DNA from: Ktedonobacterales bacterium
Lineage (GTDB): Bacteria; Chloroflexota; Ktedonobacteria; Ktedonobacterales; DATBGS01
Reading direction: 5' to 3'
NCBI GenBank assembly: GCA_046704085.1
Contig: JBJKSJ010000251.1
Coordinates: forward strand, 12,983 to 76,982
Length of the DNA stretch: 64,000 bases
The notes beneath the pieces are model-generated. The model did no database searches, was not told the DNA's origin, and saw only the letters and a list, made by a program, of their open reading frames with translations. Below are positions 1 through 64,000 of this stretch, piece after piece (position 1 is the stretch's first letter; each line of letters begins with the position of its first letter). The translations under genes and the position numbers were made by a program.

Positions 1-2
1 AG

Positions 3-998
3 GCCGGTGAGACGCACTACACCTCCAACTATGGTATCCCTCAACTCCGCCAGGCAATTGCCCGGCATCTTCGCCACCTGTATGAAATCGACTATGATCC
101 ACTCCATGAGATTTTTGTGACGGTGGGGGTGAGCGAGGGGGTTGATGCTGCGTTGCGCGCCCTTGTCGATCCTGGTGATGAGGTTGTGACGCCCGACCCT
201 GGCTATGTTGCTTACGAGGCAGGCATTGTCTTTGCTGGAGGAGTATCAGTACCTGTACCCAGCTATGCCCAGGATAACTTTGAGGTGAAAGCGACTGCGA
301 TTGAGGCGGCCATTACCCCGCGTACCAAAGCTCTTCTCTTCGGCAACCCCAATAATCCGACCGGCGGCGTGATTGGACGGCAAGAGCTAGAGGCGATTGC
401 TGATGTGGCGCGGCGGCATGACTTGATTGTGATTGTCGATGAGGTATACAGTCGGCTCACCTATGAGCTGGAGCATACGTGCATCGCTGCTTTACCGGGG
501 ATGCGCGAGCGCACTGTGCTGCTGGATGGCTTCTCGAAGGCGTATGCGATGACTGGCTGGCGAATTGGCTACGTGGCCGCGCCTCAGTCAATTTTGGATG
601 CGATGCTGAAGATTCATCAGTATACGATCATGTGCGCTGCAACGATGAGCCAGGCAGCTGCGCTGGAGGCGCTGCTGCATGGTGAGGCGGATGTGCAGCG
701 TATGGTAGCGAGCTATGCTGAGCGCCGCAGGGTGATGGTCGATGGCTTGAATCAGATCGGGCTGACTTGTAGCGACCCCAAAGGCGCCTTTTACGCCTTC
801 CCAGCGATTTCGCGCACCAACATGACCTCGGAGGAGTTTGCTGAGCGCCTCCTCTTTGAGGAGAAGGTGGCAGTCGTCCCTGGGGATGCTTTTGGCGCGG
901 CTGGTGAAGGCTTTGTGCGCTGCGCTTATTGCACGGCACAGGAAAAGATCGAGGAGGCGCTGGAGCGCATGGGTCGCTTTGTAAAGCGCCATTCATGA
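3..998 (+). CDS. Class I/II PLP-dependent aminotransferase (AspC-like), 5' end outside window
   Basis: Frame is open from base 3 (AGETHYTSNYGIPQLRQAIARHL precedes the listed start at 117). Contains NPNNPTG, DEVYSRL and the PLP-lysine block SKAYAMTGWRIGY. Stop at 996-998. Confidence 0.85.
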   Translation, partial: AGETHYTSNYGIPQLRQAIARHLRHLYEIDYDPLHEIFVTVGVSEGVDAALRALVDPGDEVVTPDPGYVAYEAGIVFAGGVSVPVPSYAQDNFEVKATAIEAAITPRTKALLFGNPNNPTGGVIGRQELEAIADVARRHDLIVIVDEVYSRLTYELEHTCIAALPGMRERTVLLDGFSKAYAMTGWRIGYVAAPQSILDAMLKIHQYTIMCAATMSQAAALEALLHGEADVQRMVASYAERRRVMVDGLNQIGLTCSDPKGAFYAFPAISRTNMTSEEFAERLLFEEKVAVVPGDAFGAAGEGFVRCAYCTAQEKIEEALERMGRFVKRHS

Positions 999-1095
999 TG
1001 CGCTCGCAGACGTTGCAGAGAATAAATTAAGAAGCGGAGCCATGTTATAGCCAGAGAGCGGTGTACTCTCTGGTGTCAAAGTCAATGAGGCTGTG

Positions 1096-2583
1096 ATGGC
1101 GATACTCTCTGCTGTGGATTATGAAGTGGTGATTGGGTTGGAGGTCCACGCTCAACTGCTCACCGCGAGCAAGATGTTCTGCCGGTGTAGCGCCAGCTAT
1201 GCTGATGCTGCCCCCAATACGCATAACTGCCCCATTTGCATGGGACTGCCAGGGGTCTTGCCAGTCATCAATGAGCAAGCCGTTGAGTATACCGTGATGA
1301 CGGCCCTGGCACTCAATTGCTCCATTCCATCTTTCTCCAAGTTTGATCGCAAGAACTACTTTTACCCTGACTTGCCGAAGGGCTATCAAATCTCCCAATA
1401 TGATATTCCGCTGAGCCGCAATGGCTACCTGACGATCCGGCTAAAGGATGAAGAGAAGCGGATCGGTATTCACCGCGTTCACCTTGAAGAAGATACCGGG
1501 CGGCTGCTCCATCGTACTGGCCCCGATGGAGTGTCCTTCAGTCTGGTAGACCTCAATCGCGCTGGTGTGCCGCTCATCGAGATTGTCAGCGAACCAGATA
1601 TGCGCTCATCGGAAGAAGCCCGGCTCTATCTGCAAAAGCTGCGGACGACGTTGGTCTATCTGGGCGTGTCGTCGGGGCGCATGGAAGAAGGAAGCCTGCG
1701 TTGTGACGCGAATGTCTCCGTTCGACCCGTAGGGGAAACACGCCTGGGCGTCAAGACAGAAATCAAGAATATGAACTCATTCCGTTCGGTGCAACGCGCG
1801 CTGGAGTATGAAGCTGCGCGGCAAATTGCCCTGCTGCACGAGGGAGGGGCGATCTCGCAGGAGACGCGTGGTTGGGTGGAGGGCAGAGGGATAACGGTCT
1901 CTCAGCGTAGTAAAGAACACGCGCATGATTACCGCTATTTCCCTGAGCCAGATTTGCCGCCGCTGGTACTAAGCCAGGAGTGGATCGAGGCCGTTCGCGC
2001 AAAGATGCCAGAGTTGCCTGATGCGCGGCGCCAGCGTTTTATTGAGCAGTACAATCTCTCTCCCTACGATGCTGAGGTCTTGACATCTGACAGGGCACTG
2101 GCTGATTATTTTGAACAAGCGGTTGGGCTGGCTCATGAGGGAACGCTGCCTGGCCGCGCCAAGGCAGTCGCAAACTGGATTACAGGCGATCTCTCGCGGC
2201 TCTTGAATGCTGCGGGCAAAGAGATAGGCGCGTGCCCTGTGACGCCGAACGGTTTAGCCGGGCTGATTGATCTGATCGCCCAGGAGCGCATCGGCGGCAA
2301 TCAAGCCAAAGAGGTGTTGGAAAAAGCCTTCGCCAGCAGGCGCCAGCCAGTTGAGATCGTTGAACAAGAAGGGATCGCTCAAATGAGCGATCAGAACGAA
2401 CTGGAGCGGCTCATTGAGGAAGTCCTGGCGGCCAGCCCCAAGGCGGTTGAAGATTTTCAGCGTGGTAAAGAATCTTCTGTCACCTGGCTGATCGGTCAGG
2501 TAATGAAGCGCAGCGCTGGGCGCGCCAAACCTGCATTGGTACGCCCGTTGCTGCTGGAAAAATTACAAGCCAAATCATCATAG
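1096..2583 (+). CDS. gatB: Asp-tRNA(Asn)/Glu-tRNA(Gln) amidotransferase subunit B
   Basis: N-terminus [13 protein letters not shown], then [36 protein letters not shown] and a C-terminal YqeY-like tail. GAGG sits upstream of the ATG at 1096. Confidence 0.95.
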
Positions 2584-2708
2584 CTGGTGTCGGCTGCTGC
2601 GACGTCGGCGAGAACCGATGGCAAAGGGCTTCTGCAAAACAGGAGCGAAACAATGGGGACTCCGGCGCAATGGTGCGCCATCACATTGTAGAGAAAGGGA
2701 ACCCGGCA

Positions 2709-3977
2709 ATGCACAAAGCTGTGCCAGAATCGGCGCCAATCAACCCCTATCACATGGCGGTAGCTCAGTTTGACGTGGCTGCGGAGAAGTTGAATCTGAG
2801 CGAGGATATGCGTCAGGTTCTGCGCTATCCCAAGCGCGAATTGATCGTCAATTTCCCAGTGCGTATGGATAACGGCTCAATCCGCATGTTCACGGGCTTT
2901 CGTGTGCAGCATAACGTGAATCGTGGACCAGCCAAAGGGGGCATCCGCTTCAGCCCCGAAGTGACCCACGATGAGGTCAAAGCGCTTTCCATGTGGATGA
3001 CGTGGAAGTGTGCAGTGGTAGGTATTCCCTATGGAGGCGCGAAGGGTGGCGTCATCTGCAACCCGAAAGAGATGAGCATTGGAGAGCTAGAGCGCCTCAC
3101 CCGGCGCTATGCTACAGAGATTGCGATCTTGATCGGCCCCACGAGCGATATTCCTGCCCCTGACGTGAATACCAACTCCCAGGTGATGGCCTGGATTATG
3201 GATACCTACTCGATGCACGCGGGCTATTCAGTTCCCGCAGTTGTGACTGGCAAGCCTCTGGCAATAGGAGGCAGCGAAGGGCGCAACGATGCAACCGCCA
3301 GTGGAGTGGTATCCGTAATTAAGAAAGCGGCTCAACATCTGAACATGAAGCTGCCAGGATTGCGCGTAGCTATCCAGGGGTATGGGAACGCTGGAGCTAT
3401 CGCGGCGCGCCTGCTGCATGCTGAGGGGTGTAAGATCGTGGCGGTGAGTGATACGCAGGGGGGCATCTATAACGAGGCGGGGTTGGACCCATCCAGGGTT
3501 TCGCTGCACAAGCAGGAGCAAGGGACGGTGGTTGGCTTCCCTGGTACGCAGAAGGTAGGCATCCGCGAGGTGTTAGAGTTGCCTTGCGATATTCTTATTC
3601 CCGCTGCGACGGAGGGGATGCTGACGATTGAGAACGCTGAGCGGGTTCAGGCAAAAATTGTCGCCGAGGCCGCCAATGGTCCCACGACGCCTGATGCGGA
3701 TCGCATCTTCTACAAACGGGGGGTCTTTGTCATCCCTGATATTCTAGCGAATGCTGGAGGAGTGACCGTCAGCTACTTTGAGTGGGTGCAGGATCTTCAG
3801 AGCTTCTTCTGGAGCAATGAGGAGATTGCAGCCAAGCTTGAGACGATCATGTCACGGGCTTTCCAGTCGGTCCTGGAGAAGTCGCTTGCCTATCAGTGCG
3901 ATATGCGCACGGCGGCATACATGGTTGCCATTGCGCGTGTAGCCGAGGCGACCCAACTGCGCGGCATTTATCCGTGA
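2709..3977 (+). CDS. gdhA: Glutamate dehydrogenase (Glu/Leu/Phe/Val dehydrogenase family)
   Basis: RVQHNVNRGPAKGGIRF, catalytic block IPYGGAKGG, Rossmann motif IQGYGNAGA, ANAGGVTVSYFEWVQ. Start could be 2670 (GTG) or 2709 (ATG); 2709 chosen. Confidence 0.9.
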   Translation: MHKAVPESAPINPYHMAVAQFDVAAEKLNLSEDMRQVLRYPKRELIVNFPVRMDNGSIRMFTGFRVQHNVNRGPAKGGIRFSPEVTHDEVKALSMWMTWKCAVVGIPYGGAKGGVICNPKEMSIGELERLTRRYATEIAILIGPTSDIPAPDVNTNSQVMAWIMDTYSMHAGYSVPAVVTGKPLAIGGSEGRNDATASGVVSVIKKAAQHLNMKLPGLRVAIQGYGNAGAIAARLLHAEGCKIVAVSDTQGGIYNEAGLDPSRVSLHKQEQGTVVGFPGTQKVGIREVLELPCDILIPAATEGMLTIENAERVQAKIVAEAANGPTTPDADRIFYKRGVFVIPDILANAGGVTVSYFEWVQDLQSFFWSNEEIAAKLETIMSRAFQSVLEKSLAYQCDMRTAAYMVAIARVAEATQLRGIYP

Positions 3978-4022
3978 TAGTCCCCCAGAACCCTGGCTCT
4001 GGATCAAAGCAGAGCTACTAGG

Positions 4023-4094
4023 AGAGGAGCCGCTGCTGGCTTCCAGCGGGTCTATTCCTCGCTGTATCTGTTCAGCAGCGGCTCCTCTTTCTTG
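4023..4094 (+). terminator. Long stem-loop downstream of gdh
   Basis: 16-nt arms AGAGGAGCCGCTGCTG (4023-4038) and CAGCAGCGGCTCCTCT (4073-4088), followed by a T-rich tract TTTCTT. Confidence 0.5.
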
Positions 4095-4149
4095 GAATGT
4101 CGCGTTATGTGGCGCACGCGCCACAACAGTCTTCTACACGCTATTGCTT

Positions 4150-4938
4150 ATGAAGCAGGAATCAGGTGAATTAACGGGGAACTCTCAAGAGCCAGGCGAA
4201 CAGGCTGGTACACCATCTTTTCCTGTGTCCTCTCTCCCGAAGAGGAAGAGAATATTCCAGGAGCGCCCCGCTCAGCCGGGTCAAGCCGTTCACTCTGCTC
4301 AGGATGAACGGCTGGAACGCCTTCGAGAACTGCGCAAACAACGCCAGCAATCTGGTTCTGGGCAGCTTCCTTCAGGAGGATACGAGCGGCGAGGATTGCC
4401 AACCCCTCCTCCGCCTCAGCCAGCATTTCAGGAGATCGTCAGAAACTGGTGGTATCATGGCCCCTTTCCAAGCCAATCGCCATCTCCACGTTCCGCAGGC
4501 GCCAGCGAGAGCAAAACAGGGGAAGATGCGTTGCGCCGCTCCCAGACAGGGGAATCTAGACCCTGGGAGGCCCGAACAAGAGCCTTGCTCACCCAGGGTC
4601 ATAAGACGCTTGCCATCGTAAAGGTTAAGGCGCAGGTGCTTGCGAGCCAGGCCAAAAGCTTCCTCAACCAGAAGATGCAAAGTCAGCACCAGTCTCCTAG
4701 GAGCGAAGAGACGGTGCCGGGAATGATTGTTCTTGGTTTTGCCCCTGCTATCTCTCGGCAAGAAGCAGCGCAGGTGATCGGCGTCCTTGGAGGCAAGCCG
4801 CTGCGCCACAAGGCGGCGCTCAATGTATATCAGGTCGCCGTACCTCCTGGACAAGAGGAGTTCTTGATCCAGCAATATCTGCTTCAACCTGGCATTGTTT
4901 CTGCCACCCTGGAACGGGTTCCTCCTCCGCAGCACTGA
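4150..4938 (+). CDS. Hypothetical protein: Pro/Gln/Ser-rich disordered N-terminal half, compact C-terminal domain resembling a subtilase propeptide (I9/fervidolysin-N-like)
   Basis: 264-aa ORF (TTG 4144 or ATG 4150). The C-terminal roughly 70 aa (MIVLGFAPAISRQEAAQVIGVLGGKPLRHKAALNVYQVAVPPGQEEFLIQQYLLQPGIVSATLE) follows the beta-alpha-beta pattern of S8 prodomains. No catalytic domain is present. Confidence 0.45.
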   Translation: MKQESGELTGNSQEPGEQAGTPSFPVSSLPKRKRIFQERPAQPGQAVHSAQDERLERLRELRKQRQQSGSGQLPSGGYERRGLPTPPPPQPAFQEIVRNWWYHGPFPSQSPSPRSAGASESKTGEDALRRSQTGESRPWEARTRALLTQGHKTLAIVKVKAQVLASQAKSFLNQKMQSQHQSPRSEETVPGMIVLGFAPAISRQEAAQVIGVLGGKPLRHKAALNVYQVAVPPGQEEFLIQQYLLQPGIVSATLERVPPPQH

Positions 4939-5030
4939 CTCATGGTAGATGGGATTGTTGCTGCTCTGCCTGAAAAGAGCGCCTGATATTTCTCTTCAAC
5001 AAGAAGCATGTCTTTGCAAAGGAGTAGCGA

Positions 5031-6800
5031 ATGCCAGACCAACAAGCAGACCAGGGTGTTCACGTTGACTTTGATGTGCCAGCCAGGATGCGTGATGGGA
5101 TCACTCTGCGCGCCAACATCTATCGCCCAGCCACCGAGGGGAGCTATCCAGTCTTGCTGACGCGCCTGCCTTATGGCAAAGATTTTCCGCTCGGCTCGTC
5201 GGTTCTGGACCCGGTGCAGGCAGCCCGACGCGGCTATATCCTGGTGGTGCAGGATACACGGGGACGCTTTGCCTCTGAGGGCGAGTGGTATCCGCTGCGA
5301 GATGAGGGGCCAGATAGCTACGACACGATTGAGTGGGCAGCAACCCTTCCAGGGAGCAATGGGAAGGTGGGGATGTATGGCGCTTCCTACTTTGGCTTTA
5401 CCCAGTGGGTGGGCGCCATCGAGCGCCCGCCGCACCTGGCTGCGATGTTTCCCCATGTCACCTGGGCCGATCCGCATAATGGCGTGTTCAGCCGGGGAGG
5501 CGCCCTGGAGTTAGGGATTCAGGCAAGCTGGCTGCTTGAGACTGGCCTGGATACCGTGCTGCGCCGGGAACGAGGCAATCCTGATCCGCGTGTGGGCTTT
5601 AGTAAACTGGTGGCGCTGGCGCATGAGATAGATCACCTCCCCAATGAAGGCTATCGCTCTCTCCCGCTGAAAGCGTTTGAGCCATTCCGCCACACTGATC
5701 TGGGCCAATCATTTTTCGATGCCATTGAGCATCCTTTTGCGCCAGCATATTCAGCCCCCTCGACCATCCTGGGGCATCATGCTCAGGTAAGTGTGCCAAC
5801 CTATAATACGGGAGGCTGGTATGATATTTTTCTGGCGGGTACGCTGCAAAACTATCAAGAGATGCGCGCCAAAGGCGCAACCTCAGAATCCCGCCAGCCC
5901 ATGCTTTTGATTGGCCCCTGGTCGCATACTAATGCTGGTCATACGGTGGGGGATGTCGCCTTTGGCTATGGCGCGTCAGCGGCGCTCATTAACCTTCAGA
6001 TTGATTTGATGAGCCTGCAATTGCGCTGGTTTGATCGCTGGCTCAGGGGAATAGAAAACGGGATTGACCGCGAGCCGCCAGTCAGGCTCTTTGTGATGGG
6101 CGAGAATGTCTGGCGTGATGAGCAGGAGTGGCCGCTGGCGCGCGCGATACCCACTCCGTTCTACCTGCATAGCAATGGACACGCCAATACGCTCGCTGGT
6201 GATGGCTCACTGAGTCTGGAACTTCCAGGCGATGAGTCGGTTGATCGTTTTGTCTATGATCCGCTCAATCCCGTCCCCACCCTGGGCGGAGCCTTGCTGA
6301 TGCCGCCAATTTATCGCCCTGGCCCGCGCGATCAGCAGCCGATTGAGCGTCGCGCAGATATGCTGGTCTATACGAGCGCGCCATTGGAGCGCGCGCTCGA
6401 AGTGACCGGGCCAGTGACGGTCAGCCTCTGGGCCGCTTCCAGCACGCCAGACACTGATTTTGTGGCACGGTTAGTCGATGTGTATGAAGATGGCTTTGCG
6501 CAAAACCTGACGGATGGAATTATTCGCGCGCGGTATCGTCACAGCCTTCAGTCGCCTGAATCATTGGAGCCAGGGAAAGCCTACGAGTATACTATTGATC
6601 TGTGGGCGACGAGCAACGTCTTTCAGGCAGGCCATTGCATTCGTCTGGATATTACCAGCAGCAACTTCCCGCGTTGGGATCGTAATCTAAACACCAGCCA
6701 TGAGATTGGCACTGATGCGGAGGCGCAAAGCGCCACGCAGACCATTATGCACAGCCGTGTGTATCCCTCTCATGTCCTCTTGCCAGTGATTCCACGTTAG
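5031..6800 (+). CDS. CocE/NonD family alpha/beta hydrolase (X-Pro dipeptidyl-peptidase S15 family)
   Basis: N-terminus RDGITLRANIYRP...YPVLLTRLPYGK, nucleophile elbow GMYGASYFG, C-terminal jelly-roll region LTDGIIRARYR...FQAGHCIRLDITSSNFPRWDRN. AAGGAG RBS. Confidence 0.85.
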   Translation: MPDQQADQGVHVDFDVPARMRDGITLRANIYRPATEGSYPVLLTRLPYGKDFPLGSSVLDPVQAARRGYILVVQDTRGRFASEGEWYPLRDEGPDSYDTIEWAATLPGSNGKVGMYGASYFGFTQWVGAIERPPHLAAMFPHVTWADPHNGVFSRGGALELGIQASWLLETGLDTVLRRERGNPDPRVGFSKLVALAHEIDHLPNEGYRSLPLKAFEPFRHTDLGQSFFDAIEHPFAPAYSAPSTILGHHAQVSVPTYNTGGWYDIFLAGTLQNYQEMRAKGATSESRQPMLLIGPWSHTNAGHTVGDVAFGYGASAALINLQIDLMSLQLRWFDRWLRGIENGIDREPPVRLFVMGENVWRDEQEWPLARAIPTPFYLHSNGHANTLAGDGSLSLELPGDESVDRFVYDPLNPVPTLGGALLMPPIYRPGPRDQQPIERRADMLVYTSAPLERALEVTGPVTVSLWAASSTPDTDFVARLVDVYEDGFAQNLTDGIIRARYRHSLQSPESLEPGKAYEYTIDLWATSNVFQAGHCIRLDITSSNFPRWDRNLNTSHEIGTDAEAQSATQTIMHSRVYPSHVLLPVIPR

Positions 6801-6819
6801 CAACGAAGCGAGTGAGCCG

Positions 6820-7467
6820 GTGCGAACCAAAGCCATTCCAAAGCGTGGTTCAGATGATCCGCCTAATGAACACACATGGGTGCGTGATAAGGATGCCACG
6901 CGGCAGCGTATTTTAGACGCGGCGGAGGAGGTTTTTGCCGAGAAAGGGTATCATGGGGCAGTCGTAGATGACATCATTCGCGTAGCAAAAACGTCCAAAG
7001 GCGGTTTCTACTTCCATTTTCCCAGCAAACAAGGGATTTTTCTGGCGCTGATTGAGGCGCTGGCGCCAAAACTGATGGCAGCGGTGGATCGCGCTATTGA
7101 ACGCGAGGAAACGGCTACTGCGAAGGTTGACGCGGCGCTGCGCACCGTCTTAGATCAGTTTTCCCGTCATCGCCGCTTGAGCAAGATTTTACTGATAGAG
7201 GCCAACGGGCTGGGGCATGGGTTTGACGAGAAGATTATCGAGATTCACGGCCAGTTTGCAGTCTTGATTCAGCGGTATCTCGATCTGGCCGTAACTGAAA
7301 AGGTCATTGAGCCGCTGGATACCGAACTCGCCGCCTATGCCTGGTTTGGGGCGATCAATGAAGTGGTCGTACGTTGGCTGGTGACGCCAGACCCTGAGCC
7401 TCTGGATCGCTCATTCCCCGCACTGCGCGCCCTGCTCTTGCGCAGTGTGGGAATGATCATCTCTTGA
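6820..7467 (+). CDS. TetR/AcrR family transcriptional regulator
   Basis: HTH region RQRILDAAEEVFAEKGYHGAVVDDIIRVAKTSKGGFYFHFPSKQGIF. Begins 20 nt after the cocE-type gene, so the two are probably co-transcribed. Confidence 0.9.
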   Translation: MRTKAIPKRGSDDPPNEHTWVRDKDATRQRILDAAEEVFAEKGYHGAVVDDIIRVAKTSKGGFYFHFPSKQGIFLALIEALAPKLMAAVDRAIEREETATAKVDAALRTVLDQFSRHRRLSKILLIEANGLGHGFDEKIIEIHGQFAVLIQRYLDLAVTEKVIEPLDTELAAYAWFGAINEVVVRWLVTPDPEPLDRSFPALRALLLRSVGMIIS

Positions 7468-7472
7468 GGTCT

Positions 7473-8285
7473 TTATTTCCAGCGCGTCAGGATCGTCTCG
7501 CGCTCAAAGAGCCGCGCGGCCAACCGCAGCAAGACGACATCGACGATGACAATAAGCGTCGCCAGGACCAGCATGGTGACCGTGTTGACAACGGAGATGC
7601 CCAACAGTTGACTGAAGAACAGGATCAAGATGGGCAAAATGACAAACGTGTTCAATTGCTCGGCGGCGCGCGGGTCGTTAGAGCGCGAGCTGACCATCAG
7701 CCCAATACAGACACTCAGTAATGTGAGTAAGGGTACCACGATAAACATCGCCAGCAGCCAGGTTGAATTAAAGATCGCGCTGTAGACAGCATCACTTAGC
7801 ACCAACAGGCGCGCCATGACGAGATAGATGATGAAACAGAGCCAGGTGCTTAAAACACCCGGAATCAGCGCCGCCAATCCTTTCGCAAGCAATAATTCAG
7901 GGATAGAGATAGGCGTCGCCAGGAGAGGTTCCAGACTACGATCTCGCTTCTCCCCCACAATGCTATAAGCCGCCATTGCGACTGGCAATGGCAGGGCCAG
8001 AATCAGGAAGAGGAGCATAAACTGGTTGGCAAGAGCCGCTTGAAAGATTTCGCCCGGCTGAAGATTGTGGAGCGCGGGATTCTGGCGGAGAAAGGCGGGC
8101 AAGCTATTGCCCACGCCAAGCTGTTGGGCAGAGACGGTGCGGGCAACTCCCAGCAGGATTAAAGGGACCGCTGTGAGTACCAGCGGCAGCAGAATGCCGA
8201 TGAGTAAAATATAGCGATTCTTGAACGCATCCAGCCATTCTTTGATAACTACAATGCGGATACGCCGTAGCGAACTGGTACTCAT
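7473..8285 (-). CDS. ABC-2 type transporter permease
   Basis: Six predicted TM segments. C-terminus LFERETILTRWK matches the paralog at 47958-48722. The ATG at 8285 follows GGAGG and overlaps the ATPase stop (ATGA). Confidence 0.8.
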   Translation of the reverse strand: MSTSSLRRIRIVVIKEWLDAFKNRYILLIGILLPLVLTAVPLILLGVARTVSAQQLGVGNSLPAFLRQNPALHNLQPGEIFQAALANQFMLLFLILALPLPVAMAAYSIVGEKRDRSLEPLLATPISIPELLLAKGLAALIPGVLSTWLCFIIYLVMARLLVLSDAVYSAIFNSTWLLAMFIVVPLLTLLSVCIGLMVSSRSNDPRAAEQLNTFVILPILILFFSQLLGISVVNTVTMLVLATLIVIVDVVLLRLAARLFERETILTRWK

Positions 8286-9307
8286 CCGTGCCTCCATTCT
8301 CTTGTTGCTCCACCTGACGGCGTTCGGAGAACCGGGGGGTGTTGTGATACCTGGCTGCGTGGCATTGGTGTTCCTGGCTGATAGTCATCAGCCAGGAGGG
8401 TCAAATAGGCATCCTCCAGAGAGTGGGCTGCCTCCCCTACTGAGAAAAGATCGGCGCCAGCTTCTACCAGCCGCCGTACCATTGCCGCTGTGGCTTCCTG
8501 GCGTTCTGCGCCAGTTGTTAACGTAGCCGTCAGTGTATCGCCAGAAAATGTGACAGTACGGACAAATGGCAGCGCGTTCAACAACGTCTGATACGTGGCC
8601 GGGCGCCCACGCATCCGAAATGTCACTTGCGGCTCCCACAGTTCCTCACGCAGATGCTCAGGGGTATCCACGCGCAGTAAATGCTGGCGCATGATGCCGA
8701 CGCGATCACATAATTGATCGGCTTCAACCAGATTGTGGGTACAGAGAAAGACGGTGCGCCCCTCGGCGCGCAGTTCGGCAATCGACTCACGCACCATTCT
8801 GGCCGCTTCTGGGTCCAGCCCGCTGGTTGGCTCATCCAGGAACAGCACCTGTGGCTCATGAAGCAGCGCGCGCGCGATGGCTAGTTTCTGCTTCATCCCC
8901 TTCGAGAAGCTGGCAACCGGGTCTTTCCGTTGATTCCAGAGGTCCATTAACTGAAGATAGCGCTTTACCTGGACCTCACCATCGGTGACATCATAGAGGC
9001 CAGCGAAGATGCGTAGGTTTTGCTCGGCGCTTAGGCGCTCGTATAATCCAGGCACTTCGGTGAGGAGTCCAACGCTGCGACGAATAACCGCATTGACCTC
9101 ATCACTGATCCCAATCTGCTGCCCAGCGACCCAGGCTTCGCCAGAAGTGGGGGTGATGAGCGTACTGAGCAGACGCACAGTGGTGGTCTTGCCTGCGCCA
9201 TTAGGGCCAAGGAACCCAAAAACCTCACCCTGGTCAATCTCCAGGGAGAGCGATTCAACGGCGGTTGTGGTATCAAACCGTTTGGTTAAGTTGACGGTCC
9301 GAATCAT
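8282..9307 (-). CDS. ABC transporter ATP-binding protein (ABC-2 / DrrA-like) with C-terminal extension
   Basis: Walker A GPNGAGKTT, signature FSKGMKQKLAIA, Walker B LFLDEPTSGLD, H-loop CTHNL. Start placed at MIRTVNLTKRF. Confidence 0.9.
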   Translation of the reverse strand: MIRTVNLTKRFDTTTAVESLSLEIDQGEVFGFLGPNGAGKTTTVRLLSTLITPTSGEAWVAGQQIGISDEVNAVIRRSVGLLTEVPGLYERLSAEQNLRIFAGLYDVTDGEVQVKRYLQLMDLWNQRKDPVASFSKGMKQKLAIARALLHEPQVLFLDEPTSGLDPEAARMVRESIAELRAEGRTVFLCTHNLVEADQLCDRVGIMRQHLLRVDTPEHLREELWEPQVTFRMRGRPATYQTLLNALPFVRTVTFSGDTLTATLTTGAERQEATAAMVRRLVEAGADLFSVGEAAHSLEDAYLTLLADDYQPGTPMPRSQVSQHPPVLRTPSGGATREWRHG

Positions 9308-9650
9308 ATCTTCCCCCGCCCACTTGTGGAGTTGTGTGCAAGCGGCCACAATGTCAATCAGATCGCGCTAATAGCTGGTGGTAGGATGGATGTCGTGCCC
9401 CGTATTATAACCCATGCGTTTGATGGAAGCTAGAGGGCTTCAGCGCAGCAATACAGGAAAGCCCTGAGCTACTGAAAATGTGCGCTTTTCAGAGCATCTC
9501 GCTCGTAGTATCATACACGAGAGCGAGGATGAGCAATTCGGAAAAGGGGTTGTGCGCACCAAGAGAGGCTGGGGCAAAGGTAGGCGATAGGGAAGCAAAA
9601 TGTCTGTGGAGTCTCCTGTGCGGCTAGCTTTGCGCTAATGGGAGAGATTT

Positions 9651-11477
9651 ATGGGATTAGATGCAGGAGCATCAAAGCAACGAACGCCGGAAGATTTGCT
9701 GGGGAGCGTGCTTGGAACGTGCAAGCTAGAGCGCATCCTGGGACGTGGGGGCATGGGTGTCGTCTATCTTGCCCAGCAATCGCGCCCACATCGTCAGGTC
9801 GCGGTGAAAGTGCTGCTGCTGTCGCTGATGCCTGATCCAGAGCGCCGCGCGCGCTTCTTGAAACGTTTTCGCCGAGAGGCTGATGCGGTTGCAGCTCTGG
9901 ATCATCCCAATATTTTGCCCATCTACGAATATGGCGAGCAGGCTGATCTGGCCTATCTGGTGATGCCTTACGTCAGTGGTGGAACACTGCGTAATCGTGT
10001 CGAGCGCAAGGGACAGCTCTCGCTGGCAGAAGTAGCAGGCTTTCTAGCACAGGTGGCGGCTGCATTGGATTATGCTCATGCGCGGGGGGTCATTCATCGG
10101 GATGTCAAGCCGCAAAATATGTTGCTCTATCCTGATAAGCGCCTGATGCTCAGCGATTTTGGGATTGCTAAAGTGGCCGTGCAAGCGGCAGCCGATGAGG
10201 ATGGGCCACTGGCGCCGCAGTTGACAACCCAGGGCCATGTGGTCGGCACCCCTGATTATATTGCGCCTGAACAGGCGATGGGCCAACCTGTAGACGCGCG
10301 GGCAGATATTTATAGCCTGGGAGTGGTTCTGTTCTATCTAGTAACAGGGCGTGTGCCTTTTATTGCGCCGCAGCCAATGACAGTGGCGGCGCTGCATGTG
10401 AGCGAGCCACCTCCAGCCCCACGCCAGTTTCGCCCAGACCTCCCCCCAGCGGCTGAGGCGGTGATTCTCAAGGCGCTGACGAAAGAGCCTGCCGGGCGCT
10501 ATCGAACAGCTGGCGATCTCTCGCGGGCCTTTCGCGCCGCGCTGCCCACACTCCCGGCGCCCGCGCCAGCGGTGGGCCGCCATCCTGCTGCTCCTAAAGC
10601 GACGGTTTCTCCGCCGATAGCGCCTCCACGAGCAAATCCTGCCGGAAGCGCATTACCGCCTCCTGCGTCTCCATTAGCCGCAGCGGGAAATAATCAGGGA
10701 AAGATATTCACTCGCCGACGCTGGCTGGCAATAGGCGCAACCTTGCTGATTATTATTCTGGCGGCTGGCGGAGTCTATGCTGCAACCAGGATTGGCAAAC
10801 AGCAGACGATAGGTGGTTCGACGGTGACGGCTCCTCCTATGAGGACGCCTATCCCAACGAGTACGTTTACGCCTACTCCTACAAATACGCCTACTCCCAC
10901 GCCTACCAGCACGCCCACGCTGCCAGTCTATACAGCAGAGCAGTTTGAGCCGCAACAGAGCGACCTACCTGCTGGAGCAGCCGAGAGTGGTCCTCAAACG
11001 GCGGTGACGGCAGATCAATTTCATCAGCTTTATCCTGCTGGGAGCCGGGTCGTCGATCCAACGCAAGGGGACTATCATTGGCAAAAAGACATCTTCATCG
11101 AGGTTGATCAAGGGAATAGCGTGTATCTGGAGATTGCTATCGATCAGTTCAACGCGACAGTCGATGCGCAGCACTATTTTCGGGATGTAGCTCCGCATAT
11201 CCAACCAGATGCCCAGCAGCACTCCATCGGGCAACAGGAGGAGAATGGCTACTGCTGTGATGGCAACCCCACTGCCTATAATGTCTTTTTCCAGGATCAA
11301 AATGTGACGGTGATTATTCAGGTGGTGCCGTCTAGTAATGTGTCTCAGGCGATGCAGGATGGGCTGAGTGTGGGGATGAAGATGGATCAGCGCGCTCATC
11401 AGCCGACTCAAACGGGTCTGGCTGATCGTCGGCTGGCTGACCAGCAGCATCGCCTGGTAGCATCGGCGTCTCTCTGA
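9651..11477 (+). CDS. Membrane-anchored Ser/Thr protein kinase with extracytoplasmic C-terminal domain
   Basis: Hanks motifs GRGGMGVVY, VAVK, HRDVKPQNML, SDFG, GTPDYIAPE. One TM (WLAIGATLLIIILAAGGVYA), a TPTPT linker, then a 200-aa unassigned ectodomain. Confidence 0.9.
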   Translation: MGLDAGASKQRTPEDLLGSVLGTCKLERILGRGGMGVVYLAQQSRPHRQVAVKVLLLSLMPDPERRARFLKRFRREADAVAALDHPNILPIYEYGEQADLAYLVMPYVSGGTLRNRVERKGQLSLAEVAGFLAQVAAALDYAHARGVIHRDVKPQNMLLYPDKRLMLSDFGIAKVAVQAAADEDGPLAPQLTTQGHVVGTPDYIAPEQAMGQPVDARADIYSLGVVLFYLVTGRVPFIAPQPMTVAALHVSEPPPAPRQFRPDLPPAAEAVILKALTKEPAGRYRTAGDLSRAFRAALPTLPAPAPAVGRHPAAPKATVSPPIAPPRANPAGSALPPPASPLAAAGNNQGKIFTRRRWLAIGATLLIIILAAGGVYAATRIGKQQTIGGSTVTAPPMRTPIPTSTFTPTPTNTPTPTPTSTPTLPVYTAEQFEPQQSDLPAGAAESGPQTAVTADQFHQLYPAGSRVVDPTQGDYHWQKDIFIEVDQGNSVYLEIAIDQFNATVDAQHYFRDVAPHIQPDAQQHSIGQQEENGYCCDGNPTAYNVFFQDQNVTVIIQVVPSSNVSQAMQDGLSVGMKMDQRAHQPTQTGLADRRLADQQHRLVASASL

Positions 11478-13158
11478 ATTGGTTGGCAGGTGCCTGAGCT
11501 TGCGGCATGGCTGCGACAGGTAATAGTGTGCTGGCAGGCATCGGTGCGCCTACTGGTAGCTTAGGCTGGGTAGACCACAAGAACCGTGTCAAAACCAGTG
11601 TTATCCCCACGAGCAAGGGCAATAATTGCCAGATGCCAGGGAGGCCAAAGAGTTCGCCCCAATTATTATCAAGCTGCGCGTGGGTAAACAGCGGCGCCTC
11701 CCTCCAGAAAGCGGACCAGAGTGTGGCAGCAGAGAGCGCAGGATGCTCTGGGTTGGGCTGGATGCCCAGCAGTAGGGGCAGCACCCGCTGAGTCAGAGGA
11801 GCATCAAAGCGTGGATCGTTAAGCGGAAAGACAGCGGTTGCCAGCGTGACGATGGCGATAGAGCAGCCAATCAAGATGGAGGCAACGCTTCTGACCCACC
11901 CCCGCTGCTGGAGGACTGGCGCGATGGGCATGATGAGAAACGGGAGCGCGGGGATAAAGTGACGTGGCCCCAGACTGTAGCCCCCGTCCCAGGCATAGTA
12001 AGAGATCACAAAAAGGAAATAAATAATCACGATGCTTAGCCAGAGCGTTGCCTCGCTGCGCCAGGCGCGCTGGCGGAAGAGCAGCACGAAGCCGGGGAAC
12101 GCGAGCAGCAGGAAAGGGGAAAGCAAGAACAACCCTCGATAGGGTCCAAACGTCGTTTGCAAGAGGGCGTCCAGATGGGGCGCCGTTATCCCCAGGAGTC
12201 CCTGCGATTGCCCAACCCGGAACGCTTCTGGGCCTGCCAGGTTGGCGTAACCCTGGTTGAAAGGACCACCAAAGCAGAGCGTATTATAAAGGGCAAGAAT
12301 TACGAGCGAGGGCAGTGATCCCAGGCCAAGAAGTACTATCGGGCGGAGACGGCGCGCATGGTAGATGGCGTAGATAGCCAGGCAGCCGACGATGAGGGCG
12401 GTGGGATACTCGGTAATGACGGCATAGCCTGCGAGAAGCCCAGCGGTGAGATAATGCCGCTCCGAGAGTGTGCCCTGCCGGATGCGAAATAAGAGATAGA
12501 ACGTGGCGAACAGCAGCAGAGCGACCATCTGGTGGCTGAAAAAGACTGTCGAGAAGGCAAAGGCAATCGTTCCCAGCCCGTAGCCAAGGGTTAATACGAG
12601 GCGCCCGCGAAGGCCAAGCCCCAGATAGGCCAGGAAACGAAACAGCAGGCCACCAAGCAGAGCAGAGGGCAGACCAACCAGCAAGAGAGTGATGAGGTAG
12701 CGCGCGAGAAAATCATTGCGGTTTTCATCAGACGTGCTGAGCAGTGAAAGGTAGGTAGTCTTTCCCTGGTAAAGAGCCAGTTTTACCAAAAGGTAGGCTG
12801 GAACTGCCAGGAGTGAACTTCCTGGAGCTTTATCGCTATAATAATGCCCGTTATAGGCGGCCTTATCTCCGGTATACTGTGCGTAGGGATCGATGTTCAG
12901 TTGGCCTCGGTCCACAATACTGGCGGTCAGAAAGATACGGGTATCGGGGTTCCACAAGGCTCCGCGTGGAATGAAGTAACAATAGGCCAGAAAAAGAATG
13001 AGGATCACGCTTCCGGCTCCGGCGCCTTGCCGTTTCCGGCGCTTTTGAGTCGAGGGGACCGTCTGCGTGGCAGTATGCTGCGCCATGTTTTGCTTCGTCC
13101 TGTGTTGTTCCTGGGCCATACTGGCGCGTAGTATAGGATAGACGGGCAACTGATGCAA
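11332..13158 (-). CDS. Polytopic membrane glycosyltransferase, GT-C fold (PMT_2/ArnT-like)
   Basis: More than 10 TM segments. Loop motif YYSDKAPGSSLL after TM1 is typical of GT-C enzymes. Low-complexity Pro/Ala/Asp tail. The start is ambiguous (M1, M14 or M25). Confidence 0.6.
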   Translation of the reverse strand: MHQLPVYPILRASMAQEQHRTKQNMAQHTATQTVPSTQKRRKRQGAGAGSVILILFLAYCYFIPRGALWNPDTRIFLTASIVDRGQLNIDPYAQYTGDKAAYNGHYYSDKAPGSSLLAVPAYLLVKLALYQGKTTYLSLLSTSDENRNDFLARYLITLLLVGLPSALLGGLLFRFLAYLGLGLRGRLVLTLGYGLGTIAFAFSTVFFSHQMVALLLFATFYLLFRIRQGTLSERHYLTAGLLAGYAVITEYPTALIVGCLAIYAIYHARRLRPIVLLGLGSLPSLVILALYNTLCFGGPFNQGYANLAGPEAFRVGQSQGLLGITAPHLDALLQTTFGPYRGLFLLSPFLLLAFPGFVLLFRQRAWRSEATLWLSIVIIYFLFVISYYAWDGGYSLGPRHFIPALPFLIMPIAPVLQQRGWVRSVASILIGCSIAIVTLATAVFPLNDPRFDAPLTQRVLPLLLGIQPNPEHPALSAATLWSAFWREAPLFTHAQLDNNWGELFGLPGIWQLLPLLVGITLVLTRFLWSTQPKLPVGAPMPASTLLPVAAMPQAQAPANQFRETPMLPGDAAGQPADDQPDPFESADERADPSSSPHSAHPASPETHY

Positions 13159-13360
13159 GCCAATAGGACTCTCTGACGATCTGTCTCTCTTCTCGATAAA
13201 CTCCCATGAGATAGCTCTTGCCAGACTCAGGAAGAGCGGCTATAATAGCATCCCGACTGGCGAACTCTCATGTGCTAGCTCACTTTGTCGGTAGGTGGAT
13301 CGAGGAGCGGCGGCGCGATGTAGGAGGGCGCTGGTGATTATTTGAGGAGGAGAATCAATC

Positions 13361-13786
13361 ATGGATTTCAATGGAAATCACGAGTTTGCATTTGGCAGGA
13401 GCAAAGTCTACGCGGCATTCTTTGACCCGAAGATCCTGACTGCTGCGATCCCAGGTTGTGAGAAGGCTGATTGGTCCGATCCGGAGACGTTGGAACTGGT
13501 GGTGGAGGTGAACATCCCTGGTATCAAGGGAACGTATTCGGGTCGCGTGATGGTAACAGATCAGCAAGAGCCAGCGCATTTTAAGCTGAGTGTTCAGCGA
13601 GCCTCCGTGCAGGCAAGCGCGACCATTGATCTCGCCGATGCAGGCGCCAAAACGAATCTGAGCTACAAGGGCGAAGCGAACCTCCTTGGGAAGCTTAAAG
13701 TTGCCGATAATATAGTGGGCGCCCAGGCTGTGAAAGTGCTGCTCGGCCAGTTTTTTAAGGGCATAGAAAAGCAAATCGCTGGTTAA
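13361..13786 (+). CDS. coxG: CoxG-like SRPBCC family protein (carbon monoxide dehydrogenase subunit G family)
   Basis: 141 aa. Pattern F.F....VY..F.DP..L...IPGCE...........V.V.IPGIKG.Y.G.V...D...P........A.G is typical of CoxG. Confidence 0.8.
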   Translation: MDFNGNHEFAFGRSKVYAAFFDPKILTAAIPGCEKADWSDPETLELVVEVNIPGIKGTYSGRVMVTDQQEPAHFKLSVQRASVQASATIDLADAGAKTNLSYKGEANLLGKLKVADNIVGAQAVKVLLGQFFKGIEKQIAG

Positions 13787-13807
13787 GCCCGCTCTTTGTC
13801 TCTGGCG

Positions 13808-13931
13808 CTGCCGGAGGCGAAGGATTGCCGCTCCGGCAGGAAATAGAGGAGGGAGAAGCGCCGATGCCCTCTATCTGGCGCTTCTCCTGGTATATTTAGA
13901 ATAGGACAGAGAGCTTGCAAAGCTCTTGTCC
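13808..13931. terminator. Three consecutive stem-loops between convergent genes
   Basis: CTGCCGGAG/CTCCGGCAG (13808-13839), GGAGAAGCGCC/GGCGCTTCTCC (13852-13887), GGACA-AGAGC/GCTCT-TGTCC (13904-13931). Confidence 0.5.
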
Positions 13932-14047
13932 AGATGACTGGCAGGCAAGGGTTCTTGATTCTCCCTTCGGCTTGACCGACACAAGAAGACTCCCCTGTCT
14001 GCTTCTTGGGTGTTCTTCTATGTCGGCCCTTTCCTGACACGCAAAGT

Positions 14048-15160
14048 TTAACCGCTCCCTTGCTTCTCCGTGAGCTTGTTGGAGATTGACTCGCTGAGAT
14101 GGCTCCGAATCGCTTCTCCAAGTTGATGGGTGGTTGATGAGCCCCCCAAATCGGGTGTCCTCACCTGCCCGGAGGCCAGTACTTCCTCAATGGCCAGCAA
14201 GAGGGTTGCCCCTGCCTCGCGCTCGCCCAGAAAGTCCAGCAGGAGTTGGCCCGACCAGATCGAGGCTATCGGATTAGCGATGCCTTTGCCTGCGATGTCA
14301 GGGGCCGAACCGTGAATGGCTTGAAAGAGGCTGGGATAGCGCCGCGTGGGATTGAGATTGGCACTAGGCGCCAGCCCTAGACTACCCGCCACGGACGCGC
14401 CCAGATCGGTGAGAATGTCTCCAAAGAGGTTGGAGGCCACGATCACATCGAGGCTCTCTGGCTGGGAGACCATTCGTGCCGCCAGGGAGTCGATGAGTTG
14501 CTGCTCGTGGGCGATGTCTGGATACTCGGTTGCTACCTGCTGGAACACCTCGTCCCAGAAGACCATCAAGTATTGCAGGCTATTGGATTTGGTGGCGCTC
14601 GTTAACCTGGTGCGCTGGTGCTGACGGGCATACTCAAAGGCATAGCGGATGATCCGCTCGGTGCCCGTGCGTGTAAAGACACTTGATTGAATTGCCACCT
14701 CCGCTGGCGTGCCTTGATGCAGGCGCCCGCCAATCCCAGCGTACTCGCCTTCGGTGTTCTCGCGGATGCAGATCATGTCGATCTCGCGCTGGCCTTTGCC
14801 CGAGAGAGGGCTCTGGACACCCGGCACCAGGCGCAGCGGGCGGAGATTGACGTATTGGTCGAAGCCCTGGCGGATGGGCAAAAGTAAGCCCCAGAGGGTG
14901 AGATGGTCTGGCACGCGCGGGTCGCCAACAGGGCCAAGCAGGATGCCGTCAAAGCCGCCACGTTCCAGTAGTGCCAGTCCATCTCTAGGCATCAGAGCGC
15001 CTTCCCGTAGATAGCGCTCAGTTCCCCAGTCAAACTGCTCGGTTTCCAGACGAAAGCCGCCATGCAGTTCAGCGAGAATCTCCAGAGTCTGAACGCTCTC
15101 TGGGATGACCTCTGGCCCGATGCCGTCGCCTGGAAGGACGGCGAGGTGATAGTGACGCAT
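14048..15160 (-). CDS. Tartrate dehydrogenase / 3-isopropylmalate dehydrogenase family oxidative decarboxylase
   Basis: LPGDGIGPEV N-terminus, IRENTEGEY, NLFGDILTDLGA, GSAPDIAGKGIANP. The N-terminal region FDWGTERYL resembles TtuC-type tartrate dehydrogenases. Confidence 0.85.
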   Translation of the reverse strand: MRHYHLAVLPGDGIGPEVIPESVQTLEILAELHGGFRLETEQFDWGTERYLREGALMPRDGLALLERGGFDGILLGPVGDPRVPDHLTLWGLLLPIRQGFDQYVNLRPLRLVPGVQSPLSGKGQREIDMICIRENTEGEYAGIGGRLHQGTPAEVAIQSSVFTRTGTERIIRYAFEYARQHQRTRLTSATKSNSLQYLMVFWDEVFQQVATEYPDIAHEQQLIDSLAARMVSQPESLDVIVASNLFGDILTDLGASVAGSLGLAPSANLNPTRRYPSLFQAIHGSAPDIAGKGIANPIASIWSGQLLLDFLGEREAGATLLLAIEEVLASGQVRTPDLGGSSTTHQLGEAIRSHLSESISNKLTEKQGSG

Positions 15161-15425
15161 GGTTCCTCGTGCCTTTCATGCAGGCTGACGAGTACGCACC
15201 TGTGATGCTGACTCTTGAAATCTCCGGTTGCTGGGGTGGAGGAGACAAGAGCAGAGTGGGTGGGTACTCATTATTCTAGCCGATCATCAGCAGTAATGCA
15301 TATGGTGGTCTATTGGTGCAACTTATCGTTACCACTTTGAGAGAGAAACAGGATCCGTCTGTTTTGTGGCGCACAAATAAGCTGATAGACTCAGTAGGGA
15401 GTGGATGAATTTGGCAGCCTCCCTT

Positions 15426-15983
15426 TCACTTTCTCCAGAGAGCCTCTGGCTCCCCGGCTCGACTGGCTGGCCTGCCTGAGCGCCAGCGGTGACAGTGACA
15501 GTTAGGTTGAAGATAGCCACCACACAGGTTGCTGAGGTCCCCTGGCAAATGCCTATTGCCCAGGAATTGCAGCCGCACTGCTCCGACCTGTTGGGCCGTG
15601 AAGCGCCAGACGCAGCTTTCGCCGAGGGCATCCAGGTAGCCAGCGGGCGTCTCCAGGGTCAACGCGGGCGCGACGGCCTGGGTGCGCAGTTGCCAGGTCC
15701 AGGGGCCATACAAAGCGATTTCCAGCGTCTGAGTCGGCTGCAAAGTCAGCGTCGTCGGCGCGATGGAGGGCGGGTTGTAGCATACCACCTGGGTGGGCGG
15801 AGACGGCCTGGTGACGTTGCTCGCTGAGGAGGGGCAGGTTGGGCCAACGGCGACTGGGCTGGGCTGGCGCGCCTGCATGAGCAAGGCGCCACCTGCACCG
15901 CCGACCACGAGGGCCAGCAGCAGCAGGAGGGATACGAGCCAGGGATGCACTCTGTCGCGATGCGACGTGGTGGTTTCTCGCAT
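15426..15983 (-). CDS. Secreted or membrane-anchored hypothetical protein, possible chagasin-like (I42) beta-sandwich
   Basis: Signal anchor WLVSLLLLLALVVGGAGGALL, a Pro/Ser linker, then CVWRFTAQQVGAVRLQF. The C-terminus is doubtful: a +1 frame after the C4 run at 15539-15542 reads TSATCVVAIFNLTVTVTAG, which looks more native. Confidence 0.4.
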   Translation of the reverse strand: MRETTTSHRDRVHPWLVSLLLLLALVVGGAGGALLMQARQPSPVAVGPTCPSSASNVTRPSPPTQVVCYNPPSIAPTTLTLQPTQTLEIALYGPWTWQLRTQAVAPALTLETPAGYLDALGESCVWRFTAQQVGAVRLQFLGNRHLPGDLSNLCGGYLQPNCHCHRWRSGRPASRAGEPEALWRK

Positions 15984-16455
15984 GGGCAGGCTCCTTTCAG
16001 ATGACAGGCGAGAGTTCGCAGATGCACCCCTTCTCAAGAAATCGCTCTACGCCCCCGCCTGGTTCCCATCAGGCGGTGAAAAAGCTCACACTCTGCGATG
16101 TGAGAACCCAGGATGGGGTTTTTGTACAGCCTCTCGCATTGATGTACAATAATGGGCGAGAACTCTATGTAGGCATAGCAGAGGATGAAAGTGCTGCTGG
16201 AGGAGATGAAGGAACCGCAAACGAGATCATCGGTTCACTGCCGTGATTGCAACACCATCCTGCGACGGAAACACTCTAAGTGCCGTGCGCCTAGAGCCTT
16301 CATGTGGTCAGCGGGAGCATGCTCTGGTCAACAGGTGCTGAAGCTAGCTGCGATTGACACCAACTGTTCTTGCCGCGCTTCACATTCTCCGGCATTGCAG
16401 GTGCACCATGCGGAAGGATGTCTTTGACAAGCTTCGTGAGTAGAGGAGCATTCTC

Positions 16456-17325
16456 ATGACGATAGCAACACAGCCCTTTGGTCGGACCAGCCATTTGAGT
16501 ACGTGTACCATCTTTGGCGCGGCTGCCCTGAGCCACGTCAACCAGGGGGAAGCTGATCGCACCTTCGACCTCCTCGTGCGCTATGGGGTGAACCATATTG
16601 ATGTGGCCGCCAGTTATGGCGACGCGGAGCTGCGTCTTGCGCCCTGGCTGGCGAAGCATCGCTCCCAGTTCTATGTGGCGACGAAGACTGGGAAGCGCAC
16701 GGCCAAGGAGGCGAGAGAGGAACTTGAGCGTTCTTTAGAGCGGATGAGGATCGACGCTATCGATCTCTGGCAACTGCACAATCTGGCGGACCCGATTGAC
16801 TGGGACACGGCGCTCAGCCCAGGGGGAGCGATTGAGGCAGCGGTCGAGGCAAAGCAGCAGGGGCTGATTCGGGCGATTGGTGTGACCGGGCATGGTCTCC
16901 AGATTGCTGCGACCCACCGACGCAGCCTGGAGCGATTTGACTTCGATGCCGTCCTTTTGCCGTACAACTTCCTCACGCTGCAAAATCCCTACTATGCGGC
17001 CAACTTCCAGGAGGTGCTTGCGACCTGTCAGCAGCGTCAGGTAGCTGTGCAGACGATCAAATCCATTGCCTACAAGCCCTGGATGGGCCGCCCACACACG
17101 CGGGCGGTCTGGTATGAGCCGTTAGAAGTCCAGGCGGATATTGACCTGGCGGTGCATTGGGTATTGAAGCAACCTGGCATTTTTCTCAACACCGTTGGGG
17201 ATATTCACCTGCTGCCACGAGTGCTTGAGGCTGCCAGCCGCTTCCAGGCAGAGGCTCCTGGTCCAACTGATGACGAGATGCGTGCCCTGGTTGCGCAGCG
17301 CGGGATGGAGCCCCTCTTTGTCTAG
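16456..17325 (+). CDS. Aldo/keto reductase
   Basis: FGAAAL...[52 protein letters not shown] family architecture. Confidence 0.85.
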
Positions 17326-17512
17326 GTTGCTTGAGAACTGGAGGAACCTCTGCTATGCTGGCGATAGCACTGATGCTTGAGGGCCAGTAAGGTCTGAACT
17401 GGCCGCATGCAAAACGTTCGGTCACACAGGCGGAGGAACTGGGCTTCGCGGGATGATTGCGTTCAGTTCACTTGCCGCGAAGAGAACGACTCAACGACAG
17501 AGGAGCCTGAGG

Positions 17513-18700
17513 ATGCAGACCCAAGACTTACTGGCAAAACTGGTATCGATCAACTCAGCCTTTCCTGCGCCTCATCCTACCCCGGATCGGCCAGGAGAGC
17601 AGGCGCTTGGTGTCTTCGTCGAACAATGGCTCAAAGAGGCCGGGTTCGCCGTCCACCGGCAGGCTGTTGTTGGGGACCGCTTCAATGTGCTGGCCGAGAA
17701 AGGCCAGGGCACACAAGCACTCCTGTTTTCTGGGCATCTGGATACGGTTCCTGCTGCCAGCGGCTGGACCAGCGATCCGTGGGGACCGCGTGTGGAGGGC
17801 GACCGGCTCTATGGCCTGGGCAGTTGCGATATGAAAGGCGGGCTGTCTGCGCTCTTGCAGGCCGTGGAACACGTTGACCCACAGACGTACCGGCTCAAGC
17901 TCGCCTTTCTGGTGGATGAAGAGAATATCTCGCAGGGCGCTTATGCGCTGGTCCAATCGGGCTGGCTGCATGATGTGGTGGGGGTGCTAATTCCTGAAAT
18001 TGGCACATCGAGCGGCCAGCAGCTTGGTCCGCGCAGGATGACCCTGGGCCGCCAGGGGCGGGTAGATCTGGACATTCAGATTCGTGGCCGCTCGGCGCAT
18101 GCAGGCCAGGCCGAAGCGGGGGTCAGCGCCTTGCTGCGTGGCGCCGTGGTGGCCCTGGCCCTGGAGGAGCTGCCGCTGGCAGAGCATCCGCAACTGGGCC
18201 GCTCGCGTGCGACAATTCGGAGTTTTGTCTCCGAGGCCAAGGGACTCTCGATTCCAGACGTAGCGGAACTGCGGATTGATCGTCATCTGGTCCCCCCAGA
18301 AACCAGCGAAAGCGTCCGCCAAGAGGTCGAAGACCTGATTGAGCGTCTGTATCAAGAAGGGAAGTTAGCCTATGACACGGACTTCCCTACCACCGTGAGG
18401 GTGCCAGAGCGACTGACCCCTTACCTCAAGCCGTATGTAATCTCGCCGGCGAACCCGTTTGTTCAGTTAGTAGAGGAGATCATTCGGGAATACCTGGGGT
18501 CTGTGACCTACAATTATGCCTCCTCTGTGGCAGATGAAAATTATTATGGAGCGGACTTAGGGCTGCCCGTCATTGTCCTGGGTCCTGCTGGAGGGAATCA
18601 CCACGCGCCAGAGGAATGGGTCTGCCTGTCCAGCCTCGATGAACTGATTGCCATCTATCAGGAAGTCCTCGCTCGCTTCGAGCCCGCCAAGGAGAAATAA
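17513..18700 (+). CDS. M20 family metallopeptidase (ArgE/DapE/acetylornithine deacetylase-like)
   Basis: LLFSGHLDTVP, GLGSCDMKGG, FLVDEENISQG, dimerisation-domain block RGRSAHAG, C-terminal GPAGGNHHAPEEWV. Confidence 0.85.
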   Translation: MQTQDLLAKLVSINSAFPAPHPTPDRPGEQALGVFVEQWLKEAGFAVHRQAVVGDRFNVLAEKGQGTQALLFSGHLDTVPAASGWTSDPWGPRVEGDRLYGLGSCDMKGGLSALLQAVEHVDPQTYRLKLAFLVDEENISQGAYALVQSGWLHDVVGVLIPEIGTSSGQQLGPRRMTLGRQGRVDLDIQIRGRSAHAGQAEAGVSALLRGAVVALALEELPLAEHPQLGRSRATIRSFVSEAKGLSIPDVAELRIDRHLVPPETSESVRQEVEDLIERLYQEGKLAYDTDFPTTVRVPERLTPYLKPYVISPANPFVQLVEEIIREYLGSVTYNYASSVADENYYGADLGLPVIVLGPAGGNHHAPEEWVCLSSLDELIAIYQEVLARFEPAKEK

Positions 18701-18779
18701 GAGACGGCCTGGCGAGAAGGTGGAGGCTTCTCACCAGACCTTCTCTTCAACACACACAAGGGCAGCTTGGGGACCTTCC

Positions 18780-19833
18780 ACCTTCCTATTAGGGTTGGTT
18801 CTGGGGCAAGTCATCGCCGGGCCAATCAGTGACTTGTTTGGGCGTCGTCTTCCACTCTGCGTAGGGGGCGCCACCTATGCGCTAGCCTCCTTGTTCTGTG
18901 CAATCGTGCCTTCAGTGACCTTACTCATTCTGCTACGTTTCCTACAAGGTCTGGCCGGGGCAGCAGGCATCGTCATTGGGCGGGGCCATTGTGCGCGACC
19001 TGTAATCCGGACTGGCAGTAGCCCGATTCTTATCTCTGCTTATGGTTGTGAATGGCCTCGCGCCCATCCTTGCCCCCATTATTGTGGGCCAACTGCTTCG
19101 CTTCACCTCCTGGCGTGGCGTGTTCGTCACGCTCACTATCATAGGCATCGTGCTGCTCCTCGTCACTGCCTTCGGCCTGGGAGAATTACTGCCAGCAGAC
19201 CACCATCAGAAGGGCGGTATCCCGTCCATCTTGCCCACCTTCTGGCGGCTGCTCACTGATCGTTCTTTTGTTGGGTACGCGCTCGCTTGTGGCCTGGCCT
19301 TCGCTGCCGTGTTTGCCTTTATCTCCGGATCGGCCTTTGTACTGCAAGACATCTACGGCGTCTCGCCCCAACTCTTCAGCATCATGTTCGGTGTAAACGC
19401 ACTTGGTATCGTGATCACCAGCCAGGTCAACGGGCGACTGGTTGGACGTGTATCGCCATACCGTCTTCTTGCCATCGGCCTGACAGCCACAGCTTGTGGC
19501 GGAGCGGCACTGCTGGCTGTCGTCATAAGTGGTATCGGTCTGGTCGGTGTCCTGCCGTCGCTGTTTGTCGTTGTCGCCAGCATAAGTATCGTCTTGCCCA
19601 ACGCTACAACGCTGGCGCTTGTCAACTACGCCCGCACAGCGGGAAGCGCGTCCGACTTGCGTGGCGTGCTGCAATTCGTCATTGGAGTCTCCGCTGCGCC
19701 CCTCGTTGGCATCTGAAAAACCCACACAGCCTTACCGATGGGTATCGTCATCGCAGTGCTCGGTGTCTCTGCGCTGGCGGCATTTGTGGTGCTTGGCCGG
19801 GCACGCTCAGGCTGCAGCGACGGTGCCGTTTGA
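18780..19833 (+). pseudogene. Bcr/CflA-type MFS drug efflux transporter, degraded
   Basis: Homology starts in TM2 (TFLLGLVLGQVIAGPISDLFGRR), so about 45-55 N-terminal residues are missing. Frame break at the G4 run 18982-18985. In-frame TAA at 19003-19005 where RDLYSG is expected. In-frame TGA at 19714-19716, followed by TALPMGIVIAVLGVSALAAFVVL. Confidence 0.8.
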
Positions 19834-19871
19834 CCTCAAGGGGGAATAATGTTCATGAACATGCTAACGCT

Positions 19872-20614
19872 ATGAATATATTGCTGCTCAAGCTGCTGCT
19901 CACTCCAATGCTGATTGGAGTAGCCAGCCTGGCGGGTCGTCGATGGGGATCAGGGGGAAGTGGCTGGCTCATTGGCCTACCGCTCACATCCGGGCCGGTA
20001 GCCCTCTTTCTTGCCCTTGCCCAGAGAAATGCATTTGCGGCAACAACTGCTACTGGCATCCTGGCCGGAGTCTTTTCAGTAGCCTGCTTCTGCCTGGTCT
20101 ATAGCTAGCTCGCCTTTCTGTGTGGCTGGCCGCTCACTTTGTTTACCGGCTGGCTCGTATTTGCCGTTTCCACCTGGGGGCTGGAGCATGTAAGCATGCC
20201 GGTAATTCCCATCTATCTTGGGTCATCGCTGTGCTTGTGCTTGTCCTCTGGTTGTTGCCGGGCAACTCCCAGCAACCTATCAAGGCTGTATCCTCCTGGT
20301 GGGACATGCCAGCGCGGATGCTCTTTGCAACGGCCTTTGTGCTGGGGCTGACAGAACTCGTGCCCCACCAGGGACCGCAACTCAGTGGCTTGATAACTCC
20401 GTTCCACATCTTTACTACCATCCTGGCCGTCTTCACCCATCATTTTCAGGGGAGCGCAGCAGCCACCCCATTACTGCGCGGCGTTCTCCTGGGATTGTTT
20501 GCTTTCGCGTCGTTCTTTTTGATCATAGCGGTGCTGATTCAGCCTGCTCGACTGGCAGCAACGTTTCTCTGCGCCAGCATCGTGGCATTAGGGGGCAGGG
20601 ATTCTCACTCGTGA
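19872..20614 (+). pseudogene. Polytopic membrane protein of unknown function, interrupted
   Basis: MNILLLKLLLTPMLIGVASLAGRRWG... runs into an in-frame TAG at 20106-20108 and continues as LAFLCGWPLTLFTGWLVFAV. It then shifts frame near the GGG at 20218-20223 into VIAVLVLVLWLLPG...IVALGG. Confidence 0.5.
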
Positions 20615-20904
20615 TTCTTCAGCGCTCAGGCAAGCTTCAGACCAGTCACGTCGAGCCATGAAGAATCGTTGCGCCAGATTGCCGTGCTATCACACGTCCT
20701 ACGAAGCCGTGCGCCGGGTCATGCACGCTGCTCGCTAGGAACTGCTGGCGAATGAGGGTGTACCATCAGCCTCTGCTTTCTGAAGACATAGAGAAGTAAC
20801 CATGACTGCCACTCAAGCTGTGAAGTAGCCAGCCTCGGTATTACCGATACTAATGCTGAGTTTATGGCGTAAGTAGCAGCTCAGGAGGAAAGCGATGTTA
20901 TTCA

Positions 20905-21891
20905 TCAGGGAACGAGGATGAGCTTGCGGCGCGCTGATGCCGCCTGACGCTCCCATGCCTCGGCAGCATGCGCGAGCGGCACGGTTTCTCGCTCTACTGT
21001 GCAGCGGCCAGCAGCAGCGTGCGAGAGGACTTCTGCGAGGGCTTGTGCTTTCTGTTCGTGCGTCAGCGCATTGTTGGTGTAGCCGAGGATAGCATGCAGC
21101 CGGCTGCGAATGATGGCCGATTCAAAGCGCGCGCTGGGGCCGGCAGCCGAACCAAGATTGACCAACCTTCCCTGTGAGGCCAGCACACGGAGAGCCGCTT
21201 CTGCCGGAATGCCACAAAGAGGGTCGATAACAAGATTGAGAGGGCCATCGCAGGCAGCAGTGATGCGCTGGCTGATCTCGTTTGCGTCAGCGCCTGTGAG
21301 GTCAACGACAGCGTCGGCTCCCTGCGTAAGCGCCCGCACGCGAGCAGCTTCGTCCCGTGAGGCTGCGATAACTCGACGAGCGCCAAGCAACTTAGCAGCT
21401 TGCACGGCTACCTGCCCAACCGCGCCGCTCGCACCGAGGACCAGCACCTGCTCCCCATGCTGAAGACGCCCGCGCCAGGTAAGCGCCATCCACGCGGCAA
21501 TCGCAGAGAGTCCGAGCGCTGCGGCCAGGTCATCCTCAATCTGGTCTGGGAGTGCGAGCGCTGCCGACTCCTTAATGACACAATACTGCGCCATGCTGCC
21601 GTCCCCAGGCTTCATGCCGGCGTCGCACGAGAACCACACCCTCTGACCGCGCGCGAGCGTCTCCGATTCCATTATGGAGCCAATGCCCTGCACGCCGGGA
21701 ATGTATGGAAGCGGTGGCGCGCCGAAGTAGGATGTGCCAGACGCGCACAGCAAATCTAACGGACTGATGGGGGCCGCTGTGACCCGTACCAAGGCTTGTC
21801 CCGGCTTGCGCTGAGGCATGGGTCTGGTACCATATTCGGGTGGAGCAGCGTGTTTGCGGATGACTGCCGCTGGCATCTCTTCGCTGGTCAT
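20905..21891 (-). CDS. Zinc-type alcohol dehydrogenase superfamily, NADPH:quinone oxidoreductase-like (MDR)
   Basis: GSMAQYCV, Rossmann motif VLVLGASGAVGQVAVQAAKLLGA, typical QOR length (328 aa). Confidence 0.85.
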   Translation of the reverse strand: MTSEEMPAAVIRKHAAPPEYGTRPMPQRKPGQALVRVTAAPISPLDLLCASGTSYFGAPPLPYIPGVQGIGSIMESETLARGQRVWFSCDAGMKPGDGSMAQYCVIKESAALALPDQIEDDLAAALGLSAIAAWMALTWRGRLQHGEQVLVLGASGAVGQVAVQAAKLLGARRVIAASRDEAARVRALTQGADAVVDLTGADANEISQRITAACDGPLNLVIDPLCGIPAEAALRVLASQGRLVNLGSAAGPSARFESAIIRSRLHAILGYTNNALTHEQKAQALAEVLSHAAAGRCTVERETVPLAHAAEAWERQAASARRKLILVP

Positions 21892-21996
21892 AACGTCCTC
21901 CCTTCAGTAGTCAGTATCGCTGCGCGCGTCTGTCATATGGTCAGTATCAAGCGCAACTTATGAACCCTGATGCTCCTGCTTCTGCGTTGCTTTGCG

Positions 21997-23439
21997 TTAT
22001 CGGCCTGTGTACTGGTACGGGTTGTCAATCACATCAACCTTCGCCTGCTCAAGAATCATTCCCTCGGTCCAGGCTTTCTCGCCCATTTTGGAGCGAGCGT
22101 ATTCAACTGTCTTCCCAACGGCTTCCTTAGCCCTGGCAAGATCAATACCGAGCAGGTGGTGATCGTATTTGACGACCTTGCCATCCACCATTACGGTATG
22201 GACGTCTCCGCGCCCAGCCTGGAAGACCACGTGCCCGTAAGGGTGAATGATCGGGAACATCGCCGGCGAATCGTCATTCTTAATCAGGACGAGATCGGCC
22301 TTCTTACCAGGAGTGATGCTGCCGATGAGGCTGTCCATCCCCAGCGCTTGAGCGCCGCCCATCGTTGCCCAGCCCACGACCTGCTCAGCGCGCAGGTGGT
22401 TGGTCATCACGGTTTCGTTGCGCTCGTGCGCTTCCCAGTGTTCGCGGGCGCGGTCCGCGTTGAGGGTGGCGCGCATTGCAGAGAACAGGTCCGAGCTCCA
22501 CCAGACGCTGGTGTCCATCGACAGGGAAACGGGGATGCCGTGCCGCCTGAGCGTCCACGTCGGCGAATAGCCCTGACCAGCACTGTCCTCGCTCTCGGTG
22601 GATATGGATGCGTAGCCGCCTGTAGCCGCGATGCGCTGATAGGAATCCCCAGAAAGCGTTGCCACATGGACGTAGATGTTTTTGGGGGTCATGAAGCCAT
22701 GTTCGTGCATTAAGCGGATGCCGTTATCGTTGGTAGCGCCCCAGACCCCGGCATGAGTGGTCACCGCCAGGTCGAAGTCGCGCGCTGCCTCGAACGCGCC
22801 CTTTTCGGGGAAGCTCGGATCGCCAAGCACATCGAACGCGATTTGCATGCGCAGCAGATCGCTCTTCCCATCAATACGCCGCTTGATGAAGTCGGCAAAC
22901 TCAGGGGTTCTGCTCCACTCCCAGGGCGCGCCAAGCAGGTTGCCATACGCGAGGACGAACCGACCTGGAACCGCCTCAAGCGCGTCAACCGCCGCGTCCG
23001 CATATTCCACCGTTTGTAAGCCATGCGACCAGTCAACGCTTGTGGTGACGCCAGCGTCTACCGCCTCAATGGCGCTGAGGAGATTCCCTGCATAGACATC
23101 TTCTGCGCGGAAATACTTGCCCCAGTTGAGGTAGTAGAACTGGAAGTAGTTCGTGAGCGTCCAATCAGCGCCGTACCCGCGCAGGGCCGTTTGCCACATA
23201 TGGCGGTGCGTGTCAACCATGCCTGGCATCAAGATGCCGTCGGACCCGTCAATCTCCACCGTGCCCTCCGGCACGACAAGCTGGTGCCCGACAGCTTCAA
23301 TGCGCTTATCGACGGCGAGGACATCGCCGCGCTCGATGACCCCCAGAGTTGGGTCAATCGTCAGCACGGTGGCGTTGCGAAACACTACAGGACGGCCTGG
23401 GAGGAAGGGATTACCGTTTGCTGCTGAAACCTGGCTCAT
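21997..23439 (-). CDS. Amidohydrolase family metal-dependent hydrolase/deaminase (Amidohydro_1, AtzA/TrzA/deaminase-like)
   Basis: Metal-binding site PGMVDTHRHMWQT, later HA/HV histidines, and C-terminal GSITPGKKADLVLI typical of the family. RBS GAGGTGAGCAGAATG supports the start at 23439. Confidence 0.85.
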   Translation of the reverse strand: MSQVSAANGNPFLPGRPVVFRNATVLTIDPTLGVIERGDVLAVDKRIEAVGHQLVVPEGTVEIDGSDGILMPGMVDTHRHMWQTALRGYGADWTLTNYFQFYYLNWGKYFRAEDVYAGNLLSAIEAVDAGVTTSVDWSHGLQTVEYADAAVDALEAVPGRFVLAYGNLLGAPWEWSRTPEFADFIKRRIDGKSDLLRMQIAFDVLGDPSFPEKGAFEAARDFDLAVTTHAGVWGATNDNGIRLMHEHGFMTPKNIYVHVATLSGDSYQRIAATGGYASISTESEDSAGQGYSPTWTLRRHGIPVSLSMDTSVWWSSDLFSAMRATLNADRAREHWEAHERNETVMTNHLRAEQVVGWATMGGAQALGMDSLIGSITPGKKADLVLIKNDDSPAMFPIIHPYGHVVFQAGRGDVHTVMVDGKVVKYDHHLLGIDLARAKEAVGKTVEYARSKMGEKAWTEGMILEQAKVDVIDNPYQYTGR

Positions 23440-23584
23440 TCTGCTCACCTCATTGTGTTCTGGCCGCAGAACGCGAAGCTGGCCGCGTGACATCCACGAG
23501 ATACCGTTTGCCTGGCGTCTCTGCCCACGTCCTGGTAGCCGTGTTGCAAGACCTGTTTTCAGGGGCTTAGCTAGTGGTCAACGT

Positions 23585-23609
23585 TGTCCGTATGGCGGAC
23601 AGGCGTCCG
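23585..23609 (-). promoter_or_regulatory. Candidate IclR operator (three half-sites)
   Basis: On the minus strand it reads CGGACG-CC-TGTCCG-CCATA-CGGACA and begins 8 nt after the -10 element. Same architecture as 24722-24746. Confidence 0.55.
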
Positions 23610-23617
23610 CTGCAAAA

Positions 23618-23646
23618 ATATTACCCGATTCGCACATCTGTGTCAA
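23618..23646 (-). promoter_or_regulatory. Sigma-70-like promoter for the amidohydrolase transcript
   Basis: Minus strand TTGACA (23646-23641), 17-nt spacer, TAATAT (23623-23618). Confidence 0.55.
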
Positions 23647-23653
23647 GTATCGC

Positions 23654-23672
23654 GATGCAACTACATTGCATC
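23654..23672. promoter_or_regulatory. Perfect 7-5-7 palindrome in the divergent intergenic region
   Basis: GATGCAA-CTACA-TTGCATC, directly next to the -35 of the minus-strand promoter. Confidence 0.35.
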
Positions 23673-23833
23673 ACTTTGGCGACATGCCAGACGCCATCAG
23701 CAACCAGCAGGAATGTGGGTTAGCATGGACAGCGAGACATACTTTCTGCTACGATAAGCGTGAAGAAAACTACCGCCTGTCGAGCTTCCTTGCAGCGTAG
23801 GTCAGATAAATTTGGTGTGCCAGAGGAGAAAGA

Positions 23834-24670
23834 ATGCGTGGTGAAACAGGACCAGACTTCATCGAAGCGCTCGCTCGTGGCCTGGATGTCATCCGAGCGT
23901 TTGGACCCACCCGACCAACGATGAGTCTGAGCGAGGTGGCTGCTGCTACCGGGCTGGCTCGACCGACGGCCCGCAGGATGCTGCTGACGCTTGAGGAGTT
24001 GGGGTATGGGCGCAGTGGACACGGCGAGTTTGTGCTCACCCCGCGCGTGCTGGAGCTTGGCATGGCCTACATCGGAGCGACCAATCTATGGGACATCGCC
24101 CGCCCACATATGGAACAACTGGTAGGATATACAGGTGAGTCGTCATCACTCGCGCAGCTTGATGGCTCAGACATCGTCTATGTCGCTCGCGTGGCAGTGC
24201 CGAAGATCATCACTATCGCGGTAACCATTGGGACACGTTTTCCGGCCCTTCAGACCTCGCTTGGGAAAGTCTTGCTTGCCGCGCTGTCGCCAGATGAGCT
24301 AGAACGGACGCTCGTTGAGCCAAGCCGCTCTGGCATTACACCGCTCTGGAAGCCGGATAAGGAGGAGCGTGACCAAGTACTCTGCGAGGTGCGCGAAAAG
24401 AGCTGGTCGCTTACTGATGAACACCTGGCCCCCGGCATTCGCTCCATCGCTGCGCCCGTGCGCGACGGCACGAATCAGGTGGTTGCCGCGCTCAATGTCT
24501 CTGTTCATGCAGCCGAGACCAGCATCGAAATTCTTACTCAGAAGTATCTGCCAGTGCTGTTGCAGACTGCTGCTGCCATCAGCGCCGATTGGGGGCAGTG
24601 GCAAAGCCGTCCAGAGATAACGCTTGACAGCAGGCCATCGAGCATCATTACGCAAAGATCGCCTGCTTGA
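23834..24670 (+). CDS. IclR family transcriptional regulator (PcaR/PcaU-like)
   Basis: FIEALARGLDVIRAFGPTRPTMSLSEVAAATGLARPTARRMLLTLEELGY winged HTH, followed by an IclR effector domain (SLAQLDGSDIVYVAR, IRSIAAPV). Confidence 0.9.
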   Translation: MRGETGPDFIEALARGLDVIRAFGPTRPTMSLSEVAAATGLARPTARRMLLTLEELGYGRSGHGEFVLTPRVLELGMAYIGATNLWDIARPHMEQLVGYTGESSSLAQLDGSDIVYVARVAVPKIITIAVTIGTRFPALQTSLGKVLLAALSPDELERTLVEPSRSGITPLWKPDKEERDQVLCEVREKSWSLTDEHLAPGIRSIAAPVRDGTNQVVAALNVSVHAAETSIEILTQKYLPVLLQTAAAISADWGQWQSRPEITLDSRPSSIITQRSPA

Positions 24671-24684
24671 TAACCTTGCGTCTC

Positions 24685-24713
24685 TTGACATCCTCTCTGA
24701 TGTTATCTATACT
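24685..24713 (+). promoter_or_regulatory. Sigma-70-like promoter of the CoA-transferase/LigAB operon
   Basis: TTGACA (24685-24690), 17-nt spacer, TATACT (24708-24713). Confidence 0.6.
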
Positions 24714-24721
24714 TGATTTCA

Positions 24722-24746
24722 CGGACAGGTGTCCGTTGTGCGGACA
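24722..24746 (+). promoter_or_regulatory. Candidate IclR operator (three half-sites)
   Basis: CGGACA-GG-TGTCCG-TTGTG-CGGACA, starting 8 nt after the -10 element. Confidence 0.55.
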
Positions 24747-24841
24747 AACCTCACGACGCGCTGGCGATTGGCTACCACGCGCCATGCACAATTGCCATTC
24801 GTGCCAACCGCTCACCAGGATTTACCGGAGGCGTGAACCTC

Positions 24842-26074
24842 ATGCCGGAGCAGGATAACGCGCAGCAGAACCAGAGTGCCGACATTCGGCCAGCCCCGCT
24901 TGATGGTCTGCTGATTGCCGACTTCTCGCGGGTACTTGCCGGTCCGTACTGCACCATGCTGCTGAGTGACCTTGGTGCAACGGTGATTAAAGTCGAAAGC
25001 CCCGCTGGGGACGAGACTCGAACCTGGTTGCCACCAGACCGCAATGGGGTAGCGACCTATTACCTGGCTATCAACCGCAACAAGCGCTCCATTGTCCTCG
25101 ATTTCCAAAACCCCACCGACCAGCAACTGGCGCAGGAACTTGCGGCCAGGGCCGACATCCTTATTGAAAACTTCAAGCCCGGCGGACTTAAGCGCTTTGG
25201 CCTGGACTATGATACCGTCCGGCAGCGGAACGCCGGGATCATCTACGCATCCATCAGTGGTTTCGGGACGGCGCAGGGGGCATCGCTCCCCGGTTATGAC
25301 CTCATCGTGCAGGCGGTGTCTGGATTGATGAGTATGACGGGTGCGCCTGATGGCCCGGCCTATCGCTCCGGCATCGCGGTCTTTGATGTGATGGCCGGGC
25401 TGCACTCAGCCATCGGCATTCTGGCTGCCCTCAACCACCGCAGCCGTACCGGTGAAGGCCAGCATATCGAAGTGAGTTTGCTCGCTTCGGCGCTTTCGGG
25501 ACTGGTCAACCATACGATGGCTTATGTGGCTGGCGGCGTTGTTCCGCACCGCATGGGCAACGCGCACCCAAGCCTCTTCCCCTACGAGCCGCTGCCTACA
25601 GGGGACCAGGAGTTGGTGATCGCTGTTGGCAACAATGGGCAGTTCATCAAGCTGTGTGAAACCCTCGACTGTTCTGAACTGGCGCAAGACCCGCGATTTG
25701 CCAACACCGAGGACCGCACCCACAACCGCGAAGCGCTGCGCCCGCTGCTGGTTGAGCGGCTGCGCGCCAGAACGGCAAGCGAATGGTTCCATCTGTTAAA
25801 CGCCGCTGGCGTGCCATGTGGCCCGATCAACAACATTGGAGAGGGCGTCAGGCTTGCCCAGGAACTGGGGCTGAACCCCATCGTCGAGGTTGGCTCCGGT
25901 GATGACGCGGTGCCCATGATTCGACATCCGATCTCATTCTCGCTGACGCCTCCGCGCCACACACTGCCGCCGCCAGCACTTGGGCAGGACAGCGAGCAGA
26001 TTCGCGCCTGGCTCAGCCAGCCAGCACGCGGCAACCCGGGGGAACTCAAACCGGCCAGCGCATCCGCAGAATAA
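24842..26074 (+). CDS. Family III CoA-transferase (CaiB/BaiF/Frc family)
   Basis: LDGLLIADFSRVLAGPYCTMLLSDLGATVIKVE, catalytic Asp region GYDLIVQAVSGLMSMTG, NAHPSLFPY. GGAGG RBS before the ATG at 24842. The upstream extension to 24713 overlaps the promoter and operator. Confidence 0.9.
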   Translation: MPEQDNAQQNQSADIRPAPLDGLLIADFSRVLAGPYCTMLLSDLGATVIKVESPAGDETRTWLPPDRNGVATYYLAINRNKRSIVLDFQNPTDQQLAQELAARADILIENFKPGGLKRFGLDYDTVRQRNAGIIYASISGFGTAQGASLPGYDLIVQAVSGLMSMTGAPDGPAYRSGIAVFDVMAGLHSAIGILAALNHRSRTGEGQHIEVSLLASALSGLVNHTMAYVAGGVVPHRMGNAHPSLFPYEPLPTGDQELVIAVGNNGQFIKLCETLDCSELAQDPRFANTEDRTHNREALRPLLVERLRARTASEWFHLLNAAGVPCGPINNIGEGVRLAQELGLNPIVEVGSGDDAVPMIRHPISFSLTPPRHTLPPPALGQDSEQIRAWLSQPARGNPGELKPASASAE

Positions 26075-26124
26075 ACTGCCACAACTGGCTTACGATATAT
26101 CCATCACCAGGAAGGAGTGGGGCT

Positions 26125-26955
26125 ATGGGAGCCGCTGAGCAAGGGGGACAGGCGAAATATCCCACTGGGATTGGAACGTCTGATGTCAACAGTATTCACC
26201 TGCTTGGTCATGATCTCGCGGGCGAGTTGATTGGCAACATCAGCTTTGGCGAACTGGCGCTCTGGCTCGCCACGCAGCAGCGACCTACCCCGCAGCAGGT
26301 GCGCGTCTTCGAGGCGGTGCTTGTCTCGCTGGCCGATCACGGCTTTACGCCCACTGCCATTGCGGCCCGTCTGACTCTGTACAGCGCTCCAGATGCGCTC
26401 CAGGGCGCGATAGCAGCGGGTCTCCTGGGTGGCGGCTCGCGGTTCCTCGGCGTCACAGAAGATACAGGACGATTCCTTGCTCGCGTGCTGGCAACCGTCA
26501 AAGGCAACCTTCCAACAACCGATGAGCAGTGGGACGCTCTGGCTCGCAAAGCAGTTTCTGAGCAGCGTGCCGCTGGTCGCTTTGTCCCAGGCTTGGGCCA
26601 CCCGGTCCATAAAAATGGCGACCCTCGTACCCCTGTCATCATAGCCATTGCCGCGCAGGAGGGCCTGCGCGGGCCGCATCTGCGCCTGTTCGAGGCCATT
26701 GGTCGCGTGCATGCCGAGATACTTGGCCGCAAACTTCCGCTCAATGGCGCTGGCGTGGGTGGCGCGGCGCTCGCCGACATCGGCTTGCCGCCTGAACTGC
26801 TGCGCGGCGTGGCCTTGCTTGCTCGCGCAGCGGGGCTGCTTGGGCACATTGCCGAAGAAATGCGTAACCCCATCGCGCCCGCTATTTATGCTTCGGTTGA
26901 CCGGAACGCTGTCTATCAGCCAGGGAGCAGCGCCGACGACACAGAACAGCGCTAG
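26125..26955 (+). CDS. Citrate synthase-fold protein, short citryl-CoA lyase-like type
   Basis: 276 aa. VLVSLADHGFTPTA, VPGLGHPVHKNGDPR (catalytic His motif of the citrate synthase family), LPLNGAGV, ARAAGLLGHIAEE. It lacks the N-terminal region of full-length citrate synthases. Confidence 0.8.
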   Translation: MGAAEQGGQAKYPTGIGTSDVNSIHLLGHDLAGELIGNISFGELALWLATQQRPTPQQVRVFEAVLVSLADHGFTPTAIAARLTLYSAPDALQGAIAAGLLGGGSRFLGVTEDTGRFLARVLATVKGNLPTTDEQWDALARKAVSEQRAAGRFVPGLGHPVHKNGDPRTPVIIAIAAQEGLRGPHLRLFEAIGRVHAEILGRKLPLNGAGVGGAALADIGLPPELLRGVALLARAAGLLGHIAEEMRNPIAPAIYASVDRNAVYQPGSSADDTEQR

Positions 26956-27008
26956 CCCAACTCGCCTGGACCTGCCACGCGCGCAGGTCGCACCCAAAGG
27001 AGGAAGTT

Positions 27009-27869
27009 ATGGCAAAAATCGTCGCTGTCCTCGCCACCACGCACCATCCATTCTTCTACCGCGCCAGCACCTCGCCGCCTGAGAGCCGGCCCGACTTTGC
27101 GGATGAGTGGGTGCGCAAGGTGCTGGCCTACCGCGAGACGCTGACCCGCGCCAAACCGGACGTCCTGGTGATGGTTGGTTCTGACCACTTCCACCAGTTG
27201 TTCTACGATAACATGCCGCAGTTCCTCATCGGAAAGGCCCCTTTCTACGAGGGGAACTACTACAATGAGGAGCGCGAGTTTGGACTGCCCCGCATGTTCC
27301 TCAAGGGGCACGAAGAACTCTCGGCGTATCTGCTGCGCGCCGGGCTAGATGCCGGTTTCGATCTCGCCTTCAGCAATGAACTGCGAGTAGATCACAGCAT
27401 TACTTGCCCCATTATTACGACCCGCCCGCAAGCGGACCTGCCCATCGTGCCTATCTACACGAATATCTTTGCGCCGCCTCTGCCGCAGCCCTGGCGATAC
27501 GTCCAGTTGGGCCGCACCCTGCGCAAGTTGCTCGAAGACTGGCCGAGCGATCAGCGTGTCGCTGTCATTGGTACGGGCCACCTGTCTCTCGAACTAGGCG
27601 GGCCGCGTCAGTTTGGCCCGCATGGGCCTGACCCGGACTTTGACCGCAAAGCCGTCGAATGGATTGCCAATGGCGACATCGAGGGCGCGTTACGCGACGT
27701 CTCGCTTGACAGCCTCTGGGAGCCGGGCAATGCCACGCATGGCTTCCTCGACTTCATGCTGATGATGGGCGTCGCCGGAGAAGTGAAGGCCGATTACGCT
27801 GATACCCTCGATTTGTTTCACACGATGGAAGCCTACTTTACCTGGTATCCGAATGGGGTGGAAGCATGA
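27009..27869 (+). CDS. Class III extradiol ring-cleavage dioxygenase, catalytic LigB-type subunit
   Basis: TTHHPFF (metal His), VMVGSDHFHQLF, VDHSITCPI, VIGTGHLSLELGG. AAAGGAGG RBS. Confidence 0.85.
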   Translation: MAKIVAVLATTHHPFFYRASTSPPESRPDFADEWVRKVLAYRETLTRAKPDVLVMVGSDHFHQLFYDNMPQFLIGKAPFYEGNYYNEEREFGLPRMFLKGHEELSAYLLRAGLDAGFDLAFSNELRVDHSITCPIITTRPQADLPIVPIYTNIFAPPLPQPWRYVQLGRTLRKLLEDWPSDQRVAVIGTGHLSLELGGPRQFGPHGPDPDFDRKAVEWIANGDIEGALRDVSLDSLWEPGNATHGFLDFMLMMGVAGEVKADYADTLDLFHTMEAYFTWYPNGVEA

Positions 27870-28228
27870 GCAAATATCTTCTTAATAAGTTTCTCTTCAC
27901 TATTGACCGTGACCCCGAACTGGTTGAGCGCTACCGCGTAGACCCACGTGGAACCGTTACCTGGTGGGAAAATGAGCGGGCTAACATCATCTTGAACCTG
28001 CCGGAAGCTGAATGCTGCACCTGGCAGAAGTTCACCGACGAAGAGCGCGAGGCGCTGGCAACACATAACTATGTCAAGCTCTTTGAGCTTGGCGCGCATA
28101 ATTTCCTGACGCTCACGCTCTTTATTGCCCTGTTCGAGCGAGATTATGAGGAACCGCTGGCTTTTCAGCGCGAATATGGGCGCAATCTTCAGCACTGGAA
28201 AGTGCCCTACCCGGACATCATCACATAA
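27866..28228 (+). CDS. LigA-like small subunit of the extradiol dioxygenase
   Basis: 120 aa. MSKYLLNKFLFTIDRDPELVERYRVDP...FTDEEREAL...YVKLFELGAHNFLTLTL matches the all-helical LigA pattern. Start overlaps the ligB-type stop (ATGA). Confidence 0.65.
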   Translation: MSKYLLNKFLFTIDRDPELVERYRVDPRGTVTWWENERANIILNLPEAECCTWQKFTDEEREALATHNYVKLFELGAHNFLTLTLFIALFERDYEEPLAFQREYGRNLQHWKVPYPDIIT

Positions 28229-28292
28229 CGAAGGTCGGGAACCAAGACATCTGGAAGGCTGTGTGGCAACGCTGTGATAAAGGGGAAATACT

Positions 28293-29318
28293 GTGATTGA
28301 TAGACTGTTGACGACGGTTATAGGAAGCTATCCGCAACCCGAATGGCTGGTGGACCGTAAGAACTTGCAGAGTCGGCTGCCGCCGCGTATCCGGGCAAAG
28401 GAAATCTGGCGCATCCCAGAGCCGCTGCTCCAACAGGCCCAGGACGATGCGACCCTGCTCGCCATTCGTGACATGGAGCGCGCCGGCGTCGATATTATCT
28501 CTGACGGGGAGATACGCCGGGAGAGTTATTCCAACCGCTTTGCCACGGCATTAAATGGGATGGACCTCGATAACCCTGGGGTGGCTATCGACCGCACCGG
28601 CCACTCCAACCCTGTGCCGCATGTCGTCGGCCCGATCCGTCGCTTGCATCCAGTGGAGGCGGGCGACGTGGAGTTTCTGCGCCACAACACCGACCGCCGC
28701 ATTAAAATCACAGTGCCAGGCCCGTTCACCGTCTCCCAGCAGGCACAGGATGACTATTACCACGATGAAAAAGCATTGGCAATGGATATTGCTGCCGCCG
28801 TGAACGAGGAGATCAAAAGCTTGCAGGCTGCCGGAGCCGATGTGGTACAGATCGATGAACCCTATCTGCAAGCGAGGGCGGAAAAAGCGAAGGCATATGG
28901 GGTAGAGGTGATCAATCGGTCGCTGGAAGGGATTGAAGGCACAACGGCGCTGCACCTCTGCTTTGGCTACGCGGCCATTGTGCATAATCGGCCTGGGCAG
29001 TATTCGTTCCTCACGGAACTGCGTGATTGCGTAGTGAAGCAGATTGCGATAGAGGCGGCGCAGCCACGCCTTGATCTGTCCATCCTGCGTCAATTAGCCA
29101 ATAAAACCATTATTCTCGGTGTCTTGAATCTAGGCGATATGGAGGTGGAGACACCAGAGATTGTGGCCGGCAGAATACGCGCAGCCCTGGAATATGTCGA
29201 GCCGGAGCGGCTGATCCTGGCCCCAGACTGTGGCATGAAATACCTGCCGCGAGATGTCGCTTTTGGCAAGCTGTGCGCTTTGGTCAAAGGAGCCAGAATG
29301 ATTCGACAAGAATTATAA
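28293..29318 (+). CDS. Cobalamin-independent methionine synthase C-terminal-domain family protein (Meth_synt_2, MetE-like)
   Basis: TTVIGSYPQPEWL, ISDGEIRRESY, QIDEPYL, zinc ligands in HLCFGY and APDCGMKYL. 341 aa, single domain. Confidence 0.8.
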   Translation: MIDRLLTTVIGSYPQPEWLVDRKNLQSRLPPRIRAKEIWRIPEPLLQQAQDDATLLAIRDMERAGVDIISDGEIRRESYSNRFATALNGMDLDNPGVAIDRTGHSNPVPHVVGPIRRLHPVEAGDVEFLRHNTDRRIKITVPGPFTVSQQAQDDYYHDEKALAMDIAAAVNEEIKSLQAAGADVVQIDEPYLQARAEKAKAYGVEVINRSLEGIEGTTALHLCFGYAAIVHNRPGQYSFLTELRDCVVKQIAIEAAQPRLDLSILRQLANKTIILGVLNLGDMEVETPEIVAGRIRAALEYVEPERLILAPDCGMKYLPRDVAFGKLCALVKGARMIRQEL

Positions 29319-29456
29319 TGCTGTTTCACGGTGAGGATGCAGCAGAGGTGCCACACGCTCCTTATCATGGCCTGCTTGACTGGCGGCTAGCATTAAGATA
29401 TGGCGATGACCACCCTGAATGGATCACCGCTCAAGCAGAAATTTTGAGATAATTTC

Positions 29457-29605
29457 TTAGAGGGTTCTCAACTCAACTGGGCACATCTCGAACGAACGGA
29501 CCTTTATAGGGCACACTTGAGCGGGCAGATTTTGGATTTGCTCACGTCGAAAGTGCCAATTTCTATGCTGCGTGTTTAGATGGCGCTAACCTGAGTTACA
29601 TCTTT
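29457..29605 (+). pseudogene. Pentapeptide-repeat protein relic
   Basis: LEGSQLNWAHLERTDLYRAHLSG, then after a frame break at the GGG run 29523-29525, ADFGFAHVESANFYAACLDGANLSYI. No start codon and only about 50 aa. Confidence 0.5.
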
Positions 29606-29618
29606 TTGATGAAGGTAC

Positions 29619-29861
29619 TTGCCATTTCTGGAATGTTTGACCACGATTGCCTCTTTGGCAGTGGCGCATCCAGCGCTCAAAATAGGCACCAGCGTGGTGG
29701 CTCAGTCATACCGCAACCCGGCGTTGCTGGCGAAGATGACGGCGAATCTCGAGTGGCTGACCGGGGGACGCTTCCTCTTGGACATCGGAGCGTGGTGGAA
29801 GGATGATACCCCATCCATCTTTTCCCGAAGGGGACAAATCAGCGACCAAGCAGTAGCCTAA
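29619..29861 (+). pseudogene. Luciferase-like monooxygenase (LLM) internal fragment
   Basis: LTTIASLAVAHPALKIGTSVVAQSYRNPALLAKMTANLEWLTGGRFLLDIGAWW matches the central LLM block. The N-terminal (about 70 aa) and C-terminal (about 200 aa) parts are absent. Confidence 0.6.
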
Positions 29862-29942
29862 TAATCCTCTGTTGCTGCTGCCTCTCCGAGTGCTTATGTA
29901 TTCTTCCCGCTGAGGTGGTCTTCTGCCTGTGGCTGTGGGCAG

Positions 29943-31004
29943 TTACGCGTGGAGTGCCTGCATCAGTGCCCCCAACTGAGCCTGGGTCTCTTCGATGGAG
30001 CCGGTGGGCATACTCAGCAGCGGCTCTTCTACACCATCAGCCACCCAGCGATCAAGGGTGGTCACTACCTCGGCGGGTGTGCCCACGAGGGTAGTGGCCT
30101 CGAAGAGCGCGGAGGAAACTGCTTTGACAGCCGCCTTCATGCCCTGTTTCCAACCGGCCTGCACTGCTTGGACGTCGGCTGCAAAGCCATGGCGTGCCAA
30201 CATCTGGGCATAGGAACTGCCCATGCGGCCGATGTAGTAGGCCAGGGGAAAGGTGGCGGCCAAGCGACGGGCCGCACGGCGCTCCTCATCCAAGCCTTCC
30301 TCCAAGAGAGCGCAAGTCAGGTAGGGGGCAATGGTTGCGCTGTGGGGCGGACGCCCGGCCAAGGCTGCCCCCTCGTCGAGTTCTCGGCGCAGTTCGCCCC
30401 ATTTCGTCGCTGGCCAGTAGATCGGCAGCGCACCATCCGCAATTTCGCCCGTTTGCACGACGTTTTGGGGTCCCAGCGCCGCGATATAGATGGGCATATC
30501 AGGCCGCTTCGGCTTGAAACGCAGCTTGAACCCGTGCTCAAGTTGGAAGAGTTCCCCGTGGTAGACCAGTTTCTCGCCACGCAAGATTAAACGAATAATC
30601 TCCACGTACTCACGAGTACGCCGTAGCGGTTTCTCGAAAGGAACCCCATGCCAGTGTTCGATGACCTGGGCGCCCGACGGACCAAGCCCCAGCATCATAC
30701 GCCCGCCGGAGCGCTCATCCAGCGTGGCGATGGTACTGGCGATCACGGCGGGAGAACGCGAGTAAATATTGGCGATGCCTGCGCCAATCTTGATGCGCTT
30801 GGTCACCCGCACCAGATCGGTCAGTGAGGTAAAGAGTTCGTAGCCCCAGGACTCGCCTAGCCAGAGGGAGTCGTAGCCTAGGCGATCAGCGATTTTGGCT
30901 TTTTCCAGCACCTGATCCCAGGCGGCGGGGAAATTGGGGGAATCGGCGATCAGCCCGACTTTGCCTGCATAGTCCCGTTTGGAATTCGCAGCGGCGCGTC
31001 CCAT
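29943..31004 (-). CDS. LLM class F420-dependent oxidoreductase / luciferase-like monooxygenase
   Basis: YDSLWLGESWGYE, IKIGAGIANIYSRSPAVIA, SGGRMMLGLGPSG. AAGGAGGG RBS before the ATG at 31004. Confidence 0.85.
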   Translation of the reverse strand: MGRAAANSKRDYAGKVGLIADSPNFPAAWDQVLEKAKIADRLGYDSLWLGESWGYELFTSLTDLVRVTKRIKIGAGIANIYSRSPAVIASTIATLDERSGGRMMLGLGPSGAQVIEHWHGVPFEKPLRRTREYVEIIRLILRGEKLVYHGELFQLEHGFKLRFKPKRPDMPIYIAALGPQNVVQTGEIADGALPIYWPATKWGELRRELDEGAALAGRPPHSATIAPYLTCALLEEGLDEERRAARRLAATFPLAYYIGRMGSSYAQMLARHGFAADVQAVQAGWKQGMKAAVKAVSSALFEATTLVGTPAEVVTTLDRWVADGVEEPLLSMPTGSIEETQAQLGALMQALHA

Positions 31005-31034
31005 CCCAGCGGTCCCTCCTTGCTTTCCATTCAC

Positions 31035-31439
31035 TCAGTTCCCGGTTTCTGGAGGTGCTGCCTGAGCTAGCTGTTGTGCCATCGCTGCTGCCAGCGCTTG
31101 CAACCCACTGGCTGGTCTGACCATGACCTCAAAATCGCTGATCTGGCCTTCCGCATTAAACTGAAGGATATCCACCCCTTTCACTGAGAAGGCACCGACC
31201 CGGGCGCTGAATTCGAGTACTACGCTCTGCTCGCCACGAAATTGCCGGAGATAGACAAAATCCTCCAACACGCGTGCAGCGCTGCTGAGATAGAGGATGG
31301 CCGTCGCTTTGCCCGCTTTGGGCTTCCAGAGGACGGGCGAATGGAAGAGGACATCCTCCGCCAGCGCGTCAGAGAGCGCGTGAAGATCGTACTCCCTCAC
31401 AAACGTGTGCCACCAGACCAGGCTCTCTGCCATTGTCAT
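31035..31439 (-). CDS. NTF2-like (SnoaL-type) small protein
   Basis: About 134 aa with LAEDVLFHSPV...F...VLEF.A......KGVDILQFNAEGQISDFEVMVRP, the cone-fold NTF2 pattern. GGAAAGGAG RBS. Sits immediately upstream of the LLM gene. Confidence 0.7.
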   Translation of the reverse strand: MTMAESLVWWHTFVREYDLHALSDALAEDVLFHSPVLWKPKAGKATAILYLSSAARVLEDFVYLRQFRGEQSVVLEFSARVGAFSVKGVDILQFNAEGQISDFEVMVRPASGLQALAAAMAQQLAQAAPPETGN

Positions 31440-32267
31440 TGCCTCACTCCTTTCCATTTTGATTGGCGATGTGGGTTGTTGACTCCCTCGAGGAGAGAGG
31501 ATCAGCTCCTCGGCAACAAAGTACGTGAACTCACGCCTGCGGAACAAGAGGGAATTGGCCTAGCCATTGCTGTCCGATGGCCAAAACCATTTCGCTACAC
31601 TGGCCATAGTATGCACCAGATGGGCTGAAGGTGCCAATAGGGGGAATGGGCGTCTTCAGGAGTGCTAGGCATGGCCCCTATCTGATGGTGCCTCCAGCGA
31701 CCCAAGGGAACGCCCATATCCAGTGGCTTCCGTTTTAGCCCTGCCTGGTGTTCGCCACCCCGCGTCACTTTGGCATGATACAGCGTGCGCTCGTCTGACC
31801 CCCCTCCCGTGGCAAGAAGTCCGCACGGGAAGATCGCTACACAGCCCGGTTTGTGGAACTGACGCTCGCAAGCCGTGTTGTCGAGGCGATCCCCTTTGAT
31901 ACCAGCGATCCGGCCTTCTAAGGCGAGATGATTGCGGAGGTGATCTTGGAGGCTGAGCAAGGCGGAATCCTCGTCTCAATCGTCTTTACCAAACTTCCGG
32001 CGGGCATTCGCCCAAAAGGGCCATGATGCAGGTACGCAGGCGGCTCTCAAGCAATCGGTGCGCGATGGTGAGGTGGGAGACGATTGAGACGCTGGGGAGC
32101 AATCACGTTCACCGGAGCGCAAAGGGGAATAACCGGATTTGTTACCTGCCCGCACTACGCTAAGAATGGAGCAGACATCCAACCATCTTGTTGGTATGTC
32201 GAGCTGTAACATCTAGTTGTTTCCCAGTGCAGGAGCGAGTCGTCTCCTACTGAAACAGAGACCTTCC

Positions 32268-32858
32268 ATGGATGCAGTGTCAGCCCTTGAAGTCGACGCC
32301 CAAGTGGCGTGCCCAAGCTGTGGGTCTTGGGAACAGGTCCATAAAGTACACCACCTGATCGCCGCAGGGCCAACGCAGGGGCAACCTGGGCCCTTCCCAG
32401 TCCAGACCACCAGGAAGCTCCGCCATCAGTTGCGGGAACTCCCGGAGCCGCGCGCCAGGACCCACTGGCTCATGATTGCGGGACTGGTACTCTTGAGTGT
32501 TGCCCTTCTCTGGTTCGGGCTGAGTCAGTGGATCTGGCTGGTAGCGGGTGGCGCCTTCCTGGGGCTGGTAGTGGGACTCAAGTTCTGGCACACGCGGCAA
32601 CAGCGCCACTACGTCCAGGCGACCCACCCGGCCTGGGAGCAGGCGCACCAGCGCTGGCTCCGGCTATACTACTGCGGGCACTGCCAGGGTGTGTTCCTGA
32701 GTGACGAAGGATTCATGGTCTCGGTGGAGGACCTGCAGCCTTATCTCTATCAAAACGATGTAGACACCTTGCGCGTGATGCAACACCATAACGCCTTCCC
32801 AACTGCTGGCAGGGCGTTTGGCAGCCACCAGCGAACCACCATTCGACGGGTTGCTTAA
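32268..32858 (+). CDS. Hypothetical membrane protein with N- and C-terminal CxxC pairs
   Basis: CPSC at the N-terminus, two adjacent TM helices (WLMIAGLVLLSVALLWFGL, WLVAGGAFLGLVVGL), CGHC about 45 aa after TM2. Confidence 0.5.
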   Translation: MDAVSALEVDAQVACPSCGSWEQVHKVHHLIAAGPTQGQPGPFPVQTTRKLRHQLRELPEPRARTHWLMIAGLVLLSVALLWFGLSQWIWLVAGGAFLGLVVGLKFWHTRQQRHYVQATHPAWEQAHQRWLRLYYCGHCQGVFLSDEGFMVSVEDLQPYLYQNDVDTLRVMQHHNAFPTAGRAFGSHQRTTIRRVA

Positions 32859-33303
32859 GTGCTGGACCTAGCCCAGCTCAGCGAGCTAGTCCCTGCATGG
32901 GAAAAGGAGCAAGAAAGGGCCAATCGAGGCATCCATAGCCGCGCTCGCCTGCCCCACGGTGCCCTGCCCCAGAGCATCTGGGTGAGGCGCGCAGGTGGGA
33001 GTGAGGGCTGAGGCTGCTACTTTGATCGCCCCTTCCTTTCCTCCCGAACAGTCCGAACACGTACTCCTGCTGCTCGGTTTCCTTTGCTGTGGAGGATGAG
33101 CATCCACTGGCATGCTGTCCCTGTGCTGGCACCCTGCATTCTCGGTTGAGAACATGGGAGCGTGAGCGAGATGGCTGTGCTTTTGGGGGAAACAGATCAC
33201 GCAAGGCGCCAACACAACCAACTATTCTGACAGCACTAAAGGAAGGAGTCTTCCCACAGATAAGCTCGCGCCCGAGTTCAAGTGTGCCTGTGAGCGGCTG
33301 TTC

Positions 33304-33881
33304 TCACTGCGCTTGGTGCTTGCGCACCACTTGGGTGCGCGAAAAGGCCACATAGGTCATAGTATCCAAGGCATTGTGGATGCCGATGAAGAGCAGCAAC
33401 ATCTGCGCGGCGCCGATGACGAACAGCACCAGCACCGGAGTGCCGAGCAAGACCGGAGCGGCGACGACGAAGGCCAGGTAGGCCACGAGCGGAAAGACCA
33501 CATGCCACGCCCAGTCTTCCAGCACGACATGATACGCCTTCTGTCGCCGCATCCGCCGTCCCACGATGCCCACATAGATCGCCGCTGCCAGACCGGCGAG
33601 ACCCAGGGCAGGCTGTCCGTCCAGAGTTCCGGTCAGTGGGCGCTGAGTGTGGCGGCCACCACGAGCGCGGCGCACAAATGCATGACGTTTGGCGTATTGA
33701 ACGCAGTGTGCGCCTCATTCCTACCCGGCTGCTGGACGAGGCGCTCGATCAAGGTCACTACCACGAATCTCAACCCGGTGAGCGTCGCGGCAGCGGTCCC
33801 GATGATCATGTAAAAGGGTTGCCATGTGGTCAGGAGAGCCACCGTCTCTTCTAGCATGAGAGAGCCTCCTGGCGTGGGCAC
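33304..33881 (-). pseudogene. Small polytopic membrane protein split by a frame break
   Basis: The 33633-33881 ORF (...NVMHLCAALVVAATLSAH*) continues naturally in the next frame as PLTGTLDGQPALGLAGLAAAIYVGIV. The break lies at the GGG/CCC run 33638-33640. Confidence 0.45.
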
Positions 33882-33913
33882 TTGCCAGCGTCAACCGCCC
33901 CTGAGCGCCTCGT

Positions 33914-34467
33914 TTATCCGTTGGCCAGGTGTTTGACCAAGCGTACGTAGGGCTGGTAATAGAGGCGGGTCTGCTGGATGACCACGTAGTGCAAGCGTTG
34001 ATACAGGGACAAAGCCAGCTCGTTCTCCTGGGCGGCATTGAGCGCGATCTTGGCATAGCCGTGCTGTCGTCCCTGCTGCTCTGCCCCTTGCAGCAGGCGG
34101 GTGCCGATGCCCTGGTGGCCCCATTCGGTGAATACCGCCAGGGCATCGACGTACCATTCGTCCGCCTCGGCCTGGCGTTCCAGGGACCAGCCGAGGGCGG
34201 CATTGAGGCGCGCTTCCTCGCGCCCGCCAAAGCTCAACACCAAGCTAACCACCCCAGCGCTCTGCTCGGCGACCAGGATGCATTGATAACTGAAACGGTT
34301 CCCCTCCTGACGAAAGAAGTGCGCTAACCGCTCGAGCCACTGGTACTCCCTGCCATCGGCAGGAGAGAGGTCACCTGCCGATGGTGGTAGGCAGAATACA
34401 ACAAGACGGCTGCTCTTTCGGCGTCCTCTGGCCGGGCTGGTCTGAGCGTAAGGTCCTCTGTCGTCAT
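33914..34467 (-). pseudogene. GNAT family N-acetyltransferase, frameshifted
   Basis: The N-terminus MTTEDLTLRPARPEDAERAAVLLYSAYHH is in one frame. The rest (REYQWLERLAHFFRQEGNRFSYQCILVAEQSAGVVSL...WYVDALAVFTEWGHQGIGTRLLQGAEQQGRQHGYAKIALNAAQENELALSLYQRLHY) is in another. The break lies at 34351-34390. Confidence 0.65.
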
Positions 34468-34924
34468 GGCTGCTGGACTTCCCCTGATCAGGATCAAAGG
34501 CGGCCTGCGCCGGGTTGCAATGAAACGCGAACTCAAGGCCCAAGACTGTCATATGCCTGGAGGCGATCTGGTCGACGAGCGTCGGGTGGAGCATAATCGC
34601 CGCGTCTATGTCGTCGAAAGACCCATGCTCCGTGTTCTGGTCGTTGCTCCCATCAATGGAAGAGCGTGCTATCCGCAATGCCCGGATCGCGTGCCACCTG
34701 ACTGGTACTCTTCCCGCTCGTTTGGGCTCATCGTACCACTACCTGCGTGAATTCCGTGGTAAAGGTTCGCTGGTCTTGTGCCTAGGTCCTCCGCTTCGGA
34801 GAGGCTCCCAACTTTGGCGTCTCTACGAGAGCGGGGCAATCTCATCTTCTAGGTGGTCTATTCTTTGTACCAACATCGCAGGGAGTCAACACAGCGAGGC
34901 GCACCGCTTGTACGCGATTCCCGA

Positions 34925-37093
34925 TTAACGGGCCGCCAGCGCTGCCCGCATCCGATCCGGGGTGAACGGCACCCGGCGCAACCTCGCACGGGTCGCTGCG
35001 TAGACGGCGTTGGCGACCGCCGCCGCCACCGTCACCGTAGCTGGCTCTCCCGCGCCCACCGATGGTTCGTCCGTTCGGTTGATGAGCACGATCTCCAGCT
35101 CCGGCACCTCGGAGAAGGTGAGCAAGGGATAGCCCTCCCAGTCGACGGTCGTTTGCCCCCCGGCATCGAAGCGCACCTCTTCCTTGAGCGCTCGGCTGAG
35201 CGCCTGGATCACATTGCCCTCCACCTGGTTGCGCACGCCATCGGGATTGACGATCAGCCCGCAGTCGTGGGCCACCACCAGGCGCCGCACACGCAGCGCA
35301 CCCGTCGCCTCGTCCACCGCAACGTGTGCCACCATCGCGACGTAGGCTTCGTCGTTCTCGTAACACGCAAAGGCGACACCACGCCCCTCCCCAGAGGGTA
35401 GCGCCTCGCCCCAGTCAGCGGCCAGCCCCGCAGCCGCCAGCACGTCGCGCCCGCGCGGATCATCCAGGTGGCGGAGGCGGAACTCCAGTGGGTCCGCCTC
35501 GGCAGCAGCGGCCAGTTCGTCCATAAAAGACTCGTTGGCAAAGGTGTTGCCCGCGCCACCGAGCGACCGCATGGACGAGGTGCGCAGCGGGGGGTTGGCG
35601 ATGCCGTGCATGATGAGACGCCGGTCTGCGAGCCGATAATTGGTCGGCGCGTTGCGTTCGCCGCCGAAGAACGCGGCTGACGGTATCTGCTTGGGCACTT
35701 CTCGCACCTCGCGCCCCGCTAACAGCCCCAGCGCCGTGCGCGGCCGGTTCGTGTGGGTCGGGGACCAGACGTCATAGCGCCAGGCCACGATGCGGCCATC
35801 CTGGTCGAGCCCGGCGGACACGTCCATCACCATCGGCGCCGCCTTGGGCTCGCCAAGGAACTCGTCGCGCCGCGACCACTGCACGCGAACCGGTCGGCCC
35901 ACCTCGCGCGCCAGCAGCGCGGCATCCGCTGCCACGTCCTCCGAGCCGTTCTGGCCATAGGCTCCTGCGCCCTCCAGGTGGATGACACGGATACGCTCCG
36001 GCGGCAGTTGCAGGAGATCGGCGAGAGCCCCACGCAGGGGATAGACTCCGCCTGAGCTGGCCCACACGGTCAGCGCGCCGTCGCGCATCTCGGCCACCGC
36101 GCACGATGGGCCGATGGAGGCGTGCGCCTGGAAGGGCTGCTCATAGACGGCATGCACTCGTTTTGCCGCGCAACGCATCGCCCCCTCCACATCCCCCGCC
36201 TCCGCGATGACATGGTCAGTGGTGGTCTGTGCGCGCATCCAGTCGTAGAGGTGCTCCATCGGGGGCAGGTCCAGCGTTTCTTCCCAGGTCACCTGGAGCT
36301 GGGAGACCGCCTTGATCGCTTGCTCCTCGCGATCGGCCACCACGCCGATAAAGTTGCCCAGGCGGATGACCTGGGCGCCCTGCACCGCGCTGTCGTTCAG
36401 CGTCAGCACGCGCGCACCGGGTCGGCGCGCCCGGACCACCCGCCCATGCAGCATGCCAGGCAGGCGCAGGTCTTGGACGAAGCTGGGCGCCCCGGTGAAC
36501 TTGCCCAGCAAGTCCACGCGCCGCGCATTGCTGCCAACGACCCGGTATTCTTGTGGCTGCTTGAGTGGGGCATGCCCGCTGATCTGGCGCGCGAAGGGCG
36601 CCCCGCCTTGCAGCTCGCCATAGCTGACGCGCTGGTTAGGCGCTCCGTATACAGAGATTACCCCCTCGTGTACCTCCAGTTGCTCGCGCGGCACACCCAG
36701 CCGCTCGGCGGCACGCTCGAACAGCGCCAGCCGCGCCTCCGCCGCCGCCTTGCGGAGTTGCCCGCCGCCCATGCGCACCGTCATGCTGCCGGCAGTGTAG
36801 CCCTCGTCTGGCGCGCGGCCCGTGTCGCCCATCACCAGGCGCACGCGCTCCAGCGGTACATCCAGCTCCTCAGCCACGATCTGCGCGAGCGTTGTGCGTA
36901 CGCCTGTGCCCGTCTCCACCTTGCCGCTATAGGCCACGACCGTGCCCTCTGGCTCGATGGCAATCCAATCGTCCAGATTGGTGCTGGCCGCCGCCCAGAA
37001 CGACCGTTGCGGCGAAGCGGTCTCCGCCTGACCACTGGTGGGGCTGTTGGCATCGGTGGTGCCACTCTCGCGTTGTGGGGCATTCTGTGTCAT
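34925..37093 (-). CDS. Molybdopterin-binding large subunit of a xanthine dehydrogenase-family hydroxylase (IorB / aldehyde oxidoreductase type)
   Basis: GKVETGTGVRTTLAQIVAEELDVP, two a/b-hammerhead/MoCo domains, GAGAYGQNG, GVGEP-type motif SVGAGEPATV. The ATG overlaps the stop of the 2Fe-2S subunit (TGATG). Confidence 0.9.
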   Translation of the reverse strand: MTQNAPQRESGTTDANSPTSGQAETASPQRSFWAAASTNLDDWIAIEPEGTVVAYSGKVETGTGVRTTLAQIVAEELDVPLERVRLVMGDTGRAPDEGYTAGSMTVRMGGGQLRKAAAEARLALFERAAERLGVPREQLEVHEGVISVYGAPNQRVSYGELQGGAPFARQISGHAPLKQPQEYRVVGSNARRVDLLGKFTGAPSFVQDLRLPGMLHGRVVRARRPGARVLTLNDSAVQGAQVIRLGNFIGVVADREEQAIKAVSQLQVTWEETLDLPPMEHLYDWMRAQTTTDHVIAEAGDVEGAMRCAAKRVHAVYEQPFQAHASIGPSCAVAEMRDGALTVWASSGGVYPLRGALADLLQLPPERIRVIHLEGAGAYGQNGSEDVAADAALLAREVGRPVRVQWSRRDEFLGEPKAAPMVMDVSAGLDQDGRIVAWRYDVWSPTHTNRPRTALGLLAGREVREVPKQIPSAAFFGGERNAPTNYRLADRRLIMHGIANPPLRTSSMRSLGGAGNTFANESFMDELAAAAEADPLEFRLRHLDDPRGRDVLAAAGLAADWGEALPSGEGRGVAFACYENDEAYVAMVAHVAVDEATGALRVRRLVVAHDCGLIVNPDGVRNQVEGNVIQALSRALKEEVRFDAGGQTTVDWEGYPLLTFSEVPELEIVLINRTDEPSVGAGEPATVTVAAAVANAVYAATRARLRRVPFTPDRMRAALAAR

Positions 37094-37572
37094 CAGGCAT
37101 CCCCTCCCCACATCAACGCATCCGCCCGGCGCACGGCCCGCAGGACGCGCAGATGCGAGCCACAGCGGCAGAGGTTGCCGTCCAGGGCGGTGCGGATCTG
37201 CTCGTCAGTGGGATGGGGATACCGCCAGAGCAGCGCCGCCGCCGTGACGATCAATCCGGGGCTACAGTAACCACACTGCGCTGCCTGCTCCTCGATGAAA
37301 GCCTGCTGCACTGGATGCAGCTCGTCGGCAGTGCTCAGGCCCTCCAGGGTGGTGATCGGCGCATCGGCGACCGCGCCCACCGGCAGCAGGCATGAGCGCA
37401 CCGCCTCCGCCCCGCGAAGGACGGTACACGCGCCGCACTGCTCCAGCCCGCAACCAAAGAGGGGACCGTTCAACCCCAGTTCGTTGCGCAGCACGTAGAG
37501 CAGCGGTGTGTCCGCCGTCGCCTCGATGACGTGTGGCACGCCGTTCACGGTAATGGTCAGCTGATCTGGCAT
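37093..37572 (-). CDS. (2Fe-2S)-binding small subunit of the molybdenum hydroxylase (IorA/CoxS type)
   Basis: CGLEQCGACTV plant-type cluster and CGYCSPG...CRCG second cluster. 159 aa from MPDQLTITVNG. Confidence 0.9.
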   Translation of the reverse strand: MPDQLTITVNGVPHVIEATADTPLLYVLRNELGLNGPLFGCGLEQCGACTVLRGAEAVRSCLLPVGAVADAPITTLEGLSTADELHPVQQAFIEEQAAQCGYCSPGLIVTAAALLWRYPHPTDEQIRTALDGNLCRCGSHLRVLRAVRRADALMWGGDA

Positions 37573-37631
37573 GGTGGCTCCTTTCGTCCAAGGCATGAAC
37601 GAGTCGAAAGCGTACCTTTCAACTCCCCCTC

Positions 37632-38839
37632 TCAGGCAAGACACTGATAGACCGCCTCCCGCAAGTGCTTCTCGCGCGGATCATCCCACAGGTAGAATCC
37701 GGTCTTGTTCATCGCGTAGGCAAAGCCAATGTGCGCCGCCGGGTCCGCAAAGCAGAACGCCCCGCCTGCTCCAGGGGTGCCAAAGGCTTCGTCGCCCATC
37801 CCAAAGCGAAAGGCGGGCAAGGGCTTGGCATACCCCAGCGAAAAGGTCGTCTCGACGCCCATGACCATATCGAGCGGACCATCACGCGGAGGGGTGGCGG
37901 GCTGCTTCAAGGCGTTGAGCGTCTCTTCGCGCAGCCCCAGGCGTTGGCCGCCCGTGGCAAATTCACTGTACGCTTTCGCCATATCACGCACCTGCCCGAT
38001 GCCATTGGAGGCTGGCAATTCCAGTCGTTGCACGCGTGGGCCATTATAGCCAGCAGGTTCTCCAATGAGTTTCGGATTGGCAAACGTCCTGTAGGTGAGG
38101 GAGCGAGGATTGAGGAACCCAAGGACAAAGGGGCGAGGCATCTTATCCATATTAAAGAGCAATTGCCATTTCTTATACGCAGCAATACGTGCGAGACCCG
38201 CTTGAGGAAAGTTCTGGGGCAAGCCGATGTAGAACGCGAGCCCGAGCGGCTTTGCCACCTCGTCCTGAAAGTACTGCCCGATGCTGCGGTGCTTGGGGTA
38301 CACCCGACGCACCAACTCGCTTTCATACCACCCCAGCGAAATGCCATGATAGCCATGACGGGTGCCAGGCTCCCAGGCGGGCTTTTGCCGAGCCAGAGCT
38401 GCCGCCACGCGATCGGGATCAGACAGTTTCTCCAAATCCAGTGGCTCATTGATGGCGCAGACCCCTGCCTGGTGGCTTAATAACTGGCGGACGGTCACAT
38501 GCTCTTTGCCGGCGTGGGCAAATTCCGGCCAATAGGTTGCCACGCGCTCATTATAGTCAAAAAGGCCGCGAGAATGGGCAACAGCTACCCCCATCGAGGC
38601 CATCCCCTTGGTGGAAGAAAAGACGAGTACCAGGGTAGCTTCCTCCCACAGCTCCCCGTCTCTTTGTTGCGGATGCCGCCCCAGAGATCGACGACCTTCT
38701 CTCCCCGATGATACACCGCACAGGTCGCCCCCAGTTCTCTGCGCTCGGAGAATTTGCGTTTGAATTCCTCCCGGACGCGCTCAAACCCAGGCGCTACCAT
38801 CCCCTGAACCTGCAAGCCTACTGACGCTTTCGGTGCCAT
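37632..38839 (-). pseudogene. Serine hydrolase of the beta-lactamase / class C esterase family, single frame break (possibly a sequencing artefact)
   Basis: The N-terminus MAPKASVGLQVQGMVAPGFERVREEF...AVYHRGEKVVDLWGG is in one frame. The catalytic S-x-x-K (FSSTKGMASMGVA) and the rest are in the next. The break is at the C4 run 38654-38657 (the minus strand reads ACGGGGAGCTG where ACGGGGGAGCTG would restore KETGELWEEATLVLVFSSTKG). Confidence 0.8.
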
Positions 38840-39484
38840 GTGATCCTCCCTCACCACGCGCGGATCACGCGCTAGCGGATGCTCAATGCCGCAGCGGGAA
38901 ACAAGCGGGGTTCCTTGAAGGGGCCAGAAGCATTCATCCGAACCAAGGAGCCACTTGACCGTGTTCGACACTCTGCTGCCGCGGTATTGTACCGCAGATC
39001 GCATCCCCGTGTAAACCGATGACGTCAGCGCATCGAGATGCAAGGTTGGTTGGACTTTGGCCTGAGTACCCTGAAAGGCCCACGGGATGCGCAACGAGGT
39101 GGTAGCTGAGTGAATAACGAAGTGAGGAAAGCAAGCCTCCAGGAGCAAAGCAGAACCATTAAACAATCTGGAGGAATGAGCCGCAGTTGTCAGAAAGAGC
39201 AGAACCTTGCCTCCTCCGACGGATAAAATCGCCAGCGTTTTGCGCGTAAATTGAGAAACTTATAGCGCTTTTTCCGGCGCATACTTTGCCCACATCAAAA
39301 ATGAGCTCATAACCTCGCCTGAAAAAAGTTGAGAGCAAATTAAGGCCATCTCTTGCAAAAACAACTGGTAAGAGCGAAATTCAGGCGGTGATATGCGTTA
39401 GTTTGGCGAGGAAAGGAATCAATTTGCCATGTGGCAAGTATTTTGATGGTCCGCCCGTGGAATGTGCTTGTGTATCTCTCCTCT

Positions 39485-39510
39485 CCCGATCCCGCGCGTC
39501 CCGGATCGGG
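39485..39510 (+). terminator. GC-rich hairpin followed by TTT
   Basis: CCCGATCC-N10-GGATCGGG, then TTT. Lies in a low-GC region without a convincing ORF. Confidence 0.35.
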
Positions 39511-39533
39511 TTTGACAGTTCGCCAACCCATCC

Positions 39534-39563
39534 TTGACAGGATCATCTCTCTCCCTGTATAGT
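39534..39563 (+). promoter_or_regulatory. Sigma-70-like promoter with no adjacent gene
   Basis: TTGACA (39534-39539), 18-nt spacer, TATAGT (39558-39563). A second TTGACA lies at 39512-39517. Confidence 0.45.
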
Positions 39564-40077
39564 AGTGAAGTATTCACTCGTTTTTGGGGGGAGGTTTTGA
39601 CATCTATGCCAGTGTGCCGCTAACTCCATCCTGTTTCCTGTTCAAAAGAGTGAAACAGTCGTGACCATGCTTGCTTCCATCTATCGCGTGTTTCTCATCA
39701 GGCATGAGCGTTCAGTTGTTCTACGCCTGGAATGCCGCAGAGCGTGACTCCTGCTCGACGGCCTTTCTGGCAAAGCCTGCGCGAGACGGCGGATAGTGAG
39801 AACGCAAGCATTTGATGGTGCGCGAGAGCTATGGAGAAGCGTGCGGCAAAGAGGTGTCAGGTATGGAACTGCGGCGAACGCATCGCTGATGTTGCCCATC
39901 CACCACCCCATTGGCAAATGGATGCTATCTTTTCCCCTGTTGCGGCATCGCATCCTCGATCATGGTGCAGGCGGTGACCTCCTCTCTCCATTCCCTCTTT
40001 CTGCCCCATCGTTTCCTCGAAGCCTTGATACGAATGTGCTGTTTTTTCTCTCAGAAACAAGCAAGGAATAACCACTC

Positions 40078-40671
40078 ATGACAGAACATCAGCTTTCACT
40101 TCTCCCCTTCTACGCGGGTTGGGGGATCTACAATCAGCGGCTTGTCGCGGCCATCGCGCCCCTGACCGCAGAGCAACTGGCCTTGCGCACCACGCCGCAC
40201 CACTGGTCGATTGGCATGTACGCGACGCATATTGTCGCCAATCGCGCCTGGTGGTTCCACGCACGGATGGGCGAGGGGAGCGCCGATCTGACTCCCCTCG
40301 AATTATGGGCGCTGGGAGTCTGTGAGGCGGGCGTGGATCCATGCCACCCGGCGGCAGAACTGGTTGCCGGACTTGAGCAGACCTGGCAGATGATCGAGCA
40401 GACGCTTGCCCGTCTGACCCCGGCTGATCTTCTCGAGGTCTTCCCGCCTCTGGATGAGGCGGGACGTGTGCGTCACGCGCAACTGGTCGAGCCTGCGCTC
40501 CAGCCCTACGCCCAGATGTGGTTGGATGCGGCGCGTCTGGCTGGAGCAGGGAGACCCGCACGTTCGCGCCAGTGGATCATCTGGGGGGTACTCGAACATG
40601 ACATTCATCACGGCAGCGAAATCTCCACCATTCTCGGCGTCCACGGCCTGCCTGTCGTCGAGTTGGATTAA
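40078..40671 (+). CDS. DinB family protein (DinB_2/DUF664 four-helix bundle)
   Basis: His triad context: HHWSIGMYATHIVANRAWW and C-terminal WGVLEHDIHHGSEIS. Confidence 0.85.
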   Translation: MTEHQLSLLPFYAGWGIYNQRLVAAIAPLTAEQLALRTTPHHWSIGMYATHIVANRAWWFHARMGEGSADLTPLELWALGVCEAGVDPCHPAAELVAGLEQTWQMIEQTLARLTPADLLEVFPPLDEAGRVRHAQLVEPALQPYAQMWLDAARLAGAGRPARSRQWIIWGVLEHDIHHGSEISTILGVHGLPVVELD

Positions 40672-40728
40672 GCACAGGAACGTATGAGCGTTCCCCACTC
40701 GCATGGATGGTGAGGTTGCGCGTGATGC

Positions 40729-40770
40729 GGTCGCTTCAGCGACAAGGTCGCCCCTGTCGCTGAAGCGACC
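40729..40770. repeat. Perfect 16-bp inverted repeat (hairpin) downstream of dinB
   Basis: GGTCGCTTCAGCGACA-N10-TGTCGCTGAAGCGACC. Each arm is itself a small palindrome (GTCGC-NNNN-GCGAC). Confidence 0.55.
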
Positions 40771-41180
40771 TTCCCTGCTCACATGGACTGAAAACGGGGA
40801 AAGACTGGATGGAGAGATGCACAGCATCCACCTGTTTTCTGACGTCTATCCCATCTATCTGCCAAGTTGAGGCACTGACGCACACAAGCCCCTTTCGGCG
40901 ATGAATTCAGTCAACCCACAGCAGTGGAGAAAAACGAGCAGAGGATGAGAGAAACCGAAGCCCGCGCTCAAGCAAGAAGCCATGAGACTCCGTTCGGAAA
41001 GGTAAAGAAGGAGAGTATGCGACTGCGCGGGTCCTTCGCGTGGATCCACTGCTCATCAGATGGTAGGGTGTGGCTCGTGGCACCACGTGCAGAGAGGTTG
41101 TCAGGGGCCAGCGTCTTTGGGGAGTGGCGAGAGGCCCTCAGACACGCCTGCGCTCCGACGAGCAAGTGCGCGAGCTTCGC

Positions 41181-42149
41181 TCAGATAAGTATCTCCGCGG
41201 TTTGGAGGAACGGCCGACCCAGCTCCTCGATGCCCAGTTCGAGGCAATATAGGCCGCTGGACACCCGTTCGAGAAAGCCCCACTCCCAGATCGCAGTCCC
41301 CTCGATGCCGGTCTGAGCGCTCAGCAGCGCGCAGTACCTGCGGGCGAGCGCCGCGGCAGCGCCCATGGCTCCCGTAGCGAGGATCTGCTCGCACCAGTCG
41401 CGCAGCACCACCCCCAGGTCGTAGGCGGGGTCAGCGAGGAATCCGACTGGGTCCACAAAGACGAATCCGGCATCCGCCCCCACCCGCGGCGCGAGTACCT
41501 GCAGCGCGTTCCACGGGTGGGGATCGCCGTGGACGACGACGCAACGCTCCAGGTCGAACGCGGCCGCGCGCCGCTCGGCATACCGCAAGGCCTCGTTCAC
41601 AATCCGCTCCGAACACGGATGGCCCAAGTCCTCCCACAGGCGGCTGACCAGGCGGGCGAGTTGTCCTGCCTTCTCGTCGGCCGACGTCACTACCAGACCA
41701 GCCGGGCGCGGCGCCTGCCACGCCTGGCGCAGCATCTGGCATAAGAGTACGATTTTCTGCTCTGGTGGCAGGGCGAGCGGTGCCATCGGGGGGCCGAGAG
41801 CCTCAAGGAGCATCGCCTGACGCTCTCGTTCGGAGGCAAGCAGGCGCACATAGCCACACCCCTGCGCGTTCTCAAGCACGCGCAGCTCGTCGGCAAAACC
41901 CACCTCAGGGATCGCGATCTTGAGGATGGCGTCGCCGCCCTCCGCCGTTCGCGCCCGGGCTACATACGAGCCGGTCCCGCCCGCGAGCGCCTGACCCACA
42001 GTGATCGACCACGTGCATTCCAGGTGCGCGATCACGTCGGGAAGCTCGGCAAGCCACCGCTCGCCCCGTTGCCCGAGGTGCATGACTCGCTGCCGGACGA
42101 ACCCCGGCACCTGCACCAGCCGCTCGTCTGCGGCGTCTGCCTCGTCCAT
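41181..42149 (-). CDS. Aminoglycoside phosphotransferase family kinase (APH(6)/streptomycin 6-kinase-like)
   Basis: Brenner-type motif VVVHGDPHPWNAL and downstream FVDPVGFLADPAYDLG. Length and N-terminal layout (GGTGSYVARA, ILKIAIP) resemble the StrA/APH(6) family. Confidence 0.75.
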   Translation of the reverse strand: MDEADAADERLVQVPGFVRQRVMHLGQRGERWLAELPDVIAHLECTWSITVGQALAGGTGSYVARARTAEGGDAILKIAIPEVGFADELRVLENAQGCGYVRLLASERERQAMLLEALGPPMAPLALPPEQKIVLLCQMLRQAWQAPRPAGLVVTSADEKAGQLARLVSRLWEDLGHPCSERIVNEALRYAERRAAAFDLERCVVVHGDPHPWNALQVLAPRVGADAGFVFVDPVGFLADPAYDLGVVLRDWCEQILATGAMGAAAALARRYCALLSAQTGIEGTAIWEWGFLERVSSGLYCLELGIEELGRPFLQTAEILI

Positions 42150-42156
42150 GACGGCA

Positions 42157-43190
42157 TCATAGCATACCCAGCGGCGTCACCGCCACTGCACCCCGGCTGA
42201 CCATCGCTGCGTGTGTTGCCTCGCGCAAGACCTCGCTGGCGGGCCGCCTCCCTCCGGCCAAAGCGCGTTCCAAAAACGCCTGCGCTTCAGCAATTTTGTG
42301 GCGGCGTGGTTCGTCGCACTCCTGCTCTGGCGCCTTAGCGCCCGCGGCGAAAGGGGCGTTTCCCGTTGCCACTCTGGGTATCCTCACTTTCTGCCCTCTG
42401 GTGGGCGTCCAAAGGCGCCAACCTCTGCAAGGCGCCCGCGATTCCCCCTGACGATCCGTTCCGATCTGGCTGGTCCGCCACTGGCGCTGCGTTGCTGCCT
42501 GGCGGCAATGCGTGCACCTCAACCGCTGCGCCCAACTGCTGTTCCACCTGATCGAAGGCAGCGAAGGCATGCTCGAAAATGCGCCGCTCCAACGCGTCTA
42601 TCCGCTCAAACCGTTGCACCTCCAACAGCGCCCACTGCTCGCGCTGCATCGCCAGCAATCGCTTTTCCGGGCTCTCAGTAGACTTGGCGAGGTTGAAGTA
42701 GCACGCCGCCTCGGCCACATGAAAGCCAATGGCGCCCCAGCACGACCCAGCCACCGCCAATGCTGCCCAAGAGCCATCCGATGGGCACCGCATTCAGAGC
42801 CCCCGGCGGGATATGCGCCGCGCCTTTGAGCGCGTCCAGTTCCAGATAGAGGACCTGTGCGGCGTTGGAGATGGTCGAGAGGAGCATTGCGGCCACCAGC
42901 GCGGCCACGAAGTGCCAGCGCGCGCCACTCCAGAAGGCTTTGGCTACCGCAAAGAAGCAGGCCAGGCACACCGCTTCGACGGCAAAGCCGCCACCATAGG
43001 CCAGAATCCCCGGCACGCTCCAGGTGAACGGCTGAAATCCCGCGAAGAAGTAGCCGCCCCCAGCGCCAGGGTAGCGGCCAGAAGGAACGGAGCGACCGCC
43101 GCCACCAGGAAGATGTAGCCATTTTTGGCGCCTTGGTGGGATGGGTGGTTGCGGTGTGCGAGACAACATTGGTTGAGCAAACTTCATCAC
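42157..43190 (-). pseudogene. Multi-frameshifted gene: N-terminal membrane domain, coiled-coil, C-terminal helical domain
   Basis: Sense-looking peptide has to be followed through at least three frames: KNGYIFLVAAVAPFLLAATLALGA; GGYFFAGFQPFTWSVPGILAYGGGFAVEAVCLACFFAVAKAFWSGARWHFVAALVAAMLLSTISNAAQVLYLELDALKG...; WGAIGFHVAEAACYFNLAKSTESPEKRLLAMQREQWALLEVQRFERIDALERRIFEH...; KIAEAQAFLERALAGGRRPASEVLREATHAAMVS. Confidence 0.4.
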
Positions 43191-43660
43191 AGTTTCCCTT
43201 ACACATCCGTCCAGTGAACTCCGCCGATCTCTGCTCGGCTGGACTCAGCCCAGGACTCGTCAATCGGAGCTAAGAGTGCTGTTCGCTATCGGTTCATTCT
43301 TCCTTTGACGCATCGATAGTCGGTGCCTCCGTTTCTGGAGAAGCCCCTTTGCTCTCCGGCCTAATCCCATGGTTGTAGATGATTGGGAGTGCGTTGTGGC
43401 GTTTGTAGTGGCAAAGCCGAGCGAGAGCGTGGCGCCTCCGTCGCCAGGATGACCAGGCCACGTGGGAGGCAAAAGAGCGATGCCGTTTGCAGACGAGACA
43501 GAAGAAAAGGCGGATTGCGGCAATGCTGAGGGGAATCATGACCGGGAAATCCAAAGTGAGTGAAGCGTAGTAGTATAGGACATAGCAATCAAACGGCCAG
43601 GTGGAATGGCGACTGATGACAGGAATGCTTGTCAGGGTCTTCCACGTTGGTCACCTTTCC

Positions 43661-43689
43661 TTGCGGTTTCATCACCATCCTGCTATACT
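43661..43689 (+). promoter_or_regulatory. Candidate promoter of the LuxR/LAL gene
   Basis: TTGCGG (43661-43666), 17-nt spacer, TATACT (43684-43689). Confidence 0.4.
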
Positions 43690-43690
43690 T

Positions 43691-43725
43691 GCTGTTAGGG
43701 AACTGTTCAGAGGATCCCTAACAGC
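43691..43725 (+). promoter_or_regulatory. 11-bp inverted repeat at the predicted transcript start of the LuxR/LAL gene
   Basis: GCTGTTAGGGA-N13-TCCCTAACAGC. Starts 2 nt after the -10 and ends 28 nt before the ATG at 43754. Confidence 0.45.
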
Positions 43726-43753
43726 TGCCACCTTTCTATCGGGGTGCCGTCTC

Positions 43754-46700
43754 ATGCAGAACCTATCACCCACCGCCGGAACCGTTCAGAACGGATATCT
43801 GGTGTATGAGCAGCAGGACCAACACGTGGTGGTGCTCCTTGATACGCCTTCCTGGTACGCCTGGCTGGAAACGGCAACCACCTTCACATTTACCGGCGAG
43901 GAGGGCACCTTTACCGCACACAAAGCGCCTGCTGGCAATCGGCGCGGCGGTTGGTACTGGCGCGCCTATCGTCGCAAGCAAGGACGACTCTCCCGCTGTT
44001 ACCTGGGCGTCTCAACCAATCTCACGTTGTCGAAACTGCGTGAGGTGGCCCGCCGCCTGGCAGCAGAAGCTGAAAGCCAAGGAAGCGGGAAAGCAGATGA
44101 GGACGCGCAGCCTGTTTCGCACGTTCCCAAATCTTTGCAAGGGCTGACGTCGACCTTAATCCTCCAGACTAGCATTACTCCCCCGCGTCTGCCTGCGCCG
44201 CATGTGGCGCGCCCACGCCTGCTCGCGCTCCTGGAGCAGGGCATGCGCGGACCGCTGACCCTGATCTCGGCTCCGGCTGGCTCTGGCAAGACCACGCTGC
44301 TGGCAGCCTGGGCGGCCATGACCACGCGTCCGGTGGCCTGGCTTTCCTGCGAAGAGGGGGAGAACGACCCGGCGCGCCTTCTTTCCGCGCTCATCGCTGC
44401 GCTGGCGCGCCTCGATGCGCGTCTGGGCACTGCGGCAGAGATCGATCGGCCCTGGCATCCCGACGAACACGAACGGGTTCTGACCCGTCTCCTCAACGAT
44501 CTTGAGCGCCTGCTTCCGGACGAAGCGGTCTTGATCCTGGATGACGTCCACCAGCTCACGACCGAGGCGAGTCAGACTCTGCTACTGTTTCTGCTCTCCC
44601 ATCTCCCCTCGCGTCTGTGTGTGCTGATCGGGACACGGGGGGATCTGCCGAGGCTGGCGCACTGGCGAGCGCGGAATCAGATCGTTGAACTGCACGGCCA
44701 GGATCTGGGATTTGTGTCCGCCGAAGTCGAGGCGTTTGTACACGAGATGGGACTCCCGCTCGACTCCGAGGCGATCCGTCTGCTGGAAGAGCGGACCGAG
44801 GGTTGGATTGCTGGGATCCAATTGGTGACGCTGGCCCTGCGCGGGCACGCTGATGCCGCGCGCGTGCTCCGGACGACGGGCTTGACCCATCGCTTTCTCC
44901 TGGACTACGTGCGGGAAGAAATCCTGATGCCGCAACCACCTGAGATGCAGCGCTTTTTGCTCCGGACCAGCATCCTGGAGCGGCTCACCGGGCCGCTCTG
45001 CGAGAGCGTTACGGGAGAGTCTGGTGGGCAGAGGAAGCTGGCGACCCTGCTCCATGAGAATCTCTTTGTCAGTGCGCTGGATGACACCGAGACCTGGTAC
45101 CGCTCCCATCCGCTCTTCGCCGAAACGCTGCGCACCCTCCTCCAGCAGCAGGAGCCCGCGCTTGTGCCGGATTTGTATCGGCGGGCTGGTCGCTGGTATG
45201 AACAGCACGGGTGGGCAGAGGAAGCCTGTGAATACGCCTTGCGCTCTGGTGATCTGCCCCACGCGGCACACCTCCTGGAAGATCTGGTGCCGTCCCTGGT
45301 GGAGCAAGGGAAGCTCGTGCTTCTGAGCCGCTGGCTGGATCGGCTCCCGCAGGCACTTATCACAGCCTCGGTGTCCCTCTCGCTTGCCTCGATCTGGATC
45401 CAGCCACTGCGCACGTCGGAGCCGCCTGACCCGGATCAGGTCAGTAAACACCTCACGATGCTGTTGGAGATACATGCGCAGGACGACCCCGAGTCACAGG
45501 TAGCACTGCAACGGGAACTGGCGTTACATCAGGCAGCGCGAGCGTTGGCTCAAGGGAATATCCCGCAGGCGCTTGCGCACGCTGCGGAGGTGACACACTC
45601 GCTCCAGGGACGGGAGACGGCCTGGAGTCGTTTCACCCTGTGGCGGCAGCAGGTGCTGCTTGGGGCGGCCTATCGCGCGCGTGGGGATCTGCGGACCTCG
45701 GAGCAGATGTGGCGGAACGCCTATCCTGCTGGCGGAACCATCCCCAATCAGTTGGTCCTCTCGTTCCTCGACGATTTGTACGAGGAGCAAGGCCGATTAC
45801 GCGAGATGGGTCGGCTCTATGAGGATGTGTTTCGCTCCTGCCGTGCGCAGCGCGATCCACCGCTCCTGCTGCTGGCCTGGGCGGATTGGCGCTCTGGCGC
45901 GCTGCATTGCGAGTGGAATCGGCTGCAAGAAGCGGAGGCCGCTGCGCAGCAACTCCTCGCGCTAGACCTACTCCCCGATAGTGTTCGTCCTATCCCTGAG
46001 TTCGCGCTGTTCGGACTCAGGATCCAGGCGCACGTGGCGCTGGCGCAAGGCAATAGCGAGTGGGCCAGGCGCCTGTTGGAACGCGAGGAGTTTGATGTGG
46101 CGCGGTTTCCCATCCCCCAGGCGCGGAAAGACCTGCTCATCCTGGTTCCGGTACGCCTGGCCCTCGCCTGCGGCCAGCTCGAGTCGGCCTTGCGCTGGGC
46201 CGCGACCTGTGGAGTGCGCTACGACGACCCGCTCACCACCCCGCTGGCAAGGCAGCACTACGTGCGCTATGTCACGTTGGCGCGGGTGTTGATTGCGCGT
46301 GGACGCGGCCACCGGAATTCCTTGTCGCTCGCTCAAGCGCGGCTGCTGTTGGAGCGTTTGCTGGACATCGCCATTGGGGCAGGCGCTCAGGGCCGCCGCA
46401 TCGAGGTGCAAATGCTGCTCGCGCTGACACTGTACGCCCAGGGCAAGACAAAGCAGGCCCTTTCCACGCTGGGACCTATCCTCGCTCAGGCCGAACCAGA
46501 AGGCTATCTGCGCCTCTTTGCCGATGAAGGCGCGGCGATGGCGCACCTGCTCGCGCTGATTGGCCCGTTTACCACCGCCTCGCCTGACTATCTTCAGCGC
46601 ATTCAGGCAGCGATTGCCCCCGCGTGGCTGGCCCAGCCCGATCCGTCGACGCTAGTAGGAGCCCGCTCGACGCCCTATGAGCCGCTGAGTGAACGTGAGC

Positions 46701-46900
46701 GCGACATCTTGCAACTGGTGGCCGAAGGGTGCTCCAACCAGCAGATTGCCGAGTACCTGATCCTCAGCCTGCACACGGTCAAACTCCACGTCAAGCATCT
46801 CCTGGCGAAACTAGGCGCAACGAATCGCACCCAGGCCGTGGCCCGTGCCCATGCCCTCCACCTCCTCGCTCGTGAAGAGGACACCGCTCCCTCCGAATAA
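43754..46900 (+). CDS. Large ATP-binding LuxR-family regulator (LAL/MalT-like STAND NTPase with TPR-like sensor and C-terminal LuxR HTH)
   Basis: Walker A SAPAGSGKTTLL, Walker B VLILDDVH, long helical repeat region, C-terminal LSERERDILQLVAEGCSNQQIAEYLILSLHTVKLHVKHLLAKLGATNRTQAV. Also carries a roughly 100-aa unassigned N-terminal domain (YLVYEQ...WYAWLE...FTFTGEEGTFTAHKA...RGGWYWRAYRRKQGRLSRCYLG). Confidence 0.9.
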   Translation: MQNLSPTAGTVQNGYLVYEQQDQHVVVLLDTPSWYAWLETATTFTFTGEEGTFTAHKAPAGNRRGGWYWRAYRRKQGRLSRCYLGVSTNLTLSKLREVARRLAAEAESQGSGKADEDAQPVSHVPKSLQGLTSTLILQTSITPPRLPAPHVARPRLLALLEQGMRGPLTLISAPAGSGKTTLLAAWAAMTTRPVAWLSCEEGENDPARLLSALIAALARLDARLGTAAEIDRPWHPDEHERVLTRLLNDLERLLPDEAVLILDDVHQLTTEASQTLLLFLLSHLPSRLCVLIGTRGDLPRLAHWRARNQIVELHGQDLGFVSAEVEAFVHEMGLPLDSEAIRLLEERTEGWIAGIQLVTLALRGHADAARVLRTTGLTHRFLLDYVREEILMPQPPEMQRFLLRTSILERLTGPLCESVTGESGGQRKLATLLHENLFVSALDDTETWYRSHPLFAETLRTLLQQQEPALVPDLYRRAGRWYEQHGWAEEACEYALRSGDLPHAAHLLEDLVPSLVEQGKLVLLSRWLDRLPQALITASVSLSLASIWIQPLRTSEPPDPDQVSKHLTMLLEIHAQDDPESQVALQRELALHQAARALAQGNIPQALAHAAEVTHSLQGRETAWSRFTLWRQQVLLGAAYRARGDLRTSEQMWRNAYPAGGTIPNQLVLSFLDDLYEEQGRLREMGRLYEDVFRSCRAQRDPPLLLLAWADWRSGALHCEWNRLQEAEAAAQQLLALDLLPDSVRPIPEFALFGLRIQAHVALAQGNSEWARRLLEREEFDVARFPIPQARKDLLILVPVRLALACGQLESALRWAATCGVRYDDPLTTPLARQHYVRYVTLARVLIARGRGHRNSLSLAQARLLLERLLDIAIGAGAQGRRIEVQMLLALTLYAQGKTKQALSTLGPILAQAEPEGYLRLFADEGAAMAHLLALIGPFTTASPDYLQRIQAAIAPAWLAQPDPSTLVGARSTPYEPLSERERDILQLVAEGCSNQQIAEYLILSLHTVKLHVKHLLAKLGATNRTQAVARAHALHLLAREEDTAPSE

Positions 46901-46957
46901 CTCTTTCGAGGGAAGACATCCTGGCTGTTTTGCTGTAGGCTCCTCAGAAGAAGGGGA

Positions 46958-46972
46958 ATAACAATATGTTAT
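46958..46972. promoter_or_regulatory. AT-rich 6-3-6 palindrome upstream of the ABC-2 operon
   Basis: ATAACA-ATA-TGTTAT, 17 nt before the ATG at 46989, between the LuxR stop and the ABC ATPase. Confidence 0.3.
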
Positions 46973-46988
46973 ATACAAGGGAGGACCG

Positions 46989-47933
46989 ATGAACGCGATC
47001 GAAACGACCCACTTGACGCGGACCTTCGGCAGCCTGGTGGCGGTGGATGACCTGACGCTGGCTATTCCCGAAGGGACCGTCTTTGGGTTCCTGGGACCCA
47101 ATGGCGCGGGCAAAACGACTACCGTGCGCCTGCTCTCGGCCTTGATTGCCCCCACGCGCGGGAGCGCGATGGTGGCAGGCCAGCGCCTAGGCGAGGACAA
47201 CGAGGCGATTCGGCACGCCGTTGGGATCCTCACCGAGACGCCGGGCCTGTATGACCGCCTGAGCGCCTGGCAAAATCTGCTGTTTTTTGCGGAGTTATAT
47301 GATCTCCCCGCCGAGCGCGCTTCTAGCCAGGTCGAACGCTATCTGCGTCTGCTCGACCTGTGGGAGCGGCGCGACGACAAGGTCGGCGGCTTCTCCAAGG
47401 GAATGCGCCAGAAGCTGGCGATTGCCCGCGCCTTGCTGCATGAACCAAAAGTGATCTTCCTCGATGAGCCCACGGCTGGCCTCGATCCGGAAGCCGCGCG
47501 GGTGGTGCGCGACTTCATCAAGGGATTGCGTGCGGAGGGACGCACCATCTTTCTGACCACGCATAATCTGCCCGAGGCCGATGAACTCTGCGATCTGATC
47601 GGGGTGTTTCGCGCGCGGCTGCTGCGCCTGGGCACCCCAGCGAGTTTACGCGCGGGCATGTTTGGGACGGGCACTCAGGTACGCGTCGTCGGAGACGCCG
47701 CACGCTGGATCGAGACCGTTCGCGCCCTGGCCTTTGTCCGGGAGGCAACTGCCGAAAACGGCACCCTCTCCGTCAGTATGGAGCATCCCGATGAGCAGAA
47801 TCCTGAACTGGTGCAGGCACTCCTCCATGCCGGGGCGCAGATACTCGCGGTGGAACCGATCTCCCATTCCCTTGAGGAGGTGTACCTGGAACTGGTGGAG
47901 AGTGAACACAAAACTGGGGCTATCAGCCACTAA
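46989..47933 (+). CDS. ABC transporter ATP-binding protein (ABC-2 type), paralog of 8282-9307
   Basis: GPNGAGKTTTVRLLS, FSKGMRQKLAIARALLHEP, FLDEPTAGLDPEAAR, TTHNL. Alignable over its full length with the first ATPase. Confidence 0.9.
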   Translation: MNAIETTHLTRTFGSLVAVDDLTLAIPEGTVFGFLGPNGAGKTTTVRLLSALIAPTRGSAMVAGQRLGEDNEAIRHAVGILTETPGLYDRLSAWQNLLFFAELYDLPAERASSQVERYLRLLDLWERRDDKVGGFSKGMRQKLAIARALLHEPKVIFLDEPTAGLDPEAARVVRDFIKGLRAEGRTIFLTTHNLPEADELCDLIGVFRARLLRLGTPASLRAGMFGTGTQVRVVGDAARWIETVRALAFVREATAENGTLSVSMEHPDEQNPELVQALLHAGAQILAVEPISHSLEEVYLELVESEHKTGAISH

Positions 47934-47957
47934 GCGCGAAGAAAGAGCGTGACCCCG

Positions 47958-48722
47958 ATGCACAAAGTGTTTGTGATCCTGCGCAAAGAGTTTCGCGAGA
48001 TCCGCCAGCAACGGATTCTCCTGTTCAGCATTCTCCTGCCGCCGCTGCTGTTCGTCTTGCTGCCCCTCTTTTACCTGCAACTGGGCGGCAATGGGTCGAG
48101 GGCCAGTACGCTGCACGTTCCCTCCCTCCAGGGGTTGACCCTCCACGAGTACACGCAGGGACTGATTGGCACTATATTCTCGAACATCTTTCTCCTGCTG
48201 TCGATGATTGTGCCCAGTACGATTGCGGCCTACAGTATCATTGGCGAGAAGACCAACCACACGCTTGAGCCGGTGTTGGCCACGCCGGTGCGCCGCTGGC
48301 AACTGTTGGCAGGCAAGATTCTGTCCGCGTTGCTGCCGGCGGTGCTGGTCACCTGGGTGAGTGGCGGTTTGTTCATCGCGGACCTGGCGATCGTGACCGA
48401 TGTCAATGTGGTCTCCCATGTGGTCACCGAGGGCTGGCTTATCCTCTTTCTCGCCGGAACGCCGCTCTTGGGGCTGATCGCGGTCTCAGTCATGACCGCC
48501 ATTTCCTCGCGGGTCAACGATACCCGCACGGCGCAACAACTTTCGATCTGGGCGGTGGTGCCCATCGTGGGGATCATCCTGGGCGAACTCTTCGGCCAGT
48601 TTGAACTCACCGTGTTCGTCGCAGTCATCGCCACCCTGATCCTGATCCCGATTGCGCTCGTCTTGACCTGGGGGGCGGCCCAACTGTTTCAGCGTGAAAC
48701 CATTCTCACCCGCTGGAAGTAG
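47958..48722 (+). CDS. ABC-2 type transporter permease, paralog of 7473-8285
   Basis: Six TM segments and C-terminal LFQRETILTRWK. The ATG at 47958 has better RBS spacing than the GTG at 47949. Confidence 0.8.
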   Translation: MHKVFVILRKEFREIRQQRILLFSILLPPLLFVLLPLFYLQLGGNGSRASTLHVPSLQGLTLHEYTQGLIGTIFSNIFLLLSMIVPSTIAAYSIIGEKTNHTLEPVLATPVRRWQLLAGKILSALLPAVLVTWVSGGLFIADLAIVTDVNVVSHVVTEGWLILFLAGTPLLGLIAVSVMTAISSRVNDTRTAQQLSIWAVVPIVGIILGELFGQFELTVFVAVIATLILIPIALVLTWGAAQLFQRETILTRWK

Positions 48723-48934
48723 CAGCCTGTGACCTGGCCTATGTGGCCCGCGAACGGGCCACATAGGCCGTATCGCCCTTGATACCAAGATCTTTCTTGT
48801 TGCTGAGACTCGGAATGTTCGCCCTTGGTGTCTATCTGGCCCGTCAGCGGCATAATTGGTCGTCGCCAGACTGAGGGATGACCGGGATGCCTGTTTTGTG
48901 CATATCCCCGGCTGCCACTGAGAAGGAGTTGGAG

Positions 48935-50512
48935 ATGCTTATCCTGAAGCGGCCCGGCACACGAGGAGGTTTTGTGGCCACCCTGGCACTCGCCGCCTTG
49001 CTCGCAGCGTGCGGCGGCGCGCCGTCAGTACAAGGCACCCCTACGCCGATGGCCTGCAACACGCCGACCGCAGCCGGTGCTACGTCTGTACCACCCGGCG
49101 CCCCCGTGGAGGATATCTGCTACGCGACGGAGTGGCCTGCCCCGAATGGGGACCTGTACAACACGCGGGTCGCGCACTCGACCATTGCTTCGACGAACGT
49201 GTCGAAGCTGGGAGTTGCCTGGACGGTCCCCCTGCAAGGCAAGGGTGCTGATGGTGCAGACGTTGCCAATCCGGTGATTGCCAACGGCATCGCCTACCTT
49301 CAAGATGGGGCTTCCAATGTCATCGCGGTGCAGAATGCGACTGGCCGGGTCCTCTGGACACACGACTACAACTCTCCTGAGATTTCTGGGCCAAACGGCG
49401 TGACCATCGCCAATGGCAGAATCTACGGCGTTACCGCGAGTGGGGTGTTCGCCCTGGATGCGCAAACAGGCCAGCAAGTATGGTATGATACGCATCTCGC
49501 GGCAGGTAAGGTCAACTTCGACATCGCCCCACAGGTAGCCAACGGCAAAGTCTTCGTCGCGTCGGCGATCACCGTTGGTGGCGGCATCATCTATGCCCTC
49601 AACGACAACACCGGCGCCACGCTCTGGAGCTTCCAGACGGTGGTAGACAAGGTAGGCCAGCAACTCAAGGCGACCGCAGGGGGTGCTTGGGATGCCATGC
49701 TGATCGGCCCGGATAACTCCGTCTACGCGGGTATCGGCAATCCGTACCTCTCGCTCCAGGAGGCGCAGGCGACCCCCAGTCGTGAATTGTACACGGATAG
49801 TATAGTCAAGCTCAATCAAACGACGGGGCAGTTGGAGTGGTATTACCAGGCATTCCCCAACGACTTTCATGATTGGGATCTGCAAATCTCGCCCATCTAT
49901 ACCACGGTTGCCGGGCGCCCGGTGGTGCTCGCCGCTGGCAAAGGGGGGGTGGTGTTTGCCTTCGACGCCGCGAGCGGCCAGGTGCTGTGGAAGACCTCAG
50001 TCGGTATCCATAACGGACACGACGATGACGGCCAGATGGCCCTCGACGGCACGCTCCACTTACAGACACCGTACACGCTGGAACCAGGAGAAGTCGGCGG
50101 GGTGGAGACGAACATGGCTGCTGCGGACGGCGTGGTGTATGTGCCGGTTGATGACCTGCCAGAAACGTTCGCGACTGCCACCGCCCGTGTTGGCACATCA
50201 AACTTCGCCCAGGGTAAAGGAGAGATGGTTGCCATCGACATAGCCACAGGGAAGCCACTGTGGACAACCCAACTGCCACAATTGCCGTTGGGAGGGGCGA
50301 CGGTCTCCAATGATCTCGTGTTGACGACCACGTTGACCGGCGAACTCATCGCGCTCGCGCGCCAGGATGGATCGGTTGTCTGGACGGCGCAGCTTCCGGG
50401 CGGCTCGAATACGACGTTGGCTATCGTTGGGAATACGCTGCTCGCTGGGGCGGGCATCCCGCTGACTACGGCGCAGCACCCAGTGGTGGCCGCCTATCGA
50501 CTTGGCGCGTAG
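48935..50512 (+). CDS. Lipoprotein with PQQ-like (BamB/YncE-type) beta-propeller repeats
   Basis: Lipobox LALAALLAACGG. Repeated blocks (G..Y....dG.v.AldA.TG..lW) at VIAVQNATGRVLW, VFALDAQTGQQVW, IYALNDNTGATLW, VFAFDAASGQVLW, MVAIDIATGKPLW, LIALARQDGSVVW. Confidence 0.8.
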   Translation: MLILKRPGTRGGFVATLALAALLAACGGAPSVQGTPTPMACNTPTAAGATSVPPGAPVEDICYATEWPAPNGDLYNTRVAHSTIASTNVSKLGVAWTVPLQGKGADGADVANPVIANGIAYLQDGASNVIAVQNATGRVLWTHDYNSPEISGPNGVTIANGRIYGVTASGVFALDAQTGQQVWYDTHLAAGKVNFDIAPQVANGKVFVASAITVGGGIIYALNDNTGATLWSFQTVVDKVGQQLKATAGGAWDAMLIGPDNSVYAGIGNPYLSLQEAQATPSRELYTDSIVKLNQTTGQLEWYYQAFPNDFHDWDLQISPIYTTVAGRPVVLAAGKGGVVFAFDAASGQVLWKTSVGIHNGHDDDGQMALDGTLHLQTPYTLEPGEVGGVETNMAAADGVVYVPVDDLPETFATATARVGTSNFAQGKGEMVAIDIATGKPLWTTQLPQLPLGGATVSNDLVLTTTLTGELIALARQDGSVVWTAQLPGGSNTTLAIVGNTLLAGAGIPLTTAQHPVVAAYRLGA

Positions 50513-50581
50513 GGGTGCAGCATACCCACTGATTCTGCTCCAACATGGCAAGCGCACTCTCAAGAGAAAGGTGCAGCCACC

Positions 50582-50821
50582 ATGGCATCATCACACGAAC
50601 ACACCGATGCGGCCTCTGCGGCTGGCAAGGCACGCTTACCTTCCGCCTTGGCGGCTGTTGATATTCGCAAATCACTTCCTCTGGGACATGAGCGGATCGA
50701 CATTTTGAAGGGCATCACCCTGTGCATTCAAAAAGGCGAGTTTGTGGTTCTCATCGGCCCCTCTGGCTCAGGCAAATCGACGCTGCTGGGCTTCATCACC
50801 GGGCTGAAACGGGTGCCATGA
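50582..50821 (+). pseudogene. N-terminal fragment of a MacB/LolD-type ABC ATPase
   Basis: [35 protein letters not shown], then a stop. The Q-loop, signature and Walker B are absent. Confidence 0.7.
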
Positions 50822-50871
50822 TACAGAAGAGATACGGTGCCCCATGAAGAGAGGCGAGTGAATTTACCACG

Positions 50872-51198
50872 ATGCCCTTGACCTTTGAGCAAGATGTCGA
50901 ATCTTATGCCCAACTTGGGGTAGAGGCGATTGAGGTCTGCGAATTCAAACTGGACGAGCGGCGCATAAACGAGCAACTGGCGCTGATTGCAAAGCACGGG
51001 CTGGTGATCAGTTCAGCCCACCCCGGCATCCGCACGCTGTTCCTCAGCCAATCGCAGCCGGAGCCAGCAGATCCACGCGAGCGCATGGCGTTGTTCTCTT
51101 GGACCATCCGGCGCTTTGGCGCGCTGGCAGAGGGCGTGCCGTGCAGGAGGCTGTGTATCGCACTGGAATTCCCAAGGAATATGTTTGGGGTATCGTGA
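50872..51198 (+). pseudogene. Fragment of a xylose-isomerase-like TIM-barrel (sugar phosphate isomerase/epimerase) gene
   Basis: FEQDVESYAQLGVEAIEVCEFKLDE...LIAKHGLVISSAHPG...RERMALFSWTIRRFGALAEG, then a collapse into ...CIALEFPRN and a stop. About 108 of the expected 270-290 aa. Confidence 0.55.
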
Positions 51199-51624
51199 GG
51201 TTGCCGTCAATGATGAAGCGTAGGTAAGTTCGTTTTTCAGCGCGTGGTCGGCAGGCGCGCACCACTGGGAACAAGCTATCAGACATTTTCGTGAAACGGT
51301 GGAAAGCGTCCACTGCTTATCATGCAACTGAACAAAGTGAGACGAATGGCCCACTCTCTCTGGTCAGCCTGCGCCTGTCGTTCGAAACGAGAGATGCACC
51401 AATCTGGGGAGAATTACCACGACCTTATTTCATGCCCAGGAGGGAGTGCCTGGCAGGCGATGATAGAAGTTGGTCGTTCGTGTGATGGATGGTTCTCTTG
51501 ATGATGCGATGAGCCACTTGTAACCTTTCTTGCTCATGTCGAGGAACCTCTACACCATGCGTGAGAAAACGACCGGCAGAGCGCCCATGACATACCAGGC
51601 AGTTGTTGCCAACCCCATCCAGAA

Positions 51625-52446
51625 CCACCTTATATCCTGGCACTTGATGTGGGGACCTCATCAACGCGCACATTACTGTTTGATGCGCTGGGGCTTGGGT
51701 CGCACCTGCAAGCTGAGGATATTGTGATTGATTGCGGCAACTCCTTCTATCGTCATGATATTCGCCGTACGGCTGCCTTAAAGCCGCAGGGGATCCAGAA
51801 TAACGATGTCGGCACCAGCGGCGGTGTCTGGGGACTGGAGCGCGGCTACTGCTTGATGATTGGCGGCGAACCAAATCCGGTCCGGCGTCTCGACCCCATC
51901 TTTGCCGAGCTGGCACCAGGCATCGATGCCGCGCCGTGCATGCCTGGGAGCGAAAAGGGGGCGGCACGGAAGCGCAGGGCTATCTGCACTGCGGCCCCAC
52001 CGGAGCGGGGCATTTGGTCAAGATGGTGCATAACGGCACCGAGTATGGGTTTAATGGCCGCTTATGCGGAGGGGCTCCATGTGATGCAGAATGCCGACAT
52101 TGGCAAACGCCAGCAGGAGGTTGACGCCGAAACCGCGCCGTTGCTCGACCCGGAATACTATCAATATGACCTGAATCTGGCTGCTATTGCCGAACTTTGG
52201 CGGCGGGGCAGCGTCATCGGTTCCTGGCTGCTGGACCTCACTGCGCAGGCGCTCTTGATAAGCTCGGATCTGGCGACCTTTTTTGGCCGCGTCGCCGATT
52301 CCGGCGAAGGGCGCTGGACGATTGCCGCCGCAATTGACGAGGCGGTCCTCATGCCAGTACTCAGTTCGGCGCTGCTGGAACGCGCTGTCGCAGTGCAGGT
52401 GACGCTGCTGGAGACGGCATTTGCCGCCTTGACCAGAGTGTGGTGA
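51625..52446 (+). pseudogene. Chimeric relic: FGGY carbohydrate (gluconate-type) kinase N-terminal stub fused to a 5'-truncated, twice-frameshifted 6-phosphogluconate dehydrogenase
   Basis: PPYILALDVGTSSTRTLLFDALG (FGGY phosphate-1 motif) runs directly into EDIVIDCGNSFYRHDIRR...[21 protein letters not shown] (6PGDH from about residue 95). [24 protein letters not shown] is in another frame, with breaks at the G5 run 51957-51961 and at GGGTTT 52047-52052. Then LMAAYAEGL...WRRGSVIGSWLLDL...DSGEGRWT. Confidence 0.7.
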
Positions 52447-52625
52447 TTTACGAGCGCACGGGCCTCAAGACGCCCGACATCTCCATTCTCTCCGACGCGT
52501 TTCTGGCTGAGGTGCGCGACCTGCTGCACCGCAACCTGGCCCTGAAACTATTGGTGAAGTTGCTGGGCAATGAGTGTAGGGACTGCTGTGTTCAGTTTTG
52601 CCTTCCTCTGGATGGGCTGGACTGA
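52440..52625 (+). pseudogene. Decayed relic of a type I restriction enzyme HsdR C-terminal region (copy A)
   Basis: [45 protein letters not shown] parallels [46 protein letters not shown] at 63700-63835. Nucleotide similarity is obvious over about 120 nt and weaker up to 52625. Confidence 0.6.
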
Positions 52626-52683
52626 GGCTGCTCTGTATGGGTATGGTTGCGCTCGCCCTAAGCGCCCAAGTCTTCTTTTGCCG

Positions 52684-53061
52684 TTAGCCCTGCGCCTCGC
52701 GCAAAACTTCGGAGGCCACGCGGAAGCCATCTACCCCTGCTGGGATGCCGCAGTAGACCGCTACCTGCAAGAGTACCTCTTGAATCTCCTCCTGGGTGCA
52801 TCCGTTACGCAGCGCGCCCCGCACATGCAATGCGAGTTCTTGTGGGCGGTTCAGCGCCGCCAGCAGCCCGACGTTCAACAGGCTACGCAGTCTGGGAGGC
52901 AGCCCTGGACGTGTCCAGATTGTCCCCCAACATATCTCCGTCACCAAGTCTTGCAGCGGGCGATTGAAATCGGTCGTATTCGCCAGTGACCTATCAACAT
53001 ACTCATCGCCAAGAACAGCCCGCCGCTGCGCGAGACCAGCCTCGAAGGTGTCTTTGTTCAT
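52684..53061 (-). CDS. pcaC: Carboxymuconolactone decarboxylase family protein (PcaC-like)
   Basis: 125 aa. WGTIWTRPGLPPRLRSLLNVGLLAALNRPQELALHVRGALRNGCTQEEIQEVLLQVAVYCGIPA is the canonical CMD/PcaC core. Confidence 0.75.
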   Translation of the reverse strand: MNKDTFEAGLAQRRAVLGDEYVDRSLANTTDFNRPLQDLVTEICWGTIWTRPGLPPRLRSLLNVGLLAALNRPQELALHVRGALRNGCTQEEIQEVLLQVAVYCGIPAGVDGFRVASEVLREAQG

Positions 53062-53143
53062 TACGGTTTTCCTTTCTTACGTGTCTGATTTGCCAGATTG
53101 CTAAGAATCTGGAGTGCGATAGCAGCATGATCCTCTGTATAGT

Positions 53144-54385
53144 TTAGCAGGGGGACATTGGATAAATCGCCGCTCGCTCAGCTACATCGAGCGGAAAGAC
53201 GGTATATTGCTTGCCATCTGGTTGCAATTGCACCACGGCCATCGGTTTATAGATATTAGCCCCATCCGAGTCAAACTTAATCCTCCCATAAAACGTCATC
53301 ACGTCAAGCTGTGCCAGCGCTGCGCGCACATCATACGGATTGATGCTTCCTGCTTGTTCCAGCGCCTGCTGAAAGGCGATCACCGCCGCCGAAGCATCGG
53401 CAACCTCATAGGGAATTTCTTGATAGGAAGGATATTGCGCAATGAAAGCTGAAGTGTAAGACTTTGGGGTTCCCCATGGATCCCTGCCCTCATATTTCAG
53501 CGCGCTGGTCCACTGGGTCGCGCCAAAGATGTCATCGGCCTGGTTTTGCAAGTAGGCGCGAAAAAGGGTCGAAGAGGGTCCGACGCTAAAGCCCATCGCT
53601 TTGGGGGAGATACACAATTCTTTCGCCTGCTTCGCCAGTAGCAGCGTATCCTGAATGTGGCCTGCGCCTAAGAGCAGGTCTGGATGCAGCGCTTTGATCG
53701 CCTGCAGTTGTGAAGTGAGGTCTTGCGTATTTGCCGGATAAAAGCCTTGATAGATCACCTGTATCCCCCGACTCTGGGCATATTCAACCGCGCCAGCCAC
53801 AACCTCTTTGGAGAAGGAATCCTCCGCGCCCAACAAGGCCACCGTCTTCGCGTTGGGATCCCTCTCCAGGACGATGGCAATAATCCCACGTAAATAGTCA
53901 GTGGCTGGACTCAGCACACCAAATACGTAGCGATAGCCATGAGCAAAAATGCTGTCCGCCGAACCATTAGAACTTACCAGCGGCAAATGATAGCGTTCGG
54001 CCAAGGGCGCGACCGCTTCGGTCAGGTCCGAGCTATAGGGACCGAGGAGAAAATTGACCTGATCTTTGTTGATAAGTTGCTCATAAAGTTGGACTGCCAG
54101 CTCAGGTTGTGATTCGTCGTCATAATAGCGCAGTGCTAAACGATAGACCTTGTTGCCAATCACCAGCCCTCCATGCTGGTTGATCGTATTGATCGCCATA
54201 AGATAGCCGTCGCGGGTGTACTGGCCCTCCTGCGCCAGTTCTCCGGTAATGGAAATGCTTGCGCCAAAGGTAATCGTGCCTCCGGCGCTGTCACCTCCGC
54301 CCCAGGCGGGGATACAGCCAGTCAAGAGGAGGCATATGGATGCCGCCAGCAGTGGAGTACATCCCCTTTGAAAGCAGCGCCACAT
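53144..54385 (-). CDS. ABC transporter substrate-binding lipoprotein, Leu/Ile/Val-binding-protein family (PBP type 1), copy 1
   Basis: Lipobox LLLTGC. ITFGASISITGELAQEGQYTRDGYLMAINTINQHGG, LLGPYSS, and YGRIKFDSDGAN near the C-terminus. Paralog of 61815-63134. Start is 54385 or 54409. Confidence 0.85.
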   Translation of the reverse strand: MWRCFQRGCTPLLAASICLLLTGCIPAWGGGDSAGGTITFGASISITGELAQEGQYTRDGYLMAINTINQHGGLVIGNKVYRLALRYYDDESQPELAVQLYEQLINKDQVNFLLGPYSSDLTEAVAPLAERYHLPLVSSNGSADSIFAHGYRYVFGVLSPATDYLRGIIAIVLERDPNAKTVALLGAEDSFSKEVVAGAVEYAQSRGIQVIYQGFYPANTQDLTSQLQAIKALHPDLLLGAGHIQDTLLLAKQAKELCISPKAMGFSVGPSSTLFRAYLQNQADDIFGATQWTSALKYEGRDPWGTPKSYTSAFIAQYPSYQEIPYEVADASAAVIAFQQALEQAGSINPYDVRAALAQLDVMTFYGRIKFDSDGANIYKPMAVVQLQPDGKQYTVFPLDVAERAAIYPMSPC

Positions 54386-54482
54386 ACGACACCTCGTTTT
54401 CTGGATCATCTGCTGATCCGCAGCGTTGAACAAGAGCAGGTCTGGCAGCAAGGCAAGCGGCCCCAGGCGGCGCGGTTGCCCT

Positions 54483-55175
54483 TCATGAAGCTATAAAACG
54501 ATAGCCCGCGCCCGCTTCCGTCACGAAATAGCGCGGGTTGGCTGGATCAGGCTCCAGTTTATGGCGCAAACGGCCCATATAGACGCGCAGGTATTCAGCT
54601 TCTTCGCCATATTCAGCGCCCCACACGCGCTGTAAGAGCATCCGATGCGTGAGTACCTTGCCGGCATTCGTTACAAGCTGCTCCAGCAAGGCAAACTCTG
54701 TGGGCGTCAGCCGGACATTTTCCCCGCAGAGCCGGACGACACGCCCCTCAAGGTCAATCTCCAGATCGCCATAGCGGCGCACGCCCGACGCGGGCGGCAG
54801 CGCGAACCACTGCCCCCGCCGCAGCGCCGCCCGGACTCGCGCCATCAATTCTTCCACGCCGAAAGGTTTTGTCAGGTAATCATCAGCGCCCAGATCAAGC
54901 GCCGCCACTTTGTCGCGCTCGTCATCCAGCGCCGTCAGGATGATGATGGGCACTGTCGACATCTCGCGGATGCGGCGGCAGACCTCCAGCCCATCCATCT
55001 GAGGCATCATGATATCGAGGATCAGCAATTGCGGATGGTCTGTTTCCCACAGCCTGAGCGCTTCAAGGCCGTTGCTCGCCTCCAGCACGGCGAAGTCCCG
55101 CGCGCGCAAGTTGCGGCAGATGAAGGCCCGCAGTTCCAACTCATCCTCAGCAACCAGAACTCGTTTCGTTGGCAT
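54483..55175 (-). CDS. OmpR/PhoB-family response regulator
   Basis: Receiver domain VLVAEDE...LLILDIMMPQMDG...LTALDD...KP. Winged-helix output LTPTEFALLEQL...YLRVYMGRLRHKLE...GAGYRF. Confidence 0.9.
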   Translation of the reverse strand: MPTKRVLVAEDELELRAFICRNLRARDFAVLEASNGLEALRLWETDHPQLLILDIMMPQMDGLEVCRRIREMSTVPIIILTALDDERDKVAALDLGADDYLTKPFGVEELMARVRAALRRGQWFALPPASGVRRYGDLEIDLEGRVVRLCGENVRLTPTEFALLEQLVTNAGKVLTHRMLLQRVWGAEYGEEAEYLRVYMGRLRHKLEPDPANPRYFVTEAGAGYRFIAS

Positions 55176-55240
55176 GGTGATCTCCTTTGACCAGGGCAGA
55201 AACTTTTGCCTGCACCCCGCGTCAGCGCGAGGAGTCCAGA

Positions 55241-58000
55241 TCAAGCGCCAGTAGATAAGCCCGAAACGATGTGCTGTCCCTGGGAGTTTTCTCCCCTGGC
55301 AGACACAGCAATAATGGGGAGTGAAAACGCGATGGTTGTCCCTTGCTCGCCGCTTTCGGCCCAGATGGAACCACCATGCGCTTCGATCACCGCTTTACAG
55401 ATGGCTAAGCCTAGCCCGATGCCACCAGAGCGCTGCTGGATGCCCCGCTTTGCCCTGTAAAAGCGCTCAAAGATATACGGAAGCTCAATGGGGTCGATGC
55501 CGGGTCCATCAGTCCAGCAGGAGACAATGACCCGCCCATCCTCTTGCCTGGCATCGATGCGCACTTCACCCGCTCCATAGGCGCGCGCATTCGCCAGCAA
55601 GTTACGCAGCACGACCTCGATGCGCGGCCCATCCACATCCAGCAGCGGAAGCTGTTCCGGCAAGGTAACGGACAGGGAGGGAATGGCATTGTCAAGCTGG
55701 CGCAGCGTTTGGTCCACCAGTTCCCCAAGCTGCCTGGGACGCTGATGCAGGGTGAGAATACCTGCCTCCAGCCGCGATAAATCCAGCACGTCGCTGACCA
55801 ACTGCGCCAGGCGATCTGCCTGGGCGCTGATGATCTGAAGCATGTGGTGTTGATCTTCTGCCGACCAGGCAACATCCTCCTGAAGCAGCGTGGAGGCATT
55901 CCCTTTGATAACCGACAGCGGCGTGCGTAACTCGTGCCCAACCGTTGCCAGCAGTGTTGTCTTAAGCTGGTCAATCTCGCGCTCGCGAGTCACATTGCGC
56001 AAGAGTAGGCCGCGCCCATTGACCAGGCCCGACTCATCGTGGACATCAAAGACTTGAAGCCGAATAGACCGTTTTTGCGCGCTTGCGGCGGTGCCTGCCC
56101 TTTCGCCCAACTCGATCACCCAGGTTGGTGTATCGCCCTGAGCGATACGCGCCAGCATGGCATCGTATTCGTCTGGCCTTGCGCTGGCCCTGCGCAACTC
56201 CGCGTGAATCAAGTTGATCGGGCAGCCCTCCAGCAGATCAATCAATGGGCCGATCATCGCCTGCGCGCCAGGGTTGGCATAAAGCACGGTGCCTTTCACG
56301 CTCGCCAGGATCAGCCCGTCGCTCATGCTGCTCATAATGGCGGCCAGCGTTTGTTTCTCTTTCATGGCTCGTAAATAGAGACGCTTGTTTTCCCTGGCGG
56401 TTTCGCGGAGACGCTCATCAGTGCGCTCGTACAGGACCGCATGTTCCCAGGCCAGCATGGCATAGTTGGCAAACGTCAATAGGAGATCAACTTCATGCGT
56501 GCTGAAGGTCTGGGGCTGTTTGCGGTGGACGACCAGCACAACGCTGCCCACATGGCGGCTGATAATCGGGATGGAGAGCAGCGAGCGGAAGCCTTCGGCA
56601 TAGGAGATGGCTGGAAAGAACTTGCCTTCTTCTGCCAGTATCTGCACGGGATGCCCGCTGCGCAAGGCCAGCATGGATGGTGATTCCTGGTCATCAGGCG
56701 AGAGACGAAAATGCTGCTGGAATGTCTCGCTGCGTCCTTCGCTGGCAAGCACCTGTAACCCCTCCTGCTCGTCCTCAACATAGACGGTGACGGCCTGCAC
56801 ATCGACGAGCCGTTGAACCTGATCAATAATCGTTGCCGCCACCGCCTGTGGGTCAAGCGAGGCGACGACGGCGCTCGACGTTTCAAGGAGCGTGCGCAGT
56901 TCGGCCAACTGTGTGCTGACATCGTGTTCCAACCGTTGCAGCGAGCGTGTCAGTTCGCCAACGGCATCCATCCGGCGCGCCAGCAAAGAAAGGGTCGGCA
57001 GCGTTGGCACACGTGGGGGCGGGAACGCGCGATAGCGCGTTGCCAGGGTCTGCAACGGCTGAATCACTCGCCGGGCGAGAATGAGCCAGAAGCAGCAGCC
57101 TCCAAGCGCAAAGAGGACTGCTGCAATCGCCAGCCAGGTACGAAAATGATAGACGACGGCCAGTGCCTCAGTGGCAGGTTGCTGAACCACGACCGCCCAG
57201 CCAGTGCCCGGCACCGGCGTCGCGCTGAAGAGCCACTCCTGCCCATCTGGCCCGATCCCTAGTGTGGTGGCTGAATGCCCAGCCAGAGCCTCGCTGGCTC
57301 CTGGCAACTCGTTCGCTACGGGCTGAAGGAGCCGTTCACGCTCAGAGGTGCCGATCAGTTGGCCTTTTTGATCGAGGAGACTGATGAGCAGATGGCGCTG
57401 CTGACGCTCCTGGGCATTGATGACGGTACTCAGCGGAACGCTGAGGGCATTGAGCGAGAGGTTCGTTGCGACGATCCCCTCTAATTTCCCATCGGGGGCA
57501 TGCACCGCCTGGGCCACTGCAACCACCGCGTCAAAGGTGGTGAGATCAACGACCCCTTCGTTCACAATCGGCACGCTTGCTTGCATAGCCACCTGATACA
57601 CCGACAGCGGATCATGGGAAAAATCGACTCCTATAGTCAGTGGGTCTGCGGGAACTGAGACACGCAGCACCCCGCCAGCATCTAACCAGTAGATACGATC
57701 AATGTCGCTGCGCGCGACTTTAAATGCGCCGAAGGTGCGCTGCATCGCCGCCAGATCGCCCTGGCGAACCTCCGGCTGCTGGCTGAGATCGACCACCGAC
57801 TTTTTCGCGCTGCCAAGCTTGATGCTGGTCTCGATTGCCATCTCTTGAGCCAGAGCCAGGTCCGATGCCTGCACCTGGGATTGCAATTCCTGCTCGACGA
57901 CGGTATTGACCATGAAGCCTGTGCCCAGCACGATCAGCACGAAGAGCATATAGCCGCTGAGCAATTGCACCAGCAGGGATTGATGTCGGATACGTTGCAT
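55241..58000 (-). CDS. Multidomain sensor histidine kinase (TM, Cache-like ectodomain, TM, HAMP, GAF, PAS, HisKA, HATPase_c)
   Basis: Two TM segments flank a roughly 270-aa ectodomain. H-box TVGHELRTPLSVI, N-box LRNLLANA, G-boxes DGPGI and GGIGLGLAI. Confidence 0.9.
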   Translation of the reverse strand: MQRIRHQSLLVQLLSGYMLFVLIVLGTGFMVNTVVEQELQSQVQASDLALAQEMAIETSIKLGSAKKSVVDLSQQPEVRQGDLAAMQRTFGAFKVARSDIDRIYWLDAGGVLRVSVPADPLTIGVDFSHDPLSVYQVAMQASVPIVNEGVVDLTTFDAVVAVAQAVHAPDGKLEGIVATNLSLNALSVPLSTVINAQERQQRHLLISLLDQKGQLIGTSERERLLQPVANELPGASEALAGHSATTLGIGPDGQEWLFSATPVPGTGWAVVVQQPATEALAVVYHFRTWLAIAAVLFALGGCCFWLILARRVIQPLQTLATRYRAFPPPRVPTLPTLSLLARRMDAVGELTRSLQRLEHDVSTQLAELRTLLETSSAVVASLDPQAVAATIIDQVQRLVDVQAVTVYVEDEQEGLQVLASEGRSETFQQHFRLSPDDQESPSMLALRSGHPVQILAEEGKFFPAISYAEGFRSLLSIPIISRHVGSVVLVVHRKQPQTFSTHEVDLLLTFANYAMLAWEHAVLYERTDERLRETARENKRLYLRAMKEKQTLAAIMSSMSDGLILASVKGTVLYANPGAQAMIGPLIDLLEGCPINLIHAELRRASARPDEYDAMLARIAQGDTPTWVIELGERAGTAASAQKRSIRLQVFDVHDESGLVNGRGLLLRNVTREREIDQLKTTLLATVGHELRTPLSVIKGNASTLLQEDVAWSAEDQHHMLQIISAQADRLAQLVSDVLDLSRLEAGILTLHQRPRQLGELVDQTLRQLDNAIPSLSVTLPEQLPLLDVDGPRIEVVLRNLLANARAYGAGEVRIDARQEDGRVIVSCWTDGPGIDPIELPYIFERFYRAKRGIQQRSGGIGLGLAICKAVIEAHGGSIWAESGEQGTTIAFSLPIIAVSARGENSQGQHIVSGLSTGA

Positions 58001-58108
58001 AGCGTCGCTCCCAGACGAGACCTGCTTATCTATAAGGGAACTACGAAACCCGCAGCATTTTCCTCATTATGCTCCCCTTGTCTACTGGTGCAAAATCGGT
58101 TGGAGAAT

Positions 58109-58939
58109 TTACTCGCCAGCCACTGCTGGTTCGTCTGACTTGTACTCACCTGACTCTCCCAGGTATGCCGCGCGCACCTGGGGATTGTTCAACAGGGCGC
58201 TTGCCGAGCCACTCAAAACGATGCGCCCGTTCTCAATGACATAGCCACGATCCGCTCGTTCCAGCGCAATCTGAACATCCTGCTCCACCAGCAAAATACT
58301 CAGCCGTTCCTGCTGGTGAATGGTATCCAGGGTTGCCAGGATGTCATCAACGATGTTGGGCGCCAGCCCCAGCGAGAGTTCGTCAATCAGCAACAACTCC
58401 GGGCGAGTCATCAGCCCGCGCCCAATAGCGCACATTTGCTGCTCGCCGCCGGAAAGCGACCCGGCTTGCTGATTGTGGCGCTCGCGCAGTTTAGGCAGGA
58501 AGGTGAAGACACGCTCAAGATCGTCGGCGATGGCCCGCGCCGACCCGGCCCGGCGTGTATACGCGCCGAGTCGCAGGTTATCTTCAACCGTGAGTCCGGC
58601 AAAAAGACGCCGCCCCTGAGGGATGTGCGCTATCCCAAGCCTGACCACCTGCTCCGCGCTGGCATGGGTAAGCTCGCGTCCGGCAAAGGTGAGGCTGCCG
58701 CTCCAGGCAGGGAGCAGACGCGAGATCGCTGTCAACAGGGTCGTTTTGCCAGCGCCGTTGGCCCCGATCAGGGCAATCAGTTCACCAGACAAAATTTCCA
58801 GCGACACATCCCAGAGAACCTGGCTATCGCCATAGCCGGTCGCCAGGTTCTGGACACTGAGGACTGGCAAGGTTGAGCGAGCAAGCGACGCGGCTATGGG
58901 GCTTTCCTGGGACTTGGATTTCCTGGTGGAGTCATTCAT
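58109..58939 (-). CDS. livF: Branched-chain-type (HAAT family) ABC transporter ATP-binding protein, LivF-like
   Basis: GANGAGKTTLL, LSGGEQQMCAIGRGL, LLLIDELSLGLAP, VEQ. Start placed at MNDSTRK and overlaps the upstream gene by 8 nt. Confidence 0.85.
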   Translation of the reverse strand: MNDSTRKSKSQESPIAASLARSTLPVLSVQNLATGYGDSQVLWDVSLEILSGELIALIGANGAGKTTLLTAISRLLPAWSGSLTFAGRELTHASAEQVVRLGIAHIPQGRRLFAGLTVEDNLRLGAYTRRAGSARAIADDLERVFTFLPKLRERHNQQAGSLSGGEQQMCAIGRGLMTRPELLLIDELSLGLAPNIVDDILATLDTIHQQERLSILLVEQDVQIALERADRGYVIENGRIVLSGSASALLNNPQVRAAYLGESGEYKSDEPAVAGE

Positions 58940-59762
58940 CGTGCTGACGCTCCATTTCCATTTCTGCCCTCTGCGCACGCTGCGCCTGGCGCTGGCGCAG
59001 GTAGCGCTCGCCCAGATACGCCTCAATCACTTTCTGGTCGGATAATACCTGCTCAGGCAGATCCTCTGCAATTTTACTCCCGTGATGCATCACCAGAATC
59101 CGGTCAGAAACACTCGTGATGGCCTGCATTACGTGTTCAATGACCAGGATAGTTACCCCCGTCTGGTTGATCTCTCGAATCAGCGCAACCGCCTGCGCAA
59201 CCTCGGTAGGGGTCAGCCCTGCCATGACCTCATCCAGCAACAACAGGGTGGGATTGGTCGCCAGGGCGCGGGCGAGTTCTAGCCGTTTGCGGTCGGCGGT
59301 GGTGAGCTGGTTCCCTTTGAGATTCGCTTTTTCGGCCAGGCCCACACGCGCCAGCACTTCATCGGCCACGCGCAGTGCCTCGCGGCGGCCCAGATGCCGC
59401 CGACCAAACAGCGCGCCGACCATGACATTTTCCCGAATATTGAGGCCAGTAAAGGGCTGGGTAATCTGAAACGTGCGCGCAATGCCCAGGTGTGAACGGC
59501 GATTGGCGGGTAGGCCGTTGATCTCCTTGCCCTGGTAGATAACCTTGCCCGCCGTTGGCCTGATCGCCCCGGCAATCAACCCGACCAGCGTTGACTTGCC
59601 AGCGCCGTTCGGGCCGATGATGCCCAATACCTCACCCTGGCGCACCGAGACGCTGAGGTTATCCACGGCAGGGAGACCACCAAAACGTTTGCTGAGGCCT
59701 GCCAATTGAAGCAAAGATGGACCAGCGGCTGGCTCTGAGCGCAAAGGGGGTTCAGATGCCAT
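58932..59762 (-). CDS. livG: HAAT family ABC transporter ATP-binding protein, LivG-like
   Basis: LSKRFGGLPAVDNLS, GPNGAGKSTL, IARTFQ, LLLDEVMAGL, IEHVM, C-terminal VIEAYLGE. Confidence 0.85.
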   Translation of the reverse strand: MASEPPLRSEPAAGPSLLQLAGLSKRFGGLPAVDNLSVSVRQGEVLGIIGPNGAGKSTLVGLIAGAIRPTAGKVIYQGKEINGLPANRRSHLGIARTFQITQPFTGLNIRENVMVGALFGRRHLGRREALRVADEVLARVGLAEKANLKGNQLTTADRKRLELARALATNPTLLLLDEVMAGLTPTEVAQAVALIREINQTGVTILVIEHVMQAITSVSDRILVMHHGSKIAEDLPEQVLSDQKVIEAYLGERYLRQRQAQRAQRAEMEMERQHDE

Positions 59763-60813
59763 TGTCGGCGATGAACCGTCGGACACGTCGCACTCCTTCG
59801 ATAAAGCGATTGCTGCGTGCCGCTCCTGGCGTGGGTTTCTGGAAAAATTCCTGCACCAGCGGCAAGAGACCCTGCGGCAGCAAGATGGTGACCACGATGA
59901 TCGCAGCACCTAGCAAGGTATTATGAAAGGTAAACCCACTCACATCCAGTTGATAGGATCCATATTCAAAGATGATGGCGCCCACCAGCGGGCCAACGAT
60001 GGTTCCAGCGCCACCCAGGATAGTGAGCAACACCATCTCAACTGTGATGCCCACGTCGAAGACCGTCGGAGGGTCGAAACCAATCAGCCAATAGGCATAC
60101 AGCCCGCCAGCAAGGGCGGTGGGAATCGCGCTCAGCACAAAGGCGCTGATCTTGTACCAGTACGTAGCGATGCCTAGCGCCTCTGCCGCCTGCTGGTTTT
60201 CGCGGATGGCTGCCAGCGCGTAGCCAAATCTACTGCGGGTGAGCATGACGCTGATGAGCAGGCAGAGCAGTGAGAGTCCCAAAAAACCGTAGAAGAAATA
60301 GGTGTAGGCGGCCAGACCGGGCGGAAACAAGGAAACCTCGCCGCCGCTGCCGCCGACGTTGCGAACGGCGACCAGTTCGCGCAGCGCCTCAGCAATGCCC
60401 AAAGTGGCGATAGCAAAATAGTGGCCGCGCAGCCGCAGGACCGGCAACCCCAGCAGAAAGGCAAAGAGGCCAGCCACCAGCCCGCCCAGCGCCAGCCCGA
60501 CCCAGAACGGCCAGTTCGCCTCCAGGCAAACGCCGACAGTATATGCGCCAATGCCAAAGAACGCAACATTCCCAAAGGCAGCATAGCCAGTAAAGCCGCC
60601 GATAAAGTTCCAGCTTTGCGCCAGCACACAAAACATCAAGATCAAGGTCCAGGTATGGACATCGGACGCATCACCAACCAACGGCGTTGTCCCGATTGCC
60701 CCCAGAATGAGCAGCCCCGCTAGCAGCGACCACAGCCAGCCGCGACCCTCTTTTGCCGAAGGTGAGGAAGCGGTAGTCGTTGAGGAAGCTTTTGGACCTG
60801 CCTGTGTTGCCAT
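59752..60813 (-). CDS. livM: HAAT family ABC transporter permease, LivM-like
   Basis: Polytopic. GQLSLG-equivalent region GYAAFGNVAFFGIGAY, and REN..AAEALGI. GAGGAGG RBS before the ATG at 60813. Confidence 0.85.
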   Translation of the reverse strand: MATQAGPKASSTTTASSPSAKEGRGWLWSLLAGLLILGAIGTTPLVGDASDVHTWTLILMFCVLAQSWNFIGGFTGYAAFGNVAFFGIGAYTVGVCLEANWPFWVGLALGGLVAGLFAFLLGLPVLRLRGHYFAIATLGIAEALRELVAVRNVGGSGGEVSLFPPGLAAYTYFFYGFLGLSLLCLLISVMLTRSRFGYALAAIRENQQAAEALGIATYWYKISAFVLSAIPTALAGGLYAYWLIGFDPPTVFDVGITVEMVLLTILGGAGTIVGPLVGAIIFEYGSYQLDVSGFTFHNTLLGAAIIVVTILLPQGLLPLVQEFFQKPTPGAARSNRFIEGVRRVRRFIADNGI

Positions 60814-60824
60814 GCGATTCCTCC

Positions 60825-61697
60825 TCACGAGTAGAATGCCTTGCCCAGCAAGCCTCTTGGCCGCAGGACGAGAACGGCGACCAGCAGGAAGAAGGCGATG
60901 ACATTATCGTACCCAGGGCCGATCCAGGAGATCAGAGGCGCTACCGTTTCGGCCAGGCCGAACACGAGTCCGCCGGCAATAACAGCCCAGGGTGTCCCCA
61001 CGCCGCCGAGTACCACCACCACAAAAGCCGAAAGGGTGAAGCTCCCGCCCTGGGTTGGGTCGAAGGACTTGAGTTCAGCCAGCATTCCGCCAGCCGCCCC
61101 GGCCAGCGCCGCGCCGATGGCAAAAGTCAGCGCGTAGGTGCGCCGAATGCTGATACCCATCAGACGCGCAGCATCCCGGTCCATGCCAGTTGCCAGAATA
61201 GCATTGCCTGTGCGGGTGCGATCAAGAAACAGGCTCAGCGCCGCCGTCAGGACGATGGCGATGCCCGCCGCGATCAATTGATCGAAGGCAATGTGTGTTG
61301 AGCCAAAGGTCAGACCCGCCCCCGCGTAGGAGACGTTGACGGAGCGCTCGTCGCTGCTAAAAAATTGTTGCAGCAGATCGGCGATCAGCAGGTCTAGCCC
61401 AAAAGTGAGCATAAACGTCACCAGCATGGGCGCGCGGATGACGCGGTTAATAGCGACATATTGCACAATCCAGCCAATGACAAACAGCACCAGCATCGAA
61501 ATCGGCAGGCTGAGAAACGGGTCAAGATGGAGGTTAGTAAAGAGCCAGAACGTGGCATACGCACCAATAATGATAAATGCGCCGTGCGCGAGATTGACAA
61601 TATTCATAATGCCCCAGACTAGCGAAAAGCCCAGAGCGACCGCAGCATAGAAGCTGCCGACCAGGAGCCAGTTGACAACTGCCTGCCCCAAGGCCAT
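60825..61697 (-). CDS. livH: HAAT family ABC transporter permease, LivH-like
   Basis: LGFSLVWGIMNIVNLAHGAF, TGNAILATGMDRDAARLMGI, GGVGTPWA. Confidence 0.85.
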   Translation of the reverse strand: MALGQAVVNWLLVGSFYAAVALGFSLVWGIMNIVNLAHGAFIIIGAYATFWLFTNLHLDPFLSLPISMLVLFVIGWIVQYVAINRVIRAPMLVTFMLTFGLDLLIADLLQQFFSSDERSVNVSYAGAGLTFGSTHIAFDQLIAAGIAIVLTAALSLFLDRTRTGNAILATGMDRDAARLMGISIRRTYALTFAIGAALAGAAGGMLAELKSFDPTQGGSFTLSAFVVVVLGGVGTPWAVIAGGLVFGLAETVAPLISWIGPGYDNVIAFFLLVAVLVLRPRGLLGKAFYS

Positions 61698-61814
61698 ACA
61701 TGCTCTCCCTTCGTTACCACTGAGGATAGTCAGATGCCCATCACAAGACCGCAGGAAGCTAGCTCTGGCTCGTAAATCCCCACTGAGCCAGAGCTAGCCT
61801 CAGTCAGACAAAGG

Positions 61815-63134
61815 CTAACGGCTGCCAAAAGGCGGCGTCGGGTAAATCAGCGGCGCGTTGGCAATGTTGGCCGGGTAGACGGTAACGAGCTTCCCATTCT
61901 GAATCTGGATGGTCGCCATCGGCTTGTAGGTGTTGGCCCCTGTGGAGTCGAATCGAATCTCCCCATAGAAAGTCGTGATGTCCAAGTTTGCCAGGGCAGC
62001 GCGCACCTTGCTAGGGTCAATCGATCCTGCCTGCTGAATTGCGTACTGGAGCGCCAGACCGGCTGCCGTCGCATCAGCCGACTGGTAAGCAGGCTCGTGG
62101 TTGAACTCCTGGACGTACATCTGCTCGTAGTTCGCGGGCGTGCTGAACACGTCAATGCCCTGATATTTCGCCTGGGCCGTCCATTGCGCGCTGCCCAGTA
62201 CATCATTGGCATCACCGCCAAGCGCGGTCGCAAAATCAGGGGTTGCTGGGCCAACGGTGAAGGCGTAAAGCTTGGCGTTGATGCCTAGCTGCTTGGCCTG
62301 CTTCATCGTCACCAGCGCTTCGTTCTCATGGCCGGACCCCAGAATCATATCCGGCACCGTGCCACCAGGCCCTGAGGTCTTGAGGGCTGTCAGCACGCCT
62401 GTCAGATCGGTGGTGTTGGCGGGATATTGCTGGTAATAGACCACCGGCAGGTTGTGGCTGGTGGCGTAGGCTTTTGCGGCTTCAGCAACCTCAACGGAGA
62501 ACGAATCATTGGCGGAGATGATCGCCACGTTCATTGGTGGCGTCGGCAGGGCTAACGCCGCTTCGAGCATGATGCTCGCGTAATCTTCAGCGGGGCTAAG
62601 GACGCCAAAGATATAGTGGAAACCCTTAGAGAAGATCGACTTCGCCGCACCATTGCCTTCAACCATCGGGATTTGGTACTGCTCCGCAATGGCTTCATCT
62701 TGCAAGGTGGATGCTGTGCCATATGGACCCAGCAGGAAGTTCACCTTGTCTGTTGTGATAAGCCGCTGCGTAAGCTGCGAACTCTTGGTTGGGTTGCTCT
62801 GGTCGTCATAATACTTCAATTGCACCTGATAGCTTGTGTTCCCAACCTTGATGCCGCCGTGCGCGTTCACTTCCTTAACCCAAATCTGGTATCCTTCCAG
62901 GGTCAGCTTGCCTTCGGTGGATGTTGAGCCAGTGAGTGAGACGGGCGCGCCAAAAAGCAGCGTGCCGTTCCCGCCGCCGCTGGTGCTGCCGCAGGCGCTC
63001 AGCGCCCCCGAAATCAGCAGCACCAGCACGGCCAGGACTGGTGTGATGGCACGTCCTCGCATAGAGGCAAGCCAGGTAGGGGATGGATGGGTGGGAGAAG
63101 ATGACGAAGTTGGTGCGCCAGGATAGGTTGTCAT
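61815..63134 (-). CDS. ABC transporter substrate-binding lipoprotein, Leu/Ile/Val-binding-protein family, copy 2
   Basis: Lipobox ISGALSACGS. LLFGAPVSLTGSTSTEGKLTLEGYQIWVKEVNAHGG, LLGPYGT, YGEIRFDSTGAN. Strong RBS AAAGGAGGG before the ATG at 63134. Confidence 0.85.
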   Translation of the reverse strand: MTTYPGAPTSSSSPTHPSPTWLASMRGRAITPVLAVLVLLISGALSACGSTSGGGNGTLLFGAPVSLTGSTSTEGKLTLEGYQIWVKEVNAHGGIKVGNTSYQVQLKYYDDQSNPTKSSQLTQRLITTDKVNFLLGPYGTASTLQDEAIAEQYQIPMVEGNGAAKSIFSKGFHYIFGVLSPAEDYASIMLEAALALPTPPMNVAIISANDSFSVEVAEAAKAYATSHNLPVVYYQQYPANTTDLTGVLTALKTSGPGGTVPDMILGSGHENEALVTMKQAKQLGINAKLYAFTVGPATPDFATALGGDANDVLGSAQWTAQAKYQGIDVFSTPANYEQMYVQEFNHEPAYQSADATAAGLALQYAIQQAGSIDPSKVRAALANLDITTFYGEIRFDSTGANTYKPMATIQIQNGKLVTVYPANIANAPLIYPTPPFGSR

Positions 63135-63520
63135 GTGCCCTCCTTTTACTCATGGGTACACGCCTAAAGAACCATGATGAAGGATCGGTCTGGTTCACGA
63201 AGGAATTGCGCTGCGCAGCCAGGTTTGCCCAGGGGTACGAGCAGAAATTACAGAATTGAAGCTTCGAGAGCCAGATATGCAAACCGCTTCTGCCCAGCAA
63301 CGTACCAGCCTCCGCGGGCTGGAATGGCATCCTGCAACGAGGCATCGTAGCATCTTCCGCGCTCCCTCTGGAACCTCACAATCCCAGTGTACCTGGCAAC
63401 GCATAAACATGACGTAATAAAATCGGCAGAACTATAAAAAATTTGTAAAAACCCAGGGTTGCCCACCTGAGTTGACGAAGGACTGAAACCAGATGCTCTG
63501 CTGCTCTTCGCGCCAGGAGG

Positions 63521-64000
63521 CTCTATTATGACCTGGCCGTGCCACACGAGTGGGCGCTGGCTATGCGGGATGAGGCAGGTTTCTTCCAGGCAGTACGGGC
63601 CGCCTTTGTCAAAGCCACGCCGGTTTCGGGCAAGACGCAGGAAGACATGGACACCGCGATTCACCAGTTGGTCTCCAAGGCGATAGCCGCTGAGGGCGTG
63701 GTGGAGCTCTTTGCGGCGATGGGCCTCAAGACGTCCGACATCTCGATTCTCTCCGATACGTTTTTGGCCGAGGTGCGCGACCTGCCCCATCGCAACCTGG
63801 CGCTGGAACTCTTGGAGAAGCTGCTCAACGACGAGATCAGGACACGCTCGCGCAAGAACGTGGTGGAGTCCCGCTCCTTCCGGGAGCGGCTGGAGCAGGC
63901 GCTCATCGCCTACCAGAATTGCTCCATCCAGACGGCCCAGATCATTGCCCAACTCATTGACCTGGCGAAAGAGATGCGCGCCGCCCGCCAGCGGGGCAAG
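63521..64000 (+). pseudogene. Type I restriction enzyme HsdR C-terminal region only (copy B), runs off the window
   Basis: LYYDLAVPHEWALAMRDEAGFFQAVRAAFVK...[60 protein letters not shown] matches the HsdR C-terminal (DUF3387-type) region. The frame has a TGA at 63473 and no room upstream for the roughly 700-aa helicase/nuclease part, because the binding-protein gene occupies 61815-63134. Confidence 0.7.

Follow-up and report, generated by a model that had tools for sequence, protein, structure and literature searches.

How does a bacterium complete the breakdown of an aromatic ring opened by extradiol cleavage when the enzymes that usually act after the dioxygenase are not encoded beside it? 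The question is raised by a gene cluster in the 64-kb stretch of DNA analysed here (the window), in which a LigAB-type dioxygenase is accompanied by a CoA-transferase and a citrate-synthase-fold (CS-fold) protein. The genes of the cluster and its control sites are as follows.

20905-21891, minus strand: MDR, MDR-superfamily NAD(P)H oxidoreductase of the quinone/enoate-reductase type, accessory (Pfam ADH_zinc_N and ADH_N)
21997-23439, minus strand (ORF 21997-23493): AMH, amidohydrolase, Amidohydro_1 (profile match)
23585-23601, no strand: operator 1, palindrome TGTCCGTATGGCGGACA, directly downstream of the AMH promoter
23618-23646, minus strand: promoter-like site for the AMH-MDR unit, TTGACA-17-TAATAT (10/12 matches)
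23834-24670, plus strand: IclR-family regulator of the PcaR/PcaU/PobR type (profile match)
24685-24713, plus strand: sigma-70-type promoter of the five-gene operon, TTGACA-17-TATACT (11/12 matches)
24722-24746, no strand: operator 2, CGGACAGGTGTCCGTTGTGCGGACA, with TGTCCGTTGTGCGGACA inside it at 24730-24746, immediately past the -10 element
24842-26074, plus strand (ORF 24713-26074): CoAT, family III (CaiB/BaiF) CoA-transferase (Pfam CoA_transf_3, 391 bits)
26125-26955, plus strand: CSL, short citrate-synthase-fold protein (Citrate_synt profile and NF004868)
27009-27869, plus strand: LigB', class III extradiol dioxygenase catalytic subunit of a distinct subfamily (Pfam LigB, 76.9 bits)
27866-28228, plus strand: LigA'-like small subunit, 120 aa (4-nt ATGA overlap with ligB)
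28293-29318, plus strand: single-domain MetE-like zinc protein, accessory/peripheral enzyme (Meth_synt_2, 112 bits)

The families that an earlier note had assigned to all eight genes were confirmed by profile searches, the LigA call being the weak one. LigA' scores 20.9 bits against Pfam LigA, under the gathering score of 25.3; on the other side, seven of nine LigA' orthologues match the same model, also below threshold, and the ATGA overlap with ligB predicts translational coupling of the two subunits. Two gene starts of the first reading were moved. CoAT most likely begins at the ATG at 24842, with GGAGG in front, and AMH most likely at 23439, since this start agrees with P0241, a 480-aa database protein that is 100% identical over the alignment. 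The five genes from CoAT to the MetE-like gene are one promoter-led unit, as first read: the gaps between them are 50, 53, -4 and 64 nt, each gene is preceded by a Shine-Dalgarno sequence, the promoter at 24685-24713 is the best-scoring site of the region, and no convincing internal terminator was found within the operon.

What connects the divergent genes to this operon? The palindrome TGTCCG-N5-CGGACA occurs twice in the window, both times at a promoter, with 0.13 occurrences expected by chance, and 50 of 70 loci have GTCCG-N5-CGGAC in the 350 nt before CoAT (background 0.02 per kb). Because the palindrome lies at both promoters of the window and upstream of CoAT in these other loci, AMH-MDR and the five-gene operon probably constitute one IclR regulon. 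The proposed membership of AMH and MDR in the system is thus upheld by the common operator, and also by synteny in other genomes. The regulator, which scores 264 bits against TIGR02431 (PcaR/PcaU/PobR; cut-off 285) and whose gene is present in 68 of 80 related loci, is presumed to be a repressor of both units. It would bind the predicted sites at the two promoters and repress AMH-MDR and CoAT-CSL-LigB'-LigA'-MetE-like until an effector lifts the repression.

Relatives of LigB'/LigA' are found in at least 567 species-level genomes, and synteny was counted in 80 fetched loci related to LigB'A', with neighbourhoods of ~20 kb. LigA' adjoins LigB' in all 80; CSL is present in 71, CoAT and AMH in 69 each, CoAT together with CSL in 68, and all six core genes in 58. 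Since the same gene set recurs among related loci, from 80/80 for LigB'A' down to 58/80 for the complete core, the arrangement is not due to chance. No family beyond the cluster's own is conserved nearby among the 80 neighbourhoods, and the flanks vary between genomes. The MDR gene (42/80) is placed downstream of AMH or right after LigA'. The MetE-like gene, found in 11 of the 80 loci, does not belong to the core and is a recurrent accessory. Co-occurrence of LigB, a CaiB-type transferase and a short citrate synthase was found, with CoAT-CSL-LigB' colinear in 62/80 loci and the linkage kept in three phyla (Chloroflexota, Actinomycetota, Alphaproteobacteria). The cluster is real and conserved among soil bacteria of these phyla.

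The same families cluster on Aminobacter, Sinorhizobium and Martelella plasmids beside TRAP or branched-chain-type ABC transporters, and module variants on Rhizobiales and Rhodococcus plasmids adjoin aromatic-acid transporters, flavin hydroxylases, P450s and esterases; in Rhodococcus, too, the families cluster, preceded by an MhpA-like hydroxylase and by this operator. In Rhodococcus rhodochrous BX2, CoAT, CSL and IclR (64-68% identity) lie beside a flavin hydroxylase and a small protein of the VOC family that may be a one-domain extradiol dioxygenase. The link thus persists even with a different candidate dioxygenase: CoAT/CSL acts as a module that accompanies candidate genes for ring cleavage. 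We give a probability of about 55% to the reading in which a single IclR-controlled regulon serves the catabolism of a hydroxylated aromatic compound, an aromatic acid being the most likely one, through a CoA-dependent extradiol lower branch.

Could the lower branch be the classical one after all? No LigC/I/J/K-type family was found in the ~50 window ORFs scanned, and neither were Amidohydro_2, RraA-type aldolase, PrpF or GFO/Idh/MocA genes; no LigC/I/J/K-type family is conserved in the 80 neighbourhoods either. The early observation that the locus has none of these families is therefore correct for what was covered, and LigI/J/K or GalB/C/D could lie outside the 64 kb. If LigC/I/J/K (or GalB/C/D) were encoded elsewhere in the genome, an ordinary protocatechuate/gallate 4,5-cleavage pathway would operate here, and CoAT and CSL would merely share the regulator and act on a by-product or on some di- or tricarboxylate without relation to it. 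This would fit the eight actinobacterial loci that retain AMH-IclR-LigB'A' with CoAT/CSL absent nearby, the far greater divergence of CoAT and CSL than of LigB' in Alphaproteobacteria (CoAT, CSL and AMH 30-40% identical to the window proteins, LigB' 64-65%), and the CSL-like proteins that also occur in non-aromatic acyl-CoA clusters, e.g. in Sagittula. It is made quite unlikely by the colinearity and its persistence across three phyla, by the lack of a conserved LigI/J/K-type family in any of the 80 neighbourhoods, by the VOC-family gene that replaces LigB'A' beside the CoAT/CSL/IclR module in BX2, and by the operator, which sits before CoAT itself.

As read from their sequences, three core enzymes (CSL, AMH and LigB') deviate from their families at catalytic positions. 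The AF2 model of LigB' (pTM 0.77) is matched best in Foldseek by LigB and the gallate dioxygenase DesB (identity 23-24%), with aminophenol dioxygenases as second-tier matches. The iron-ligand histidines and the counterpart of His127 are kept, and the motif GTGHLSLE, in place of the usual GTGGxSH, has no His at the position of LigB His195. AMH scores 376 bits against NCBIfam PRK08204, slightly below the cut-off of 391. It falls by sequence in the deaminase/dechlorinase group, distant from the COG0402/TRZ-ATZ deaminases, its only detectable relatives being COG0402 deaminases/chlorohydrolases (isoxanthopterin/8-oxoguanine, MTA/SAH and atrazine enzymes). The metal ligands HxH, H, H, D are retained, and THAGVWG occupies the deaminase HxxE position, so that the Glu is missing; it is likewise missing in the 30-34% identical plasmid relatives.

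These features bear on an amino- or N-heteroaromatic pathway of the aminophenol or hydroxypyridine/pyrimidine type, in which AMH would remove ammonia hydrolytically from the substrate or from an imine/amide ring-fission product, LigB'A' would act like 2-aminophenol 1,6-dioxygenase, and CoAT/CSL would finish the carbon skeleton. The deaminase relatives of AMH, the second-tier matches and the replaced catalytic His of LigB' point that way, as does the tight linkage of AMH to LigB'A', the closest of any partner and kept, along with IclR, in the eight reduced loci. Against it, the glutamate used by these deaminases is missing, which weakens the earlier option of an N-substituted substrate; the Aminobacter variant is without AMH and carries a CocE/NonD esterase and a MetE-like gene instead; and the accessory genes include no nitrogen-handling ones, comprising a PobA-family hydroxylase with benzoate-binding residues, an MhpA-like hydroxylase, P450s and aromatic-acid-type transporters. 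The PobA-family hydroxylase, in the Actinomycetospora operon, keeps the 4-hydroxybenzoate-binding Tyr201, Arg214, Tyr222 and probably Tyr385, with Ala at position 294. We regard a nitrogenous substrate as unlikely.

The nearest named families of CoAT are succinate-glutarate, succinate-hydroxymethylglutarate, oxalate and mesaconate CoA-transferases, whose substrates are glutarate, 3-hydroxy-3-methylglutarate, oxalate and mesaconate; CoAT scores 273 bits against the succinyl-CoA:mesaconate CoA-transferase model and retains the GYDLIVQA motif. CSL scores 286 bits against NF004868 'citryl-CoA lyase' (cut-off 193), with 6HXP as best PDB match (E 4e-25). It represents a citryl-CoA-lyase-like clade in which both catalytic His are retained and the catalytic Asp of citrate synthase, citryl-CoA lyase (CCL) and ATP-citrate lyase (ACLY) is missing, as is the HGG oxaloacetate-binding motif: the alignment has PLNGAG where LNVDG/PNVDF is expected and SRFLG where (A/R)HGG is expected. 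A plain citryl-CoA-lyase-type retro-Claisen step, as put forward earlier, therefore cannot be assumed; a lyase role would need another proton donor, or the reaction would differ. In the tautomycin/tautomycetin clusters, CCL-like and CaiB-like genes reportedly have been proposed to act in dialkylmaleic-anhydride formation, and the same pairing is found in actinomycete secondary-metabolite clusters. A small biosynthetic cassette, with the CS-fold enzyme as a synthase working with the CoA-transferase, is nevertheless very improbable here, given the PcaR/PobR-type regulator, the uptake transporters, hydroxylases and esterases of the variants, the differing flanks, and the lack of conserved PKS/NRPS or tailoring genes in the 80 neighbourhoods.

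Among the accessory proteins, MDR has its best NCBIfam matches in PIG3 quinone oxidoreductase and acryloyl-CoA reductase, all below cut-off. In the MetE-like protein the motifs HxC...C and IDEP are conserved. Its identity is 63% to the orthologue inside the cluster of Aminobacter pUSP2 and ~34% to plasmid genes that carry the annotation 'methionine synthase', and its gene elsewhere accompanies an intradiol dioxygenase.

For the catabolic regulon we infer, from these families, an extradiol pathway that acts on a polyhydroxylated aromatic acid and whose lower branch is CoA-dependent and undescribed; our best guess at the substrate is a compound of the gallate or protocatechuate type. LigB'A', as a two-subunit class III extradiol dioxygenase, would open the ring; its substrate would be a catechol or, with higher probability, a 1,2,3-triol (for instance gallate), and a triol would account for a pathway that needs no aldehyde dehydrogenase. 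AMH, a metal hydrolase without the deaminase glutamate, may, like LigI and LigJ, add water to the product of ring fission, either as a pyrone/lactone hydrolase or as a hydratase; alternatively it may release the diol from a precursor. CoAT would form the CoA thioester of the unsaturated or hydroxy polycarboxylate that results, and cleavage of a C-C bond by CSL would then yield central metabolites. The acyl-CoA product would donate CoA in the next round, in citrate-lyase style. The hydratase and aldolase steps of LigJ/LigK (GalB/GalC) would be taken over by this pair. MDR, and the FMN reductases present in cluster versions of other taxa, may reduce a C=C bond, or may hold a substrate prone to autoxidation in its reduced state. 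The MetE-like Zn enzyme and the P450s, flavin hydroxylases and esterases of the variants are probably peripheral, funnelling substituted precursors into the common substrate. Counting against the proposal are the actinobacterial loci without CoAT/CSL, the Aminobacter variant without AMH, the grouping of AMH, the missing LigB His195 equivalent and CSL Asp, and the uneven identities in Alphaproteobacteria. A literature search on the cluster and its enzyme families found no description of aromatic breakdown completed in this way, in line with the earlier note, which knew of no characterised pathway with this gene combination.

How does the cluster compare with known systems? Protocatechuate 4,5-cleavage proceeds through LigAB-LigC-LigI-LigU/LigJ-LigK in Sphingobium sp. 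SYK-6, and gallate is degraded by GalA/DesB-GalD-GalB-GalC in Pseudomonas putida KT2440. The window shares with them a class III extradiol dioxygenase that has a second, small subunit, keeps the iron ligands and His127, and among solved structures comes closest to DesB and LigB; an accompanying amidohydrolase-superfamily enzyme, like LigI and LigJ; and, in cluster variants, aromatic-acid transporters. It differs in the low identity and altered motif of LigB', in being without LigC, LigI, LigJ, LigK and LigU families, in an amidohydrolase of the Amidohydro_1 (deaminase-like) and not the Amidohydro_2 type, in the family III CoA-transferase and CS-fold protein at the place of hydratase and aldolase, and in its IclR-type regulator. 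AmnAB, the 2-aminophenol 1,6-dioxygenase, is likewise a two-subunit LigB-fold enzyme (Foldseek E ~1e-11 to 1e-12), but LigB' is 15-19% identical to it, and the window cluster is without an aminomuconate semialdehyde dehydrogenase or RidA-type deaminase.

With Hydrogenobacter thermophilus citryl-CoA lyase (6HXP) and the CCL module of ATP-citrate lyase, CSL shares the short citrate-synthase fold and both catalytic histidines, and its pairing with an enzyme that makes CoA thioesters resembles the citrate-lyase logic of CoA transfer followed by a lyase. Unlike them, CSL has Gly-Ala or Ser for the catalytic Asp (LNVDG) and has lost HGG, its partner is a CaiB-type transferase and not a succinyl-CoA-synthetase-like citryl-CoA synthetase, and its context is aromatic catabolism. 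The itaconate, mesaconate and citramalate routes and the methylaspartate cycle combine a dicarboxylate CoA-transferase, a hydratase and a citramalyl- or methylmalyl-CoA lyase. As there, a family III CoA-transferase would here activate an unsaturated or hydroxy dicarboxylate and a lyase would split the CoA ester, but the lyase candidate has a CS fold instead of a CitE/HpcH or HMG-lyase fold, and the MaoC hydratase of those routes is absent from the cluster. The lower part of the beta-ketoadipate pathway consists of the PcaR-regulated PcaIJ CoA-transferase and the PcaF thiolase. In the window, ring cleavage is extradiol and not intradiol, the transferase is of family III and not family I, and where the thiolase would be there is a CS-fold protein; the regulator is nonetheless of the PcaR/PobR type, and the ring-fission diacid would in both cases be converted to a CoA thioester and then cleaved at a C-C bond to central metabolites.

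The gene inventory of the cluster was obtained from an ORF listing of the window together with profile searches against Pfam and NCBIfam, and it bore out the gene list of the earlier note, which had proposed a ring-cleavage cluster with a CoA-transferase/lyase lower pathway. The genes were assigned by profile search, with LigA' placed as the small partner adjoining LigB'.

Genes and sites of the cluster
20905-21891, minus strand: MDR-type oxidoreductase (MDR)
21997-23493, minus strand: ORF of an Amidohydro_1 protein (AMH), likely start at 23439
23585-23601: palindrome, copy 1, just downstream of the minus-strand promoter-like site
23646-23618, minus strand: promoter-like site TTGACA-17-TAATAT, which would drive AMH and MDR
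23834-24670, plus strand: IclR regulator of the PcaR/PcaU/PobR type
24685-24713: operon promoter TTGACA-17-TATACT
from 24713, plus strand: ORF of a family III CoA-transferase (CoAT), likely start at 24842
24730-24746: palindrome, copy 2, directly after the -10 element of the operon promoter
26125-26955, plus strand: protein of citrate-synthase fold, 276 aa (CSL)
27009-27869, plus strand: LigB-type dioxygenase (LigB')
27866-28228, plus strand: partner of 120 aa (LigA'), adjoining LigB'
28293-29318, plus strand: single-domain MetE-like protein, 341 aa

The likely start of CoAT sits behind GGAGG, and that of AMH agrees with a database protein of 480 aa showing 100% identity across the aligned region. 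The five operon genes, from CoAT to the MetE-like gene, are spaced by 50, 53, -4 and 64 nt, each with a Shine-Dalgarno sequence. Their promoter, already named in the earlier note, has 11 of 12 matches and proved to be the best site of the region. The regulator scored 264.2 bits against TIGR02431 (cut-off 284.75), a match that is ahead of all others by a wide margin. The 64 kb window contains exactly two copies of the 17-bp palindrome TGTCCG-N5-CGGACA, against a chance expectation of 0.13. Of 70 related loci, 50 have the core of this palindrome, GTCCG-N5-CGGAC, within 350 nt upstream of CoAT, compared with a background of 0.02 per kb in the remainder of these loci; on a Rhodococcus plasmid the core is found in the interval from the IclR gene to the first gene of the operon. 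From this arrangement we infer that the palindrome is the IclR operator and that the AMH-MDR pair and the five-gene operon are co-regulated. Such a conserved pair of operator and IclR protein is a ready-made biosensor candidate.

One genome per species was scanned for relatives of LigB', which are encoded in at least 567 stretches, and the analysis covered the 80 best loci, of which 14 belong to Chloroflexota and 66 to Actinomycetota. The closest relatives, with 88-94% identity, all come from MAGs of the Ktedonobacterales, the order of Chloroflexota to which the window belongs. A haloarchaeal origin, suspected at first from the hits of the F420-type luciferase-like monooxygenase and the short MetE, was rejected in view of these relatives and of the sigma-70-type promoters. 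LigB' and LigA' are present in 80/80 loci, CSL in 71/80, CoAT and AMH in 69/80 each, IclR in 68/80 and MDR in 42/80; all six core genes occur together in 58/80. The MetE-like gene is found in only 11/80 loci and is accessory, which corrects its place in the lower pathway of the earlier note. Median identity of the actinobacterial proteins to those of the window is 81% for LigB', compared with 66-69% for the rest of the core. In eight actinobacterial MAG loci nothing but AMH, IclR and LigB'A' is left of the cluster, and the flanks are unrelated in the single locus of this kind that was inspected.

CoAT, CSL and LigB' are colinear in 62/80 loci. None of the Pfam families of LigC, LigI, LigJ/GalB, LigU/GalD and LigK/GalC was detected in the ~50 ORFs of the 64 kb window, as had been claimed before the profile searches, and all-against-all ORF clustering over the 80 loci gave no further conserved family, so that no hidden neighbour of the LigI/J/K type accompanies the cluster in these loci. 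A canonical lower pathway could be encoded elsewhere, with CoAT and CSL playing a peripheral role, and the 64 kb to which our view is limited leave room for it. However, we consider this improbable in view of the colinearity, the conservation over three phyla and the re-association of the CoAT/CSL module with other partners on a plasmid of Rhodococcus rhodochrous BX2.

LigB' scored 76.9 bits against PF02900 (LigB; cut-off 26.3). Its AF2 model has a pTM of 0.77, with low confidence in the active-site loops, and was matched by Foldseek to the DesB gallate dioxygenase and LigB with TM scores of 0.74-0.77 at a probability of 1.00; these best matches have 23-24% identity, and aminophenol dioxygenases come next. 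Judged from this model, LigB' has the LigB fold. In a profile alignment to 1B4U_B and 3WKU, LigB' keeps the Fe(II)-ligand positions His12 and His60/61 as well as the equivalent of His127, within the motifs THHPF, SDHFH and RIDHS, which are invariant in 15/15 LigB' sequences. The catalytic His of the GxGGxSH motif (His195 in LigB and His192 in DesB) is absent from LigB', in which the motif reads GTGHLSLELG; a Leu of this motif aligns with LigB His195, and one His is located three residues earlier. GTGHLSLE is invariant across all three phyla. Glu242 of LigB, the third metal ligand, falls beyond the LigB' alignments, which end at about residue 220, and the invariant His244 and Glu274 are candidates. 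LigB' is a new subfamily of a known dioxygenase class. LigA' scored 20.9 bits against Pfam LigA (PF07746), below the cut-off of 25.3, and 7/9 of its orthologues match this family at E<=0.01; a search of PDB sequences with a LigA' profile gave no LigA chain and chance matches only. The gene overlaps ligB by 4 nt and adjoins LigB' in 80/80 loci.

CSL scored 75 bits against PF00285 (Citrate_synt) and 286 bits, above the cut-off of 193, against NF004868, the NCBIfam model for citryl-CoA lyase; among solved structures, Hydrogenobacter CCL is its best relative. CSL has no counterpart of the catalytic Asp in the (L/P)NVD(G/F) motif (Asp375 in pig CS and Asp1026 in ACLY); the position reads PLNGAG in Chloroflexota and Actinomycetota and N(V/I)S(S/G) in Alphaproteobacteria. 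Both catalytic His residues are kept (equivalents of His274 and His320, in ADHG and GLGHP), and the oxaloacetate-binding HGG is lost, with RFLG in its place. The nearest clusters at 50% identity were represented by 85 full-length proteins (P0361-P0510), of which 67 have Ala, Thr or Ser at the Asp position and only 8 have Asp. An Asp-less relative with 40% identity, from the marine Roseobacteraceae (Sagittula, L095 8989-9783), lies among SDR, acyl-CoA dehydrogenase and MaoC genes. Taken together, these counts and the contexts of the relatives place CSL in a large uncharacterised clade. CSL probably acts on acyl-CoA esters, and the mechanism of citryl-CoA lyase is not simply transferable to it. 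A small residue in place of the Asp may leave space for a substituted acyl-CoA; alternatively, the proton may be supplied by the substrate. Genome annotation labels these relatives all 'citryl-CoA lyase', which is probably a misnomer for the Asp-less clade. The proposal of a non-canonical, CoA-dependent lower pathway survives in part: comparative genomics supports the idea, but the label of a lyase for CSL is doubtful.

CoAT is a regular family III enzyme, scoring 391.5 bits against CoA_transf_3 over profile positions 1-365 of 366. Its GYDLIVQAVSG aligns with GYDFMIQGMGG of 4ED9, and the Asp of this GYDxxxQ motif is presumably the catalytic Asp. The substrates of the nearest named relatives are glutarate, 3-hydroxy-3-methylglutarate, oxalate and mesaconate.

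AMH keeps the metal ligands HxH, His, His and Asp, the motifs DTHRH, TTHAG, YVH and SMDTS being invariant in 72 sequences; its AF2 model, built from a shallow alignment, has a pLDDT of 38 and is too poor for use. The proton-shuttle Glu in the HxxE motif of COG0402 deaminases (TRZ/ATZ and cytosine/guanine-type) is absent from AMH, which has H-A-G-V instead, and all equivalog models gave scores far below their cut-offs; PRK08204 gave 376 against a cut-off of 391. Given this replacement and the lack of an equivalog match, AMH is at least as likely to be a hydrolase or hydratase, acting on a lactone, ester or enoate, as to be a deaminase. Both the family of AMH and its tight link to LigB'A' would suit a pathway for amino- or N-heteroaromatic compounds in which AMH is a deaminase, and the earlier note had considered an N-substituted substrate. 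However, with the Glu of HxxE missing AMH is probably not a deaminase, the Aminobacter variant of the cluster does without AMH, and the accessory genes fit such a pathway poorly, which together make it unlikely. MDR is nearer to PIG3-type quinone reductases and acryloyl-CoA reductases than to zinc alcohol dehydrogenases, and in Rhizobiales a small FMN-type NAD(P)H oxidoreductase takes its place. That either of two unrelated reductases fills this accessory position would fit a substrate prone to autoxidation to a quinone, or a step of C=C reduction.

The MetE-like protein scored 112 bits against Meth_synt_2, the catalytic domain, and keeps the Zn ligands HxC...C (LHLCFGY and PDCGMK, conserved in 11 sequences). 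The two-domain architecture of MetE is absent from this single-domain protein of 341 aa, and its two best equivalog scores fall short (242 vs 406 and 240 vs 392). Its identity to plasmid-borne genes that carry the annotation 'methionine synthase' is about 34%, and its orthologues with 63-65% identity are located in aromatic clusters.

In a search of proteins from annotated plasmids, LigB' was found with 62-67% identity in Rhizobiales and a Rhodococcus. The variants differ in gene content as follows.

Cluster variants in other taxa
Aminobacter sp. MSH1, pUSP2 (L085): IclR, TRAP transporter, CocE/NonD hydrolase, MetE-like, CSL, CoAT, LigB', LigA'; no AMH
Sinorhizobium sp. B11: branched-chain-type ABC transporter, regulator, small NAD(P)H oxidoreductase, CSL, CoAT, LigB', LigA', AMH
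Martelella mediterranea: TRAP transporter, CoAT and CSL divergent from IclR, AMH, LigB', LigA'
Rhodococcus sp. NBC_00297: IclR, MhpA-like flavin hydroxylase, alpha/beta hydrolase, AMH, CoAT, CSL, LigB', LigA'
Rhizobium johnstonii: P450 near LigB'A', alpha/beta hydrolase ~0.6 kb away, FAH-family gene
Rhizobium sp. Q54: P450 near LigB'A', alpha/beta hydrolase ~3 kb away
Actinomycetospora (L046): PobA-family monooxygenase within the operon

The PobA-family enzyme of Actinomycetospora keeps Tyr201, Arg214, Tyr222 and probably Tyr385 of 4-hydroxybenzoate hydroxylase, and has Ala at 294 and Thr at 199; T294A is among the substitutions by which PobA has been adapted to the hydroxylation of protocatechuate to gallate. 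On the BX2 plasmid (L094 3063-9789), IclR, CoAT and CSL with 64-68% identity occur without LigB'. Their partners there are a VOC-family protein of 189 aa, which may be an extradiol dioxygenase with one domain, a flavin hydroxylase of 554 aa, an alpha/beta hydrolase and an NTF2 protein. MetE-like orthologues with 64-65% identity are encoded on Roseomonas and Pseudoroseomonas plasmids (L092 and L093, each at 9001-10035), where their neighbours are an intradiol dioxygenase, an NTF2 protein, an ABC transporter and a FAH-family gene; the MetE-like protein of pUSP2 is 63% identical to that of the window. Substrain MK1 of Aminobacter MSH1 is entirely without pUSP2 (PMC8460812) and is a natural knock-out of the pUSP2 variant.

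According to tblastn over all loci, the PobA-like, MhpA-like, P450, esterase, FMN reductase and Rieske genes are each limited to one or a few loci; these accessory genes hint at the class of substrate and do not define it. A LeuD-like gene after the Rhodococcus cluster was rejected as a hydratase of the pathway, as it comes without the large subunit and scores above the cut-off as an ordinary LeuD. We read LigB'A' and CoAT/CSL, usually with AMH, as the pathway proper, CoAT/CSL as a lower module able to follow different candidate ring-cleavage genes, and the MetE-like protein, hydroxylases, P450s and esterases as peripheral funnelling enzymes. The kinds of transporter suggest that the substrate is an anionic aromatic acid. 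A biosynthetic role is contradicted by the type of regulator, the transporters and the variable flanks, and is very improbable.

Other features of the window lie outside the cluster. A CocE/NonD (Peptidase_S15) hydrolase at 5031-6800 adjoins a TetR regulator (region 5031-7467); it was rejected as an orthologue of the in-cluster Aminobacter hydrolase with only 27% identity, and is probably unrelated to the pathway. The region 53144-63134 encodes two branched-chain-type ABC solute-binding proteins, at 53144-54451 and 61815-63134, alongside a complete transporter and a pair formed by a sensor kinase and a response regulator; both binding proteins are 26-27% identical to that of the Sinorhizobium variant. 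An MFS transporter gene is split at 18648-19716 into overlapping frames (18648-19259 and 19042-19716), each matching a different part of MFS_1, and is either a frameshifted pseudogene or the result of a sequencing error. An 80-aa ORF at 29619-29861 on the plus strand is what remains of a luciferase-like monooxygenase gene; it shares 32% identity with residues 66-118 of the F420-type enzyme encoded by the intact gene at 29943-31034 on the minus strand. The stretch 34001-38000, carrying the large subunit of a molybdopterin hydroxylase (34925-37111), has a G+C content of 0.65-0.67, compared with 0.55-0.60 in most of the window, and may be acquired DNA.

We put the probability that the cluster is an extradiol aromatic pathway with a CoA-dependent lower branch at roughly 0.55. 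In such a pathway, the IclR repressor would release the two promoters when the effector is present, and LigB'A' would open the ring of an aromatic acid bearing a catechol or, more probably, a 1,2,3-triol; a triol such as gallate would yield a diacid directly, which fits the lack of an aldehyde dehydrogenase. AMH might open a pyrone or hydrate an enoate, by analogy with LigI/LigJ, or alternatively liberate the diol from a precursor. CoAT would then form the CoA thioester of an oxalomesaconate- or citrate-like acid and CSL would cleave it, the acyl-CoA product recharging CoAT with no ATP required. For 4-oxalomesaconate derived from gallate, one regiochemistry would give acetyl-CoA and 2,4-dioxoglutarate and the other glyoxylate and 2-oxoglutaryl-CoA; with a beta-keto diacid, a hydrolytic retro-Claisen cleavage would give acetyl-CoA and a dicarboxylate. 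That the substrate is specifically of the gallate type is possible but doubtful, and protocatechuate is the less likely candidate of the two.

A broader proposal is more tentative than the CoA-dependent branch itself: the cluster might represent an undescribed finish of extradiol degradation in at least 567 species of Chloroflexota, Actinomycetota and Alphaproteobacteria, in which the acid from ring fission is handled as its CoA thioester and then split by a member of a large, uncharacterised, Asp-less clade of citrate-synthase fold. The MetE-like protein would then be a peripheral enzyme of a new kind that needs neither cobalamin nor oxygen, such as an aryl O-demethylase, and that feeds more than one pathway of ring cleavage.

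If the CoA branch is true, it would provide the first function for the large, Asp-less 'citryl-CoA lyase' clade, and a function also for the LigB' subfamily and the divergent AMH. Should the substrate be gallate or a similar acid that stems from tannin, lignin or flavonoids, the cluster would explain the use of such abundant plant compounds by many soil actinomycetes, Ktedonobacteria and rhizobia, and would provide new parts for the valorisation of lignin and tannin. Full-text literature searches for the cluster or its enzyme families found no description, a look-up by PDB code gave irrelevant papers only, and the phn-island paper has these gene names only in passing mention.

For aromatic catabolism, there is nothing unusual about the regulator, the transporters or the peripheral enzymes. 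In the canonical 4,5-cleavage of protocatechuate or gallate, the LigC/I/J/K lower genes accompany the dioxygenase, whereas none of them is found with LigB'A' among the ~50 ORFs of the window. To our knowledge, a family III CoA-transferase and a citrate-synthase-fold protein following an extradiol dioxygenase have no characterised precedent. The lower pathways of extradiol (meta-) cleavage are, in the textbook view, hydratase-aldolase or hydrolase routes, to which a conserved pair of CoAT and a citrate-synthase-fold protein as the lower part would add a new solution.

Follow-up and report, generated by a model that had tools for sequence, protein, structure and literature searches.

Twin three-box operators predict a shared IclR-family switch for two arms of a ring-cleavage gene cluster in Ktedonobacterales

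In the IclR family, the best-studied relatives that use the half-site described here (Acinetobacter PobR and PcaU and Pseudomonas PcaR) are activators, PobR and PcaU acting on pobA and the pca genes and binding upstream of their target promoters. The PobR operator of Acinetobacter baylyi ADP1, TTGTCCGATSATCGGACAR, belongs to the IclR 'TGT-11-ACA' group, and a third box is also used by A. baylyi PobR and PcaU, being needed for PcaU binding (PMC8222616). An alternating three-box layout has been described for 32 IclR orthologous groups (Suvorova and Gelfand 2021, PMC8222616), and the same paper raised the hypothesis of 'alternative dimerisation' for IclR proteins. Streptomyces coelicolor PobR (SCO3209; PDB 5w1e), a fusion of two IclR units with one target gene, is a repressor; it protects a single ~30-bp imperfect inverted repeat adjoining the pobA promoter, and the pathway substrate releases it (PMC5814911). 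Corynebacterium glutamicum PcaR and the Rhodococcus CatR-type proteins, also of the IclR family, likewise repress aromatic catabolic operons, and their palindromes are of the form GTNCG-N3-5-CGNAC (PMC8222616). A preprint on Pseudomonas putida LigR1/LigR2 reports a different motif.

The DNA analyzed here, a 64,000-nt stretch (the window) from an uncultured Ktedonobacterales MAG, encodes a single-unit IclR protein between a minus-strand amidohydrolase gene and a plus-strand operon (Table 1). Its N terminus matches HTH_IclR (PF09339 at 1.4e-16, residues 12-58), and its C terminus matches the effector-binding domain IclR_C (PF01614 at 8.6e-35, residues 78-251). With 264.2 bits against TIGR02431, below the curated cutoff of 284.75, the regulator is by profile score a close outgroup of the PcaR/PcaU/PobR subfamily, not a curated member. 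It shares the PcaR/PcaU/PobR-like HTH, with the recognition helix ...R.AARR.L.TL, with the A. baylyi regulators. The best solved relatives were 5w1e, 2ia2, and 8eju, S. coelicolor PobR (5w1e) ranking first at 6e-65; unlike that two-unit protein, the regulator here is proposed to serve two promoters with three-box sites. Its flanking genes are not β-ketoadipate (pca/pob) genes, which also sets its proposed targets apart from those of A. baylyi PobR and PcaU; instead, they encode the amidohydrolase and CoA-transferase III, citryl-CoA-lyase-like, LigB/LigA-like, and MetE-like proteins. No other regulator-like ORF was seen between 16 and 34 kb, which agrees with the claim that the IclR protein is the only regulator in the locus. 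As a correction to the original prediction, sequence comparison indicates that iclR has its own conserved, operator-free promoter, a TGGACA-N18-TACGAT element conserved in 12 of the 13 other Ktedonobacterales loci aligned.

Table 1. Coordinates of genes, promoters, and predicted operators at the locus (positions in the window)
Feature	Position	Strand	Basis or remark
Zinc-ADH/quinone-oxidoreductase-like gene	20905..21891	-	Pfam
Amidohydrolase, TRZ/ATZ-like, Amidohydro_1	21997..23439	-	Pfam; NCBIfam PRK08204 376.6 bits, cutoff 391
Amidohydrolase mRNA 5' leader	23440..23584	-	Sequence conservation
Predicted operator O_AMH, CGGACG-CC-TGTCCG-CCATA-CGGACA	23585..23609	-	Predicted span ~+2 to +26
O_AMH box 3	23585-23590	-	
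O_AMH box 2	23596-23601	-	
O_AMH box 1	23604-23609	-	
P_AMH -10 hexamer TAATAT, 17-nt spacer	23618..23623	-	Promoter scan; TA...T invariant in alignments
P_AMH -35 hexamer TTGACA	23641..23646	-	Direct reading, promoter scan; CTTGACA invariant in orthologous sites
iclR promoter TGGACA-N18-TACGAT, with a preceding TG	23726..23755	+	Promoter scan; without operator
IclR-family regulator, PcaR/PcaU/PobR-like, 278 aa	23834..24670	+	Pfam, TIGR02431, solved relatives
P_CoAT -35 hexamer TTGACA	24685..24690	+	Direct reading, promoter scan, alignment
P_CoAT -10 hexamer TATACT, 17-nt spacer	24708..24713	+	Direct reading, promoter scan, alignment
Predicted operator O_CoAT, CGGACA-GG-TGTCCG-TTGTG-CGGACA	24722..24746	+	Predicted span ~+2 to +26
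Family III CoA-transferase, first operon gene, start ATG 24842	24842..26074	+	PF02515 at 3.7e-117
Citryl-CoA-lyase-like protein, citrate-synthase fold	26125..26955	+	PF00285; NF004868 286.5 bits, cutoff 193
LigB-type extradiol dioxygenase	27009-27869	+	PF02900 at 1.8e-21
Small LigA-like subunit	27866-28228	+	PF07746 weak, 4.1e-4, below cutoff
Single-domain MetE-like (Meth_synt_2) protein	28293..29318	+	Profile match, neighbourhood comparison

Two composite promoter-operator elements flank the regulator gene. By direct reading, the plus-strand element (24685-24746) is TTGACA-N17-TATACT-N8-CGGACA-GG-TGTCCG-TTGTG-CGGACA and the minus-strand element (23646-23585) is TTGACA-N17-TAATAT-N8-CGGACG-CC-TGTCCG-CCATA-CGGACA, so that the coordinates, spacers (17, 8, 2, and 5), and half-sites match the original prediction exactly. 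In a 9.7-kb scan, the two promoters were the best sigma-70-like matches, one at 11/12 and the other at 10/12. Counted by eye, the copies are identical at 26 of the 30 motif positions versus 4 of the 32 in the spacers. The modules are functional twins of ancient origin and not the product of a recent duplication; the description of the element as duplicated holds for its function but not in the sense of recent sequence copying.

The likeness to known operators is close. In the ADP1 PobR operator, half-site and spacing equal those of boxes 2 and 3 here (TGTCCG-N5-CGGACA) (PMC8222616). The palindrome matches GKTYCRY-N3-4-RYGRAMC, and the third box, in the opposite direction, pairs with the middle box; one box pair has the group-1 arrangement GKTYCRY-W3-4-RYGRAMC of the 'TGT-11-ACA' subgroup, and the pair that overlaps it is arranged as in group 2, with a 1- to 2-nt spacer (PMC8222616). 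The alternating box direction is common to the three-box motifs of Suvorova and Gelfand. The site thus has the sequence and layout of PcaR/PobR-type IclR operators (PMC8222616). Differences were also apparent. Compared to the A. baylyi PobR and PcaU operators, the extra box here lies just 2 nt from the palindrome, and the central 5 nt are Y-NNN-R, not AT-rich as in the PobR operator. The C. glutamicum PcaR and Rhodococcus CatR-type half-sites are GTTCGC or GTACG versus GTCCG here, they act on other targets, and Table 1 of PMC8222616 gives no three-box array for them. In the parts of the PMC8222616 tables that were searched, neither the present orthologous group, which spans Ktedonobacterales and Streptosporangiales/Micromonosporales-type actinomycetes, nor its regulon was found, and there was no Ktedonobacter, Actinoplanes, or LigB entry.

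The placement of the boxes relative to the promoter is tightly constrained. Across 18 orthologous sites from 10 genomes, only the -35, the -10, and the three boxes are invariant, while the spacers vary freely. The distance from the beginning of the -35 element (TTGAC) to the operator is 35 to 38 nt in 41 of 42 sites and 34 to 40 nt in 39 of 40 metagenome sites. Altogether, 80 of 82 distinct Ktedonobacterales-type sites keep a fixed distance after the -35/-10, in line with the claim that the array occupies a repressor-type position. With +1 predicted from the -10, the operator begins ~8 nt past the -10 hexamer, spans ~+2 to +26, and so lies partly within the stretch that RNA polymerase covers (about -55 to +20).

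From these features, we infer binding by the IclR protein, its repressive effect, its oligomeric state, and its release by an effector. The IclR protein (23834-24670) probably represses both promoters through the twin three-box operators, in a familiar kind of effector-released switch. In the absence of effector, the protein, probably as a tetramer, would bind and occupy both predicted 25-bp operators and block open-complex formation or promoter escape at P_AMH and P_CoAT. A pathway substrate or intermediate would then bind the C-terminal domain and free the protein from DNA, so that the two arms of the catabolic cluster would be switched on in concert: P_AMH would drive the amidohydrolase gene and probably the oxidoreductase gene, and P_CoAT would drive the CoA-transferase, citryl-CoA-lyase-like, LigB, LigA-like, and MetE-like genes. 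iclR itself would be read from its separate, weaker, operator-free promoter. Every part of the original prediction that could be checked held, and its interpretation is supported.

Alternatively, the same IclR protein could act on these sites as an effector-dependent activator, in the manner of proteobacterial PobR, PcaU, and PcaR. The regulator is nearest to the PcaR/PcaU/PobR family, half-site and spacing equal those of the activator PobR, and a third box is also used by PcaU, PobR, and HmgR (PMC8222616). However, the sites here lie downstream of the -10 at a fixed distance, in contrast to those of A. baylyi PobR and PcaU, and an activator could not recruit RNA polymerase from ~+2 to +26. 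Moreover, both promoters are so near consensus that activation should not be needed, and the regulator's nearest relative among solved structures acts as a repressor. We consider activation unlikely.

The phyletic distribution of the site bears on which protein reads it. Among 41 relatives, the site was present in 12 of 12 genomes with the IclR orthologue and in 1 of 29 without (Fisher p = 1.6e-9), so that site and adjacent IclR gene co-occur across genomes. Within the order, 45 of 169 genomes have the core, 34 of them in exactly two copies, which mostly lie 1.1 to 1.3 kb apart on opposite strands. All 59 related loci that hold the CoA-transferase gene (Ktedonobacterales and Actinomycetota) have a three-box site ahead of it, and 20 of 21 Ktedonobacterales loci, like most metagenome loci, have a second site ahead of the amidohydrolase gene. 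Actinomycetota share both the gene cluster and the site, at 63 to 72% regulator identity; culturable carriers of a regulator orthologue include Actinoplanes nipponensis NBRC 14063, Nonomuraea thailandensis DSM 46694, and Amycolatopsis taiwanensis DSM 45107. In both phyla, the site is thus kept before the same pair of transcription units, in agreement with the predicted two-promoter regulon. The regulator gene adjoins the sites in at least 60 loci.

A different transcription factor, encoded elsewhere, might bind the three-box element, the adjacency of iclR being incidental. Many IclR paralogues use GTCC/GGAC-type boxes (supplement of PMC8222616), so a paralogue could bind here as well. Set against this are the strict co-occurrence of the site with the IclR orthologue, the persistence of the regulator gene beside the sites despite several changes of gene order in the two phyla, and the lack of any other ORF resembling a regulator from 16 to 34 kb. 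Binding by a factor other than the IclR protein is thus very improbable.

The consensus operator is YGGACR-NN-YGTCCG-YNNNR-CGGACR, with the spacing of YGGACR-NN-YGTCCG invariant in all sites. TGTCCG-Y-NNN-R-CGGACA was found in 107 distinct sites, whose centre is not AT-rich; position 15 was C or T in 103 and position 19 was A or G in 106. In the sequence logo, the flanks of the 25-mer showed no conservation that would mark a fourth box, indicating that the site has three boxes only. In actinomycetes, at least 23 of 38 loci have a separate variant site upstream of the amidohydrolase gene, inverted relative to transcription and with variant outer boxes. A particular orientation is thus not strictly needed, and details of the mechanism may be different.

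If +1 is as predicted, the boxes are transcribed, and the inverted repeats could act in RNA as alternative 5'-UTR hairpins (box 1:box 2 versus box 2:box 3), with boxes 2 and 3 able to pair over 6 bp around a 5-nt loop. Yet pairing of box 1 with box 2 would leave a loop of 2 nt, and the boxes are invariant, not covarying. The variable positions flanking the stem were not compensatory (pairable cells, 64/107 versus 72 expected and 74/107 versus 69 expected), and the use of the site in both orientations by actinomycetes fits DNA recognition. Since covariation was absent, we rejected the operator as an RNA hairpin, a role that is extremely improbable.

The element is unique to this locus. Allowing up to 3 mismatches, the 25-nt pattern gave 3 matches against 0.15 expected per window, a number reached in 0 of 100 shuffles, and 2 matches in the window were exact. 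In the whole 5.38-Mb assembly, the 25-nt pattern is confined to these two places; the sub-palindromes CGGACRNNYGTCCG and TGTCCG-N5-CGGACA did not occur elsewhere, and allowing up to 1 mismatch across the 14 core positions gave no further site. With only two copies in the assembly, the element is not a dispersed repeat, the outcome that would have undercut it. At up to 2 mismatches, the genome gave 22 matches versus 228 for a reversed-pattern control, so that no further regulon sites can be claimed. A chance similarity or functionless dispersed repeat, for which nothing speaks beyond the shortness of each hexamer, is refuted by the expectation and shuffles, by the genome search, and by the two copies per genome, always at the same locus and conserved across phyla.

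The putative regulon comprises a cluster that occurs widely in soil Ktedonobacterales and actinomycetes and has over 500 relatives in metagenomes. In Ktedonobacterales, the MetE-like gene comes last in the operon. The oxidoreductase gene accompanies the cluster in both phyla, making its regulon membership, originally offered as a "perhaps," plausible; no terminator-like site and no operator were found in the 105-nt gap between it and the amidohydrolase gene, and the two genes are probably co-transcribed. The closest solved relative of the dioxygenase is gallate dioxygenase (3e-17). Solved-structure searches with the dioxygenase, amidohydrolase, and MetE-like protein returned distant relatives only, so that the substrate of the cluster cannot be deduced from them, and a literature search on the gene cluster found nothing relevant. 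The regulatory logic itself would not surprise a specialist. The locus offers a precise candidate regulator-operator pair, open to testing, for a ring-cleavage cluster that is uncharacterised and includes a LigB-type dioxygenase, a TRZ/ATZ-like amidohydrolase, a CoA-transferase, and a citryl-CoA-lyase-like protein. Since the effector should be a pathway substrate or intermediate, effector screening would be a direct route to the cluster's substrate, and the regulator could also provide a biosensor. Furthermore, the three-box site is very clean, does not vary across the two phyla, and serves in either orientation, which makes it a good test case for IclR 'alternative dimerisation'.

The amidohydrolase arm has a further feature in its leader. 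The true start of the gene is ATG 23439, not 23493, because the conserved RBS and ATGAGCCAG fix it. Neither leader had an Rfam match (E up to 1). Consensus folding of plain MAFFT alignments of the amidohydrolase leader gave no or weak structure, and RNAalifold alone did not recover a long-range helix, which would pair GGACGCG with CGCGUCC and was seen only in an anchored RIBOSUM-scored alignment and in a covariance-model alignment. In the model-fitted alignment, 84.8% of cells were paired versus ~30% in slid controls, cells changed on both sides numbered 23 versus 10.6 in shuffled data (0/500), and pairs with changes on both sides numbered 9 versus 6.4 (41/500); on 15 sequences, there was no covariation signal. 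The putative long-range helix is thus modestly supported. We tentatively raise the possibility, doubtful as it is, of two-layer control of the amidohydrolase arm by the IclR operator and a new, cluster-specific structured cis-regulatory leader RNA sensing a small molecule or a protein. If so, the two arms of the cluster could answer to two different signals. A conserved element of ~105 nt (23437-23540, minus strand) ends at the RBS GAGGTGAG; not found before other genes or operons, it is present in one copy per genome, always at the same locus, in 37 of 169 Ktedonobacterales genomes and at 73 loci overall.

Direct reading confirmed both predicted composite promoter-operator elements exactly, in sequence, coordinates, and strand (table). 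Each carries a 25-nt operator of three 6-nt half-sites (boxes 1 to 3) with spacers of 2 and 5 nt. With ≤3 mismatches allowed, 0.15 matches to this pattern are expected per window versus 3 present, and none of 100 shuffles reached 3. Across 9.7 kb scanned, both promoters were the top sigma-70-like matches (11/12 and 10/12). The modules had been called duplicated; counted by eye, they agree at 26/30 motif positions versus 4/32 spacer positions and are thus functional twins but not a recent sequence duplication. In a search of the 5.38-Mb assembly (451 contigs; the window is C251:12983-76982), the operator pattern occurred in these two places only, as did each of its two overlapping palindromes taken singly, and no further site with ≤1 mismatch in 14 core positions was found besides the two operators. 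The motif is therefore not a dispersed repeat, an outcome that had been named as refuting the prediction. Separately, the 25-mer TGGACCGTAGTCCGGCGAACGGCGT lies at three places in the assembly (C153:70, C270:70, and C320:12328), in two cases 70 nt from the end of a contig; this 25-mer is a repeated element of some kind and has no relation to the operator.

Features of the cluster and its promoters (genes assigned from Pfam and NCBIfam)
Feature	Position	Strand	Basis
Zinc-ADH/quinone-oxidoreductase-like	20905-21891	-	Pfam/NCBIfam
TRZ/ATZ-like amidohydrolase	21997-23439	-	Pfam/NCBIfam
Composite element, amidohydrolase side: TTGACA-N17-TAATAT-N8-CGGACG-CC-TGTCCG-CCATA-CGGACA	23646-23585	-	read directly
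iclR promoter, TGGACA-N18-TACGAT with upstream TG, conserved, without operator	23726-23755	+	promoter scan, locus comparison
IclR regulator	23834-24670	+	Pfam/NCBIfam
Composite element, CoA-transferase side: TTGACA-N17-TATACT-N8-CGGACA-GG-TGTCCG-TTGTG-CGGACA	24685-24746	+	read directly
Family III CoA-transferase	24842-26074	+	Pfam/NCBIfam
Citryl-CoA-lyase-like	26125-26955	+	Pfam/NCBIfam
LigB-type dioxygenase	27009-27869	+	Pfam/NCBIfam
Small LigA-like protein	27866-28228	+	weak match
Single-domain MetE-like protein	28293-29318	+	Pfam/NCBIfam

The longest amidohydrolase ORF begins at ATG 23493; we set the start at ATG 23439 on the basis of orthologues and a conserved GAGGTGAG ribosome-binding site. 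The 54 nt upstream (to 23493, minus strand) are noncoding leader, and in our own reading the orthologue at L016, another Ktedonobacterales locus, has an in-frame stop there. The cluster enzymes have only distant relatives of solved structure.

Of 40 related genomes, 11, spread over three families, encode an orthologue of the regulator (76 to 87% identity). Their loci form a textbook phylogenetic footprint: the −35 element, the TA...T of the −10 element, and the three boxes are invariant, and the intervening sequence varies freely. In a set of 41 relatives, the site is present in every one of the 12 genomes that have the regulator (in exactly two copies in 11 of these) and has a match in only 1 of the 29 that lack it (Fisher P = 1.6e-9). 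Across the order, the core is present in 45 of 169 genomes (exactly twice in 34, three times in 2, and once in 9), and in two-copy genomes the copies mostly share a contig, on opposite strands and 1.1 to 1.3 kb apart. This two-copy, one-locus phyletic pattern points to a strictly local regulon. One typical operator, with a regulator 80% identical to the Ktedonobacterales one, lies in a metagenome-assembled genome labeled Gemmatimonadaceae (L031), which probably reflects mis-binning or else transfer.

A scan of species-representative genomes yielded 65 loci, which share a gene set in at least three gene orders. Carriers outside the Ktedonobacterales included Nonomuraea, Actinoplanes, Rugosimonospora, Amycolatopsis, Saccharothrix, and other Actinomycetota (regulator identity, 63 to 72%). 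All 59 loci possessing the CoA-transferase gene have a three-box site upstream of it; the nearest such site is co-oriented with the gene in 58, and in the remaining locus (L032) a canonical site in that orientation is present as well. The amidohydrolase gene is preceded by the site in 20/21 Ktedonobacterales loci, and in at least 23/38 actinomycete loci by a separate variant in inverted orientation (CGAACR or CGGACR, then NN-YGTCCG-N5-CGGTCA). This placement supports the predicted two-promoter regulon of the amidohydrolase gene and the CoA-transferase operon, and implies that the two-promoter, two-operator design is ancestral to the cluster rather than a quirk of this genome. The entire cluster (regulator, amidohydrolase, CoA-transferase, lyase-like, and LigB/LigA-like proteins, often an oxidoreductase) is common to both phyla, including several actinomycete families, at 60 to 82% protein identity; together with the differing gene orders, this hints that the cluster has moved laterally between these soil groups. 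In metagenomes, more than 500 amidohydrolase relatives were found; of the best 80 loci, most of those with sufficient upstream sequence carry the site. In three metagenome loci (L091, L092, and L129), the modules stand back to back without iclR between them, operators about 100 bp apart, a layout that falls between those of the Ktedonobacterales and the actinomycetes. The metagenome locus L082, a close relative, has a TTGACA promoter some 100 nt before the amidohydrolase start, with neither operator nor leader in front of that gene, and may be a natural deregulated variant.

The regulator belongs to the IclR family (HTH_IclR and IclR_C domains), and its best solved relatives are Streptomyces coelicolor PobR (5w1e), two Rhodococcus RHA1 regulators, and one Pca-regulon regulator. 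It falls outside TIGR02431 (PcaR/PcaU/PobR) both by score (264 bits, slightly below the 284.75 cutoff) and by its predicted target genes, which are neither pca nor pob. Proteobacterial PobR, PcaU, and PcaR are activators, whereas control here is likely repression. S. coelicolor PobR is, like the regulator predicted here, a repressor, and is released by its effector (PMC5814911). Suvorova and Gelfand described two ways in which similar IclR boxes are arranged, GKTYCRY-W3-4-RYGRAMC and TGRAACA-N1-2-TGTTYCA, and 32 orthologous groups in which three boxes of alternating direction combine both (PMC8222616). Boxes 1 and 2 (CGGACR-NN-YGTCCG) follow the second of these, and boxes 2 and 3 (TGTCCG-N5-CGGACA) equal the Acinetobacter baylyi PobR site, given as TTGTCCGATSATCGGACAR (PMC8222616), in half-site and spacing; the layout is thus of an already described kind, within the three-box motif class. 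The searchable parts of the tables in PMC8222616 hold no entry for the two-phylum orthologous group of this regulator.

In contrast to the A. baylyi PobR site, the operator lies downstream of the −10 element. The distance from TTGAC to the operator start is 35 to 38 nt (mode, 37) in 41/42 distinct Ktedonobacterales sites and 34 to 40 nt (mode, 37) in 39/40 metagenome sites. If the spacer is 17 nt and transcription begins about 7 nt past the −10 element, the operator spans about +2 to +26, consistent with the proposed repressor position over the +1 region. A protein bound there would hinder open-complex formation or promoter escape. Because of this span, classical activation is not possible, and both promoters are in any case close to consensus. 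An RNA hairpin reading of the operator was also rejected: box-adjacent variable positions lack a compensatory pattern and actinomycetes use either orientation, so the element is a DNA site. No fourth box was found in the flanks of Ktedonobacterales operators. As for the protein involved, co-occurrence and conserved placement favor the IclR regulator encoded between the modules, as originally predicted; we infer that it would repress both promoters and be released by a pathway metabolite. Since its own conserved promoter carries no operator, iclR is probably not autoregulated in this lineage; in most actinomycete loci iclR lies downstream of the amidohydrolase gene in the same orientation and would be autoregulated if both are cotranscribed.

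Altogether, the observation is confirmed and its interpretation supported: there are good grounds to predict an IclR repressor with twin three-box operators, a new regulator-operator pair of familiar type. Such a clean cross-phylum pair could help to identify what an uncharacterized ring-cleavage pathway degrades and to examine how three-box sites are recognized by IclR proteins.

The 145-nt amidohydrolase leader between operator and start codon (23440-23584, minus strand) is unusually conserved, with promoter spacers randomized. A covariance model built on the final ~105 nt of the leader (23437-23540) matched 73 loci; 37 of 169 Ktedonobacterales genomes have exactly one match each, and in the window's own genome it matched this locus only. 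Rfam gave no match to the leader. A long-range helix (GGCU..CAGGACGYG with CRCGUCCUG..AGCC) is modestly supported: in an alignment fitted to the model, 84.8% of cells are paired versus ~30% when slid, and double-changed cells number 23 versus 10.6 shuffled (0/500), the tree-robust measure being marginal (9 pairs versus 6.4; 41/500). With fifteen sequences only, no signal of covariation emerged. In short natural variants, the inner ~60 nt are missing and the helix persists as a simple hairpin. We consider a functional structured leader rather unlikely. Because the helix arms contain GGACG and CGTCC, resembling IclR boxes, auxiliary DNA boxes instead of structured RNA are a rival reading. In many Ktedonobacterales loci (L013 to L027), the CoA-transferase leader (24747-24841, plus strand) contains a conserved block, CGCT(C)GCTACCA, some 30 to 40 nt ahead of the ribosome-binding site; the GCTACCA of this block recurs in the 5' arm of the helix in the amidohydrolase leader.
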